From: Haliotis rubra | Taxonomy: Eukaryota | Assembly (NCBI RefSeq): GCF_003918875.1 | Contig: NW_025765195.1 | Location: 62,001 to 126,000, forward strand | Reading direction: 5' to 3' | Length of the DNA stretch: 64,000 nt | Part shown: in pieces, positions 1 through 64,000 of the stretch | Layout: the number at the start of each line of letters is the position of its first letter | Numbering within the stretch: the stretch's first letter is position 1 | Translations under genes and position numbers: made by a program | Notes under the pieces: model-generated | Told to the model about the DNA's origin: nothing | The model's input: the letters and a program-made list of their open reading frames with translations, nothing else | The model's database searches: none

Positions 1-715
1 TTTCAAGCAAAATTATTTTTATTCAAAGACAAAGCGTTAGTCTAGCCAAGACAATACCATGTCATGTACCATGTGTTTAAGAAGTGAAAATGTGAGTTAT
101 CTCCCCTGGTGGGTACTAGTAGTACTTGAGTCTAACTAAACGTGACCCATTGTCCAAGTAACTAGCCCTGTGAACACCAGGGTTAGAATTGGTCTTCAGT
201 AACCCATGTCGTAACAGGCGATTAATGGGATCGGTGGTTAGGCTCACTGACTTGGTTGACACATGTCATCCTATCCCAGTTGCGTAGATGGATGCTTATG
301 CTGTTGATCACTGGATTGTCTGGTCCAGACTTAATTATTTACAGACCGCCACCATATGGCTCTAATATTGCTGAGTGCGGCATAGACTAAGGCTTAGTGT
401 CTGAATATATATAATTTTGATAGTAACAAACAAGCACGTTTATATTGAAAAGGAGCCCTAGGGAGACCAGAGATTCAGAACCTGAGGAAATCTAGACTTG
501 CTTTATTTAGGGCTTTAGCACTGCAGAGAAGGCTAGGCAGTAGGGATATTAATGTGGTTCAAGGACTGTGAGACAGATTTGTACATAACATGCAGGAGGG
601 GGGTCATTTACTTTGGACATAAATTGTAGTGGGTCACTCACATTGTACATGCTTCTCCATAAAAAGTCATCATCACCTCCCTAGCCATAAATCATGAACT
701 CTCCCTAATTCAAAG

Positions 716-3700
716 AACATATGTCCAGGAGCTGAGTTTGAAGCAGAGAGCAGCAGAACGCGAGTCGGAAGAACAACTTGTTCAACAGAGACTAGAGGCT
801 GAGATCCGTATTGCAGAACAGAGGAAGGAGATGAGAGCCCACGCCGACAAAATGGTCAGTAAGTGGTCACATATGGCCAAATCATGGAAGTGGTTTTACA
901 GTATTCATGTTTAGTTCCATTGTGTGGTGATTTTTGGTCTTTTGCATACGTCCTTGGGTCCTGTTCAACACCCCTTGAAGTCAAGCAACCCATGCTTGTT
1001 GTAAGAGGTGACTAACAGGATCAGGTGGTCCCGTGAACATTCGGGATAGAATTCTTTCAGCAACCCATGCTTGTTGTAACAGGTGACTCACAGGATCAGG
1101 TGGTCCCGTGAACATTCGGGGTAGAATTCTTTCAGCAACCCATGCTTGTTGTAAGAGGTGACTAACAGGATCAGGTGGTCCCGTGAACATTCGGGGTAGA
1201 ATTGGTCTTCAGCTACTCATGCTTGTCATAAGAGGTGACTCACAGTATCAGGTGGTCCCGTGAACATTCGGGATAGAATTCTTTCAGCAACCCATGCTTG
1301 TTGTAAGAGGTGACTAACAGGATCAGGTGGTCCCGAGAAGATCAGTGGTGGAATTGGTCTTCAGCAACCCGTGCTTGTCATAAGAGGCAATTAACGGGAT
1401 CGGTTGGTCCTACATGAAGCTAGTCTTGCTTTTCCAAGGTTTTTCCAACTCATGAGGCTTCTTTTCAATTTAAATGGGTTTATTTGTTACTATCAAAATA
1501 ATATATACTGTAAACCGCAACTATTCTGCGTCAGTTTATATTTTGCGAATTTTGCGTTTCTCTTCCCCACGTAAAACATTCTCGGCATAGTAATATTAAG
1601 AAAGGTAAATTTACATCACAAATATCTTAGACATTCCTCCTTCAATATTTATCAATACACACACCACAAAACAAATATTTCTGATGATACTTTATTCATG
1701 GAAATACACAGACAAGTTCTACACACAATAATAACAAAATAGATGTGTATTAAGAGCACTCCCGACCAGAGCAGTTAAAACAGAATCTAGTTTACTCAAT
1801 GTCATGTCCTATAACAAATAATCTTAACAAAAGCAGCTTACTGGTGGATTAGCCCACTTCCTGAGTCTGTCATTCATACAATATCGGGGGGGCGGTGGGG
1901 TAGCCTAGTGGTTAAAGCGTTGGCTCGTCACGCCTAAGACCCGGGTTCGAATCCCCACATGGGTACAATGTGTGAAGCTCATTTCTGGTGTCCCCTGCCA
2001 TGATGTTGCTGGAATATTGCTAAAAGCGCGTAAAACCAAACTCAGTCAGTCATACAATATCGATGTGATGTAAGAAGCAATGTAGTTTTAGTTAACAATG
2101 TTGTGTTGTGTTTACTACTCTCGCAAAAATAATACGTCGTAGAACAGGCTGGGGATACATTGACGCAAAATTTTCTAGGCGCAGAATATTTCCGTTTTAC
2201 AGTATTCAGGGACTAAGCGTTTACTAAGTCTCTGGTTGTCTGTAAAGTTGGATGACTGTGTTCTCTGTCAACCAAAGGTTGATGCCTCATCTGTTTATAG
2301 TGCAAGAAACATGTATAGATACACTGTGCATTGAAGTGAATGAGTGAGGGAGTTCAGGTTTACACTGCTTTTAGCAATATTCTAGTATTTCACGGCAGAG
2401 GAATCATTGCTTCATAGACATTGCACCCATGTGAAGAATCGAACATAGGTCTTTGGTGTGCTGAGTGAACGCTTCGACTACTAGGCTACTTCACTGTGCA
2501 GTGGAAATATCTGAATGATTGGGTTTTTTTAATATGTAAAGAAAGAGATGCTTAATTTTGTTTCATGATAAAAGTTAAGAGTAGATAAAAATCTGTGACA
2601 TGTTTGATAAAAGAGAGCAATCTTTTCTTAGTATGTTGAAATGTCTGAATGATTGTTTTTTTTCAATATGTAAAGAAAGAGATGCTTAATCTTGTTTCAT
2701 GATAAAACTTAAAAGTCACATGCAACGTAAAACACAACTTTGCAGATTCTGATACCTTTCGGTATGGACTTACCCGAAACAAATCGTCAAAAATGCAAAT
2801 TCAACTTATAAAGTTGAAAAATAACACGATGAAAAAAAACACGCGAAATCGGAGTTCAAACGTTTCACTAATTTTCCCCCGACTTTTCGGGGGAAAGCTG
2901 GTTTCAACAGCTGGGCTGCGCTCATAGCTCGTGTGCAGTGAAATAGGTCCGCGCAGCTTGGAAGCGGGTTGTCCGGTGAATACTCGGTGAAGGCTTTGGT
3001 GTGAGCTATTTTTCTAATGTTTTGTTGATATCTCACTGGCGCGAGCTTTTTATATGTTATAACAGTAAATTAACTGTTATATAATTTCATTTGTCTATTT
3101 CACCACACGTTCTTCTTACCGAGTCACTTTCTCAGTTCGATACTTGAAAGCAATGTCATTATTTTGCGTTGACAGAATTTCTAACTGTGATATAGATATG
3201 TCGTTGTCACAGACAAAACTCAATGTCTTGTTTTATTGACACCTGTGTGTCTGCCTGCCTGTCTGCTAATGACAATATTCAATACACAGCTGCTATCACT
3301 GACCACATGCAATTTGAACTTAACACCAATCAGACTATTCACCATAAACAAAATGCATTGATTTATGGCCCGAGTTCGGTCTCTGTCACATTATGTAATT
3401 ACACAGACAGGCAGGTGTGATACTTGAACACATGACATGTTATGATGTCTGTTGATTGTGAAATGTTATACACAAAAAATGAGCATGTATTTACAAAACC
3501 CAACATCTCTATATGTACACACACAATGAGCAGTGAGGGCATCTGCAAATGAACCAGCCGTTACACTTGAGTGCACACCCACCCGCTATGACTGGGTTCG
3601 GTATCCCGGCTGCTTCGTTTCTTGGGAAGTAAACCCAAGTACACAATATTGTGCTTTTGATTTGCGATTGTACGCTTATAATTTTGTTTATATGTTTTTT

Positions 3701-6700
3701 CATAACCAGCAATGTATATTATATGTCATGAATAAGTGATAATTGTGTTTTAATTATTTTTGATTTTTTGGTTGCATGTGACCTTTAAGATTAGATAAAA
3801 ATCTATGACATGTTTGATAAAAGAGAGCAATGTTTTCTTAGTATGTGGAAATGTCTGAATGATTGTTTTTTTCAATATGTAAAGAAAGAGATGCTTAATT
3901 TTGTTTCATGATAAAGCTTAACAGTAGATAAAAATCTGTGACATGTTTGATAAAAGAGAGCAATGTTTTCTTAGTGTGTGGAAATGCATCAAACTGAAAA
4001 TGAAGTAACAATTCTGAGTGCCATGCATATATGCATGTGTCTGTACAATGAGTAGAAAATGTGTCAGCAGAGAACAGTGGTTTGGCTGCATTGGACCATA
4101 TGTATGTAAAGATGGTGCTTGTTGTTGCCCTGGCTGGTGCTTGGTCTAAGGGGATAGAACAAGGACTGGCTGCCTGAGGACTAGGATTTCTGTGTTAATC
4201 TGGGACATGGAATCTCTGTTGGCACGCATCATTAAACAACATTTATGTCGACTATTACACACAAGTCGCTATCTGCTATGATATGGCTCAATCATGCATT
4301 ATCAATAATAACATTGATTCTCTTTTCAATAATAATAATAATAATAATGATAATTATGAATTTATAGGGGCGGTTGGGTAGCCCAGTGGTTTAAGCGTTG
4401 GCTCATCACGCCGAAGACCCGGGTTTGAATCCCCACATGGGCACAATGTGTGAAGCCCATTTCTGGTGTTCCTCGCCGTGATGTTGCTGGAATATTGCTA
4501 AAAGCGGTGTCAAACCAAACCAGTCAGTCAGTGAATTTATAATGCGCCTTTTAAATGTGCAAGGCACATGCTCAAAGCGCTAACACACAATCTGATTATT
4601 ATTACCCTGGATAACCCAAGCTGCCTGTGAGGTGCTACTAGCAAACAAAGATAAGTTGACCACCGCCCTGACAATTGACCCGTATTAGCATGTATGAGTG
4701 ACGTAGACTGGTGCATGCCATTGTGAGCGAAGAGGCCCCAGATTGTCCAAATATTACCAACATGCTGCACCGACCACGTGAGAATCTTACGAGCAAGGCG
4801 TGTGCAGCTACACATGGAATCAGTTCATCGTCATGCACTGCAAGTGCTCTAGCCTCCATCTGCTCTACCTTTCACAATGGATTTGCTCATTTCCGTGCAC
4901 CGCCTACTTCTCGTAAACGCGTTCTCTGCGCCTGTCCATCTTATCCTTGTTTGCCAGTAGAAGGCTAACGGCCCCATGCTATTAATAGCTGGTAAGTGGT
5001 TAATGCTTGGGTATTTCTGTTACACCTTATTACATCTCCTAATCTGTTTGTAGCATATAATCCGTAATTTTGATGTAACAGGATGTTATGTTTTTGTTGC
5101 CTTTTTCATTCAGAAAAAGATGCTGGAAAATCATAACGAAGAGAAATATTTGAAAAGAACAGACAACAAGTTGAGAGACTAAACAGGTAGGAGAATGGTT
5201 TAGTGAGCTGTAATCATGGTAACCTTGCATGATTCAGGGTTAAAGGCACTTGTGGCCCCATTGCCTCAGCCTACAGAAGCTGAGTGGCAGAGTTACATGC
5301 CTTGTTTGTCCAGAAATCAGAACGCTCTTGCTTGATGGTTTTACATATTGTAAAATTCAAAGACCTGCAACAAATGGCGATTGCTTTCTTTATAGAGTTG
5401 ATAGTTTGGTAAAATCAATGTGAAATCTCTTCAAGATTTACAATGGGATTTTATCAACAGGATAACTTGCAATTGAAACAACCTTTTTGTTTTTGTTTAC
5501 GGATTTAACTGATGGCTGCGAAAGTCCACAATGAGAAAATGAAATAAAAATAGTTTATAGTTGCTTTATTTGCTCAATCACTCTGTCTTTGAAAGGATAG
5601 ATAAAATTACCCAAATATAGCAAATTATTTTTCTTCATGCTACCTATATTAAAATGTATTTTCCTGATGTTTACTTAATTTTAACATCTAATCCTGGCCT
5701 TTTCTGAAACAACTGCATCTGGTGTTTACTTCATCTACATATTACTCAAAACGAGCTAAACATCCTTTACAAAAAGAAATAAAAAGTGAGTTTAGTTTTA
5801 CGAAGCATCTAGCAATATTCTGAGTTTAATGAGAGTCATCTGGAATGTCCAATGGAAGTTATCTCCCCTGCATCAACGTACATTATAACATTTATTTTCA
5901 AATGCAAAGCCAGCAGAATTCTATGCCTTTTGGTCTTTCTTCCATACACTCTTCTCAAATGTTATTGGACCCGTGAAAATCCGGATTAGAATTGGTCTTC
6001 AGTAACCCATGCTTGTCGTAAGAGTCGACTAACAGGATCAGGTGGTCAGGCTTGCTGACTTGGTTGACATGTCATTGGTTCCCAATTGCGTAGATCGATG
6101 TTCATGCTGTTGACCACTGGATTGTCTGGTCCACACTCAGTTATTTACAGAACGCCGCCACAAACATGTAGCTGGAATATTGCTGAGTGCGACGTAAAAC
6201 TAAACTCTCTCACTCACACAAATGTTATTGATCCTTAGATATCTTTAAAAAAACTTGCTATGTATATTACAACTCAACTTTCAAAGTACATACGAATATT
6301 TGTATGACATATCAGAATGTATATGATCATTGTATCATTGTATCATTATATGTACTGTGAATAATACAACTCAACATTTGAATTTCACACGAATGCCTGT
6401 ACCATGTCACGGTTTTGTCATGTATAATGGTAATCGTATGATGTACCGGTACACATACTTAGGGAAATAAAAATACATAAAAATAACCAAAAAAAACCCA
6501 TAAATTATTACCTTTTGTGTTTGCAACAGGCTACAATATTGAATTTTTGCTCGGATGTAAGAATTTTGGGGGGCTTAAGCTAAAATAACTGCATTTAAAT
6601 AAGGTCTAATAAATGTCAAACGAAATATTTTTCAGTCTTACAAAATAATGCTTGAGCAGGAACAATTTTTTGTAGATAGGCAACTTCTTGATTGCAATGG

Positions 6701-9700
6701 ATGCAACGTTTCGGTGTAGATGCTGACACCGTTATCAAGCAAGTGATCATTGATAATGGTGGTAGCATCTACACCAAAACGTTGCATCCATTGCAATAAA
6801 GAAATTGTCTGTCCATCGAAAATTGTTCCTGTTCATTATACCAGCTTCTAAATGTGACTCAAAGAAGAAAAATAATGCTTGTATTCTATTACAGAGAGAA
6901 AAGCAACCACCTGTGTACCTCTGTGGATGTGAAACATTCGTCAGCCAGGTTGAAATTTGAAAAGATGCTGCAGCAGAAATACCACCAGATGATGCTCAAC
7001 CAGTGAGTTCAGCTTGTCTTAAAGACCCATGAAGATCCGGGCTAGAACTGGTCTTCAGCAACCCATGCGTGTGGAAAGCCGACATATAGCTGGAATATTG
7101 CTGAGTGCGGTGTAAAACAAAATTAAACTCACTCTCTTGTGGAAGGAGGCGACTAAGGGGATCGGGTGGTCAGGCTCGCTGACTTTGTTGATACATGTCA
7201 TCATATCACAGTTGCATAGATCGATGCTCATGCTGTTGATCACTAGATTGTCTGGTCCAGACTCGATTATTTACAGACCGGCGCCATATAGCTGGAAAGC
7301 TGAAAAAGGGCTGGTAGAGTAGCCCAGTGGTCAAAGCATTCGCTCATCATGCCGAAGACCTGGGTTCAATGATGTGTGTAGCCCATTTCTGGTGTCCCCC
7401 ACCATGATATTGCTGGAATATTGCTAGAAGAGGTGTAAAATTGAAAGTCACTCACTCACTCAGAAAGTGTGCCTACTCATTATTGTGACACTCTCAACAA
7501 GAATGTTTTAATGGGTACCTAGTATTTATTGGAAGTGTTTAAACTGAAGTCTACCCGTGAAGATCTGGGTTAGAATTGATCTTTAGTAGCCCATGCTTGT
7601 TGTAAGAAGCGACTAATGTGATCGCGTGGTCAGTCTCGCTGACTTGATTAACACATGTCATTGTATCCCAGTTGCATAGACTGATGCTCATGCTGTTGAT
7701 CACTGGATTGTCTGGTCCAGACTTGATTATTAACAGACCGCTGCCATATAGCTGGAATATTGTTGAGTGTGGCGTAAAACTAAACTCACTCACTCACTAA
7801 ACTGAAGTCTTACTTTACAGGAGTAAACGTGAGAAGCGTCAGGATTTTGCTCGACAGTCTGTGGAGAAGATGGATAATGAGATGGAGGCGTGGAGACAGG
7901 ACCTGGTGCATCGCAGGAAGCAGGTGACCAACTTCATCCTCATCCTGGTGGGGTAGCCTAGAGGTTAAAGCGTTGGCTTGTCATGCCGAAGACCCCGGTT
8001 CGAATCCCCACATGGGTACAATGTGTGAAGCCCATTTCTGGTGTTCCCTGCCGTGATGTTGCTGGAATATTGCTTAAAACAGCGTAAAACCAAACTCAGT
8101 CAGTCAGTCATCCTTCAGGATGTGATTTCACTATTTACAACCTGCACTGGTACATGTTAACAATGGCTGGTGCAGGTTCTTCAGTAACAGGTTGCACCTG
8201 GTGCAGGTAACAAAAAATCCTCCAACCTCTTATAGCTGCCATCGTGTGTTTTAATTGAGAAGTAAGTGACCAAAAGTAATACCTTTCTCTCCACATGACT
8301 TGTTACAAGCAGAAACATTAGTGTACTCATAAATCAGTAATGTAGCAGTATCATATGATTGAGATTTGTAGATAAAGGTTAGGCCAGACCGATTTTATTT
8401 CTTGTTTTACGGATCCGCCAGTCGTACTTTTTCAAGAATAAGAAAAAAATTATAATTAATTTTACCTGCTCAAAAAATAAATTCCTCAAGTTTTTATTTG
8501 CCAAAAATGTAAACTTCCAAGAAAAATTTTTTAGATTGTTTTTTTTTGCCCACTGTACACTTCATAAATTGCCAAAAGTAAAATACTTTTAGTACTTAGA
8601 AGGACTATTACTTTGACTAGTGATGTTTTTATTTATTATTTTTCCTCCTGCCTTTAGGTTTTCTGAGGACATAAATGCATAAAACAAGAAATAAAATTGG
8701 TCTGGCCTTATGCAATATTGAAACGGAATCATCCATCTTTATAATTATGGGTCAGATTCTGTTAAATGTATCTGATACTGAGTTCTTGTTGTAAAAATTG
8801 CTAAACAAGTATTTATGGTACATTTTAGAACCAGTGACATTATTTTATGGTGCAACCAAGATTTTGATGGTGCAGCCGAACCAGGTTGCTCTTGGTGCAG
8901 GTAGTAAAAACCCGAAATCGCACTCTGTCCCCAGTGTCTGTTTTCAGGCTTGTTACAAATAAATTGATATTCCATGGGGACTCTGGGATAGAATAGATCT
9001 ACATAACCTTTGTTTGTCATAGGATAATGATAATAATAATAATAATGTGGCCACTTATGTAGTGCTGAACACCTCGACACACGGGCATGCTCTAAGCACA
9101 TACAGCATGAGGTCGTTATTACCCTGGATAAGAAGGTTAACAGTCATATTTTTATTTTGTTTATTATTATTGCATATTTATATAGCGCATATATCCACGC
9201 ACTAGTGCATGCTCAAGACGCTGGTATTTTTTTTCCCTCAATCATTGGATGTCAATCTCAATGGCACATCGTATTATCAATCCCAACTCCCTGGGGATCA
9301 TACAACTCCCTGGGGATCATACAACTCTTGCTGCCACAATGTGCACCCAGTTATTGAGGCTTTCCCATCCTTACGAGGTACCCATTCACAGCTGGGTGGA
9401 CTGGGATACATAGTCACAGTACTTTGTCCAAGTTTACTGCGCCTTGCTGCACCCGCAACTAGGTATTTGCACGTATTCATGTGGCCACCATCTGGTCACT
9501 TACCAATGGATTCGTGGGTTCTTCTAAGTGCACAGGGTGTGTACTGTACTCTAGGGGTTGTGACAACACTGAAAGAGTCTGCACACAAAGTTGACTCCAA
9601 GGTTTTTACACTCAGTCACAGGTGGGCCGATCCCGGCGCCTCATGACTGCTGGATCACTAGCCTGGCGCCTTATCCAGCTCGCCACTGCGCCCACCACGC

Positions 9701-12700
9701 CCACAGCCCCACAGTCATATGACGTATCCCACCAGGTACCCAGTTTCTGCTGGGTGAACAGAGGCAATTTTAAACAAACTCACTTGCCTAAGGTGAGACC
9801 ACATGTATCACATGTGCTTCGTTGTGAAGCAGGACTCAAGTCCTGGAAACTCTCTGGAGTCAAGCTGCCAAACACGGTCACCTATCCAAGGACTCTCTGC
9901 ACCCAACTTCACCTGATTTGTGAGCTGGGCTCTGTGCACAAGACCACACACAACCATGTGATATTGAAGTTGTTCACCAGTCACAAGGGGACATGGGTTG
10001 TTATCTTACCTCACCCATAAATGTCTTTTTCTGATTGGCTGAGCACTCTTCTATTATTTTCAATGTACCCCACTGTCAATGACAACTCATTTGGTACTTC
10101 GTGATACTAATTCTTTATCTCGAATAACATTGAATAACGTATGATGTACAGAAATTACCGATGTTTTGCGAATGCAAATCGACTCAGATGTACCCCCGAT
10201 GTTTGTTTATGTTCCCCTCACCCTTCAGGCTCTGGGAACATAAACAAACATCGAGGGTACATCAACCCATGTACCCCAAGGGACCTGTGAACAACTTATA
10301 ATGTACCCTCTGTTTGTATATAAACAAACATCAAGGGTACATCAACCCATGTTCCCCTCGTGACCGGTGAACAACTTATAATGTACCCTCTGTTTGTATA
10401 TAAACAAACATCGAGGGTACATCAACCCATGTACCCCAAGGGACCAGTGAACAACTTATAATGTACCCTCTGTTTGTATATAAACAAACATCAAGGGTAC
10501 ATCAACCCATGTACCCCAAGGGACCAGTGAACAACTTATAATGTACCCTCTGTTTGTATATAAACAAACATCGAGGGTACATCAACCCATGTTCCCCAAG
10601 GGACCAGTGAACAACTTATAATGTACCCTCTGTTTGTATATAAACAAACATCGAGGGTACATCAACCCATGTACCCCAAGGGACCAGTGAACAACTTATA
10701 ATGTACCCTCTGTTTGTATATAAACAAACATCAAGGATACATCAACCCATGTTCCCCTCGTGACCTGTGAACAACTTATAATGTACCCTCTGTTTGTATA
10801 TAAACAAACATCAAGGGTACATCAACCCATGTTCCCCTCGTGACCTGTGAACAACTTATAATGTACCCTCTGTTTGTATATAAACAAACATCAAGGGTAC
10901 ATCAACCCATGTTCCCCTCGTGACCAGTGAACAACTTATAATGTACCCTCTGTTTGTATATAAACCAACATCGAGGGTACATCAACCCATGTACCCCAAG
11001 GGACCAGTGAACAACTTATAATGTACCCTCTGTTTGTATATAAACAAACATTGAGGGTACATCAACCCATGTACCCCAAGGGACCAGTGAACAACTTATA
11101 ATGTACCCTCTGTTTGTATATAAACAAACATCGAGGGTACATCAACCCATGTTCCCCTCGTGACCGGTGAACAACTTATAATGTACCCTCTGTTTGTATA
11201 TAAACAAACATCAAGGGTACATCAACCCATCTTCCCCAAGGGACCAGTGAACAACTTATAATGTACCCTCTGTTTGTATATAAACAAACATTGAGGGTAC
11301 ATCAACCTATGTTCCCCTCGTGACCGGTGAACAACTTATAATATACCCTCTGTTTGTATATAAACAAACATCGAGGGTACATCAACCCATGTTCCCCTCG
11401 TGACCGGTGAACAACTTATAATGTACCCTCTGTTTGTAAATAAACAAACATCGAGGGTACATCAACCCATGTACCCCAAAGGACCAGTGAACAATCTATT
11501 TATCTTACAATCACCTCAATGGTAATTTCGCACTGTTTGAAGCACAGTTATCGGATCATAATAAGCAGTACCAGAGTTAGGCAATTAGCCACTAACGACA
11601 GAGGACAAGAAAAACAAATTTAGAGTTATCTCCCTCCCATGGATTTGCGTTCGCAAAACATCAGTAATTTCCATACAACATACGTGACTCAATTATTCGA
11701 GATAAAGAATTACTAATATGAAGTACCAAATGAATTCCCACTGTTCGACATTCCCAGCAGATAACATAGAAAATGTTACTTGTAAGCGGGGTACACTGAA
11801 AATAATAGAAGAGCACTCAGCCAATCAGAAAGCGACATTTATGTGTGAGGTAAGATAATGATGATTGTGGCACTAAACAATGCAATTTTTTTTTTTTTGT
11901 ACAACGGCACCCAGGGCACTAAAACTACACAAGTCCCAGCCATTCTGTTGTCAGCCAAACAAAAAACCACTATTTCTTTTCTGCTTATGTAAAATATATG
12001 CTTAGTGATCCTCACATTCATTTGCAATCTGTTCATGGCTTAGCTGGAGAGGAAGGCCAGCGAGAGTGTGGAGCGACGGCGACAAGAGGCGTCACATAGA
12101 CTCCAGGAGGAACGCAAGGCCAGGGACAAGGAACACAGAGTTAACATAAAAAAGTTAGTAGTGAAATAGATGTAGACTAGTGTTTAAACTGTTCATGTCG
12201 TTTGTCATGTCGAAGACCTGGGACTGATTCCCCACATGGGTACAATGTGTAAATCCCATTTCTGGTGACCCCAGCAGTTATATTGCTGGAATCTTGCTAA
12301 AAGCGGGATAAAACTCACTCACTCGCTCGCTCGCAATATGTTAAGCTCATTACCGGTGTCCCCCGCCACGATAGTGCTGGAATATTGCTATAAGTGGCGT
12401 AAAACTCACTCACTCACTCACTCGCTCGCTCGCAATATGTTAAGCTCATTACTGGTGTCCCCCGCCACGATAGTGCTGGAATATTGCTATAAGTGGCGTA
12501 AAACTCACTCACTCACTCACTCACAATATGTTTCGCTCGCTCGCAATATGTTAAGCTCATTACTGGTGTCCCCCGCCACGATAGTGCTGGAATATTGCTA
12601 TAAGTGGCGTAAAACTCACTCACTCACTCACTCGCAATATGTGAAGCTCATTACTGGTGTCCCCCGACACGATAGTGCTGGAATAGTGCTATAAGTGGCG

Positions 12701-15700
12701 TAAAACCATACTCACTCACTCACTCGCGATATGCGAAGCTCATTACTGGTGTCCCCCGCCACGATAGTGCTGGAATAGTGCTATAAGTGGCATAAAACCA
12801 TACTCACTCACTCACTCACTAACAGTGGTATAAACTTGTATTTCAAGTTTGATAATGGTATTGAGTATTCGATGCTAGGAAAATTGGAAGGGTGAAGGTG
12901 AAAGTTTGAAATAGGAATGGAATAATCAATGATGCCAGCAAAAACATGTTTGTGGATGTGAACATGTATGCTGCTCAAAATAGAAGGTAAAGAATGCTGA
13001 CTTACTAAAGTTATATGAAGGCAAAGAATCAGATGTTCTCTAACATGTTTTGAGTAATATAATGATATTTCTCATCCAAAACTGTGTTCCACAGGAGATA
13101 TTGCTTGTGTGAAATCAAATGATATCTCCTAGGACAGTAGATTTTGTACAATGCTATGATGTCATGAACTTGATGACATCACAATGCTATGGCATCGCTG
13201 CAATGCAAGTATAATGGCAGTACCGTGTTCAGAGACGTTCATTTTTCATTGAAAACTAATGGAGATTGATTTTTGATGATAAAGAGAATCTCACCTTTGT
13301 GCCTTCTGATATCAAATATATCAACACTCATTGATAAATGTAAAAATATCCTCAGCAAGCCTCGGATATTTGTAACTTTATCAACTCGTGGTGATATATT
13401 TGATATCAAAAGACACTCAGATGAGATTCTCTATATCTATGTAAGGGCAAAACAGGTAAGTTTCGGGGGTAATTGATGATTGGTCAATATTTTCAGACTA
13501 CTTTCACCTCCCTTAGCTGTAAACAAAGCTATTTGTTCCAGCAATATATAAGTTACTTAAAATTCCACCAAGAAATGGTGAAACTTATATATTTTGCAGA
13601 ATTTAAAGCAATAAATGTTAGCACTACTTTGTTATGTGCTTGTTTCTTCTGACGTAATGGTGTCACTCGGTCACTCTTCCATCACTGTTGTTCGCTTGGA
13701 TGTATTCATACGCAAGACTTCAAATGAACTTGTTACAGGTGACGTTTCGTTTTTATTTCTCTTGGGCGACAAAATTAAGTATGACAGATAGAATCTCCCC
13801 CCTAGTGTCTCACGAGATATGTATTTTAGCTGTGTAATATTTTGATTCATTGTGACAAAGCCAACGTGTGGTTGAGAAAGATGTGCGTGTTGCCAGGGTG
13901 CACAAGGAGCTGGCAAAATGGGAACATGGTCTGAGGTCTGAGATTGAACTGAAGGACAAGAAGTCCCAGATGTTGCAGGAAGAGAAGGATGCAAATATCT
14001 TGCAGGTAGGTCTTGCAAATGTCTGTATAGAATTGTGTTGACTTGTGGTCCAAATTTCGAGGAGGTGACTACACCTCATTTGCATATCGGATTGGAGTTG
14101 GTCCGTATGCTGGTCTCAAGGTGACATATGGTATATCAATGCGTTGGTAAATGAGTGAAGCCCATTTCTGGTGTCCCCTGCCGTGATATTGCTGGAATAT
14201 TGCTAAAAGCGGCGTAAAACTAAACTCAGTCAGTCAGTCAATGCGTTGGTCTGATACCCAGTGATATTGTTCAGAAAAAAATCAAATTTTGTATGAGATA
14301 TTGTTCCATGAAATATCCTGGGATGTAAGCTTCCAACTGCTGGTGAATTCCTTGTTCTTACTATACATGTTTTGCAAATATAGATTGATTGATTGATCCT
14401 CGCCTTGGTTACGATTGCCAAGGCAACTGGCTTGGTGAGTCAGAAGTAAGAAGGAAAGGGGTCGTCTCAAATATTCCTAAATAATTTGGCATATATCACA
14501 AACACATTTTCATTACAAATTTAGGGGTCATGTTTGCGCTGATGATATGTTTCGTTCAGGGTGGTGTTATAGACCGGGTTTATATATAGCCTTGACTTTG
14601 ATGGCTCGAAGAGGGGGGTTGTCTTTGAGTGTGGTCGCACTATACGCAGCGATATATGGTATTGGGTCAGTTGGTCAGACTAGCTGACCTGATGAGTTAT
14701 CATCATGGTCGCATGTGTTAGGTACCATTGAGGTTTCCCAAATGAAACCCCTTTCTAAATGGTGTGCTAGTCTGTGTGGGGAATTAGCTCAGCAAAGAGT
14801 CCGAAGTCACAAGAATCTAATTACAATTTAATTAACAAAAACATGGTATGGCCACAGAGTTGGTACAATCCTCTGGGCTTAGGGCTAGAGCTAACTTGTG
14901 TTGGGAGAGTCTAAACCCTACTGATTTCCTAACTATTTATTTAGAATTGAAACAATAAAAAGATTATGATTCCTTTGATGGGCATTTCAGAAGTTGAGGT
15001 GATGAAGAATGGTGACAATTTTTATGGAAATACAACTTCTTTAATTCTGTGAAAGGTGATGTTTCGACATAGATTCTAATGTCATTGCATATCCATAAAA
15101 ATTGGCATAATTCTTCAGACTATGATTCGTTGATGATACAAAATGGGCGTGCCCTATAATAACCAATGAAATGACCAGACAAAGGGGAGTACTTAATCCT
15201 GCTAATCCTAATTCAACTGGCACTTGGGTTGATAGAGAATACTACACGAGGTCTCATTACACACGAATTATACAAAACGAGTGTCCTTCCTATGGTATTT
15301 GACCGAGTGAAAGCGAGGTCAGATAGCATAGGAAGGTCAGGAGTTTCGTATAATTCGTATGTAATATGACCGAGTGTGGTATTTTATTTATTACCCACGT
15401 CTTACATGCATTAAATTGACAAAATAGCGTATTTTTTTTAATATTTTGGTTTCAAACCGAAACCGGTTTCATAAAGAGGTTGGGGAAGAGTTTTGTACTG
15501 TAGTACAATATTTGCATGACGTCACACTGTAATGACATCACTGCCTTGATAACCGACTTCACGATGCATGTCAGTTGTCATCTCCTACAGTAAACTACTC
15601 CGTAGCACCCCGTTTCTTGGTTTGCAGTTGCCTCATTCGGCTGGTGGAAGCATTGCGCTTATGTTTTTCGACGGATATAATGTCTCAGTTCGACTCATAA

Positions 15701-18666
15701 CGTTCGCGATGTTTACATTCCCACAATGCATTTAAGTTGTAGAATGAATGAATTCACATGTTTGTTATGAATGAAAAAATAGTTATGTCAGAATGTGACC
15801 TAATTGAGAGGTCATCGGTTATCCAATCAAATCGTTAGAATCTCAGGTCAAGTCGTTACGACACAGGTCAACGCGATACGACACTTGTGTGATGTACGAG
15901 ATAAGTATGCAACTACCCATACGTTGACCATGTGGGAAATAAACACATTTACTGGACGCTTGGATGATTATGGTACAGTAGACACGCTTACTCTGGGTTA
16001 AATCTTAATGAGCCTAAATTGAAGTGTCTAATATAGGTGATGACATGTTTACCTTATAAAATAAATCATGGCAATTTATGAAACAGTGTAGACATACAAT
16101 GTAGTTTTTGTCTTACTTAAAAGTAAGTCTAAAAGACGAGTCCTTATTACCTTTGGCTAGGATTTATCTAGAACCATCTTTTAAACTATGTAGATGTAAC
16201 TTATACCTTTTTCAACAGTATGTCTCTGAGATGAATTCTTATTACTTTTGACTGGAGTCTTTCTCTTAGCTATTACTAATCATGATAAAACAAACATTCT
16301 ATATTTATGTATTCCTAATATCTGAATCCTAACATATTTTGTAGTAGTAATAATTGATAATGAATTTTTGTATAAATTACGACTCCATGATAGTATTTCA
16401 AGGTACCCTGGTACCATAGATCGTTGCTCATATAGTCGACCACTGGTTTGTCTGGACCTGACTTGATTATTTAGGGGCTGCTGTCAGGGCTCCAAATAAG
16501 GGCTGTATCGGTGTATGTACTGATAAAGAATATGCACGATACGGTAGGAAATAATTTAGAAAACGTAGCAGATACGCACTACAGCAATGGTGTACTGTCT
16601 CAGAATCATTTACAGAAAAAGTATTGTTTTATTGTTTATTGACCTGTTTACACAAGAGTAGCAATGTTGTGGTGCATATATGAAGTGAAACACAAGATTA
16701 CTGGTACGCCATTAATTTCCATTCAGTACTCTAAATGTACACTTAAGGTTTTCCAGTACTCCTATATTGAAAAAAATAAGGAGTATGTACTCCTGATGTT
16801 GAAAACTTACCTGGAGCCCTGTGGCTGCTGTCATACAGCTGCACTATGCTGAGTACCCACATAGCAAGAACTAGGCTCTATGATTACAGCTTGCCAACAC
16901 TTACACTCCGTTGCTTTCATTTGAGACTGATGAATTGCTCACTAACACAAAATCTAATAATTGCAATAAAACCAGATTTTGCACAGTCACATGAAATCAA
17001 CAGACCAACTCTGATGTGCGTGTATACATTTTAAAATACAACTGATATAGCTATGAGATAACTCGTAGTGGCAAATCTGAGCAGACATTGATGCTATGAA
17101 TATACTCGTGGCGGCAGTCAACGTGTTTACAAAAGATCATTATTTTGTTGTCACTTTTTGCTATTTTTTACGAGGGGGCACCACTTGTTGGTAGAACAGC
17201 CAGGTAATCAACAAGCATGTGTAGTGAAATTTCAATTTCACACGTGCAACTCACACGTGATCTATGTGTGGTATGCATGTTCTGTGTGTGATGTGCATGA
17301 TCTATGTGTAGTATGCATGATCTTTTGTGTTGCATGATTTGTATGGCATGCATTATGTATCTCTGGTATGCATGTATACATTATCTGTGTGGCATGCATG
17401 ATGTATCTGTGGTGTGCATGTGTACATGATCTGTGTGGCATAAATGATGTATCTGTGGTATGCATGTATACATGATCTGTATGGCATGCATGATGTATCT
17501 GTTGTATGCATGTATACATGATCTGTGTGGCATGCATGATGTATCTGTGGTATGCATGTATACATAATCTGTATGGCATGCATGATGTATCTGTTGTATG
17601 CATGTATACATGATTTGTGTGGCATGCATGATGTATCTGTGGTATGCATGTATACATGATCTGTGTGGCATGCATGATGTATCTGTGGTATGCATGTATA
17701 CATGATCTGTGTGGCATGCATGATGTATCTGTTGTATGCATGTATACATGAATTGTGTGGCATGCATGATGTATCTGTTGTATGCATGTATACATGATCT
17801 GTGTGGCATGCATGATGTATCTGTGGTATACATGTGTACATGATCTGTGTGGCATGCATGATGTATTTGTGGTAGGCATGTGTACATGATCTGTGTGGCA
17901 TGCATGATGCATCTGTGTTAGGCATGTATACATGATCTGTGTGGCATGCATAATCTATATATAGTGTATATATTGTGTGCATAATCTATGTGTGGTAGGC
18001 ATGGTATGCATGATCTACATATTGAATGCATGGTGTATGCATGATCTGTTTGTTATGCATGGTCTGTGTGTGTGGCATGCATGGTCTATGTGCGGTAAGC
18101 ATAAACTACATATGGTATGCATGGTTTATTCATGGTATGCATTGATTATTCATGGTATACATGATATGTGTGTGCTATGCTAGGTCTGTATGTGCTGTGC
18201 ATGGTTGTTGTGCTATGCATGATCTGTGTGCTATGCATGATGCATGCATGGTCTGTGTGTGCTATGTATGATGTATGCATGATCTGTATGTGGCATGCAT
18301 GGTCTATGTGTGCTATGCATGGTCTGTGTGTGGTATACATTGTCTATGTGTGATATGTGGAATACATGGTCTAGGCATGGTATATGTATGCTTCGTCTAA
18401 GCATGATGTGTTTTTTCGAAATATGAACAAAGGAAGCTCCATCATGGTAATGTTAGATCTGAAAAACATGCTTATCAAATAATGGCAACTCCTATTTTCA
18501 GACAAGAGCAGTTGCTGAGGCAACGCAGAAGCTGAGAGATGATGTTCGCCACAAGTATGACAATGAAACAATCGGTCAGAAGGCACTTCAAGCTGAGCTG
18601 TATTCCAAGATTGGCACAGGAGTTGTGTCTGCAGTAAAAAATTCATCAAGTTTACGATTTGGCTAA
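716..18666 (+). CDS. 3' portion of a coiled-coil protein gene, CCDC177/CCDC185-like. Exons ~716-854, 5114-5186, 6895-7002, 7821-7923, 12044-12153, 13897-14005, 18502-18666 (stop). The 5' end lies upstream of the window.
   Basis: Manually spliced AG/GT exons with compatible phases give a continuous E/K/R/Q-rich helical protein ending ...TRAVAEATQKLRDDVRHKYDNETIGQKALQAELYSKIGTGVVSAVKNSSSLRFG*. This resembles my recollection of the CCDC177 C-terminus. Exon 5114-5186 is 1 nt short of frame. The first acceptor is uncertain (716 or 729). Confidence 0.75.
984..1410 (+). repeat. Tandem array of the family B head, 75-77-bp unit, ~6 copies
   Basis: Unit CCCGTGAACATTCGGGATAGAATTCTTTCAGCAACCCATGCTTGTTGTAAGAGGTGACTAACAGGATCAGGTGGT. 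Confidence 0.92.
1507..2203. mobile_element. MITE with TA-flanked CTGTAAA termini, containing a nested family A SINE
   Basis: TA|CTGTAAACCGCAACTATTCTGCG...CGCAGAATATTTCCGTTTTACAG|TA. Confidence 0.7.
1886..2050 (+). mobile_element. tRNA-derived SINE, family A (~165 bp), representative copy. Other copies: 4367-4530(+), 7308-7460(+), 7946-8108(+), 12170-12325(+), 14155-14240(+), 18843-19000(-), 19020-19170(+), cluster 21870-22270, 22487-22600(-), 23940-24097(-), 26815-26983(-), 28688-28836(-), 35318-35484(-), 2342-2490(-).
   Basis: A box TAGCCTAGTGG, B box GGTTCGAATCC, conserved body, GCTGGAATATTGCTAAAAGCGGCGTAAAAC tail with (ACTC/AGTC)n. The TSD here is TCATACAATATC. Confidence 0.92.
2503..3985. 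repeat. ~130-bp unit present about three times in tandem, interrupted by the Kolobok-like element
   Basis: GAAATGTCTGAATGATTG..AATATGTAAAGAAAGAGATGCTTAAT..GATAAAAGAGAGCAAT recurs at ~2503, ~2638 and ~3848. Confidence 0.85.
2713..3784. mobile_element. Non-autonomous Kolobok-like DNA transposon with TTAA TSD
   Basis: TTAA|AAGTCACATGCAAC...GTTGCATGTGACCT|TTAA. It is inserted at a TTAA inside a ~130-bp tandem unit that resumes exactly after it. Confidence 0.85.
5968..6215 (+). mobile_element. SINE-like family B (~245 bp, no tRNA head), representative copy. Other copies: 166-388(+), 7023-7295(+, rearranged), 7553-7797(+), 26251-26471(-), 29578-29735(-, partial).
   Basis: Shared head CCCGTGAAGATCCGGGTTAGAATTGGTCTTCAGCAACCCATGCTTGTCGTAAGAGGCGACTAA. 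The GCTGGAATATTGCT..GGCGTAAAAC(ACTC)n tail is the same as in family A. Confidence 0.88.
6655..6868. mobile_element. Short palindromic Penelope pseudo-LTR-like insertion with hammerhead-like cores and a 13-bp flanking direct repeat
   Basis: ~85-bp inverted arms (6656-6740 and 6748-6832). The minus arm reads CTTGATAA-CGGTGT-CAGCATCT-ACACCG-AAAC. AAAATAATGCTTG lies at 6642-6654 and 6869-6881. Confidence 0.65.
8383..8707. mobile_element. MITE with GGCCAGACC termini and TTA flanks (Zator- or Harbinger-like). A partial copy starts near 27171.
   Basis: TTA|GGCCAGACCGATTTTATTTCTTGTTTTA...TAAAACAAGAAATAAAATTGGTCTGGCC|TTA. Confidence 0.75.
9150..9690 (-). mobile_element. Long tRNA-derived SINE with a Deu-like (possibly Meta-like) domain, next to a second Deu-like fragment at ~9715-9860
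   Basis: Reverse complement has a tRNA-like head GGGCGCAGTGGCGAGCTGGATAAGGCG, a CAGTCCACCCAGCTGTGAATGGGTACC block and a GCGCTATATAAAT..(AAT)n tail. Confidence 0.6.
9967..11860. mobile_element. Hairpin-ended non-autonomous element pair in inverted orientation, flanking an 80-bp array; superfamily uncertain
   Basis: 9997-10180 is the reverse complement of ~11643-11858 (with an indel). 9967-10000 is inverted relative to the array unit end. There is a long hairpin at 10187-10263. Confidence 0.65.
10240..11494. repeat. 80-bp tandem array (~15.5 copies), each unit with an internal hairpin
   Basis: Unit ATGTACCCTCTGTTTGTATATAAACAAACATCGAGGGTACATCAACCCATGTACCCCAAGGGACCAGTGAACAACTTATA. Confidence 0.97.
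12330..12820 (+). repeat. Tandem repeats (~5) of the family A SINE 3' half, following a full copy
   Basis: CGCAATATGTTAAGCTCATTACTGGTGTCCCCCGCCACGATAGTGCTGGAATATTGCTATAAGTGGCGTAAAAC(TCAC)n recurs every ~90-110 bp. Confidence 0.9.
13275..13440. repeat. ~160-bp imperfect palindrome, probably the end of a hairpin-type non-autonomous element starting near 13050
   Basis: AGAGAATCTCA..TGATATCAAATATATCA..TTGATAAA is mirrored about CTCAGCAAGCCTCG. Confidence 0.7.
15230..15395. repeat. ~160-bp imperfect palindrome, probably the end of a hairpin-type element extending to ~15945
   Basis: AATACTACAC..ACGAATTATAC..CCTTCCTATG..TGACC is mirrored about GAGTGAAAGCGA. TATTTATTACCCAC at ~15385 is inverted at ~15932 (GTGGGAAATAAA). 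Confidence 0.7.
16485..16821. mobile_element. hAT-like MITE inserted in a family B remnant
   Basis: CAGGGCTCCA...TGGAGCCCTG termini, with GGCTGCTGT on both flanks. Confidence 0.65.
17258..18400. repeat. 46-bp minisatellite (core ~17350-17950) decaying into ATGC/GTAT-rich simple sequence
   Basis: Unit GCATGCATGATGTATCTGTGGTATGCATGTATACATGATCTGTGTG. Confidence 0.93.
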
Positions 18667-20544
18667 GTGGGGACTGACTATTACACATCACTTCTGCTGA
18701 TGAACATGTGAAGAACATACTTCAAGACCATGTTAATATCGACTGTTAATCATTCTGTCATTTTCTCAAAATTCCTTTCCTTTCTGTGATGATTTAAGGT
18801 GGACTTGTAAGATGGAGGACCCTTGGGATTTCTAAATTTTTAGTGAGTGAGTATGGTTTTATGCCACTTTTAGCAATATTTCAGCAATATCACGGCAGGG
18901 AACACCAGAAATTGGCTTCCCACATTGTACCCATGTGGGGAATTGAACCCGGGTCTTTGGTGTGATGAGCAAACGCTTTAACCACAAGACTACCCCACCA
19001 CACTCCAAATTTTTAGGAACAGTGGTGTAGGCTAGTGGTGAAAGCGTTACCTCTCCCGCTGATGGCCTGGATTCGATCCCTCACATGGGTACAATGTGGG
19101 AAGCCATTTCTAGTGTCCCATGCTGGGATATTGCTAAAATCAGCATAAAACCATAATCACTCACTCACTCTAAATTTTTAATCTTGAAATTAAAATTTGT
19201 ACCATTTCAATATCATCATTTGGATCTTTTATCCCAAATCTTTTATTCCAAATAAGAGATATGACTTTATTTCATATGGCAATACTCATGTTATTTCACA
19301 TCTCATTGCTGTTGTCATGATGACATTGTTTTGTCTACACAAAATTTCAACAGTCCATATTGTTCATTTACTACTGTTATAACTTTTAAGGATTACAGTT
19401 TATTTTAGCCTTTGGTTATAATTTATATTCCAGCTTACCCAAGTTTTATTTTGGATATTTGGTTGAACACAAGCAGGATCTATTCTTTTCTCTTTTACAC
19501 ATTTTATACATGGACCTGTTGATATGAATTAAATTCCTTAATGATTAACTGGCACAGAAACTAGTGTCTGTCAGAAATATTTTTGTAACCATTTTGTTGT
19601 CATTTGTTATTTTAAGTGATATTTGTACATAGTTATACTGTTTTTGTGTTATGTTCATAGTGATAGTTTTTGTGAAAATATTATCTGTGATAGGATTCTA
19701 TTTACAGTTGTCCAGAAAAATCACTGGCATTTTATTTAAGTCATCTGTCATCTCTACTTCTTCATTGACGTGATTTGCTAAAATTATTGTCATATTTGGC
19801 CAGGGTTATTTGTATTTTGACTTTTTCATGTCCCCGACTAAAATGGCAATGTGCGGAAATACTTACATTAAGCATGCAGATACACAAATCATTTCGATTT
19901 AAAGGTAATAATAATAATAATAAATAACATAATAATGACTATTTTGTATAGCGGACTTTCACCACAAGGGCAATGTTCAAAGCTGAAGAGTCACGATTCA
20001 TATGTAAAGGAAAATACAAGGATTTATAAAACAGCGTTGAAAAAGGTGTGTTTTGAGTCTGTATTTGAAGCGTGGCAGAGTTAGTACTAGTTTTAGATCA
20101 AGAGGCAGAGAGCCGAAAAGGGTAACAGCTGCATACTGAGAGGACTTGGCTCCAAACAATTTGAGTTTATAAGTAGGTATAAGGTAGCTTAAGAATTGGG
20201 CCTAAATTTTGATATACTTCTCACCTTTTTCCAAAACAAAAACCTACAACAATATACTGTTGACAATGGGACATATGAAACATCCTAATACTCTTACAAA
20301 ATTTAGGGCAAATCCCCTCTCCCGAAGCAAAAACAAAGTCTGTTAACGTTTTAGTATTGACAGAAAATTGCATTTTAAGGATGGTCTAATATGACCAAAC
20401 AAAGCAAAACCATTATTCCGTACAACTATTAAAAGATTGCTAAATGCCCTGTCAGGTAGATGTTTAAAGGACATTTTTATTTGCTGCAGCCATGTTCTTT
20501 TTGTGAGCTCAGGTATCACAGACCCGACGTAGCGACATTCATGT

Positions 20545-21443
20545 CGCTATGACATTCGTAAGACTATAATAAACTATGGAGTTACGACAGGTCGTAATGT
20601 TACGAACATTTTGTGGATCGCTATGACATTCGTAAGACGATGATAAACTATGGTGTTACGACAGGTTGTAATGTTACAAACACTTTGTGGATCGCTCCGA
20701 CATTCGTAAGACGATGATAAACTACGGTGTTACGACAGGTTGTAATGTTACGAACATTTTGTGGATCGCTATGACATTCATAACACGATGATAAACTACG
20801 GTGTAACGACAGGTAGTAATGCTACGGACATTTTGTAGATCGCTATGGCATTCATAACACGATGATAAACTAAGGTGTTACGACAGGTTGTAATGTTACA
20901 AACACTTTGTGGATCGCTATGACATTCATAACACGATGATAAACTACGGTGTTACGACAGGTTGTAATGCTACGAACATTTTGTAGATCGTTATTACATT
21001 TGTAACACAATGATAAACTACGGTGTTACGACAGGTTGTAATGTTACAAACACTTTGTGGATCGCTATGACATTCATAACACGATGATAAACTACGGTGT
21101 TACGACAGGTTGTAATATTACGAACATTTTGTGGATCGCTATGACATTCGTAACACGATGATAAACTACGGTGTTACGACAGGTTGTAATGTTACGAACA
21201 TTTTGTGGATCGCTATGACATTCTTAAGACGATGATAAACTACGGTGTTACGACAGGTAGTAATGCTACGAACATTTTGTAGATCGCTATGGCATTCATA
21301 ACACGATGATAAACTAAGGTGTTACGACAGGTTGTAATGTTACAAACACTTTGTGGATCGCTATGACATTCATAACACGATGATAAACTACGGTGTTACG
21401 ACAGGTTGTAATGTTATGTACACTTTGTGGATGGGGGACCCAG
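20545..21443. repeat. 74-bp tandem array (~12 copies) derived from a MITE
   Basis: Unit GATCGCTATGACATTCGTAAGACGATGATAAACTACGGTGTTACGACAGGTTGTAATGTTACGAACATTTTGTG. The array ends in a MITE-like terminus TTTGTGGATGGGGGACCCAG. Confidence 0.95.
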
Positions 21444-24287
21444 GTGTATCACTTTATTTTGGTCCTGCTACTGGAAAAACTGTTACTCAAAGTTCAAGTG
21501 AGAATTATTGTGAAATGAATGAGAGTTCCTGCAGCCTGTTAAATGTTAATATCTGGGCTTCGAATACTTATTACGACCTGCAGATCTGAAAACATGTTAT
21601 GTTGTATCAATTTTTCCTGTGCATTTTATAACCATTTTATTTTAGGGCTAATTGGCTGAACTATACTTCTGTGTTATACTTAGCCAGAATGGAATTAACT
21701 GCCAGTAAGCGAAAATTCTTTTAGATAATAATGACAATGCCTTTGAAGGCATCAGTAGAAATGAAAATGTCAACAAAAACTAAAACTGTCATAGTTTTTT
21801 TTAAATGCATGCCTATTTGCATACATGTGTTATATGACTTAAATGTTTAACTTTGATTCCTGGAAGAAATGGGGTGGTGGGGTAGCCAAGTGGTTAAAGT
21901 GTTCGCTCGAATATTGCTAAAAACAACGTAAAACTAACCTCACTCACTCACTCACTCACTCACTCACTGAAGGACCATGGTAGCTGAGTGGTTGATGTGT
22001 TCACTTGCTACAGCAAAGGCTTAGGTTCAATTCCCTACATGTGTTCCATATGTGAGGGGTGGTGGGGCAGCCAAGAGGAAGTGTTTGTTCATCACGCTGA
22101 AGACCTGAATTCGATTCCCCACATGGATACAATGTGTCAACCCATTTCTGGTGTCCCCCCATTGCTGGATTATTGCTTAAGGTAGTGTAAAAGATACTCA
22201 CTCACTTGCAATATGTGAATACCATTTCTGGTGTCCCTTGGTGGGTTATTGCTGAAATCGTAGTCACTCGCTCGTATGTTAGTAGGGAAATATATAATAT
22301 ATCAGAGTGAGTGAGTTTAGTTTTACGCCGCACTGAACAATATTCCAGCGGCACAATAACCAAGATGTAGCTTCAATGGCTGAACATGCTGAAATGATGT
22401 AATCTTAAACTTCAAATATTTTAAGAAAGGCATTACAATGGAATTGTTTCTCTTGTATAGCTAGTGAGTTGTTACTCTTGTATAGTGAGTGAGTATGGTT
22501 TTACGCCGCTTTTAGCAATATTCCAGCAATATCACGGCGGGGGACACCCAGGTCTTTGGCGTGATGAGCAAATGCTTTAACCACTAGGCTACCCTGCAGC
22601 CTCTTGTTACTCTTGTGTGTTTAGGGATCATAAATATACATTGGGGGAGAAAAATGAATTGAAATACTTTCTTGTTAGTATATGATGTTTAAGATATGGT
22701 TGGTTTGTTGGTCTTAACAGTTACGTGAAAAAATGACAAAACTTAAGTCATATTTATCAACAGACTTAGTCTTAAGTTTTATCACAAAACTTAAGTCAAA
22801 CAATGAGAACTAAGTTTTATAAGTTTTTTGAATGACTTAAGTTGTTACATTAAATACATCCCCAAGGTCGGATTCCCTACATTGGTGGAACATTTGAAAC
22901 CCATTTTTGGTGCCTAGCTACAATATGGATGGGTAATGATAAAAGCCGTGTACAACCACATTCACCAACTACAGGGACTCTTCCGGTCGTCTCTTCCTGT
23001 TTTGACTTTCGAGGAAGGATGGTTGTTTAACGCCACAAAGCCAACGCCTTTACCCTCTAGGGTACCCCTCGAACCTGACTTACAGAGAGCGCCACAAGCC
23101 CGCCTGACCCTCTTGGGTACCCCTCCGAACCTGACTTACAGAGAATGATCCCGACTGTTTGAGAAAGTGCAGGTTTATGTGACACAGGCCAGTTCTGAAT
23201 CACCATGCTTCCAACCGACTTGAATATATTCTCCAGAAATTAATCAAAGATGTTGACATAAAGAGAATCAGATTGGTTCACATGAGCATTGTATCCCTTC
23301 TTGTATACCACACATGCATTGGTTAGAACATACCTTGTCTGATGGACTCACTGATGCTCACACAATCACTTTTTCCTGTTCAACGAAACCAATGTTGCCT
23401 GCCCACAATGCATATATTCATTTACATGAAATAAAAAAGCTTTTGAAAGTATGTGTTTCTTTTTTACTTCACAACATTTTGGGATATTTCTGTTGCCATA
23501 GATTCTTCAGTGTTGGTACCCTGATTAAAACTGGTTAAAACGTCTGCTTTCATGACCAAGGTCATGTCCCTGAGGCAAGAGAGATAACTGACTTTTAAGT
23601 CCAATTCCCACCCTTGCCAAATAGGGCTGGAATTTTTAGACATATTTGGATTTGGCTTAGAAGTATCTGCATAGTTCAATCAAAATCATGTAAAAATAAA
23701 TAAATCATGTTTGTTTAATAATATTTCATAATGTTGGTATTTTTTAAATTGTTATTTGTAAAATGAAGTTCTGAAGAGTTCGGTTTCATGATCTATACAC
23801 TTTGACTATTTGGGAAGGAATCTAATCCAGGATTTACCTCTTTAGTGATCCTTGTGATGCAAATCTTTAATGTTTACGAATTTGGAAGAAATTCTGGGAC
23901 AGATATGCAGAGAAATCAAAAAGGGTTAACCAGGATTCAAGTGAGAATTGTTTTACGCCGCTTTTAGCAATATTCCAGCAACATCATGGCGAGGGACTCC
24001 TGAAATAGGCTTCTTACATTGTTTCCATGAGGGGAATCGAACCCGGGCCCTCCACGTGACAAGTGAATGTTTTTACCACTAGGCTACCCCATCGCCCTAA
24101 CTGGGATTCAAACCCAATACCAGCGGCTTCTGGCAGGCCTAATAATGAGTTAACGTGACCTTGCAATGCCTCAAACAACTGGGTCCCCAGTGTCTCCCTG
24201 TTTTTTTTAACAGTATTTACATTACAATGTATGTCATATTGATGTGGGTGAAGGATCAAAGAGATGCATGTCTTTAACACTATATGG

Positions 24288-25525
24288 AGAAATCCAGGGA
24301 TACAGAGAAAACCAGGGACACAGAAAAACAGACATGGGGAAAACCAGGGACACGGGGAAAACCACGGACATGGAGAAATCCATGGATACGGAGAAACCCA
24401 AGGAAAAAGAAAACCACTGTCATTGAGAAAACCAGGGATACGGAGAAAACCAGGGACATGGAGAATACCAGGGACATGGAGAATACCAGGGGTACAGAGA
24501 AAACTAGGGACATGGAGAATACCAGGGGTACAGAGAAAACTAGGGACATGGAGAATACCAGGGGTACAGAGAAAACCAGGGACATGGAGAATACCAGGGG
24601 TACAGAGAAAACTAGGGACATGGAGAATACCAGGGGTACAGAGAAAACTAGGGACATGGAGAATACCAGGGGTACAGAGAAAACCAGGGACATGGAGAAT
24701 ACCAGGGGTACAGAGAAAACTAGGGACATGGAGAATACCAGGGGTACAGAGAAAACTAGAGACATGGAGAATACCAGGGGTACAGAGAAAACTAGGGACA
24801 TGGGGAATACCAGAGGTACAGAGAAAACCAGGGACATGGAGAATACCAGGGGTACAGAGAAAACTAGGGACATGGAGAATACCAGGGGTACAGAGAAAAC
24901 TAGGGACATGGAGAATACCAGGGGTACAGAGAAAACTAGGGACATGGAGAATACCAGGGGTACAGAGAAAACCAGGGACATGGAGAATACCAGGGGTACA
25001 GAGAAAACTAGGGACATGGAGAATACCAGGGGTACAGAGAAAACTAGGGACATGGAGAATACCAGGGGTACAGAGAAAACTAGGGACATGGAGAATACCA
25101 GGGGTACAGAGAAAACTAGGGACATGGGGAATACCAGGGGTACAGAGAAAACCAGGGACATGGAGAATACCAGGGGTACAGAGAAAACTAGGGACATGGA
25201 GAATACCAGGGGTACAGAGAAAACTAGGGACATGGGGAAAACCAGGGACACAGAAAAACACGGACATAGTGAAATCCATGGATACGGAAAAACCCAAGGA
25301 AAAAGAAAACCAGGGACACGGAGAAAACCAGGGACACGGAGAATTCCAGGGATACTGAGAAATCAAGGGATACGGAGAAAACCAGACATGGGGAAAACCA
25401 GGGACCTGGGGAAAACCACGGACATGGAGAAATCCATGGATACGGAGAAACCCAAGCAAAAAGAAAACCAGGGACATGGAAAAAACAGGGATACGGAGAA
25501 AACCAGGGATACAGAGAAATCTAGG
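24288..25525. repeat. 36-bp minisatellite (two 18-bp subunits), homogeneous core ~24470-25240 with degenerate duplicated flanks
   Basis: Unit ACCAGGGGTACAGAGAAAACTAGGGACATGGAGAAT. Confidence 0.96.
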
Positions 25526-25847
25526 CATACAGTGAAAATTCTGGATATGAAATTGTCATTCATCATCTGATTGAGGTCATCACCATGAACCCGAATTTTG
25601 ATCTCACAGGTTTGAAACCGATGAGCGATCCTTGTCAAATTATCTTCCCTTCACTAATCGGCTAGGTGCGCTGGTCTGGAGGGTCCCCCATTAAACTGAC
25701 TGAGCATGTCGTATGCGCAATGCAAGCTGTACGTGCTACTATTACACTTACAGTTATTTAACCAGTATTGCCATCACCTTCATCAGGAATGTTCACTACT
25801 GTGCATGTCAAGTGTCACGTCCTTCCGTGATTCCATGATACATCATG

Positions 25848-25956
25848 GCCCAAATCCACGAAACGTTCGTAGCGCTACAACATTCGCAAGCCTTTAATAA
25901 ACTGAAGGGTTACGACAGGTCGTAACGTCACAAATGCTTTGTGGACCGAGACCCAG
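25848..25956. mobile_element. ~110-bp palindromic MITE, monomeric relative of the 74-bp array
   Basis: GGCCCAAATCCACGAAACGTTCGTAGCGCTAC...GTTACGACAGGTCGTAACGTCACAAATGCTTTGTGGACCGAGACCC. Confidence 0.75.
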
Positions 25957-27740
25957 GGCCAGTCATGATATCTAATACTGCAATAATCTCACATAATTAC
26001 GAAACTATGCACGGCGTCCATAGCTGACCTTTGATACCAGATGGTGGGTAACCAGCCTACATGTGATAGGTCTGATTGAGGTCACTTTGGGTGACAAACA
26101 TCGACTACAACATGTCGAGTTAGTTATTGAGTGTCTGTCATTACAGATTAACTTCATCTCAACTGATTACAAAAATCTTGACTTTTCACGAATCGATCCA
26201 AAATTTAAAAAGTCTTCAGCCATGTTTGATTATTTGACCTCCACTGACATTGAGTGAGTGAGTGAGCACCCAGCATATGGCGAGGGTCTGTAAATAATCC
26301 AGTCTGGGCCATACAATCCAGTGATCAACAACATGAACATCGTTCTGCGCAATTTGGAACCGATGACATATGTCAACCAAGTCAGCGAGCCTGACCACCC
26401 CATCCTATTAGTCGCCTTTTGTGGCAAGCATGGGTTGCTGAAGACCTATTCTACCCCAGATCTTCACGGGTCAGATTTTGCATTGTATTCGATACTGTTT
26501 AAAGGTACTGTTTACACATGAAGTGATGTATTGTAAAACAAATTTGTAACGTTGAAACGATTATTGACATGAGTTCAATAAATGATGAAACTTAGTGAAA
26601 ATTGGCGAATTCTTAACCAAACTTTACACCACAACGCAACTGTTCACATGCACAATATTTGCACATGCTTTTCAGCAATTTGATGCGTGATCCTCGTGCA
26701 TTTCATCTGCATAAGGTTTGCAGTTGGTTCCCCCAAGTTAGTGGAGTAATTCATCTTCCATGCTTTAAGTGAGTCTAAACGTTTGATGGGTAGTATACAT
26801 GACATGTGAGTTTTGACTGACTGACTGAGTTTAGTTTTACGTCGCTTTTAGCAATATTCCAGCAATATCACGGCGGGGGACACCAGAAATGGGCTTAACA
26901 CATTGTGCCCATGTGGGGAATCGAACCCGGGTCTTCGGCGTGACGAGCCAACGCTTTAACCACTAAGCTACCCCACCGCCCCTGTGAGTTTTGAGCCAAT
27001 ACCATGTACCCCTTTTGCAACTATTGTTACAGCGTATATTGTTACATGTCGATTCCCAAGTTGAAACAATATGTTAACTGGAAACAGGGCTCAATTTAAG
27101 GACTTAGAACTTGCACTGGTGCAACCTGAAACGGCAGCCTCATTTATACCAATGTATAGTTTCCTGTTTAGGCCAGACCAATTGTGTTTCTTGTTTTACG
27201 GATTTTTGTCCTCAGAAACCAGTAATATTCCTTATAAATACTGTAAGTATTTTACTTTTGGCAATTTATGAATAGTATAAGGGGCCAAAACAATCTAAAA
27301 AACAATTTCTTGTAAGTTTACATTTTTGGTCAATAGAAACACTAGGATTTTATTTTTTGAGGGGAAAAATAATTACTTTTTTTTCTTACTGATGACTGAT
27401 GACTTCACAGACACTCTTTGAATGGCCGAAATTTGTTATAAAGTAACAAAACAATCTTATGTCCAGAGTAATGTTGATGTTCAAAATCATCACTACCAAA
27501 GCTCAAGCATTATGTAAAGTTTATGTTGAGCAGCAGGTGCAACCTGGGGGGTTTTCAGGTGTAACAAGGTTATTACCTAAGGTTGCACTGGGTGCAAGCA
27601 TGTTTCATATTCTTAAATCAAGACCCAGAAAATCAGTCTATTGAACTTGGTTTAAAAAACAAACAAAGAAATGATATAATTATCAACTATATTCTAAAAA
27701 AAACTAGGTCTACAAATCAACAGCAATCACGTCAAAGGAA

Positions 27741-28590
27741 TTACAATGACAGAATAAGATGTACAGGTAGTACAAATACAATGACAGAATAAGATGTACA
27801 GGTAATACAAATACAATGACAGAATAAGATGTACAGGTAGTACAAATACAATGACAGAATAAGATGTACAGGTAGTACAAATACAATGACAGAATAAGAT
27901 GTACAGGTAATACAAATACAATGACAGAATAAGATGTACAGGTAGTACAAATACAATGACAGAATAAGATGTACAGGTAGTACAAATACAATGACAGAAT
28001 AAGATGTACAGGTAATACAAATACAATGACAGAATAAGATGTACAGGTAGTACAAATACAATGACAGAATAAGATGTACAGGTAGTACAAATACAATGAC
28101 AGAATAAGATGTACAGGTAGTACAAATACAATGACAGAATAAGATGTACAGGTAGTACAAATACAATGACAGAATAAGATGTACAGGTAGTACAAATACA
28201 ATGACAGAATAAGATGTACAGGTAGTACAAATACAATGATAGAATCAGATGTACAGGTAGTACAAATATGATGACAGAATAATACAATGACAGAATAAGA
28301 TGTACAGGTAGTACAAATACAATGATAGAATAAGATGTACAGGTAGTACAAATACAATGACAGAATAATACAATGACAGAATAAGATGTACAGGTAGTAC
28401 AAATACAATGACAGAATAAGATGTACAGGTAGTACAAATACAATGATAGAATAAGATGTACAGGTAGTACAAATACAATGACAGAATAAGATGTACAGGT
28501 AGTACAAATACAATGACAGAATAAGATGTACAGGTAGTACAAATACAATGACAGAATAAGATCTATAGGTAGTACAATTACAGAATAACA
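27741..28590. repeat. 35-bp minisatellite, ~24 copies
   Basis: Unit TACAATGACAGAATAAGATGTACAGGTAGTACAAA. Confidence 0.97.
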
Positions 28591-29494
28591 TACTGGCAGT
28601 AGAAATACAATGATATCATAATATACAAGCACTGATTGAATATTAACTGAAACAATGTAATACAGATACACCACTGTTCTACAATGACTGAGTGAGTAAT
28701 GTTTTACGATGCTTTTAGCATTATTCCAGCAATATCACGGCGGGGGACACCAGAAATGTGTACCCATGTGGGGAATCGAACCCGGGTCTTCGGCATGACG
28801 AGCAAACGCTTGAACCACTAGGCTACCCCACCGCCCTTTCCACAATGAGAAACATGTCAGATATCAGGTAACAAAACATCCCCAGGGCCATTGTTGGCTT
28901 CCATTCAGAACTGTCTGTTTACATTCAGAATTGTGGGGAGAGTCATCACATACAAGAAGACAGAAACCCCCTGATTGGCTTGTCAGAAAGTTAACCTAAT
29001 GGAATATAATGAAGAGTTTGTCAGATCCGTACAAAGGTATCAAATTGAAGTAACAGACATAAACTGGTTGTTCAAATCCTATACTGTGATGATTGCATTT
29101 TGGATTCTGATAGCTTTGACCTTTCATGAAGGTGACTCCGATGTTGACTACTTTGGTGAAACCCGGGTGTGGTGCAGACACACCAACAAACATAATGAGG
29201 GCAGATTCAAACCCACCTTCGTAGGTGGCATGTCTATGAGATAAGAAATAGATCTACCAATGATTTATTCAGTTTCAAAGCTATATATCCAGAGGCCATG
29301 ATTAAATGTCTGAATTCTGAGTTAAAAATGAGCTGGTCAGGATATTTAACTTTGAACATTTTCAGATATATTTGTAAAGCACCACAACAACACAAACTTT
29401 AAAAATCTTTGGAGATACTTAAAATTAAATGATTACAGAAATACAAAGGACAAATGGTAATGGACAAACGAAAAAACAAGAAGACAAAGTCATC

Positions 29495-30175
29495 AATATC
29501 CCCCACAATGGCAAAACTCTCTTCATGAATATGTTAACTAGCTACGACTATGTCAAATGTTTTGGCATATATATAGCAGTGAGTAAGTAAGTTTTATGCC
29601 ACATTCAGCAATATTCCAGCTACAAGGCAGCGGTCTAAATAATAGAATCTGGACCAGATAATCCAGTGATCAACAGCATGAGCATCGATCTACACAAATA
29701 GGATACAATGATATGTGTCAACCAAGTCAGTGACTATATTGCGAAGTGGAAGGAGAGTATTGAAAGGTTTTAAAGTTCTGTTCCAGAAGTCATCCTTATT
29801 GCCGTGCAAATGCAAAAAATAATTTTATTCAGAAATCCAAACTACAAAAATGCACCAGTACACCACCAGACCTATCTATGTGCCAAGTTTGGTGAAGATA
29901 TATTGAACAGTTTTAAAGTTCTGCTCCGGAAAAGAGCACCAACGCCAATTTCAGAGTCAAACTTGTTGCCATGGAAACGGAAAAATACTAGTATTATAAT
30001 CAGATATCCAGAGTACAAAAAGGCACCAGTTCACCACCAGACCTATCTATGTGCCAAGTGTGGTGACGAAATATTGAGCGGTTTTAAAGTTCTGCTCCGG
30101 AAAAGACAAATGTGCACGGATGGACGGATGGAGTGCATCTTAATACCCCCCGTAAAATGCGTTGCTGGGGATAAT
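29495..30175 (+). mobile_element. HINE/Helentron-like non-autonomous element with internal ~170-bp repeats. A similar element ends near 48190.
   Basis: Repeated TGTGCCAAGTTTGGTGAAGAT..TTTTAAAGTTCTGCTCCGGAAA core, a short (GGAC/GGAT)n tract and a 3' CCCCC..GGGGATAA palindrome. Confidence 0.6.
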
Positions 30176-30196
30176 GAAGGGCAAGGTGACACAGGT

Positions 30197-31138
30197 CTCC
30201 CATACTTCAACATAGACTTACGACAGTTGTAGCGCTAAGGTGATCGTGACTCCCATACTTTAACATAGACTTACGACAGTCGTAGCGCTAAGGTGATCAT
30301 GACTCCCATACTTCAACATAGACTTACGACAGTTGTAGCGCTAAGGTGATCGTGACTCCCATACTTTAACATAGACTTACGACAGTCATAGTGCTAAGAT
30401 GATCGTAACTCCCATACTTTAACATAGACTTACGACAGTCATAGTGCTGAGGTGATCATGACTCCCATACTTCAACATAGACTTACGACAGTCATAGCGC
30501 TAAGGTGACCGTAACTCCCATACTTTAACATAGACTTACGACAGTTGTAGCGCTAAGGTGATCGTGACTCCCATACTTTAACATAGACTTACGACAGTTG
30601 TAGCGCTAAGATGATCGCAACTCCCATACTTTAACATAGACTTACGACAGTCCTAGTGCTGAGGTGATCATGACTCCCATACTTCAACATAGACTTATGA
30701 CAGTCGTAGTGCTAAGGTGACCGTGACTCCCACACTTCAACATAGACTTACGACAGTCATAGTGCTAAGATGATCGTGACTCCCATACTTTAACATAGAT
30801 TTACGACAGTCGTAGTGCTAAGATGATCGTGACTCCCATACTTTAACATAGACTTACGACAGTCGTAGCGCTAAGGTGATCATGACTCCCATGCTTCAAC
30901 ATAGACTTACGACAGTCGTACCGCTAAGATGATCGTGACTCCCATACTTTAACATAGACTTACGACAGTCATACTTTAACATAGATTTACGACAGTCGTA
31001 GTGCTAAGATGATCGTGACTCCCATACTTTAACATAGACTTACGACAGTCGTAGTGCTAAGGTGACCATGACTCCCATGCTTTAACATAGACTTACGACA
31101 GTCGTAGCGCTAAGATGATTGTGACTCTCATACTTTAA
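30197..31138. repeat. 53-bp tandem array (~17 copies) derived from a MITE interior
   Basis: Unit CTCCCATACTTTAACATAGACTTACGACAGTCGTAGCGCTAAGGTGATCGTGA. Confidence 0.96.
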
Positions 31139-33675
31139 AGGTCACATAAACCCTAGGGGGTAAAAATACATAAATCACTAACTGGCATCGTTATAAATGA
31201 AACCCCGTCATTAAAACTACTCATTTCGACCTTTAATTGACTTAAATCGACCTTTTTGACAACAGTGCACAATTCTCATCCGCGAACGAAATTTCAACCA
31301 ATCAGAGCGGCGCGCCTCTGTGACGTCATATGAGGAATAGCTTTGAGAGCCGATGCAGAATTCATCTACATTTTAGGGGGTAAATTATCGTGTTTACAGG
31401 CTTGTATAAACCTGAAATCGTGACAATTGTTGTGGAAAATGAAAGCTATATGTTCTCACAATCTACTGTCATTTAATTTTGTCTCCTGCTTTGCCTAGTT
31501 TCCGAGTTACAACTTGTTTTCATAGACGATTCTGTCAAAATCGATTGGTGTCGTTAGGCCCTATTTGTATAATGACTGATCCAAATTGATCCCATTTCTG
31601 TGTTGTTTTACCTCGATATTTAATCATGTCATGTAAAAATCTGTTTGTATTCTCAAAACAGTGTCGGCCCATAAGTTTTCACATGCAATACAGCAATTAA
31701 TACTCCCTCGTTGTAACCCGTGTTAGGTGGTATAAACCTACACGTTATTTGTCATCATTCACTTGATGGTCAGTTAATGAATTTATAACAGGTATAATTA
31801 GTGGTAACACACTTAGATTACCCGACAAAGGTTCCCATTTGGCATTTCTTGTGTCTGGAGTAAATATTCAACATTATAAACATCGATCAAAGGATTAACC
31901 GATAACACGCTGATTGATTAATTACTTTTATCTTACACAGCGGAATTGTCAAAAGGTAGTGTTTATGTATGTAGATTTACTAATCTATACTGAATACACT
32001 CTGTCGTGTCGGTGTCTGCGTAAAAACAACGTCCTTCTTTCAAAGGATTAACCGGCAATACATTGATTGATTGCCCATTATTGGCTAACTAAATTACTGT
32101 TTTAAAGAAAGGCGGACATTATGCAATTAGTTGCCAGGTGTGCTATCTTGGGTGACCAATGAGACTATACACCAATACCTGAAAAGATTTATCACTTTTT
32201 CGTATATTAAACTGTTAAAAGACACATCATTTGGAACAGTTTTGTGGATATTGATGGATACATTCCTCGAACAAGGTAATGGCCTGATATTGTTCCTATA
32301 ACTTTAATCTGTTTTAATTTTAATATTTGCATTTTGTTTTATTCATTTGTCGTAGCATTCAACAGAATCATTGTTTTCGCCGTGAAGTGTAATGAGACAG
32401 ACAACATGCACTAGGGTGTGTGTGCGAATTATGATTCACATTGGCAAACTATAAAATGTCTAGATATTACAGTTCTGTTATAAATTCACTATAAGTATCA
32501 GCAGATCGTCTGCTTTTATTTAGTTTCAAAATGCATACAAGTGTGATAATAAACTAATTAGGATTATAAGACCAAATATAAAGACGCACATTGACTAGTA
32601 TCTACATACTGGTGAGTGGACATTAACCATGGGAATGTAGCAAGAAATTTATCGCGCAGTATTGTGACTTCGACCCCACCTCGCTTCCGTGGAAGAAATC
32701 GTTATGTTATAAGTTGTGTCATGCAAAATCCGTTTGGTTATGATTCCAATACATATTTAACAACGAGTAGAAAGTAGTCTTGATTTTCTAACTTGATGAA
32801 AACAAACTATAATCTCATTAATTCTAACAGATTTTTTTATATTTTAAAAATGGCGGCGCCCTATCGGGAACATCCGCCAGTCTGAGGATAAATGGTATTT
32901 AGGTTTGTTTTCACCGAGTTCTAAAATCAAAACTACTTTCTACTGGTAATAAATATGTATTTTATTGATGGCCAATAGGATTTTGCATGACATAGCGTAT
33001 ATCATAACAATTTCTCTCGTGGCAGCGAGGTGGGTGTCAATATAATACTACTTACAATATTATTGTTACTTCGACCACAACCTCACTTCCGAGGAAGAAA
33101 TCGTTATGTTACAAGTTGTGTCATAGAAAATCTTTATGGTCATCAATCATATGCATATTTTACTACAACTAGTAAGTAGTTTTGATTCTTTAACTTCCGT
33201 GAAGCGATCTGAACACAAGTAAGATATCGTTTCAGGCTTCCACAACGCTCGCTTCGCACTCACAAACATAACCCATTTAGCACGAACTGCGGGGTCCTGT
33301 GGAAATCTGTGCATGGGGACACCATCGCCCGACCCCTAGGAGCAATTGACGACAAAGCAACGATTCGGCATGTCGTCGTTGATGTCGAGAAATCATCAAA
33401 ATGATGAGCGTGCTACACATTTTCTATACAACTAACTGAAAATCGTTCCTCATATGACGTCACTGCAGTGCTCTGGCGACAGAGTTACGTAACCTGTCTG
33501 TGGTTTCGTTGGCGGGCGAGAGGGAAGCAGGCGACTTTTTGGCCACTTTTAATCGCTCGGTATTAATTAACCACAAGTTTTTAAAGAATAAATTTGGTGT
33601 TCCGCATAAGACTAACCACAAATCTTTCATATGTAATGGTTAAAAGAGTAACAAAAAACAAAGTTTAGTGGTTCT
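31139..33675 (-). mobile_element. Kolobok-like deletion derivative with a THAP remnant
   Basis: TTAA on both sides, imperfect TIRs (AGGTCACATAAAC versus AGAACCACTAAAC), and a THAP-domain remnant near the right end. It truncates the 53-bp array at a TTAA. Confidence 0.6.
33195..33371 (-). pseudogene. THAP zinc-finger domain remnant, not in the ORF track
   Basis: Manual translation MPNRCFVVNCS*GSGDGVPMHRFPQDPAVRAKWVMFVSAKRALWKPETISYLCSDRFTE fits the THAP C..C..FP..W..CxxHF pattern, with one stop and an H-to-R change. Confidence 0.85.
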
Positions 33676-34659
33676 TTAATCATCGTGACGCTTACATTTC
33701 AGGATCCAATGTTTATTGGGGAGAATTTGATAATTGCAATGAAGATTTTTAAAATTAACAGACATAATACAAGGTCAATAAAGAACATATTGAAGTAAGT
33801 TTCCATCCAACAGTACAGCGGCTCATGCCCGCTTACCCAGCAGATTAGGGGGATTTACAGCAATGCTTGGTTGACTGTGGACATGTTGAGCCTCCCATTG
33901 AAATATGTTCCAGGTCAGCCAGCCGGCCAGGGGGATTAGTGCTTAGGGCTCACCTGATGAGGGAGCTGGCTTACAAGTGTTCACCACCTACAGCCAAAGT
34001 GACATGACAGCAGACACCATTATTCCTCTAATTTATTGTATGTTCCATTACACTCAAGTTGGGTGGGGAAAATGTGCAAAAATGTGGTTTAGTGACATGA
34101 TACAAGGACAACAGTGATGTTGGGCTGTTGGTGAGGATAGCTATGACCTTTCGACTGGTTCCTGTGTACATTGTCTGTGACGTGTGGTTCCATACCCCAG
34201 AAAATGCTCAACCCTGTGACAGCAGCTTCACCAACTACGTGACAACCTACTGGGTGGAGGGTGAACAACCATGTAGAGGGGCGACACAGAAAGCTGGATG
34301 TGTTGATGGAGAGCCACCCCAAAATCTACAAAATCATAGATTTTTCTTAAGAAGGAACAGGCCTTGATCGAATCCTGTATTTTTCAACTGCAAGGTGGTG
34401 CCAGGCCACCAAATAGAACACATAGATACATTCAACATTTCCATTGACGATCCTGTTTCGCGCCTTAACAGCGTGTTAATGTCAACTTGTGATGAAATCG
34501 TAAATAAAATGGTGATAATTTACACCTTTTTCTTCTTTGCTGGGGGACCAAATCTCAAAGGGAACTAAATTACAGGCGCACCCTTTGTTCTTGGGATTAC
34601 ATTGCTTCACTGATCTGGCACCTTAGAACAAAAGCTGCTGGGTACGCAGGAAGAACCCC

Positions 34660-35190
34660 ATCTAATTACTGGAACACCTGCTCCGTTCAGTAATCACAAC
34701 AGTACAACATCTAACTACTGGAACATCTGCTCTGTTCAGTAATCACAACAGTACAACATCTAACTACTGGAACATCTGCTCTGTTCAGTAATCACAACAG
34801 TACATCATCTAACTATTGGAGCATCTGCTCTGTTCAGTAATCACGACAGTACATCTAACTACTGGAGCACCTGCGCTGTTCAGTAATCACAACAGTACAA
34901 CATCTAACTAGTAGAGCACCTGCTCTGTTCAGTAATCACGACAGTACAACATCTAACTATAGGAGCACCTGCTCTGTTCAGTAATCACAACAGTACAACA
35001 TCTAACTAGTAGAGCACCTGCTCTGTCCAGTAATCACGACAGTACATCTAACTACTGGAGCACCTGCTCTGTTCAGTAATCACAATAGTACAACATGTAA
35101 CTACTGGAGCACCTGCTATGTTCAGGAATCACCAAAGTACAACATCTAACTACTGGAGCACCTACACTGTACAGAAATCACAACAGTACG
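34660..35190. repeat. 46-50-bp minisatellite (modal 49 bp), ~11 copies
   Basis: Unit CATCTAACTACTGGAGCACCTGCTCTGTTCAGTAATCACAACAGTACAA. Confidence 0.94.
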
Positions 35191-35809
35191 ACCGGCATCA
35201 AAAGTCGACATCCCATGATGACTAAACATATTACAGGGCATCTACCTTTTCAATTCTTATAATGATGACCAAATGACTTGTTGACGTGTTTAAAAAAATA
35301 GTATCAGTAATCAAGCCTGACTGACTGACTGAGTTTGGTTTTACGCCGCTTTTAGCAATATTCCAGCAATATCACGGCGGGGGACACCAGAAATGAGCTT
35401 CATTCATTGTACCCATGTGGGGATTCGAACCCGGGTCTTCAGCGTGACGAGCTAACGCTTTAACCACTAGACTACCCCACCGCCACCAGTAATAAAGCGA
35501 CAAGGACAGCCAAAATATGTAAAGGACAAGATAGATGCTGTCAAACTCATCGTTAAGTACATCAAAGTGACCAGCATCAAAAGTCAACATCCCGTGATGA
35601 CTAACATATTACATTAAATCTACCTCTTATAACGACCAAATTGTTGGTTAACTTTTTAAGATAATACTACTTGGCTAAAATATGGCTTACAAACTGTTTT
35701 GTGAACACATAACATTTTTGTATTGTGTACATCTCTCCTTTCCCTCAAACCTGTACCCCCCGCTATAAACAGAAGCATGTGGAAGAACAGCCCTGTGGCT
35801 GGTGAACAG

Positions 35810-38800
35810 TTAATATAGATAACTGGTCAGTGTAGGATGCCCTCCCATCTCAGCTACACTTACGATGTCCTCATTACTGTCTGTCAGAAGTGTCAGGTCA
35901 GCTTTGTGCTGTATTAGGAGGTCAACCACATCTTTATGTCCAAAGAAGGCAGCCTTCAATACAGGTGTGTATCCATGTGTCCCTCTACTGTTGATGTTAG
36001 AAGGAGACAGGAGAGGCGTGTTCAGAACCGCGAGCGCCCGCGATCGCTCGCGAGCGCTCGATCCTGAACGCCTGTGACCGTGCGAGCGCCCGCGCGCGCA
36101 CGCGAGCCATCCCCACAGCTGCCTCGCCAAGCGAACCAAGATGGCGACCAACACGGAGACGGTAGAAGAGGTGGTGCTGCAAAACCCCACAGGCACAAAA
36201 TGTTACACTCTGTTCGTTCCCACGTCACTGAGGATCTATGCCGACACTGATAAGCGAACTGTTCAACCGTGAAACAGTCACGCAGTGGATGTTATGAGGC
36301 TGTGCTATGATGGAATCCTGAGCAAACGCGTCACCTCACACGCGTGGTCATTGCCTGCCACTGTCACAAGTGAAGGACACTGCATTAATACAGCATCTGC
36401 AATGTTTAATGTTGTAGCTCGTTGACAGCTACAATTTATGATTGTGCATTAAGGGTTTAAAATGTCCATGTCATATGTACAGGCTATGAAGAAAACATTA
36501 TGAATGTACACATTGGTGAGAGTCCTTCCCGTTCCCCCATCCCAAATAATATTCATAAATATACTAAAATTATGAACAAAACTGAACACAACAATGACTA
36601 GAGAACTCACAAAATGAATAAAAGTCCAATATTGAAGTTAGGGTTAGGTTGAAGTTGAGGGTTAGGTTTAGCGTTAAGTTGAGAGGCAGGTGTAGGGTTG
36701 GGGGAAATGAAGGAACCCTTCTCTTCGTATCTGTGATGAAAAGATGTGAAATTGTGAATAATGAATTTACAGAAGCTTCTGTGGCCCATAACAATGTCCA
36801 ATAATTGGTAATTGCTAAGACATTGGTATGGTTTTCACTACGTCCAGGCACTTCAGCTGCCATCTACAATTACCTCCAGAGAATCTATCCAGTGGATGAG
36901 ACAGGATGCAAAAAATTGTGTGAGTAAATAATGATTTGACATCTGTGCGTATTGAAATGTGATGTGTGATAACTGTGTACATAATGTCAACTGTCAGAAA
37001 TGCATACAAGGTTGCTACAGTGTCTACTGTCTGATCCCACAATTCAAAAGTATTGATTTACATATATATATGTGTATTTGTTGCAGTACTGACGCAGTCA
37101 CTGCAAGTCTTAGCAGACCTCGGGCTGCTACAGACATGGTCAGCCATGGCCAAGGGCAGTGGAGTTGCCTTAGGCAAACATGCCACCTTTGATCAACTGT
37201 CTCAGGCTGCCTATAGCCGAGATGTTGATGACGATGTTCTCGGTACACTGGGTGCAGTTGCGCCCAATCACCTCACTGCGCAGGAGAAAGTCAGATTCAT
37301 GGAGATTGGTGTGGCTGCACTTCCCAAGGGTGAGTTAGTTGTATTGCGATATCCACTCAAGTAACACTAGTGAATGATCTGAGGAGTGTTATAGAGAAAA
37401 GGCAAGCGGAAACGTAAATCATTTCTGAATGGTTCCATCGGTGAATACTGCAATGTCCTTGTAGAGACAGAATCAAGAGCGTCCACACCAACGCAGCAAC
37501 CAGAGATGCTACCAATCATCAAAAACTGAGGACATCCAGATGTTGCAACACCGAAGCACCCAGGGCCTCCTCAGCGCCTCCGGCACCCAGCACCTCCTCT
37601 GCACCACCAGCAAGGGGCCTCCTCAACTCCTCCGGCACAGGACCACCATTTCAGCTGAAGGTTTGGTTTTACCTATAGAATAGCCTTTATGCAATGGGTA
37701 TAGTATTTTTAAAAAGTTTGAATACAAGTAGTACAGCTACTACTACCATATCATATTTGTAATACCAATAGTTGAAGTCACTGGGGAAGTGAGGTTGTGG
37801 AATGCACTTTGAGCATGCCCCGTAATGATGTGACAAATAGCTCTATATGAATATGATCATCATTACATCGCCCACTCTGCCTCTTGGGTACCCATTCACT
37901 GCTGTGTGAACAGAGGCATATGGTGAGTGAAGCCCTTTACCCAATGTGATACAACACGTTTATCAACACATGTCTGTGTATCTCACCACTGCAACATTGA
38001 CAGCGATGTATGTACATTATGTAACACTTGTGTGAATCTTGTATTAACAACGAAGGAGCAGGGAATGTTTTTTTGTTGAGGAGAAATATTGTGTTGTCAT
38101 GTCACAGTTGCCACTGGTGCGGGGGATATTGATGACTTTGTCTACGTGTTGATGACGTTTTCAAATTTAACATCATTCTCATATTTTCATTTAGCTTTTG
38201 CATTGACAATGATTACACCTCTTTTTTAAACCTCACTGCTTCATTACAGGCCATGCAAGAGAAGAAGGGGATGAAGGTATGTTAATTGCATCAAAGGGCA
38301 GTTATATGCAATGCAGAACATTTGTATTCAGTTCATACACGTTTGAGTTGCATTCCATAAGCCGATTGATATGATAGTCTTTTGTCTGCTTTAGTACCAA
38401 GTCACATGCGGTCAGTGTGAGTGTGTGTGTATTGAAGAATTCAAGAAAACAATAACAACATATGAGTGATTTGGCATCCTTTCATTGATCCTTCCTGTAC
38501 TTGGAATGTATATTTGTTGATGACTTGAGTAATTTGTGACTAATCTTTAACCATTACAGATGATCTGCAGTCACAGGCTGGGACAGAGACTGAACAAAAA
38601 CGTAAGAGGATTGTGTTGTACATTACCACCATCATTACCACAGAACATTGTACGAACATGATTATCCAGTCTTGTGTATATGCAACAGTTCCTCGTCATC
38701 TGGGCTCCTCTGTGGCATATGTAGATAAAATAAAATGTTTAAAGAATATGTCGAGTGCATATTATTGTTATGTTAGTAACTCATGACTCTAACAGGAGAT

Positions 38801-41800
38801 GTACATCTACACAAATCCTACTGTCTCTCAATGACTCTTATTTCTCCCACAGAACACATTAATTGCTGCTGGCAATAGGTTTCCTTTGTATGCAGAAATG
38901 TATGTTTGACAGCTTTTGCAATGTTATGATGGTGAATGGGTTCTGCATTTCCAGTATACTGGAGCCATGCAGCAGTTCTGCTCCTCATAGATCTGAGACA
39001 GAGACTGCAACACCTCTTCAGCAGCACTACAGTGTCCATGAAGCAGGCATGGAAATCTGTTGCAGATCGGATGAGTGAAAAGGGTTTTCACTTCACAGGA
39101 CCTGAATGTGACAGGAAATTCCGCAGCATGAAGTCAAGGTATTTTAAATCATGCACTAGTTGCAGCATTACAGCTGAATTTTCAATGTCAATATATGCTC
39201 ACTGAATAGGCACACACTTGTTAATGTTGGGAACACAACAAACCTATTCTTATCCACATATTGAGACATCCGACATGATGGATCTATGAAAATACAGTAA
39301 CAACAGAACAGAACAGGATGATGCTTTCATCTGTTCAATGCAATGTTGTTAGCACACTACATGCTTCACTTACATACAATTGGAAGCGTATACTGACTAC
39401 GACTCATCCAAATGCACCTTTCTCATTGTTGGTTGATTTCTATCACCATCAAGAATATTGACTTATCAGAGATTGACACAATAGAACGGAACTGGACTAA
39501 TTATGAGCTTGCATGTGCCATTCATTTTGATATTCCTCTCACATTAATGACATAATTTTAATGTCCAGACACCGGACCATTGTGGGGCGCAACAAGACAA
39601 CTGGGAGTGGCCGATCAACATGGCGCTATTTCTCAGTAATGGAACATCTCACACAGGGCGACCCTGCAGTGGAGCCACTCGCTCCTGTTGGTAGCTTGCC
39701 CACCACACATACACAGGAGAGGAGTAGTGTGGATGGGGAAACAGTGGCAGAAGAACCCCCAGCTACTGCAGCTCCCAGACGGAGGAGATCCTCATCCGGT
39801 GACAGGATGGAGTCAGCAATCACTGCTCTGAGGAGAGACCTCCTCACCATGCATCAGGAGAGGATGGAGCTAGAGACTAGGAGGGTGGTGGCGTTGGAGA
39901 GTATTGCGCAATTCTTGAAAGAAAAACATAAATAAAGTCATCATCATTGCACATGTACCTTGTTCAGTCATTCTTTTATTCATTTTGACATTTAAAGTAA
40001 TCAGTACTCGTCATGCATGGACATTCAGTGGCCATCGTTATGTCTTTCACACAAAAACTTCTAAATGTACACGTGTCTTTTCCATCTGCTGTGGACATTA
40101 TCAGTCTATGACAGCAGTTGCGTTATCTATTGTCTTTTGTTCACACCCGACTGGTGCTCACTGGGTGAAGTTCCTGTTGTGCCCTCAGTGTCCGTCCCAT
40201 CCACATCAATGTCCTCATCCACAAATGACTCCCTGTTGATGACAAAGTTATGCAGGACACAGCATGTCACAATGACTAATGGGATTTCTCGGACGTTCCT
40301 CATGTCCAAATATTTCAGTTTGCGAAATCTGCCCTTCAGTAGTCCGAAACACCGTTCGATATCGACTCTTGTTGAGCTGTGAACTGAATTGTACCTCTTC
40401 TCGTCGGCAGTCAGGTGGCCGTTGTCCCTATACGGCACAAGCAAATAAGTTAACAAGGCATATGCAGAATCACCAAGAAGGTGATACTCCTCGGGTAATG
40501 GTTCATTCGCCAATAAATTTGCTATTGGAGAGTTTTTGAATACACGAGAGTCGTGTACAGATCCAGGATATGCAGCAAATACATCCAAAAATTTGAGTTT
40601 GTTGTCACACACACCCTGTAAATGAAATGCGGGAAATCCTTTTCTGCATATGTAGGAGTCTCTGAAATCACGAGGTCCTGGAATGGGAATGTATGTTCCA
40701 TCAAGACAACCAATGGCTCCAGGAAATCCATATTTTACAGCATTCTGTTCAGCAATGGCTCTATATTCCTCTTTCCGAGGCCATGTAATTTGCCTGGGTA
40801 GAATATCTTCACTGGTCATTGTCCTACAGAAGTTCATCAGGTAGTACCGTAAGGAACCCTTGCTCATGCCAAAACGATCCACGACATTTCGGAAGGTCTC
40901 TTGATTGCTGACATACCAGAGGCAAGCCAGCGTTCTCCTCTCCAGACTGATGTTTTTGACTTCAGTGTGCGGTCCAATGAGTTCCAGCAAGTCCTGAGCA
41001 CAGAAAAATTATTTCATAGTAACAACATGTTGTTTTACATGAAGCGCATAATTCAATTTATGTATCATGCTTTCGAACACTGTCATAGACAGCATGTGTT
41101 TATTCAAATTTCTTTGCAAGCAATGACACACATGCAGGGATGTGGATTATCGGTACTTGGCTCAAATGGTTCATATCGTGTATCATTATCGTACATATTT
41201 CATCAATGTCGACATGAACATTTACCTCAAACATATCGATATCAATTTGTATCATGCAATGAACAGACATTTCCTCACATGAATACATTTTGTCAATCGT
41301 GGCACCAGTTTCCGCAAACAAAACAAAAAACTGGAGCTCACAGGCATGCATGTATTCAGTCAGTAACTTATTTACCTGAAAGGATGCTCTCGTCATCCTG
41401 AAGTGGGCTCGAAACAGAGGATCGCTGTAGCGGGGCACCGTTTCTTCTACGTAAATTTCAATACGGTTGGTTCCCAGGAGCTTCTCATGTCTCATCACAG
41501 CGTTGTGTTCCTAAATGGTTAATGCAGCAGACACTGCATTATCACAATATGATGTATCCATCGGTTCAGATAGTTCGCTTATTGCTACTTCCAACACACA
41601 CTCTTCTTCCAGTTGCGCCGCCATTTTGTTTGTTGTCACCGAGCGCTCGTGTCCGTTCAGGGCCTATGCGAGCGTTCGCGGGAGGCAATCGCGCGGGCGC
41701 TCGCGGTTCTGAACACGCCTGAGGTGTTGTACTATAGCAGTGTTCCCACCCTGACAGGCAAGATGAAGTAAACTATCACCAGATGTAGACACCAGTGTCA

Positions 41801-44800
41801 GGTCAGCTTGGTTGGACACAAGGAGGTCAAACATACTTTGATGTCCACTGACAGCTGCCATCATCGCTGGCGTCCAGCCATGCATCCCTCTACTGTTGAT
41901 GTTAGAAGGAGACAGGAGGGGTTGTACTATAGCAGTGTTCCCACCACGACAGGCAAGATGAAGTAAACTATCACCAGATGTATCCACCAGTGTCAGGTCA
42001 GCTTGGTTGGACACAAGGAGGTCAAACACACTTTGATGTCCACTGACAGCTGCCACCATGGCAGGCGTCCTTTCAAGCTGACCTCTACTGTTGATGTTAG
42101 AGGGAGAAAGGAGGTGTTGTACTATAGCAGTGTTCCCACCCTGACAGGCAAGATGAAGTAAACTATCACCAGATGTAGACACCAGTGTCAGGTCAGCTTG
42201 GTTGGACACAAGGAGGTCAAACATACTTTTATGTCCACTGACAGCTGCCATCATCGCTGGCGTCCAGCCATGCATCCCTCTACTGTTGATGTTAGAAGGA
42301 GACAGGAGGGGTTGTACTATAGCAGTGTTCCCACCCTGACAGGCAAGATGAAGTAAACTATCACCAGATGTAGACACCAGTGTCAGGTCAGCTTGGTTGG
42401 ACACAAGGAGGTCAAACACACTTTGATGTCCACTGACAGCTGCCACCATGGCAGGCGTCCTTTCAAGCTGACCTCTACTGTTGATGTTTGAAGGAGACAG
42501 GAGGTGTTGTACTATAGCAGTGTTCCCACCACAACAGGCAACATGAAGTAAACTATCACCAGATGTAGACACCAGTGTCAGGTCAGCTTGGTTGGACACA
42601 AGGAGGTCAAACATACTTTGATGTCCACTGACAGCTGCCATCATCGCTGGCGTCAAGCCATGCATCCCTCTACTGTTGATGTTAGAAGGAGACAGGAGGG
42701 GTTGTACTATAGCAGTGTTCCCACCCTGACAGGCAAGATGAAGTAAACTATCACCAGATGTAGACACCAGTGTCAGGTCAGCTTGGTTGGACACAAGGAG
42801 GTCAAACACACTTTGATGTCCACTGACAGCTGCCACCATGGCAGGCGTCCTTTCAAGCTGACCTCTACTGTTGATGTTTGAAGGAGACAGGAGGTGTTGT
42901 ACTATAGCAGTGTTCCCACCACAACAGGCAACATGAAGTAAACTATCACCAGATGTAGACACCAGTGTCAGGTCAGCTTGGTTGGACACAAGGAGGTCAA
43001 ACACGCTTTGATGTCCACTGACAGCTGCCATCATCGCTGGCGTCCAGCCATGCATCCCTCTACTGTTGATGTTAGAAGGAGACAGGAGGTGTTGTGCTAT
43101 AGTAGTGTTCCCACCCTGACAGGCAAGATGAAGTAAACTATCACCAGATGTATCCACCAGTGTCAGGTCAGCTTGGTTGGACACAAGGAGGTCAAACACA
43201 CTTTGATGTCCACTGACAGCTGCCACCATGGCAGGCGTCCTTTCAAGCTGACCTCTACTGTTGATGTTTGAAGGAGACAGGAGGTGTTGTACTATAGCAG
43301 TGTTCCCACCCTGACAGGCAAGATGAAGTAAACTATCACCAGATGTAGACACCAGTGTCAGGTCAGCTTGGTTGGACACAAGGAGGTCAAACACGCTTTG
43401 ATGTCCACTGACAGCTGCCATCATCGCTGGCGTCCAGCCATGCATCCCTCTACTGTTGATGTTAGAAGGAGACAGGAGGTGTTGTGCTATAGTAGTGTTC
43501 CCACCACGACAGGCAAGATGAAGTAAACAATCACCAGATATATCTACCAGTGTCAGGTCAGCTTGGTTGGACACAAGGAGGTCAAACACACTTTGATGTC
43601 CACCGACAGCTGCCATCATCGCTGGCGTCCAGCCATGCACCCCTCTACTGTTGATGTTAGAAGGAGACAGGAGGTGTTGTACTATAGCAGTGTTCCCACC
43701 CTGACAGGCAAGATGAAGTAAACTATCACCATATGTAGACACCAGTGTCAGGTCAGCTTGGTTGGACACAAGGAGGTCAAACACACTTTGATGTCCACTG
43801 ACAGCTGCCATCATCGCTGGCGTCCTGCCATGCATCCCTCTACTGTTGATGATAGAAGGAGACAGGAGGTGTTGTACTATAGCAGTGTTCCCACCCTGAC
43901 AGGCAAGATGAAGTAAACTATCACCATATGTAGACACCAGTGTCAGGTCAGCTTGGTTGGACACAAGGAGGTCAAACACACTTTGATGTCCACTGACAGC
44001 TGCCATCATCGCTGGCGTCCTGCCATGCATCCCTCTACTGTTGATGATAGAAGGCGACAGGAGGTGTTGCACTATGGCAGTGTACCCACCCTGACAGGCA
44101 AGATGAAGTAAACTATCACCAGATATATCTACCAGTGTCAGGTCAGCTTGGTTGGACACAAGGAGGTCAAACACACTTTGATGTCCACCGACAGCTGCCA
44201 CCATGGCAGGCGTCCAGCCATGCATCCCTCTACTGTTGATGTTAGAAGGAGACAGGAGGTGTTGTACTATAGCAGTGTTCCCACCCTGACAGGCAAGATG
44301 AAGTAAACTATCACCAGATGTATCCAGCAGTGTCAGGTCAGCTTGGTTGGACACAAGGAGGTCAAACACACTTTGATGTCCACTGACAGCTGCCTTCATT
44401 GCTGGAGTCCTTCCATGTGTCCCTCTACTGTTGATGTTAGAAGGAGACAGGAGGTGTTGTACTATAGCAGTGTTCCCACCCTGACAGGCAAGATGAAGTA
44501 AACTATCACCAGATGTATACAGCAGTGTCAGGTCAGCTTGGATGGACACAAGGAGGTCAAACACACTTTGATGTCCACTGACAGCTGCCACCATTACTGG
44601 TGTCCAGCCATACTCACCTCTACTGTTGATGTTAGAGGGAGACAGGAGGTGTTGTAGTATAGCAGTGTTCCCACCACGACAGGCAAGATGAAGTAAACTA
44701 TCACCAGATGTAGACACCAGTGTCAGGTCAGCTTGGTTGGACACAAGGAGGTTAAACACACTTTGATGTCCACTGACAGCTGCCTTCATTGCTGGCGTCC

Positions 44801-47800
44801 ATCCATGTCTCCCTCTACTGTTGATGTTTGAAGGAGACAGGAGGTGTTGAACAACAGTAGTGTTCCCACCCTGACAGGCAAGATGAAGTAAACTATCACC
44901 ATGTGTATCAACCAGTGTCGGGTCAGCTTGGTTTGACACAAGGAGGTCAAACACACTTTGATGTCCACTGACAGCTGCCTTCATCAGTGGCGTCCATCCA
45001 TGTGTCCATCTACTGTTGATGTTAGAGGGGGACAGGAGGTGTTGTACTATAGCAGTGTTCCCACCCTGACAGGCAAGATAAAGTAAACTATCACCATATG
45101 TATCCACCAGTGTCAGATCAGCTTGGTTGGACACAAGGAGGTCAAACACACTTTGATGTCCATTGACAGCTGCCTTCATCAGTGGCGTCCAGCCATGTCT
45201 CCCTCTACTGTTGATGTTAGAAGGAGACAGGAGGTGTTGAACTATAGCAGTGTTCCCACCACGACAGGCAAGATGAAGTAAACTATCACCAGATGTATCC
45301 ACCAGTGTCAGGTCAGCATGGTTGGACACAAGGAGGTCAAACACACTTTGATGTCCACTGACAGCTGCCATCATCGCTGGCGTCCAGCCATGCATCCCTC
45401 TACTGTTGTAGTTAGAGTGAGACAGGAGGTGTTGTGCTATAGCAGTGTTCCCACCCTGACAGGCAAGATGAAGTAAACTATCACCAGATGTAGACACCAG
45501 TGTCAGGTCAGCTTGGTTGGACACAAGGAGGTCAAACACACTTTGATGTCCACTGACAGCTGCCACCATTACTGGTGTCCAGCCATACTCACCTCTACTG
45601 TTGATGTTAGAGGGAGACAGGAGGTGTTGAACTATAGCAGTGTTCCCACCCTGACAGGCAAGATGAATAATTCCATAGCAATATTTATCTTTCACATTCA
45701 AGTCTGATATTTTCCGTAGTAGCTCAAAACAACCATCTGATGCTGAAATTGCTGTAACCATGACAGGGGTTCGGCCATTCACATCAGCAGAGTTTATAAC
45801 ATTATCTCCAGGTTTCCTATCTAACAGGATTTTCAGGGATGTTTCCATTCCTATCTTACAAACCAGATGGAAGATGTTTTGAAAGTCCTTGTCTCTCGTG
45901 TTAACATCAGCACCTTCCTGGAGCAGATACACTAGAATATCGGAGCTGCCATTTTCCGCAGCTTGCAACAAGAGTCTGTTCAGTGTCAATTGTTGAACTG
46001 GTTTTTCAGAGCGAGTGAAGAGCCATTTCAATACTGTCACATTGTTGCTTTGTGCACACCCTTCCATAGCTTGACTGATCTCCTCTTGAGTGAACTCTTC
46101 TCCAGTTGTGTGTTCAATATCTGTAACTAGAAGTGCATTATGTCCAAGAACTGCCCAGTACAGAAAACATTTTCTTTTCTCTCTCCTGTGAAACCAAAGT
46201 TCATCTTTAGAATCAGTTTGATTATGCGGATGGTGGTGCTTTGTCCCATCACACTGAAGTTTGTTGAGCAGTTTTAAAGCTGTTGTGTCTCGTTTGAGAA
46301 CTGGATGTGTCACTGATTGAGAAAACTTTCCTTGTTTAATAGAATGTGCAAACCTTGTGGTAAGTAGGTCATCATAATTATCTGAGACATATATCAGATG
46401 GAGATGGTCATCAATTTTAGTTTCTTCAACCTTTTTACCTTGAACTCTTTCAAACAGAAAGTCATCACTACAGTTCTTCAAAACAAAGACTGGACTGATA
46501 TTGTACAAGGCACAGGCACAAGCATCATAGATTGAAGAATGGGCAAAGCCAACAGTGTCTCCTCTAGTGAAGAATGTACCTCTGAGACTTTTAGCTGCTT
46601 TGTACATGTCTGAACGTGTAGCTTTTGGCATCAGGTCTTGAACAGTTTTGACCATCATGTCCATTTCCTTGTCTTTATCTCCACTGTCTAACCTGGTCAG
46701 ATTCAATTTGTCTTCACACAGCAGCATCAGAACCAATATGGCCGATCTATCATTTCTATCTTCAAGTAACTGCTTTAGTTCTAATCTAAGATAAAATAGT
46801 GGTTCCTTGAAAAATGAATTTGCATTTTTAAAGAAAGAGGAAAATTCAAAACAAAGTTTACAAATGAGAGGAAATCCAAAAATGTTGGAACAGATTTCCA
46901 GCTCATTGTAATCTGGAATATGTTGCACAGAGCTGTCACCAAAGGCACGTTTATGTTGTTCATATATTGACTTTTTCTCTTTGTCAGAAAGCCTGTATTG
47001 TTCTTGTTTTTGTTAAGTCCACTACTGTTCGATCTCTTTGAACAATTTCAAACCCTCATACTGCAGTTTTTTGCAAGTCCATCGTGGAAATTGTATGATT
47101 TTGATGTGAAGACAACATGAATATCCTTTTGTTTGAGATTCTTTTAAATGTTGCATTTTCTTTCTGGATTCTTCAACAGGATCAACTGTTTTCACTCAAT
47201 TCTGACCGTTTTTCTTCTGCTTTTTGCTTTTTGTTTTAATTGTGGGAGAAGATTATTGAGAAAGTTTTTAACCTGTGAAGTATTAGCAGATACTCCAACT
47301 GTACCAAACAAATCATCCACAATGAGGAATACTTTTGAGTAAGTACTAAGACAGCGGTCAAAGTCAAACTTCTTAAGGCTGTCCACAAACACGACTTCGT
47401 ACCCCTTTTGTCTATACCTTGAACCCAGCATCAGAGCCATTGTTGTCTTGCCCTCTCCTGAAGCACCACAGATAGTCACATGACCAAATTCCTTCAATTT
47501 CTGTTTCACTTTTCTGTAGGCTTCAGTTGGAGCAAAAATCTTCCTTGCTTCATCTGTGCGTAAATCAAGGGTATCTGAAGGAATACAAAAACTGTTCACC
47601 ACACCAGGAAATACTAGGATGTTCACATAAAATGACAAAATATTTACCTATTTCATTGTGGTTGGAACCTTTTAGTCTTAATGACTGGAGATAGCTTCAT
47701 CTAGAACGCTGCCACAGTACTTTAAACTGAACAGGAAACACCTCTGTATTCTGACAAATGATTATGATTGTTGCACTGGTACGTGCTGCAGAACAAATAT

Positions 47801-50800
47801 AGCGAAACAAGAAGACATTTTCATAAATATCCCCTGCCAGTGTTCTGTTCCTATTAGCTCTGGGTTTTTTAACCCCACCACGACATACATGTCCTGAAAA
47901 CACATACATTTGGTTTCCCTATTTATTTGTATGACAGTTACTGAGAATTTCTGTTCCCATTGGGGATACCATGCACCGTCAAGTAAAAATGACAACGGCC
48001 ATAACTCTGTAAACAAATTGTAACACAGTTTCCGTTTTCAAAGTCCATCAAGGCATTCATGTCCTGAAAACACATACCGAAGTTGGTTTCCCTATCTATA
48101 ACGGTTTGAGAAAATCTGTCCCCATCAGCTCGGATATATGGACGGAGCTCAAATCTATATCCCCCTTCCACTTCAAGGCGGGAGATAATAAACACAGCTT
48201 GTGTGACAACTGTCTTCATTCATTGTTCCTAGGTAACCATACACAACATTATTCATTAAGAACTGAATGTCAGTTTTGATGGGTTCATCGCAGAGTGAAT
48301 GACTTGCATGTACTGTTTAAACTGTTTGAACCTCCTAGCTTGTGAGGAAAATGGCAAAATTTCACGTGATCAATTTCAAACAAAAATTCAACAGTTTGTG
48401 AAGTTTTCTCTTTGGTTATAGGTGTGTAAATCCAAATGGTAATAGTCTTGAACAAGATCTGGTCACTTACTGACCCTTCCTCCATCAACACTCACCTCTC
48501 CCCAGTGTTCCTTGTCCTGCCCCTCCAGTGACGATGTTGAGAATGTTGGCAGCTTGGGCATTCCCTGAACGCTGTTCACCTGTCAACACCAACCAGGAGG
48601 AAGAATCATCAGTAACCATGGTAACCATGGTAACAATGGTGTTTTCTTTCCACACTGAATAAAATATTTAATAATGTTGCAGAGCTTAAGAGTTCGGTGA
48701 ACATCATTCCAAAGATCCAGCTCAATCGATCTGGTCTTCTCTTCATCATAAAACTTACCAACTGATAACAACAGTTGATGATCAAAACATGTTCATCATG
48801 AATCAGGGTAAGATTCTTCACATTTAGTTCGAGAAGTAGAGACATTCTACTATACTCTGTGAAATCAGAGGGTCAAGGTACTTGTATGAGAAAGCTGTAC
48901 CACAAATTCAGCTGCTCAACTATCACTTGCTTTGATTTGCTATAGTTGAAAACATGGCTGCCCTGAACCTTGTCATTTCAATACCCTTCCTCAAGGAAGG
49001 CATATACCAATCTAAACAATGATGTGTATTAAACATAAGAGCATTTTCAAACTGTAAGTATGATAGTAACCAAATCTGAGAATCACTGGTATTATGATTT
49101 CCTGAGTTTACATGGGGCTGCTTAGCAAGACGAATTCTGTGTGAAGTCTGTACTGCAAGATAATGATCATTCGTGACCAACTCGTGTTATTCCGGGACAA
49201 GCCGAATAGCGACTCGTGCCCCTCTGGAAGGATTTCATATTGAACATCAGAACTACTTTAAACAAGAATGATAATTCTATTCCTGTTTGATGCCAATGGT
49301 ACTTAAAATCACCGAAGCACTCGTACATTGTATTGCTGTTTTTGTTTTTACTTATTTATTTTAAAGAACTAAACCTCTTTGATACAACTAAAACGATAAA
49401 AACATATTCTAAAGACATATTCTGACTTAATTATTACCAGCTGTTCCCCCCAGAGGAAATAATAAACAAATTTCAACAAGCCTGTTTCAAATTTGTATGG
49501 AAAGACAAACCTGATAAAATTAAAAGAGATGTAATTGCTATGCCACCTGAATATGAAGGAATTAGTGTCCCACTCATCAAGAATATTATTTATGCACACA
49601 AATATCATGGCTGAAGAGATTATATTCCAATAGCTGCAGATCGAGAGATGTACTCTCTGCATGCGGATTATATTTACAAAAGCAATATAAGACACTTAGC
49701 TCAATTGACATGTTAAACCAATGTATTTGGTTTAATTATATGTTTAACATAGGTAACGAGACAATGTTTATAAACAGTTGGTACAATGCAGGAATGCACT
49801 TTATTTATGACCTAATGAACCCAACTACAGGGGAATTCTATACTTATGAAGAACTACAAAAAAAATATATCAAGTTACAACATATATCTTAAGATATCAT
49901 AGTAGCAAATCTTCCATAATTGCCTGCTTAAAGAGAAGAAAATCACTCTTCCCAAAACACTACCATTTTCTCCAATACTACCACTCAATATATCCAAACT
50001 TAGTCTAAGGGTTAAAGGCTCCAAAACCTTTCATCTTTCTCTACTAGACCCCAATTACACTAAATCATATGCACATAAAGAGAGGGAAAGAGTCTTTGAA
50101 ACACAGCATGATAACACACTAACATCAGACACACGTTACTCACGTCGCTCGTATGATATGTTGATACGTTTAGACGACAATGGAGATATTAACTGGGCTT
50201 CGGCAGTACAATCAATATTATTTCAACATGGCTTTGCTAGAGTATGGATATATCAAAATATTGGAAACTGGGAATTGTTTTTAAATCTTTTCAAACAACG
50301 TTGTAAAGACATGTACTATCAAGAATGGACACAAGATATAAGAAACTCAAAATCATTACATTTGAATTCTGCCTTTAAATCTGATATTGTTCCGGAATTG
50401 TATTTGATTGCACTCTCTTCGTTACATCTGCGCAGAGTCTTAACAAAATTCAGATGCGGCTCCACCAATTTGAAAATAGTTTCATATAGAAGATCTTAAG
50501 ACAATGACATTAGTGTAGCTATGTGCGATTATTGTAAAAGCGTACCAGAAGATGTGTATCATGTGTTAATGAAATATCCTTTATATGTAGCGGTAAGAAC
50601 TCACTACATACCAAGTATCTGTATTATGAACCCAAATAAACAATTTTTTTTACATCTTCCAAATACTAAGAACCATAATATCCTACTCCGTCTAGCAATT
50701 TTTGTAAACAAAATCATGTCGATGTGCTCTGAAAAAGTTTGATCTAAGTTGTCATTTTGTACTAATGGCCTCATGGCCACATTCATGAAATAAACCTGTC

Positions 50801-53800
50801 TGTCTGTCTGTCTGATAACACAATATTACAAAACATATATATGATGATAAATCTTTGTACAACATGTAGTAACTTGAAATGGTTACAGATGAAGATATTA
50901 TATGATATTTTACCCACAAACATTTTCTTAAATAGAATCGGTCTAAGGGACACACCTATATGTACATTCTGTTGAAGGAATTAGAAACAATTGTCCATCT
51001 ATTCTGTAATTGTTGTCATGTTAAGAAGATTTGGGAGAGTTTGACCAGATGGCTAATGACTGTAACTGAAGGCAACATTGACTTTACACCAGAAAACATC
51101 TTACTTGGATTTAAGGGGGAAAATAATAATTCCCTAAATGCAATATGTCTTGCTATGAAACAGGTAATATACACACAAAAAATAAAACAACAAGTTCCAA
51201 ATTTCCAAATGTAGTAAGGGAGATATCAAAATACTATGAAATTACAAAATATAATGCTTACTCTACATGCAGTAGCAGTGAGTTCTTTACCTTCTAGTCA
51301 TCTTTCCACAATCTATTTACAAAAAATATTACGTCAGAAAACATATTGTAAATGTATTTAATTACTATTACTATTATTTGAAACACAGAGATACAGTATG
51401 CAAAACATATTCAAAGACGTTTATTCATGGTATGAGGGGATTTGTGAAAGTGTATTAATTATACTCATGTATTATACTTCATATCTATTTCTTTGCTTGC
51501 TGAAATCCTAGGATGTATGATAAGGCAACTCAAACTATAAAGGTTATTGTAATTGATCATCCAGAATACAAATTAGGTCAATATGCAGATGACACTGAAT
51601 TATTTTTTGATGGCTCAGATGAAAACTTGTATTCTGCTATAGACACACTTAATACATTTTACAATATGTCAGGACTAAAGATAAACATAGATAAGACTAA
51701 AGCAATCTGGATTGGATCAAAAGCCGGTAACAGGGATATACTATGTCAAGATTTGAATATACAATGGCAAAGAAAACAATTTGAAGTATTAGGAATTAAA
51801 TTTACTCCAGTTTCGAATGATTTATGGGTTTTTAACACAAAGAAAAGACTAGAAGAAATTAATAGATTACTGGCAACTTGGAAAAAAAGACATTTGACGC
51901 TGATAGGGAAAATTACTGTTATTAAGACATTGGCTCTTTCAAAATTAGTTCATATTTTTAACACTTTACCTAACCCTCCAGACAATTCCTGGTAACCCAT
52001 GCAATTTTCCTTTTAAGGATATGCTAAAATATGGAGCAAATTTTCAGAACATAGTTGCAGTTGATAATCCTTTTTGGAAAGACGTATTAAAAGCATGGAA
52101 ATTATATTGTATCAAAAATACCATAGATGCAGGGAACATTAATGAAATCTTAGCCCAACCTTTATGGTTGAATAACAATTTCAAAAACTCAAATCACATC
52201 ATTAGTCACTGGGCTAAAAGTGGAATCTTGACGATCAAAGATATTTGTGATGAACATGGGTTATATCCTTCGATCAGTTGAAGCTTAAATTTGATATAAA
52301 AGCTACTCACTTAGATCTTGGATATGTTATATATATTTTACCTGAACCTTGGAAAAAGACTTTAAAGGAATATAGATATATAAACATTAATGACCTCACA
52401 ATAAATTCACTCCAAAAGGATTTCATATCCCCAAGAAAAGGTTCAAGATTATTCTATGATAAATTGTTATCTGAAAATGTTAAACCTCACATGTGCCAAA
52501 AATGGGAAACATTATTTGACTGTATTGATTTTGATTGGCATTTGATTTTTCATACTTGTAGAAAGAATTTAAGAGATGTGAAACTGTTAGATTTTCAATA
52601 TAAATTTCTGCACGGAATTGTTTATACCAAAAAGAACTTTTAGAATGAATCTGGTGGACAATACAATATGTTCTTTGTGTAATGATTCTGTTGAAACCTT
52701 ATGCCATGTATATTGGGAATGTGATGAAACCAAAACTTTCTGGAAGAAACTTGAACAGTGGATTACGAAACGTATCCAAACACTTAATTTGACAAAATCT
52801 TTGATTTGGTTTGGCTTTTTAGGTAAGAACCCATTATTGAACCACATAATCTTATCTGCTAAGAGATATATTTACACTTGCTCTTTGACAAAACAATTCC
52901 AAAAGTTGATAATTACTTAAGGATATTGAAAGACATATTTACCACTGAATCATTCATCTCCAGAAGAAATAATAATGTTGAAAGCTTTTTAGTCAAATGG
53001 TTTCCTCTCATCCCTGAATTTAACCCTGAATGACTATTAAACAAAAACATATCACTAACATTGATATTCAATGTTTAAAAAAAGTGTCACTATATCGCTT
53101 ATTTGAGCCCACTAGCTTGTATGTGCACATATTCCTCTATATGCTTGTCATCATCATGTTTTTGTACTCATCACATTGGGAACAATAAAATCACCAAATA
53201 AAGGCCCACAAGATCATCAGAAATACACTCAGCTGGACCCGTGAGAGCTGTTATGTCAACAAACGCACGTGCGTGTATTTGAATCTCTCACCGTCAACCA
53301 CATTATCCTTGCTAAAATCTATACAGTTCTGTTAGCTATGTCCTTAGTACTTTCAATAAGACGATATATATTTTTCATGACTTTTTAAACAATAACATAA
53401 AGCCATAAACGATTTAAGTAGTCAGTATTATTTTTATCAAAGCACCGCAACCATTACACGACTTCTGATTGGTTTGTCGTATTTTCGCACATAACAAGCA
53501 TCGATAGGGGGACGAGTCTTCTTGGAGATTACGGAAATGGGGGAGTGGTGACGAATGCAAGATATTGTGATGTTAGAGATGTGACAAGACAGAAATTTCA
53601 CGATACGATACGCATCGCAATATCTTGGAACGATACGATTCTATTCTATGCATATCACGATATGCTTTCTTTAATTATTTTCTTTAAAATCTCATATTTT
53701 AATAGTAAGACATTTTGACACAACCGTCAATATCTAATGAAAATTAACAATTTTAAGGTCAACGATACATGTCACGATACGAAAAAACGTATCGATATAT

Positions 53801-56086
53801 TTATCGTCAGATAAAGTATCACGATTATTGATACTACGATATATCGTCACAGCTCTATTGTCATATCAGAAACAAATTGGTCCAGTATTTATAACATTTG
53901 TAACAGAATGGATACAGTAGTGGTTGTGGATAGAATAGCCACCATTAAAAACACAAGAGGATGTTTTCGGTAAAGAAAATCCTGGTAAACTTGGTATGTG
54001 GTACACATTTGGATATTTGTATGATTCCACACATTGAATTTCGGACAATATTGCAGTCATTTTGCGATTTTCAAAATTCAATCATTACTCCTATGTAATA
54101 AAGGGGCTAAGAACATCATTGAAATATTTGAACAATATATATCACATAGTTTCTGTGAAGAAGAATTTGGTATTATAACCTGTATTTCTCACTTAAACAA
54201 GCTGTTCTGGCAGCCAGTATTAATTGGTGAGAATTGAAATGTTTCCATATGAAATTGGAACAACATTGACAGTTTTGAACAAGTAAACAAGAACGGGGTA
54301 GATATACATCAAGAATACTAGTAACCCATGACAAAAATGTCAATCTGAATAAAAATTCAAATTACTGTTTGAATTGGAGCTTGATCCAGCTATTCAGTGT
54401 AATTACACAAATAAGATATCTCAAACAATTCAGTTTTTGTTGATGCATTACATTTTGAATAATGCCCCTAGGGGTATTTTATTTGAAATAAACAATCAGG
54501 GTGACAAAATGGAAGCCCAGTACAACGTGACACCAAGAATGAAGCATACAACTTTATGGATGACAATTTCTTATTTTTGCATACAGCGATGTTTGCATGT
54601 CGTTTGTTACACTGTTATCAGGCTGAAAGTGACTACAAATATGTGATGATAAGTATATATATATATACATAGACTAGTATGTTATGACAAGCAGCAGATT
54701 AACATTAACAACTGCATGTAATTTAAAGCTTAGATGCAACTAACAAAATAAACATAATTAAAACACAATTGTCACTTATTTATGACACATAATATACATT
54801 TTCGATTATGAAAAAACAAATAAACAAAATTATAAGCGTACAATCTCAAATCAAAAGTGCAATATTTTGTACTTGGGTATATTATCCTCGAAATAAAGCA
54901 TCCGGGGTACCGAACCCAGTCAGAGCGGGTGGGTATGCACTTAAGCGTAACAAAGTGTTTCATTGGCTGGTTCATTTGCCGATACACTCAGAGCTCTTTG
55001 TTTATGGTGTATAGCCTGATAGGTGTTGAGCTCAAATTGCATGTGGTCAGTGATTGAAGTTGTGCATTGCATATTGTCATTAGCAGACAGGCAGGCAGAC
55101 ACACAGGGGCAATAAAACAGACATTGAGTTTTGTCTGTGACAGAGGCTGCTTATCACAATCAACATGGTTTATTTTATGTAACGAGTAGATTATTTACTA
55201 TTTGTTATTTTTGTACAAAACCAAGATTAGACTACTCCTGCACACGACCTTATAATCCGGGCAGCCCGGTTCAAGCCGTGCAAACCTATTCACTGTGCAT
55301 GCGCTATGTGCACAGCAAGCACAGCTGTTGAAACCATTTTTCACCTCAGCTGGTTTTTAAGTGAATCGTTTGAACTCTGATTTTGCGGGATTTTTTTCAG
55401 CGCGTTATTTTTCAACTTTATAAGTTGAATTTGCATTTTTGATAATTTGTTACTGTAAGCAGGGTAACCCCATACCAAAAGGTATCAGAATCTGCAAAGT
55501 TATGTTTTGCGTTGCATGTAAGCTTTGATAACAAGTGACAGCAAATTCCGAAGGCTTCCAAAAGGTTTTAGTGGAATCCTGATTCTTAGTGGATAGGATT
55601 TCAACTTTGTCAAACTGGATTAGATGGTTAGTGAATTTTTGTTGGTGACCTGACATGGCAGATTTGCTGTTTGTCTTGATAATGGTGTATGAATCTACAT
55701 CGAAGCATTGCTCTATTCAATAAACAAGAAATTGTCATCCTAAAGTTATATGCTTCTTTTTGGACTCACCAACTTCGAGATTGTTGATCAAACCAACAGT
55801 GACACCCACCTGTATTTAGTGTGATTGCTTGGCTCTCTAGGTCAAGGACCTCCTCGTGCTCAGCTGAACCTGCTTGTACCAAGTGACCTTCATGTTCCTC
55901 GTCTGAACTGGTATCAACATCAGAAACAGGTAAGTCACTTCTCAAAGCTGACATGTCCATGTGACCTTCAGGTGGTCCACTGGAAGGGGCCACGTGACCT
56001 TCAGGCTGCCCACTGGAAGGGGCCACGAGACCTTCAGGTTGCCCACTGGAAGTGGCCATGTTGTCTTCTGGCTGCCCACTGGACAT
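35810..56086 (-). CDS. NLR-like STAND NTPase (nSTAND3-like) plus ankyrin-repeat protein. Exons 56086-55810, 48579-48496 and 47574-35810. The last exon is interrupted by the Harbinger element and has clustered frameshifts near 47.0-47.2 kb.
   Basis: Walker A (HVTICGASGEGKTT) and Walker B (FLIVDDLFG) in ORF 47192-47638. The helical region (GFPLICKL...FAHSSIYDAC) and ankyrin array are in ORF 41664-46928. The capping repeat and stop are at 36013-35810. All three exons join in phase 1 at canonical GT/AG sites. The two 5' exons are less certain than the main exon. Confidence 0.8.
36141..39935 (+). CDS. Harbinger accessory Myb/SANT-like (trihelix-type) DNA-binding protein. Firm exons 38955-39138 and 39569-39935; probable exons 37087-37329, 38250-38276, 38560-38601; tentative exons 36141-36249 and 37465-37660.
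   Basis: YWSHAAVLLLIDLR...AWKSVADRMSEKGFHFTGPECDRKFRSMKSR|HRTIVGRNKTTGSGRSTWRYFSVME is a typical Myb/SANT-like domain, followed by a C-terminal coiled coil. Splice phases agree. The exon 1 donor reads ATAAG instead of GTAAG and exon 37465-37660 is out of frame, so this copy may be defective. Confidence 0.8.
40106..41624 (-). pseudogene. Harbinger DDE transposase (HARBI1-like, DDE_Tnp_4). Exons 41624-41376 and 40993-40106, with two in-frame TAG codons.
   Basis: Motifs FRAHFRMTRASF, GCLDGTYIPI, YPGSVHDSRVF, LLGDSAY, RVDIERCFGLLKGRF and CCVLHNF; the DDE triad is intact. Phase-0 GT-AG intron. Stops at 41513-41511 (codon 38) and 40129-40127 (seven codons before the probable natural end). Confidence 0.92.
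41724..45670 (-). repeat. Coding tandem array of 195-bp units (65 aa, two ankyrin repeats). 20 complete units plus the start of a 21st that continues beyond the transposon.
   Basis: The unit HLACQGGNTAIVQHLLSPSNINSRGxxGxTPxMxAAVSGHQSVFDLLVSNQADLTLVxTSGDSLL was counted in the 1754-aa ORF. Units are near-identical at DNA level. Confidence 0.97.
49380..51330 (+). mobile_element. Decayed L1/Tx1-like LINE 3' region with a nested 3' fragment of another LINE (RTE-X-like, ~50140-50800)
   Basis: The outer pieces read FKFVWKDKPDKIKR and CTFC..ETIVHLFC (zf-RVT). The inner piece reads WASAVQSILFQHGF..FKQRCKDMYYQEW..LTKFRCGS..CDYC..EDVYHVL, then AATAAA and a (CTGT)n tail. Confidence 0.7.
51485..53035 (+). 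mobile_element. Decayed L1/Tx1-like LINE, RT C-terminal half to zf-RVT
   Basis: LGQYADDT (RT catalytic motif), SGLKINIDKT, LTLIGKITVIKTLALSKL and CSLCNDSVETLCHVYWEC, with several frameshifts. Confidence 0.88.
53574..53857. mobile_element. hAT-like MITE rich in CGATA motifs
   Basis: TAGAGATGTGAC...GTCACAGCTCTA termini; the TSD is degenerate. Confidence 0.65.
54727..55524. mobile_element. Second, shorter and inverted copy of the 2713-3784 Kolobok-like family
   Basis: TTAA|AGCTTAGATGCAAC...GTTGCATGTAAGCT|TTGA. The interior is the reverse complement of parts of 2713-3784; the spurious ORFs 3533-3739 and 54772-54987 match. Confidence 0.85.
55530..55750. mobile_element. Penelope-like remnant: inverted GIY-YIG fragment plus pseudo-LTR-like end
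   Basis: The minus strand reads KSAMSGHQQKFTNHLIQFDKVEILS. It is followed by CTTGATAATGGTGT..CTACATCGAAGC..AATAAA, which resembles 6748-6830. Confidence 0.5.
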
Positions 56087-57269
56087 AGCCAAGATGAGAT
56101 GTTCACTGTCCTTATCTTGGCTGGCTCCTTTTGTCACGTAGCACTATCTGTGAAAATAATGGAGAATCTAATTATGCTATAAAATATACTGGTCTGACAG
56201 CTTAGAGCCCTGGACAGTAGCTCACCTGCTTTATATCAAAGTTGAAGATCAATTATGAAACTTTGAACATTTGACACTGTATGATATACTAGGAGGAGGA
56301 TGATATACCCTTTCAGACACTATGAAAATGTCCCTTTCTTACCATATATATTTCAGCACCAAAAAGACGTAATTGTTCTGGTGAATTAAATCTATGAAAG
56401 AAATACTTTCATTTTCCTTTTGAACTATTTCAACATCTTTATCGATATATACCGGGATTAAGTGTACTGTGTGTATTTGTCTCGGCAACAGGCCCGGAAA
56501 TAGCAATCAGCTGTGCACACGTTTCCCTGCGATCTGCCTTGGTTGTTTGGTTAAAACGTACCCAATAATATAAGGCAAATAAATGTGGATACAGTGAGCG
56601 GACAAGCATTTCCCATGTTTTGCTCTGTAAATGCAAAATATTCATAAGGTTATGCTGCAGCACTTAGTGTAGCGCTGGATGCGTTTTATGTATGGAACAA
56701 TTTCACGTGTCGGCGTTTCGATTTCGCACGATCTCGCTACTTAAATCGAGTTTGTTGACAAGTGGTCATCCAGCTGTAATAAATGTGACTTATCGAAACA
56801 TTATATTTTCATATCCATATTTGTCAACTGCACTTGGTTTCGAGGCATGAGTGGATGTAATATGATTGTGATTTGTGACTTGTCCCGGAATAACATGAGT
56901 GTGTCACGAAGGGTGTGACAACATTCATGACCATTTCGTGCTATTCTGGAACTAGCTGAATGCCGTATTCCATTCCATTCATCACCACTCGATCTTTTCC
57001 ATAACCTCCAAGAAAAATTGTCCCGGAATAACACGAGTGGTCACGAATGAAATGGAGATACACACCCTTTCAGTATTTCCTTCTCATTCCGTATGGCTGT
57101 GAAGAGTGGATGTAGTGAGTCAGCTGCAAGCTCAGGGTTGCACTTAAACAGCTCTGCATTTAGATTGCCCTGTCCGGGAGCTTTCCTTTTTTTGAGGGTC
57201 TTTATGGCCGAGACTTTCCACAGATTTTTTCTGGTGATCTTGTTCTTTGTTTGCTGCATCTTCCGCTTG

Positions 57270-57672
57270 ACTTGCCAGGTTATCCATGTGTTCCCTCTTA
57301 TCCGCTCTTGCCAGGTTATCCATGTGTTCCCTCTTATCCGCTCTTGCCTGGTTATCCATGTGTTCCTTCTTATTCGCTCTTGCCAGGTTATCCATGTGTT
57401 CCCTCTTATCCGCTCTTGCCTGGTTATCCATGTGTTCCCTCTTATCCGCTCTTGCCAGGTTATCCATGTGTTCCCTCTTATTCGCTCTTGCCTGGTTATC
57501 CATGTGTTCCTTCTTATCCGCTCTTGCCAGGTTATCCATGTGTTCCCTCTTATCCGCTTTTGCCAGGTTATCCATGTGTTCCCTCTTATCCGCTCTTGCC
57601 AGGTTATCCATGTGTTCCCTCTTATCCGCTTTTGCCAGGTTATCCATGTGTTCCCTCTTATCCGCTCTTGCC
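57270..57672. repeat. 36-bp tandem array (~11 copies) amplified inside the RTE coding sequence (ARADKREHMDNL)
   Basis: Unit TTGCCAGGTTATCCATGTGTTCCCTCTTATCCGCTC. Confidence 0.95.
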
Positions 57673-57878
57673 ATTCTCTTTACTGTCTTGTTAGCCTCTC
57701 TGTATTTCTGTCTGTGCCTCTCTTTGAGCCTTTCTGACTTGGCCGTGTTGATGCTGTTCTTTATAAATCTTCTATTCTCAATGGCTTGCCATGTGTCGGT
57801 GTGATCCATTCCTTCCTTTCACGTTGTTGAGTTCCTAGACAGGATTTGCTTGCCTCAGTATAGGTTGCTTTTTGGTAA

Positions 57879-58432
57879 CATTCTCTTCCCACAGAGGTTA
57901 CTCCTGTCATATCTTCCTACGTAACCTCTGTTCTAATACGGCCATGTTTCCCACTTTTCGCATAATCCCCAAGCAACCAAAAATCGCAACACGAATTATC
58001 TCGCTTCTTTCTATCCAATCTGATCACGTGTTACATCGACTTAGATCCAATATGGTGGCTGCCATGGAGTCAGTTGATCAACGTACGAAGAATAGGTTTG
58101 GTATTTCATGTTTAACTGAAAAGCAGAAACTAGCGCAAGAGAGAGTGCAGGAATCAATCGACAAGATGTTTTTAATGGATGTGACACTTAACACATTTAA
58201 TGGCTAGCTTGTCTGTTGTCCCTGCTGGGGAAGAGGTTCTAGTTTTCCTGAAGCATACGGAAATGACCAAGGCCTTGCGAATGATCACTTTTGAAACAAC
58301 GTCGCTGATTGCAAAACTAAATCTGATTGCAATCAATCACGAATCCAGAACACTCGCACCATGAAAGGGCCGTATTAGAACAGAGGTTACGTAGGAAAAT
58401 ATGACAGGAGTAACCTCTGTGGGAACAGAATG
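57879..58432. mobile_element. MITE with ~66-bp TIRs and a 9-bp TSD (Mutator-like), inserted in an RTE LINE fragment
   Basis: CATTCTCTTCCCACAGAGGTTACTCCTGTCATA... is inverted at the right end. TTTTGGTAA flanks both sides (57870-57878 and 58433-58441). Confidence 0.85.
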
Positions 58433-59369
58433 TTTTGGTAAGAGCTTGGAACCTATTTTTAAGTTCAATGGTAAAGGCACTCTTTGGGTTTGGTGGGTTT
58501 CTTTATCACTTTATTGTATTTTGAAAGGTACAGGGTATTACACGATTATAGAGACAATCAATTTAATAATTTGAGATATATGTACATATAATATAATATT
58601 GTATATATTTTCATATGTACATTTGGCGAATATGAAATGAAAAAAGACATTAAGTAATTTCTTTAATGTGAAGGGGTTTTCACATGGCAACCAAGGATTG
58701 AAGAGTAGTTTAAATTTATTATATGAAGAGGTTATGACATGAAGACCAAAAACCCGTGTAGTATCTTGAGTATGCTGCACATCTATCTACCTTATATAAG
58801 ATAGTTAGATGGCGTTATAGTTCTTTTATGGTAGAGAAAGATTTTAAAAATCTGTTTGCATAGATGAATTAAAATCATTTCTTCTTTCTTTATATCCAAA
58901 AAAACCACCGTCTTCGTTGTGACGAGCAAACTCTTTAACCTCTAGGCTACACCACCGCCCCATCACAGAAAGAATTCTCTGGATAATTTTAAATTGTAGC
59001 CATCGGAGTTGTGTATTGAGTGAAAGGTATGAGATTATAAATTTTCCACTGGTCTACTTGTATAATTTTCGTTTTTGTCTCGTTCCCATTGTATTTGATT
59101 ACGTAATTTTCTTTGCGAAGTATATAATTTAGATAATGTAGCATAGAATACTTTGACTGGCATTCTAGCAGTTGGGTAGATGAAGAATGAGGACTATTTT
59201 TTATGGATATACAACATAGATTCTAATGTCGATGTCAAGCAAATGATACATGAGAAGTAATTTTGGGTGCTATATATACATGAGATGTTTGGACAATAGA
59301 TGAGGGAAGAGGTTGATAACACAGATGGTATACAGGATTAAGTAGGTTGATTGGAGGTGAGGTGAAATT

Positions 59370-59685
59370 TTAACATCGTGCTTGAGAGTATTTCGTTAAT
59401 ATGACGACGTGCATGCGTGTGTATGTACTAGCCCAGGTTGAAGCTGGTTTTATAGTGCTAGCCCACTGAGATACCATGCCGCAGTGAAGCATGAATACCC
59501 CACTCAGACACATTAAACTAACTCCGAGCCGACCAGTCCTTTATGTGCCCATTAATGCCGAGCGCCAGGCAGAGACCAACAAGTACCATATTTTAACGTC
59601 TTTTGGTATTACGCGGTCGGGGATCGATCCCGGGACCGTCTGCTCTCCGGGAGGACGCTCTAACCACTATACCACGGAATCGGTC
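59370..59685 (-). mobile_element. tRNA-derived SINE with a MESC-like central domain
   Basis: Reverse complement: GTGGTATAGTGGTTAGAGCG..GGGATCGATCCC head, then CCAAAAGACGTTAAAATATGGTACTTG..GGACTGGTCGGCTCGGA..AATGTGTCTGAGTGGGG. This resembles molluscan MESC SINEs as recalled. Confidence 0.7.
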
Positions 59686-59889
59686 AGGTTGATTGGAAGC
59701 CAGTAGAGATGTACTTGGTTGTATACATAAGGGATTAAGGATGTTGATGGTTGTTTACATAGGTGGTAAAGAGACTGTTGGGAAGCCAGTAGTAAAAGTG
59801 ATGTTACACAAGGGATGATGTACAATGACACAAGGGATAATGTACAGTGGTTGGGTAAGGTTACATGAAAATTAATTCAGCAAGTGATG

Positions 59890-60130
59890 ATAGGCCTTGG
59901 GGATGAAATATCCTTCATCTCTCTTGATAGCTGGGCAAATCTTCTTTATATGGAGAGCTTCAAGTAGTTTGCGGGTTTTGAAGTCAGCCTGGTTCCTCTC
60001 GATGACCTTGGTGGTGTTCCATCTGATCTTGTAGTTTGGATTGGCTTTAAGGTGGTCAGCTATGATGGATTTAAAGTCTTTGTTTCTTACTGAGGCCTGG
60101 TGTTCTTTGATCCTAATGGTGACTGGTCTT
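59890..60130 (-). mobile_element. Penelope-like element fragment, GIY-YIG endonuclease C-terminal half
   Basis: Manual translation RPVTIRIKEHQASVRNKDFKSIIADHLKANPNYKIRWNTTKVIERNQADFKTRKLLEALHIKKICPAIKRDEG. Confidence 0.8.
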
Positions 60131-61169
60131 GATGTTTCAACAATGTAGGATTCGCCGCAGTGGCATTATATCTGGTAGACGACACCTACGGCACAGGGTG
60201 GAAGCACTGTCCACACGAAATATGGAGTTACCCCAAAAGCAACTCCATTTCCATTTCCATTTCAGTGAAAGACGAACGTGTGGCACAAGAGTAATGGTAA
60301 GTTTTCCCTCGCATTTTCATTATTTTGCAAGTATATCAGGTTTTGCCATTTGGCAGAGGGGCCTAGAAATTTACACATCTTTCTGTAATAGCTTGACACC
60401 CTCTCTATTTATTGCAATTTTGCGTGAAGCGAGGGCATCCTCCTGAGTGTCGAAACAAGATCGCAGAAAATTATCGTTCCAACACGAAATATGACAACCT
60501 CATCAGCAGACACGCCTTTATTTCTTAGAAATAGTTATTTGAGGTATTCATTCAGTGTTTAGGCTTTAATGCGTCAGTATTTTTTCAGTTATTGGGGAAA
60601 AATCAAACTGTACATTTTATATGGAGTTGTGTTGAAACTGTCCATTGCGTTGAATGTTTACGTTGAAGTAACTGTCCATGTAGTTGCATGGATTTTAGAG
60701 CATGGACTGTCGAAATTCCACAGTTGTTGATACCCTTTTCCACAGACATGGCAATTGAAACGGTAGTTGTTGTGATGGATCCCCTAAATGCTATGATCAC
60801 ACTATAACGATTTGCGCCATGATTCAAATCGTGGTCTTAATTGTGGACTAATCGTGGCAATCCTATCAAATCTTATCAGACCTTGAAGTCAGTGGCTATC
60901 GTGTTGATCGTAGAAATATTTTCTACGTTCCAAAATTTCAACGACAATTTTACTGTCAATCAATTGTGATCATCATCATGATGGTATTGCATCATAACAA
61001 AGCGCAACATATCGCATCTAATCGTGCTTAGAAATCGTAGTGGTCGGGAATCACCACAATCTGTGACGCTCTGTCTGGTCCCACTGCTCAACGACCTGAC
61101 GAATTACTCACAATGATACGAGTTGATACGAGTAAAGCAGATATGATTATTGATCACGGAGCTAAATCT

Positions 61170-62315
61170 TTTAGTAGATATGTACTGGAAATCAGAAGGT
61201 GCAGGAGGTTGATCCACATCTAGCCAGTCCACTTGGTCCTCCATGCGCCTGGGATGACATGGTGGTTTTCATCCTCATGGCCCACCTATTGTGCTGCAAT
61301 GCCTGGATGTCTCAGCCTCAATAGGTTGTGCAGAGCCACCACCGCCTCCACTATATCCTTCACAGTATTGGGCTTCTGCCCTAGAGTCATGAGGAGACAC
61401 CTGAATCTATTGGCCAGGATCCCAACGATTTTCCTCCCTCTTGAGAGTCCTCTCCTTCCTGGACATCATTCTGCTGTATGGCTTCATGAGGTAGTTCCTG
61501 AGTGCGAAGGATGAAGAAGGGCATGTCTTGGTGGTCATCAGGGCTTGCAGTCAGAGGGCAGGATGGGGGAAGTCCTAGGGCTTCCTCTTCCATGCCGTTG
61601 ACCAGCCCCGAGTCGCCACATATCTTAGCATCTGACATGTGTCCTTTTCTACCAAGCTCGATCCACACAAACTTGTAATCTGCATCCATCAGAGCTAGGA
61701 GTGGTATCGAAAAGACGCCCTTGTAATTGACTGCAAGTTTGAGGTGGCTTCTTGATAGCAATGTGTTCGCCATCCAGGGCCCCAATGGCGTGGGATATAT
61801 CCATCTCTGTTCAAACTGGTTAGCTACGGCTGTCCAGGCTTCAGGGGTCACAGGTAGGCTAAACACAATTGCCTGTCACACTTCTGGAACCATCTCTGAG
61901 ATGGTGGACACTCCACACCTGAAGGCATACGCAAGGGACCCATAGTTGTCTCCAGCCTCAAGGTGCCTAAGTGTGACTGCCAGTTTCAGTCCAGGTGAAA
62001 GAGGTTGCCTGAAACTGGTGACTTCCCTATCGATTGCTGGGGCCACCATCTGCAGGACTTCATCGAAGAGCTGTGGTGTTAACCTTGTGTAGTTTTGGAA
62101 CGCTACTGGATCCTCCAGCCTCAAATGGGTGTCTAAGAGGCTGGAGAACTGTCCAAACTGTTATCCCCTCTCCTCTATGAGCCATGGCCGCACCCAGGAG
62201 TGCCTGACTGCAGCTCTCCTGGCCCTTTGTGGTTGGAGTTGTAGCTGGTCTGGCTGCTGCTCGTCTTGTGTCATTTGGATTTCTGCTTTAACAACGGCCA
62301 TTGACTTGTCCATAT
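61170..62315 (-). pseudogene. Decayed second Harbinger-type transposase, a different family from the one at 40-41.6 kb
   Basis: Frameshifted fragments WVRPWL, EDPVAFQNYTRLTPQLFDEVL, LKLAVTLRHLEAGDNYGSLAYAFRCGVSTIS and NYKGVFSIPLLALMDADYKFVWIELG. Confidence 0.85.
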
Positions 62316-62487
62316 CGCTGGTGCCACCGGTGGGAACAAAGGAAGTCATTATTGTATCTGATTTCGCACATTCAACATTGGTTAGATGCCCCTTGGTTTT
62401 CAGTTGCTTAGTGATGTGCTTTACCAAATGTGCAATGCTAATATCTGATTGATAGTATGAACAATGTACATACTTTGGAATAACCTT

Positions 62488-62615
62488 GGCCCCATTTCAC
62501 AAAGCTCACGTAACGCTACAACTATCGTAAGTCATTGTTACAGTATAGTAAGTACGAATGCTACGAGAAAAGTTACGAGATTTTAGGCTTACGAGAGCTT
62601 ATTGAAACGGGGCCC
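62488..62615. mobile_element. ~128-bp Tourist/Harbinger-like MITE, monomeric relative of the 53-bp array
   Basis: GGCCCCATTTCACAAAGCTC...GAGCTTATTGAAACGGGGCC termini. The interior resembles the reverse complement of the 53-bp unit. Confidence 0.78.
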
Positions 62616-64000
62616 AGTGCTTGGTTATTCCTGGGTTAGATGTGTTTTTGTTCTTCTCATCGTACATGTTACATTAAATCCCTGTTGAACAAACTGAAAT
62701 ATGGGTGTACAATCGTACTTGATCATACAAAATCATAATAAATACGCCAAAATACGCCAGGTAGGCAGGTCTACAACAAAACATTCTTCTTTACAACAAA
62801 TATCTCTAGAATAACGTTTGATGACATGACGGTTAAAACTACAAACTGTCAACTCCTGGACAGTAAAATCACAACGCAATGGACAGTTTGTTTGCTAAAT
62901 GTGAGCAACTCATATGAAATGTACACTTTGATTTTTCGACGATAACTGAAAAAATACTGACGCATTAAGCCTAAACTGTGAATGAAGACCTAAAACAACT
63001 ATACATAAGAATTGACAGTCAAAAAAGGCGTGTCTGCTGATGAGGTTGTCATATTTCGTGTTGAAACGATCATTTTCCGCGATCTTGTTTCGACACTCAG
63101 GAGGTGCCTCGCTTAACGCACAATTGTAATAAATAGAGAGGGTGTCAAGCTATTACAGAAAGATCTGTAAATTTCTAGACCCTCTGCCAAATGGCAAAAC
63201 CTGATATACTTGCAAAATAATGAAAATGCGAGGGAAAACTTACCATTACCTCTTGCGCCACATGTTCGCCTTTTTCACTGTCCAGCAAAGGAAATGGAGT
63301 TGCTTTTGGGGCAACTCCACATTTCGCATATAAAACAACAACAAATTTTGTTGATGCGGTATGCAGTGGTGAGCGTATTACCTCCCTTTTATGAAACCTC
63401 GTGGCTAGGGTTTACCCAACATGCCATACAACTTCCTCTTTTTCTCTGCCATCGCTGACGTCAGACGTGTTTTCTCCGACAGCGTCGCAAGCCAACCGAA
63501 TCTAAGCTTTCTCTTAGTCATCATGTCGCAAGAATCATCTGTATATATTCCTTTATCCTTTTGGAGAACGTTTTACGTTCGGCGTCGTGGAATCGCATTC
63601 AATATTCATATTTTCCGTGCTTTTTCTTAAACGCCAATTTGCAGGGTCAAACTAACGTCAGTACACCCTCGCTCTTGGCCTATAACTATATGCTTGTTTG
63701 GTGCATTTTTTATTCAAATTGTTTTTATGCACCTCTTACTTCTCTACACTTTGTGTAAATATTATATAAATTCTCTACAATTATATAATATACTCTCGTG
63801 TAGTTGGCGAGATTTCACGAGATGTCGGCCATCTTGGGTCCGCCATCTTTGTTGTTTACATGTCTTACGCTACATTTTACTCCCTTTGGGAGTTTTCTGT
63901 CGTGTGTAAACTATATCTCTATAATTTTAGCACATATATATTATGTATATATAATGTATGCTTTACATGTTGCCTTTTGCTTATCGTTTTTATTCCATTT

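What the first reader, a model, noticed from the sequence alone, without database searches (positions are those of the whole stretch)
35810..47574. NLR-like STAND-ankyrin receptor with a homogenised repeat array that varies mainly at binding-surface positions
Seen: a P-loop NTPase followed, in one exon, by about 21 x 195-bp units. The scaffold (NTAIVQHLLSPSNINSRG, HQSVFDLLVSNQADLTL) is nearly invariant. Substitutions concentrate in hairpin and inner-helix slots: RG[EY/MH/RH/TH/VH/QL][G/E][W/R/L/Y]TP[V/A/L]M[V/M/K], C[Q/R/C]GG and L[V/L][S/D/Y][T/I][S/Y/H]G. Established: these slots correspond broadly to the concave ankyrin binding face (largely the residues randomised in DARPins). Fungal NLRs such as HET-E generate specificity through concerted evolution and shuffling of near-identical repeats with hypervariable positions. 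Inference: this may be an animal, probably molluscan, nSTAND3-ANK immune sensor diversified by repeat shuffling. It is the best candidate for an undescribed system in the window.
Basis: partly seen in the sequence, partly recalled or inferred. Interest (0 to 1): 0.85.

Follow-up and report, generated by a model that had tools for sequence, protein, structure and literature searches.

The report
Abalone STAND-ankyrin receptor gene, damaged copy
This is one copy of a large abalone-specific family of NLR-like switch proteins whose long ankyrin arrays vary mostly at the residues ankyrin repeats use to bind targets; the pattern fits a fast-evolving recognition receptor, but this copy is broken as assembled.

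Summary
On the minus strand, a three-exon gene encodes a P-loop NTPase that matches Pfam nSTAND3 (68.8 bits, cut-off 27.2). A helical domain follows, then 20 in-phase 195-bp units. Each unit is two ankyrin repeats, and units average 92% nucleotide identity. The genome is an abalone (Haliotis): more than 50 paralogues share this architecture, with best identity of 86% to H. asinina.

I fixed 12 test positions in advance, the ones randomised in DARPin libraries. At these positions pN/pS is 1.7 in this array and 2.5 and 3.9 in two intact paralogue arrays. At the other 53 codons it is 0.3-0.55. Pooled minimal changes are 44 N : 3 S against 77 N : 61 S (Fisher 7e-7). Across 586 units from 42 proteins, the seven most variable positions are all DARPin positions.

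This copy is damaged as assembled. Six copy-specific small insertions, +8 nt in total, break the frame within 240 bp of the NTPase. An intact-looking 5.7-kb Harbinger transposon splits the last unit. The insertions could be assembly errors.

An immune role is inferred, not shown. The scan had already met this family, the transposon and the 390-bp periodicity on this genome.

The parts
55810..56086 (-). Exon 1: ATG plus an acidic low-complexity N-terminus (SSGQPEGH-type repeats). It ends at a GT donor, phase 1.
   Evidence: tblastn to P0015 residues 12-114. Frame, ATG and donor were read. Spliced translation.
48496..48579 (-). Exon 2 (84 bp): a short conserved peptide (GEQRSGNAQAANILNIVTGGAGQGTLGR) just upstream of the NTPase, with AG/GT splice sites, phase 1.
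   Evidence: The motif is conserved, in variant forms, across the Haliotis subfamilies. No Pfam family matches it.
47195..47574 (-). Start of exon 3: the nSTAND3 NTPase core with Walker A (GASGEGKTT) and Walker B (LIVDD). The reading frame from the ATG is open up to the stop codon at 47194-47192.
   Evidence: Pfam PF20720, E 5.5e-19, 68.8 bits. Acceptor at 47575-47576. Spliced ORF of 247 aa.
47000..47239 (-). Damaged patch. Six copy-specific insertions (+1, +1, +1, +2, +2, +1 = +8 nt), mostly in A runs. They fall in the lineage-specific helical insert and the following core strand (DIHVVFTSKSYN). The result is in-frame stops and a net frameshift relative to the array ORF.
   Evidence: tblastn frames. 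DNA alignment to two intact H. asinina paralogues that agree with each other at all six sites. No frameshift at 37 other homopolymer runs of 4 or more in the coding sequence.
45981..46999 (-). Helical (STAND arm-like) domain between the NTPase and the repeats. It is under purifying selection: pN/pS is 0.34-0.37 against intact paralogues.
   Evidence: AF2 model of the paralogue region, pLDDT 86.3. Foldseek hits to Avs5, NLRP and SAMD9.
45594..45980 (-). Divergent N-terminal ankyrin repeats leading into the array.
   Evidence: Pfam Ank_2/Ank on ORF residues 317-414. Helix pairs in the AF2 model.
41721..45593 (-). Array of 20 in-phase 195-bp units, each two ankyrin repeats. Units 12-20 form a 390-bp higher-order repeat. 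Unit 20 is cut after codon 56.
   Evidence: Selection statistics.
36014..41720 (-). PIF/Harbinger DNA transposon, 5707 bp. It has perfect 29-nt terminal inverted repeats, a DDE_Tnp_4 transposase (about 41498-40127, minus strand) and a Myb/SANT-like ORF (38936-39205, plus strand). It adds an 18-residue tail and a stop (41666-41664) to the array ORF.
   Evidence: Inverted repeat I1. Pfam E 1.2e-34 and 2.4e-14. Junction sequences.
41721..41723 (.). Target-site duplication GAG (CTC on the gene strand), copy 1. It also serves as codon 56 of unit 20.
36011..36013 (.). Target-site duplication GAG, copy 2.
   Evidence: Removing the element and one copy restores the unit sequence and frame.
35810..36010 (-). 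Displaced 3' end of the gene: the last 9 codons of unit 20, a divergent C-terminal capping ankyrin pair, and the original stop (35812-35810).
   Evidence: ORF 35810-36196. Pfam Ank. It matches the C-termini of P0015, P0011 and P0007.

Best explanation
The locus is one paralogue of an abalone-specific, greatly expanded family of STAND (NLR-like) proteins.

Architecture: a short N-terminal peptide, an nSTAND3 P-loop NTPase, a helical arm and a long ankyrin solenoid built from 65-residue two-repeat units.

Shown:
- The arrays grow and turn over by tandem duplication of one- and two-unit blocks.
- Units are mosaic.
- Amino-acid replacement is concentrated, with pN/pS above 1, at the hairpin-tip and inner-helix positions (2, 3, 5, 10, 13, 14 of each repeat). 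These positions form the canonical ankyrin binding groove.
- The rest of the unit and the helical domain are under purifying selection.

Inferred: the array is a ligand-recognition surface. By analogy with other STAND proteins, ligand binding would release the NTPase for nucleotide-dependent oligomerisation and downstream signalling. The family would then be a germline repertoire of recognition receptors, most plausibly for pathogens or other non-self.

This copy is defective as assembled. Six small insertions break the NTPase reading frame after 247 codons. A recently inserted Harbinger element cuts off the C-terminal cap. The intact 1754-codon array ORF and the normal pN/pS of the helical domain mean any inactivation is very recent, or that the six insertions are assembly errors.
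For: Architecture:
-.

Family and taxon:
- 74 hits, 56 of them Haliotis, nearly all carrying PF20720 plus Ank families.
- 408 representative clusters. The strong ones I sampled are all Haliotis; the weak ones are scallops.

STAND class:
- Pfam nSTAND3 scores 68.8 and 72.5 bits against a cut-off of 27.2.
- An AF2 model (pLDDT 86.3) has Foldseek top hits EfAvs5 (6e-5), NLRP2, NLRP9 and SAMD9.
- Bacterial Avs5 carries the same Pfam domain.

Ankyrin solenoid:
- phmmer against the PDB reaches 1e-63.
- AF2 gives pLDDT 96.2.
- Foldseek matches DARPins and ankyrin-1/B.

Surface-focused diversification:
- pN/pS at the 12 a-priori positions is 1.68, 2.46 and 3.88; at the other codons it is 0.48, 0.30 and 0.55.
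- pS at those positions is not raised.
- Minimal changes are 44N:3S against 77N:61S, Fisher 7e-7.
- A binomial test for an excess of N gives 0.0046, and permutation gives 0.002.
- In 586 units from 42 proteins, the top seven entropy positions are all DARPin positions, Mann-Whitney 6e-6.
- All of the 12 most variable positions lie in the pre-helix loop or helix 1, none in helix 2.

Turnover:
- Units cluster mostly by array. There is a 390-bp higher-order repeat with 96-100% identity.
- Within-array pS of 0.10-0.11 is below the between-gene value of 0.15-0.20 in two arrays.
- The Hudson-Kaplan bound gives at least 10 recombination or recurrent-mutation events (Rm = 10) within 195 bp.

Damage:
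-.
Against: - I have no functional, expression or ligand data, so 'immune receptor' rests on analogy.
- In this window's array alone, pN/pS above 1 at the surface positions is not significant by itself (17 N : 2 S). The significance comes from the contrast with other codons and from pooling three arrays, which may share inherited variants.
- My counts are Nei-Gojobori and minimal-state counts, not recombination-aware codon models.
- About two thirds of replacements lie outside the 12 positions.
- One intact paralogue array (L001) is no more homogeneous than the genes are similar to each other.
- The structural similarity of the NTPase core alone is generic AAA+/ASCE, Z 12-13.
- The six insertions are clustered, all are insertions, and most are in A runs. 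Unverified notes from other windows of this genome report homopolymer indels in otherwise intact elements. An assembly artefact is therefore a live alternative for that part.
Confidence: 0.72

Rival explanations
1. The gene is functional. The six small insertions are homopolymer or low-complexity assembly errors. The Harbinger insertion is real but merely replaces the C-terminal cap with an 18-residue tail, or it is confined to one haplotype. The animal would then make a working receptor from this locus.
For: - The insertions are tightly clustered (240 bp), all are insertions, and four sit in A or T runs.
- The 1754-codon ORF is intact.
- The helical domain shows the same pN/pS (0.34-0.37) as the intact paralogues show with each other, 0.36.
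- Exons 1-2 and all splice sites are intact.
- Unverified notes on other windows of this genome report homopolymer indels in otherwise intact elements.
Against: - 37 other homopolymer runs of 4 or more in the same coding sequence carry no frameshift.
- Two of the insertions are 2-nt, and one of these is not in a homopolymer.
- The patch also carries extra substitutions.
- The transposon junctions are clean, with a duplicated target site, so that lesion is not an artefact.
Confidence: 0.35
2. The family is not a recognition receptor. It is a structural or scaffolding ankyrin protein, as its database names suggest (ankyrin-like, ANKRD17-like, phosphatase-6 regulatory subunit-like). The variable positions are simply the least constrained surface residues, drifting under relaxed selection in young tandem duplicates.
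For: - NCBI names.
- The closest solved ankyrin matches are cytoskeletal ankyrins and NOMPC.
- Replacements also occur outside the surface positions. The outer helix (helix 2) has 27 N: 15 S.
Against: - Nearly every member carries an nSTAND3 NTPase, which PP6 regulatory subunits and ankyrins lack.
- pN/pS at the a-priori positions exceeds 1 in all three arrays, with 44 N: 3 S, while pS there is not raised. Relaxation alone would give about 1 at most.
- Several of these codons carry 3-6 different amino acids reached by multi-nucleotide changes.
- Dozens of paralogues with 6-33 units are typical of arms-race families.
Confidence: 0.12
3. The apparent array structure (unit number, identical units, 390-bp periodicity) is partly an assembly artefact of collapsing or expanding near-identical repeats. 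Inferences about recent duplication and shuffling in this copy would then be unreliable.
For: - Units 15 and 17 are identical and units 9 and 10 are 99% identical. Repeats this similar are hard to assemble.
- One H. rubra locus has more than 30 predicted isoforms of different length, which hints at mapping trouble in such arrays.
Against: - Most units differ by 5-15% and are individually recognisable.
- There are no indels or frame breaks across 3.9 kb.
- Independent assemblies of three other species show the same unit and the same variable positions.
Confidence: 0.1

Closest known systems
[quoted passage not shown] 2014, PMC4986451
   Same: - A STAND NTPase is followed by near-identical superstructure-forming repeats.
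- A few hypervariable positions are under positive selection on the concave face (inner helix and hairpin for ANK).
- Repeat number varies.
- There is evidence of unit exchange.
   Different: - The nucleotide-binding domain here is nSTAND3, not NACHT or NB-ARC.
- The unit is a two-repeat 65-aa module.
- The host is an animal. That paper found highly conserved repeats in only 0.8% of metazoan ANK/TPR/WD proteins.
- No N-terminal effector domain is recognisable, only a short peptide.
- Allelic repeat-number polymorphism and an incompatibility or immune phenotype are untested here.
Bacterial Avs5 / AVAST type 5 (SIR2-nSTAND3-TPR/Sel1/PPR anti-phage STAND proteins; PDB 9jap, 9nc9)
   Same: - It has the same Pfam NTPase family, PF20720.
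- It is the best Foldseek match to the abalone NTPase-helical model.
- It has the same tripartite logic, with a C-terminal helical-repeat sensor.
   Different: - Avs5 has a SIR2 NADase effector; the abalone proteins have none recognisable.
- The sensor repeats are TPR-like, not ankyrin.
- Sequence identity is about 13%.
- The abalone NTPase carries a helical insertion of roughly 50 residues after Walker B.
Canonical metazoan NLRs (NACHT-LRR; NLRP/NLRC) and cnidarian NACHT-ankyrin proteins
   Same: - STAND architecture with a C-terminal repeat sensor.
- Lineage-specific expansion in marine invertebrates.
- NLRP2, NLRP9 and NLRP3 are among the top structural matches.
   Different: - There is no NACHT profile match and no LRR.
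- There is no PYD, CARD, Death or TIR effector domain.
- High unit-to-unit identity of the repeats is not a described feature of those families in the literature I could search.
Designed ankyrin repeat proteins (DARPin libraries)
   Same: A near-constant consensus scaffold with variation at positions 2, 3, 5, 13, 14 (and 33). The seven most variable family positions coincide with these. DARPin fusions are among the top sequence and fold matches.
   Different: - The abalone proteins are natural and germline-encoded, with up to 33 two-repeat units rather than 2-3 internal repeats.
- They additionally vary position 10 of both repeats, and position 1 of the second repeat.
- Position 14 of the second repeat and position 33 are nearly fixed.
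PIF/Harbinger DNA transposons
   Same: A DDE_Tnp_4 transposase plus a separate Myb/SANT-like DNA-binding ORF, terminal inverted repeats and a 3-bp target-site duplication.
   Different: The duplicated target is GAG/CTC rather than the TWA often quoted for the superfamily (from my own knowledge). It is a passenger in this gene, not part of the receptor.

Membership tests
nSTAND3 STAND NTPase (Pfam PF20720) | Profile match above the curated gathering score | tested here: met
   68.8 bits against a cut-off of 27.2 for window 47638-47192. 72.5 bits for the intact paralogue P0015.
nSTAND3 STAND NTPase (Pfam PF20720) | Walker A (GxxGxGKT/S) and Walker B (hhhhDD) motifs | tested here: met
   GASGEGKTT and FLIVDD in the spliced reading. 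G38, G41, G43, K44, D88 and D89 are nearly invariant across 40 relatives.
nSTAND3 STAND NTPase (Pfam PF20720) | NTPase followed by helical/winged-helix arm domains as in solved STAND proteins | tested here: inconclusive
   Foldseek top hits are STAND proteins (Avs5 6e-5, NLRP2 2.9e-4, NLRP9, SAMD9, Dark), but TM-scores are low at 0.2-0.4. VIA-align scores the core alone equally well against generic AAA+ proteins, Z 12-13. Only Avs5 aligns across residues 3-560.
nSTAND3 STAND NTPase (Pfam PF20720) | Uninterrupted coding sequence in this copy | tested here: not met
   Stops and frameshifts from six insertions. The spliced ORF ends after 247 aa.
Ankyrin repeat solenoid | Ank profile matches, the 33-residue helix-turn-helix-hairpin register, and a confident solenoid model | tested here: met
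   Pfam Ank_2/Ank/Ank_4. The GxTPLH register aligns to ankyrin-1/2. AF2 pLDDT 96.2 with regular helix pairs. Foldseek E around 1e-18 to DARPins and ankyrins.
Fungal-type NLRs with highly internally conserved repeats | Internal repeat identity above about 85% | tested here: met
   TRF 91% matches. Mean 92.4% nucleotide identity among the 20 units.
Fungal-type NLRs with highly internally conserved repeats | Positive selection at a few positions on the binding face | tested here: met
   pN/pS of 1.7-3.9 at a-priori positions against 0.3-0.55 elsewhere. 44N:3S; binomial 0.0046. These are counting methods, not codon models.
Fungal-type NLRs with highly internally conserved repeats | Repeat-number polymorphism among alleles or individuals | not testable with these tools
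   Only variation between paralogues could be seen: 6-33 units in 42 proteins.
Fungal-type NLRs with highly internally conserved repeats | NACHT or NB-ARC nucleotide-binding domain; fungal host | tested here: not met
   Pfam gives nSTAND3, with no NACHT or NB-ARC hit. The host is Haliotis. This is an analogue, not a member.
Canonical animal NLR (NACHT-LRR) | NACHT domain and leucine-rich repeats | tested here: not met
   No PF05729 or LRR family among the Pfam hits of the window pieces or of P0015.
Protein phosphatase 6 regulatory ankyrin subunit (the name given by NCBI to many relatives) | An ankyrin-only scaffold without an NTPase module | tested here: not met
   The relatives so named carry PF20720 nSTAND3. 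The name reflects ankyrin similarity only.
PIF/Harbinger transposon (the insertion) | DDE_Tnp_4 transposase, Myb/SANT-like second ORF, terminal inverted repeats, 3-bp target-site duplication | tested here: met
   E 1.2e-34 and 2.4e-14. 29-nt perfect inverted repeats. GAG duplicated at 36011-36013 and 41721-41723.

The most novel reading that the evidence does not exclude
Abalone carry an animal counterpart of the fungal NLRs with highly conserved repeats. It would be a germline 'natural DARPin library': dozens of nSTAND3-ankyrin genes whose two-repeat units are continually duplicated, exchanged and selected for new groove residues. That would give each species, and perhaps each haplotype, a distinct set of intracellular recognition specificities for pathogens or non-self. 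Clusters of such genes would help explain the haplotype-divergent, ankyrin-rich chromosome regions reported in Haliotis (PMC12627906).
Probability: 0.35. Interest if true: 0.72.

Novelty: new variant of a known kind. Interest (0 to 1): 0.52.

Why it matters
If the family really senses ligands through its hypervariable ankyrin groove, three things follow.

- The 'conserved scaffold plus a few hypervariable contact residues plus repeat shuffling' solution would have arisen in an animal STAND family as well. It is already known from fungal NLRs, from lamprey VLRs, and by design from DARPins.
- This family uses an NTPase clade whose only characterised members are bacterial anti-phage Avs5 proteins.
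- It would give abalone immunology and aquaculture genetics a concrete, highly polymorphic candidate receptor family. That family is currently hidden behind misleading 'phosphatase 6 regulatory subunit' and 'ankyrin-like' names.

The present copy matters less. It is a damaged member that mainly shows how fast the family turns over.

Tried and rejected
- **Intron across the damaged patch.** I looked for an intron that could splice it out. No canonical donor-acceptor pair restores the frame, and any such intron would delete the conserved core strand.
- **Uniform homopolymer error.** I tested whether this could explain the frameshifts. There are none at 37 other runs of 4 or more, against several in 11 runs within the patch. 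That argues against a uniform error rate but cannot exclude a locally bad region.
- **More paralogue DNA.** I tried to fetch it for selection tests. P0007, P0005 and P0016 are not on record, so only L001 and L002 were used.
- **VIA-align re-scoring of Foldseek hits.** It did not separate STAND from generic AAA+ for the NTPase core.
- **Four-gamete test on synonymous sites only.** Only three informative sites exist, so it cannot separate recombination from recurrent selected mutation.
- **Literature searches.** I searched for nSTAND3, mollusc STAND-ankyrin, concerted evolution of ankyrin repeats in invertebrates, and the NCBI protein name in abalone. I found no description of this family's architecture or variability. 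I found only general notes on ankyrin-gene expansion.
- **N-terminal peptide as an amyloid/RHIM-like motif.** I considered this and left it, because an earlier follow-up in this scan found no support.
- **Concave-face geometry.** I could not compute it, because model coordinates are not returned. The mapping rests on the DSSP helix assignment plus the standard ankyrin register.

Full report
**What is there**

The feature lies on the minus strand. Tandem Repeats Finder reports one array at 41721-45667: period 195, 20.2 copies, 91% matches, no indels. It sits inside a 1754-codon ORF, 46928-41664. Anchoring on the INSR motif gives 20 units at exactly 65-residue spacing. Each unit is a 33-residue ankyrin repeat (A) followed by a 32-residue one (B).

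Unit-to-unit nucleotide identity averages 92.4% (range 85-100%). Units 12-20 alternate between two types, which is a 390-bp higher-order repeat. Units 15 and 17 are identical, and units 9 and 10 are 99% identical.

**Gene model**

By homology to intact relatives the gene has three exons.
- Exon 1 is 56086-55810. It holds the ATG and an acidic low-complexity region.
- Exon 2 is 48579-48496. It encodes an 84-bp conserved peptide.
- Exon 3 starts at 47574.

The splice sites are canonical and both introns are phase 1. Exon 3 begins with a P-loop NTPase carrying Walker A (GASGEGKTT) and Walker B (LIVDD). It matches Pfam nSTAND3 at 68.8 bits, against a cut-off of 27.2. A helical domain of about 340 residues follows, then divergent ankyrin repeats, then the array.

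**Whose gene**

The ORF's non-repeat part finds 74 proteins, 56 of them from Haliotis. Identity is up to 86% to H. asinina and 79-82% to H. rufescens and H. cracherodii. Nearly all hits carry PF20720 plus Ank families. Many are named 'serine/threonine-protein phosphatase 6 regulatory ankyrin repeat subunit-like' or 'uncharacterized'.

An exhaustive profile-free search with the NTPase-helical part of an intact paralogue finds 408 clusters at 50% identity. Every strong cluster I looked up is Haliotis. Weak ones are from scallops, and a distant Mytilus relative carries a HEPN domain in front of nSTAND3. The family is therefore essentially an abalone-specific expansion of a molluscan nSTAND3 lineage.

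**Is the NTPase STAND-class?**

The sequence evidence is clear. An AF2 model of P0015 residues 141-700 was built on a 40-sequence alignment and is confident: pLDDT 86.3, pTM 0.82.

Foldseek's best PDB matches are STAND proteins:
- EfAvs5 SIR2-STAND, E 6e-5
- NLRP2, E 2.9e-4
- NLRP9
- SAMD9
- lower down, NLRP3, Dark and a STAND-TPR protein

TM-scores are low. VIA-align scores the core alone just as well against generic AAA+ ATPases (Z 12-13). Only Avs5 aligns across the whole model. I therefore count the structural test as consistent but not decisive. Bacterial Avs5 anti-phage proteins are annotated with the same Pfam domain, which makes them the closest characterised relatives of the NTPase.

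**The ankyrin part**

Three units match ankyrin-1/2 and NOMPC at E around 1e-63, in the standard GxTPLH register. A 325-residue AF2 model has pLDDT 96.2. In unit coordinates its helices are:
- repeat A, inner helix: 7-14
- repeat A, outer helix: 17-25
- repeat B, inner helix: 40-47
- repeat B, outer helix: 50-56

Foldseek returns extended DARPins and the ankyrin-1/B solenoids.

**Where the variation sits**

To avoid circularity I fixed the test set before counting. It is the positions randomised in DARPin libraries (2, 3, 5, 13, 14, 33 of each repeat, from my own knowledge of that design). In unit coordinates these are 2, 3, 5, 13, 14, 33, 35, 36, 38, 46, 47 and 65.

*This window's array*
- pN/pS is 1.68 at the 12 test positions and 0.48 at the other 53 codons.
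- Synonymous divergence is the same in both classes (0.093 and 0.099), so a mutational hotspot is excluded.
- Minimal changes are 17 N : 2 S against 26 N : 18 S (Fisher 0.02).
- Permutation of positions gives 0.0026.

*Two intact H. asinina paralogues whose DNA I could fetch*
- The ratios are 2.46 against 0.30, and 3.88 against 0.55.

*The three arrays pooled*
- Minimal changes are 44 N : 3 S against 77 N : 61 S (Fisher 7e-7).
- The excess of N over the neutral expectation gives a binomial p of 0.0046.

*Protein level, 586 units from 42 Haliotis proteins*
- Ranked by within-array entropy, the positions run 46, 2, 14, 3, 36, 13, 5, then 10, 43, 38, 35, 34.
- The first seven are all DARPin positions (Mann-Whitney 6e-6).
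- The next ones are position 10 of both repeats and the hairpin of repeat B.
- None of the top twelve lies in an outer helix.

*Caveats*
- These are counting methods.
- The arrays may share inherited variants.
- In this window alone, omega above 1 is not significant on its own.
- About two thirds of all replacements lie outside the 12 positions, at a lower density.

**Homogenisation and shuffling**

In a tree of the 40 units, those of L002 are monophyletic, those of L001 nearly so, and the window's form a few clades.

| Comparison | Synonymous divergence (pS) |
|---|---|
| Among units, window array | 0.098 |
| Among units, L002 | 0.111 |
| Among units, L001 | 0.196 |
| Units, between arrays | 0.15-0.20 |
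| Non-repeat domain, between genes | 0.16-0.20 |

Two arrays are thus clearly younger than their genes, and one is not.

Within the window's units, 164 of 435 informative site pairs fail the four-gamete test, and the Hudson-Kaplan bound is at least 10 events (Rm = 10). With only three purely synonymous informative sites, recombination cannot be separated from recurrent selected mutation. Recent tandem duplication of one- and two-unit blocks is shown. Exchange between units is likely but not proven.

**State of this copy**

Two lesions are present.

*Lesion 1: a Harbinger transposon in the last unit*
- A 5707-bp PIF/Harbinger element (36014-41720) sits in unit 20.
- It has perfect 29-nt inverted repeats, a DDE_Tnp_4 transposase (E 1.2e-34) and a Myb/SANT-like ORF (E 2.4e-14).
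- The duplicated GAG target lies at 36011-36013 and 41721-41723.
- Removing the element and one target copy restores the unit and its frame.
- The displaced 3' end (36010-35810) still encodes the rest of unit 20, a divergent capping repeat pair and the stop. It matches the C-termini of intact paralogues.
- As it stands, the ORF runs into the element and ends after an 18-residue foreign tail.

*Lesion 2: six small insertions in the NTPase*
- The window carries six insertions (+1, +1, +1, +2, +2, +1) between about 47239 and 47000. The two intact H. asinina paralogues agree with each other at all six sites.
- The insertions fall in a lineage-specific helical insert of the NTPase and in the following core strand.
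- They create stops, and the array ORF is out of frame with the P-loop. The spliced reading frame ends after 247 residues.

*Real mutations or assembly errors?*
- Against a uniform assembly error: no frameshift occurs at 37 other homopolymer runs of 4 or more in the same coding sequence.
- For an artefact, or a very recent event:
  - The insertions are clustered, all are insertions, and most are in A runs.
  - The 5.2-kb ORF has no stop.
  - The helical domain shows normal purifying selection, 0.34-0.37 against 0.36 between intact genes.
  - Unverified notes on other windows of this genome mention homopolymer indels in otherwise intact elements.

I put about 60-65% on the insertions being real. 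The transposon insertion is secure.

**How it most likely works**

Shown: the architecture, the family expansion, the surface-focused excess of replacements, and the unit turnover.

Inferred by analogy with STAND proteins (Avs, NLRs, fungal NLRs):
- The ankyrin groove binds a ligand.
- Binding releases the NTPase for nucleotide-dependent oligomerisation.
- A signal leaves through the N-terminal part.

No effector domain is recognisable there, only a short conserved peptide encoded by its own exon. An earlier follow-up in this scan found no evidence tying that peptide to amyloid signalling. No expression or functional data exist for the family in the literature I could search. There are only general remarks that ankyrin-repeat genes are expanded in abalone, enriched on a haplotype-divergent chromosome, and in one case more highly expressed in heat-resilient animals.

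**Comparison and novelty**

The closest functional analogue is the fungal NLR class with highly conserved ANK, TPR or WD repeats and positive selection on the concave face (PMC4986451). That study found such repeats rare in metazoan proteins (0.8%).

The abalone family is not a member of that class. It has a different nucleotide-binding clade and it is an animal family. It also fails the tests for a canonical NACHT-LRR NLR and for a PP6 regulatory subunit.

I rate it a new variant of a known kind. An nSTAND3 NTPase is joined to arrays of a two-repeat ankyrin unit, and those arrays are diversified at the positions protein engineers chose for DARPins. The proteins themselves are already in public annotation. 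The same scan had already noted the family, this transposon and the 390-bp periodicity. This copy is damaged. Together these keep the score moderate.

Noticed in passing
window 48496-48579 (-), and paralogues: The peptide just upstream of the NTPase has its own 84-bp phase-1 exon. It is conserved in variant forms across all Haliotis subfamilies (for example ..LNIITGQAGQGTLG....TQNIFTGPTPAGTVGE....YVNISTGQMVPGTVGE..). Some paralogues carry it two or three times in tandem. No Pfam family matches it.
   Followed up: partly
P0015 residues ~240-290 (L001), window ~47235-47100: The abalone subfamily has a helical insertion of roughly 50 residues, rich in charged residues, between Walker B and the next core strand. 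As a result the nSTAND3 profile matches only positions 1-98 of 155 in P0015, but 1-153 in the more distant P0050. All six frame-breaking insertions of this copy fall in or just after this A-rich insert.
   Followed up: partly
window 36632-36696, inside the Harbinger element: Short degenerate telomere-like (TTAGGG-type) tandem repeats lie near one end of the transposon.
   Followed up: no
window 61387-61866 (-) and 51513-51995 (+): Two other mobile-element remnants are present. One is a weak DDE_Tnp_4 (Harbinger-type) fragment, E 8.6e-5, below the Pfam cut-off. The other is a reverse-transcriptase fragment (RVT_1, E 3.6e-7) inside intron 1 of the receptor gene.
   Followed up: partly
window 17262-17982, 24014-25570, 27710-28674, 34659-35189, 57093-57809: Several minisatellite arrays, including 49 bp x 11 at 34659-35189, produce long spurious ORFs in several frames on both strands.
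   Followed up: no
H. rubra LOC124266880 (cluster of P0191): One related locus has more than 30 predicted isoforms, 1241-1512 residues long. This may reflect read-mapping or splicing ambiguity inside near-identical ankyrin units rather than real isoforms.
   Followed up: no
P0066 (Mytilus edulis): A distant bivalve relative joins a DZIP3-like HEPN domain to the same nSTAND3 NTPase. In other molluscs this NTPase clade therefore does carry a recognisable nuclease-type effector.
   Followed up: no
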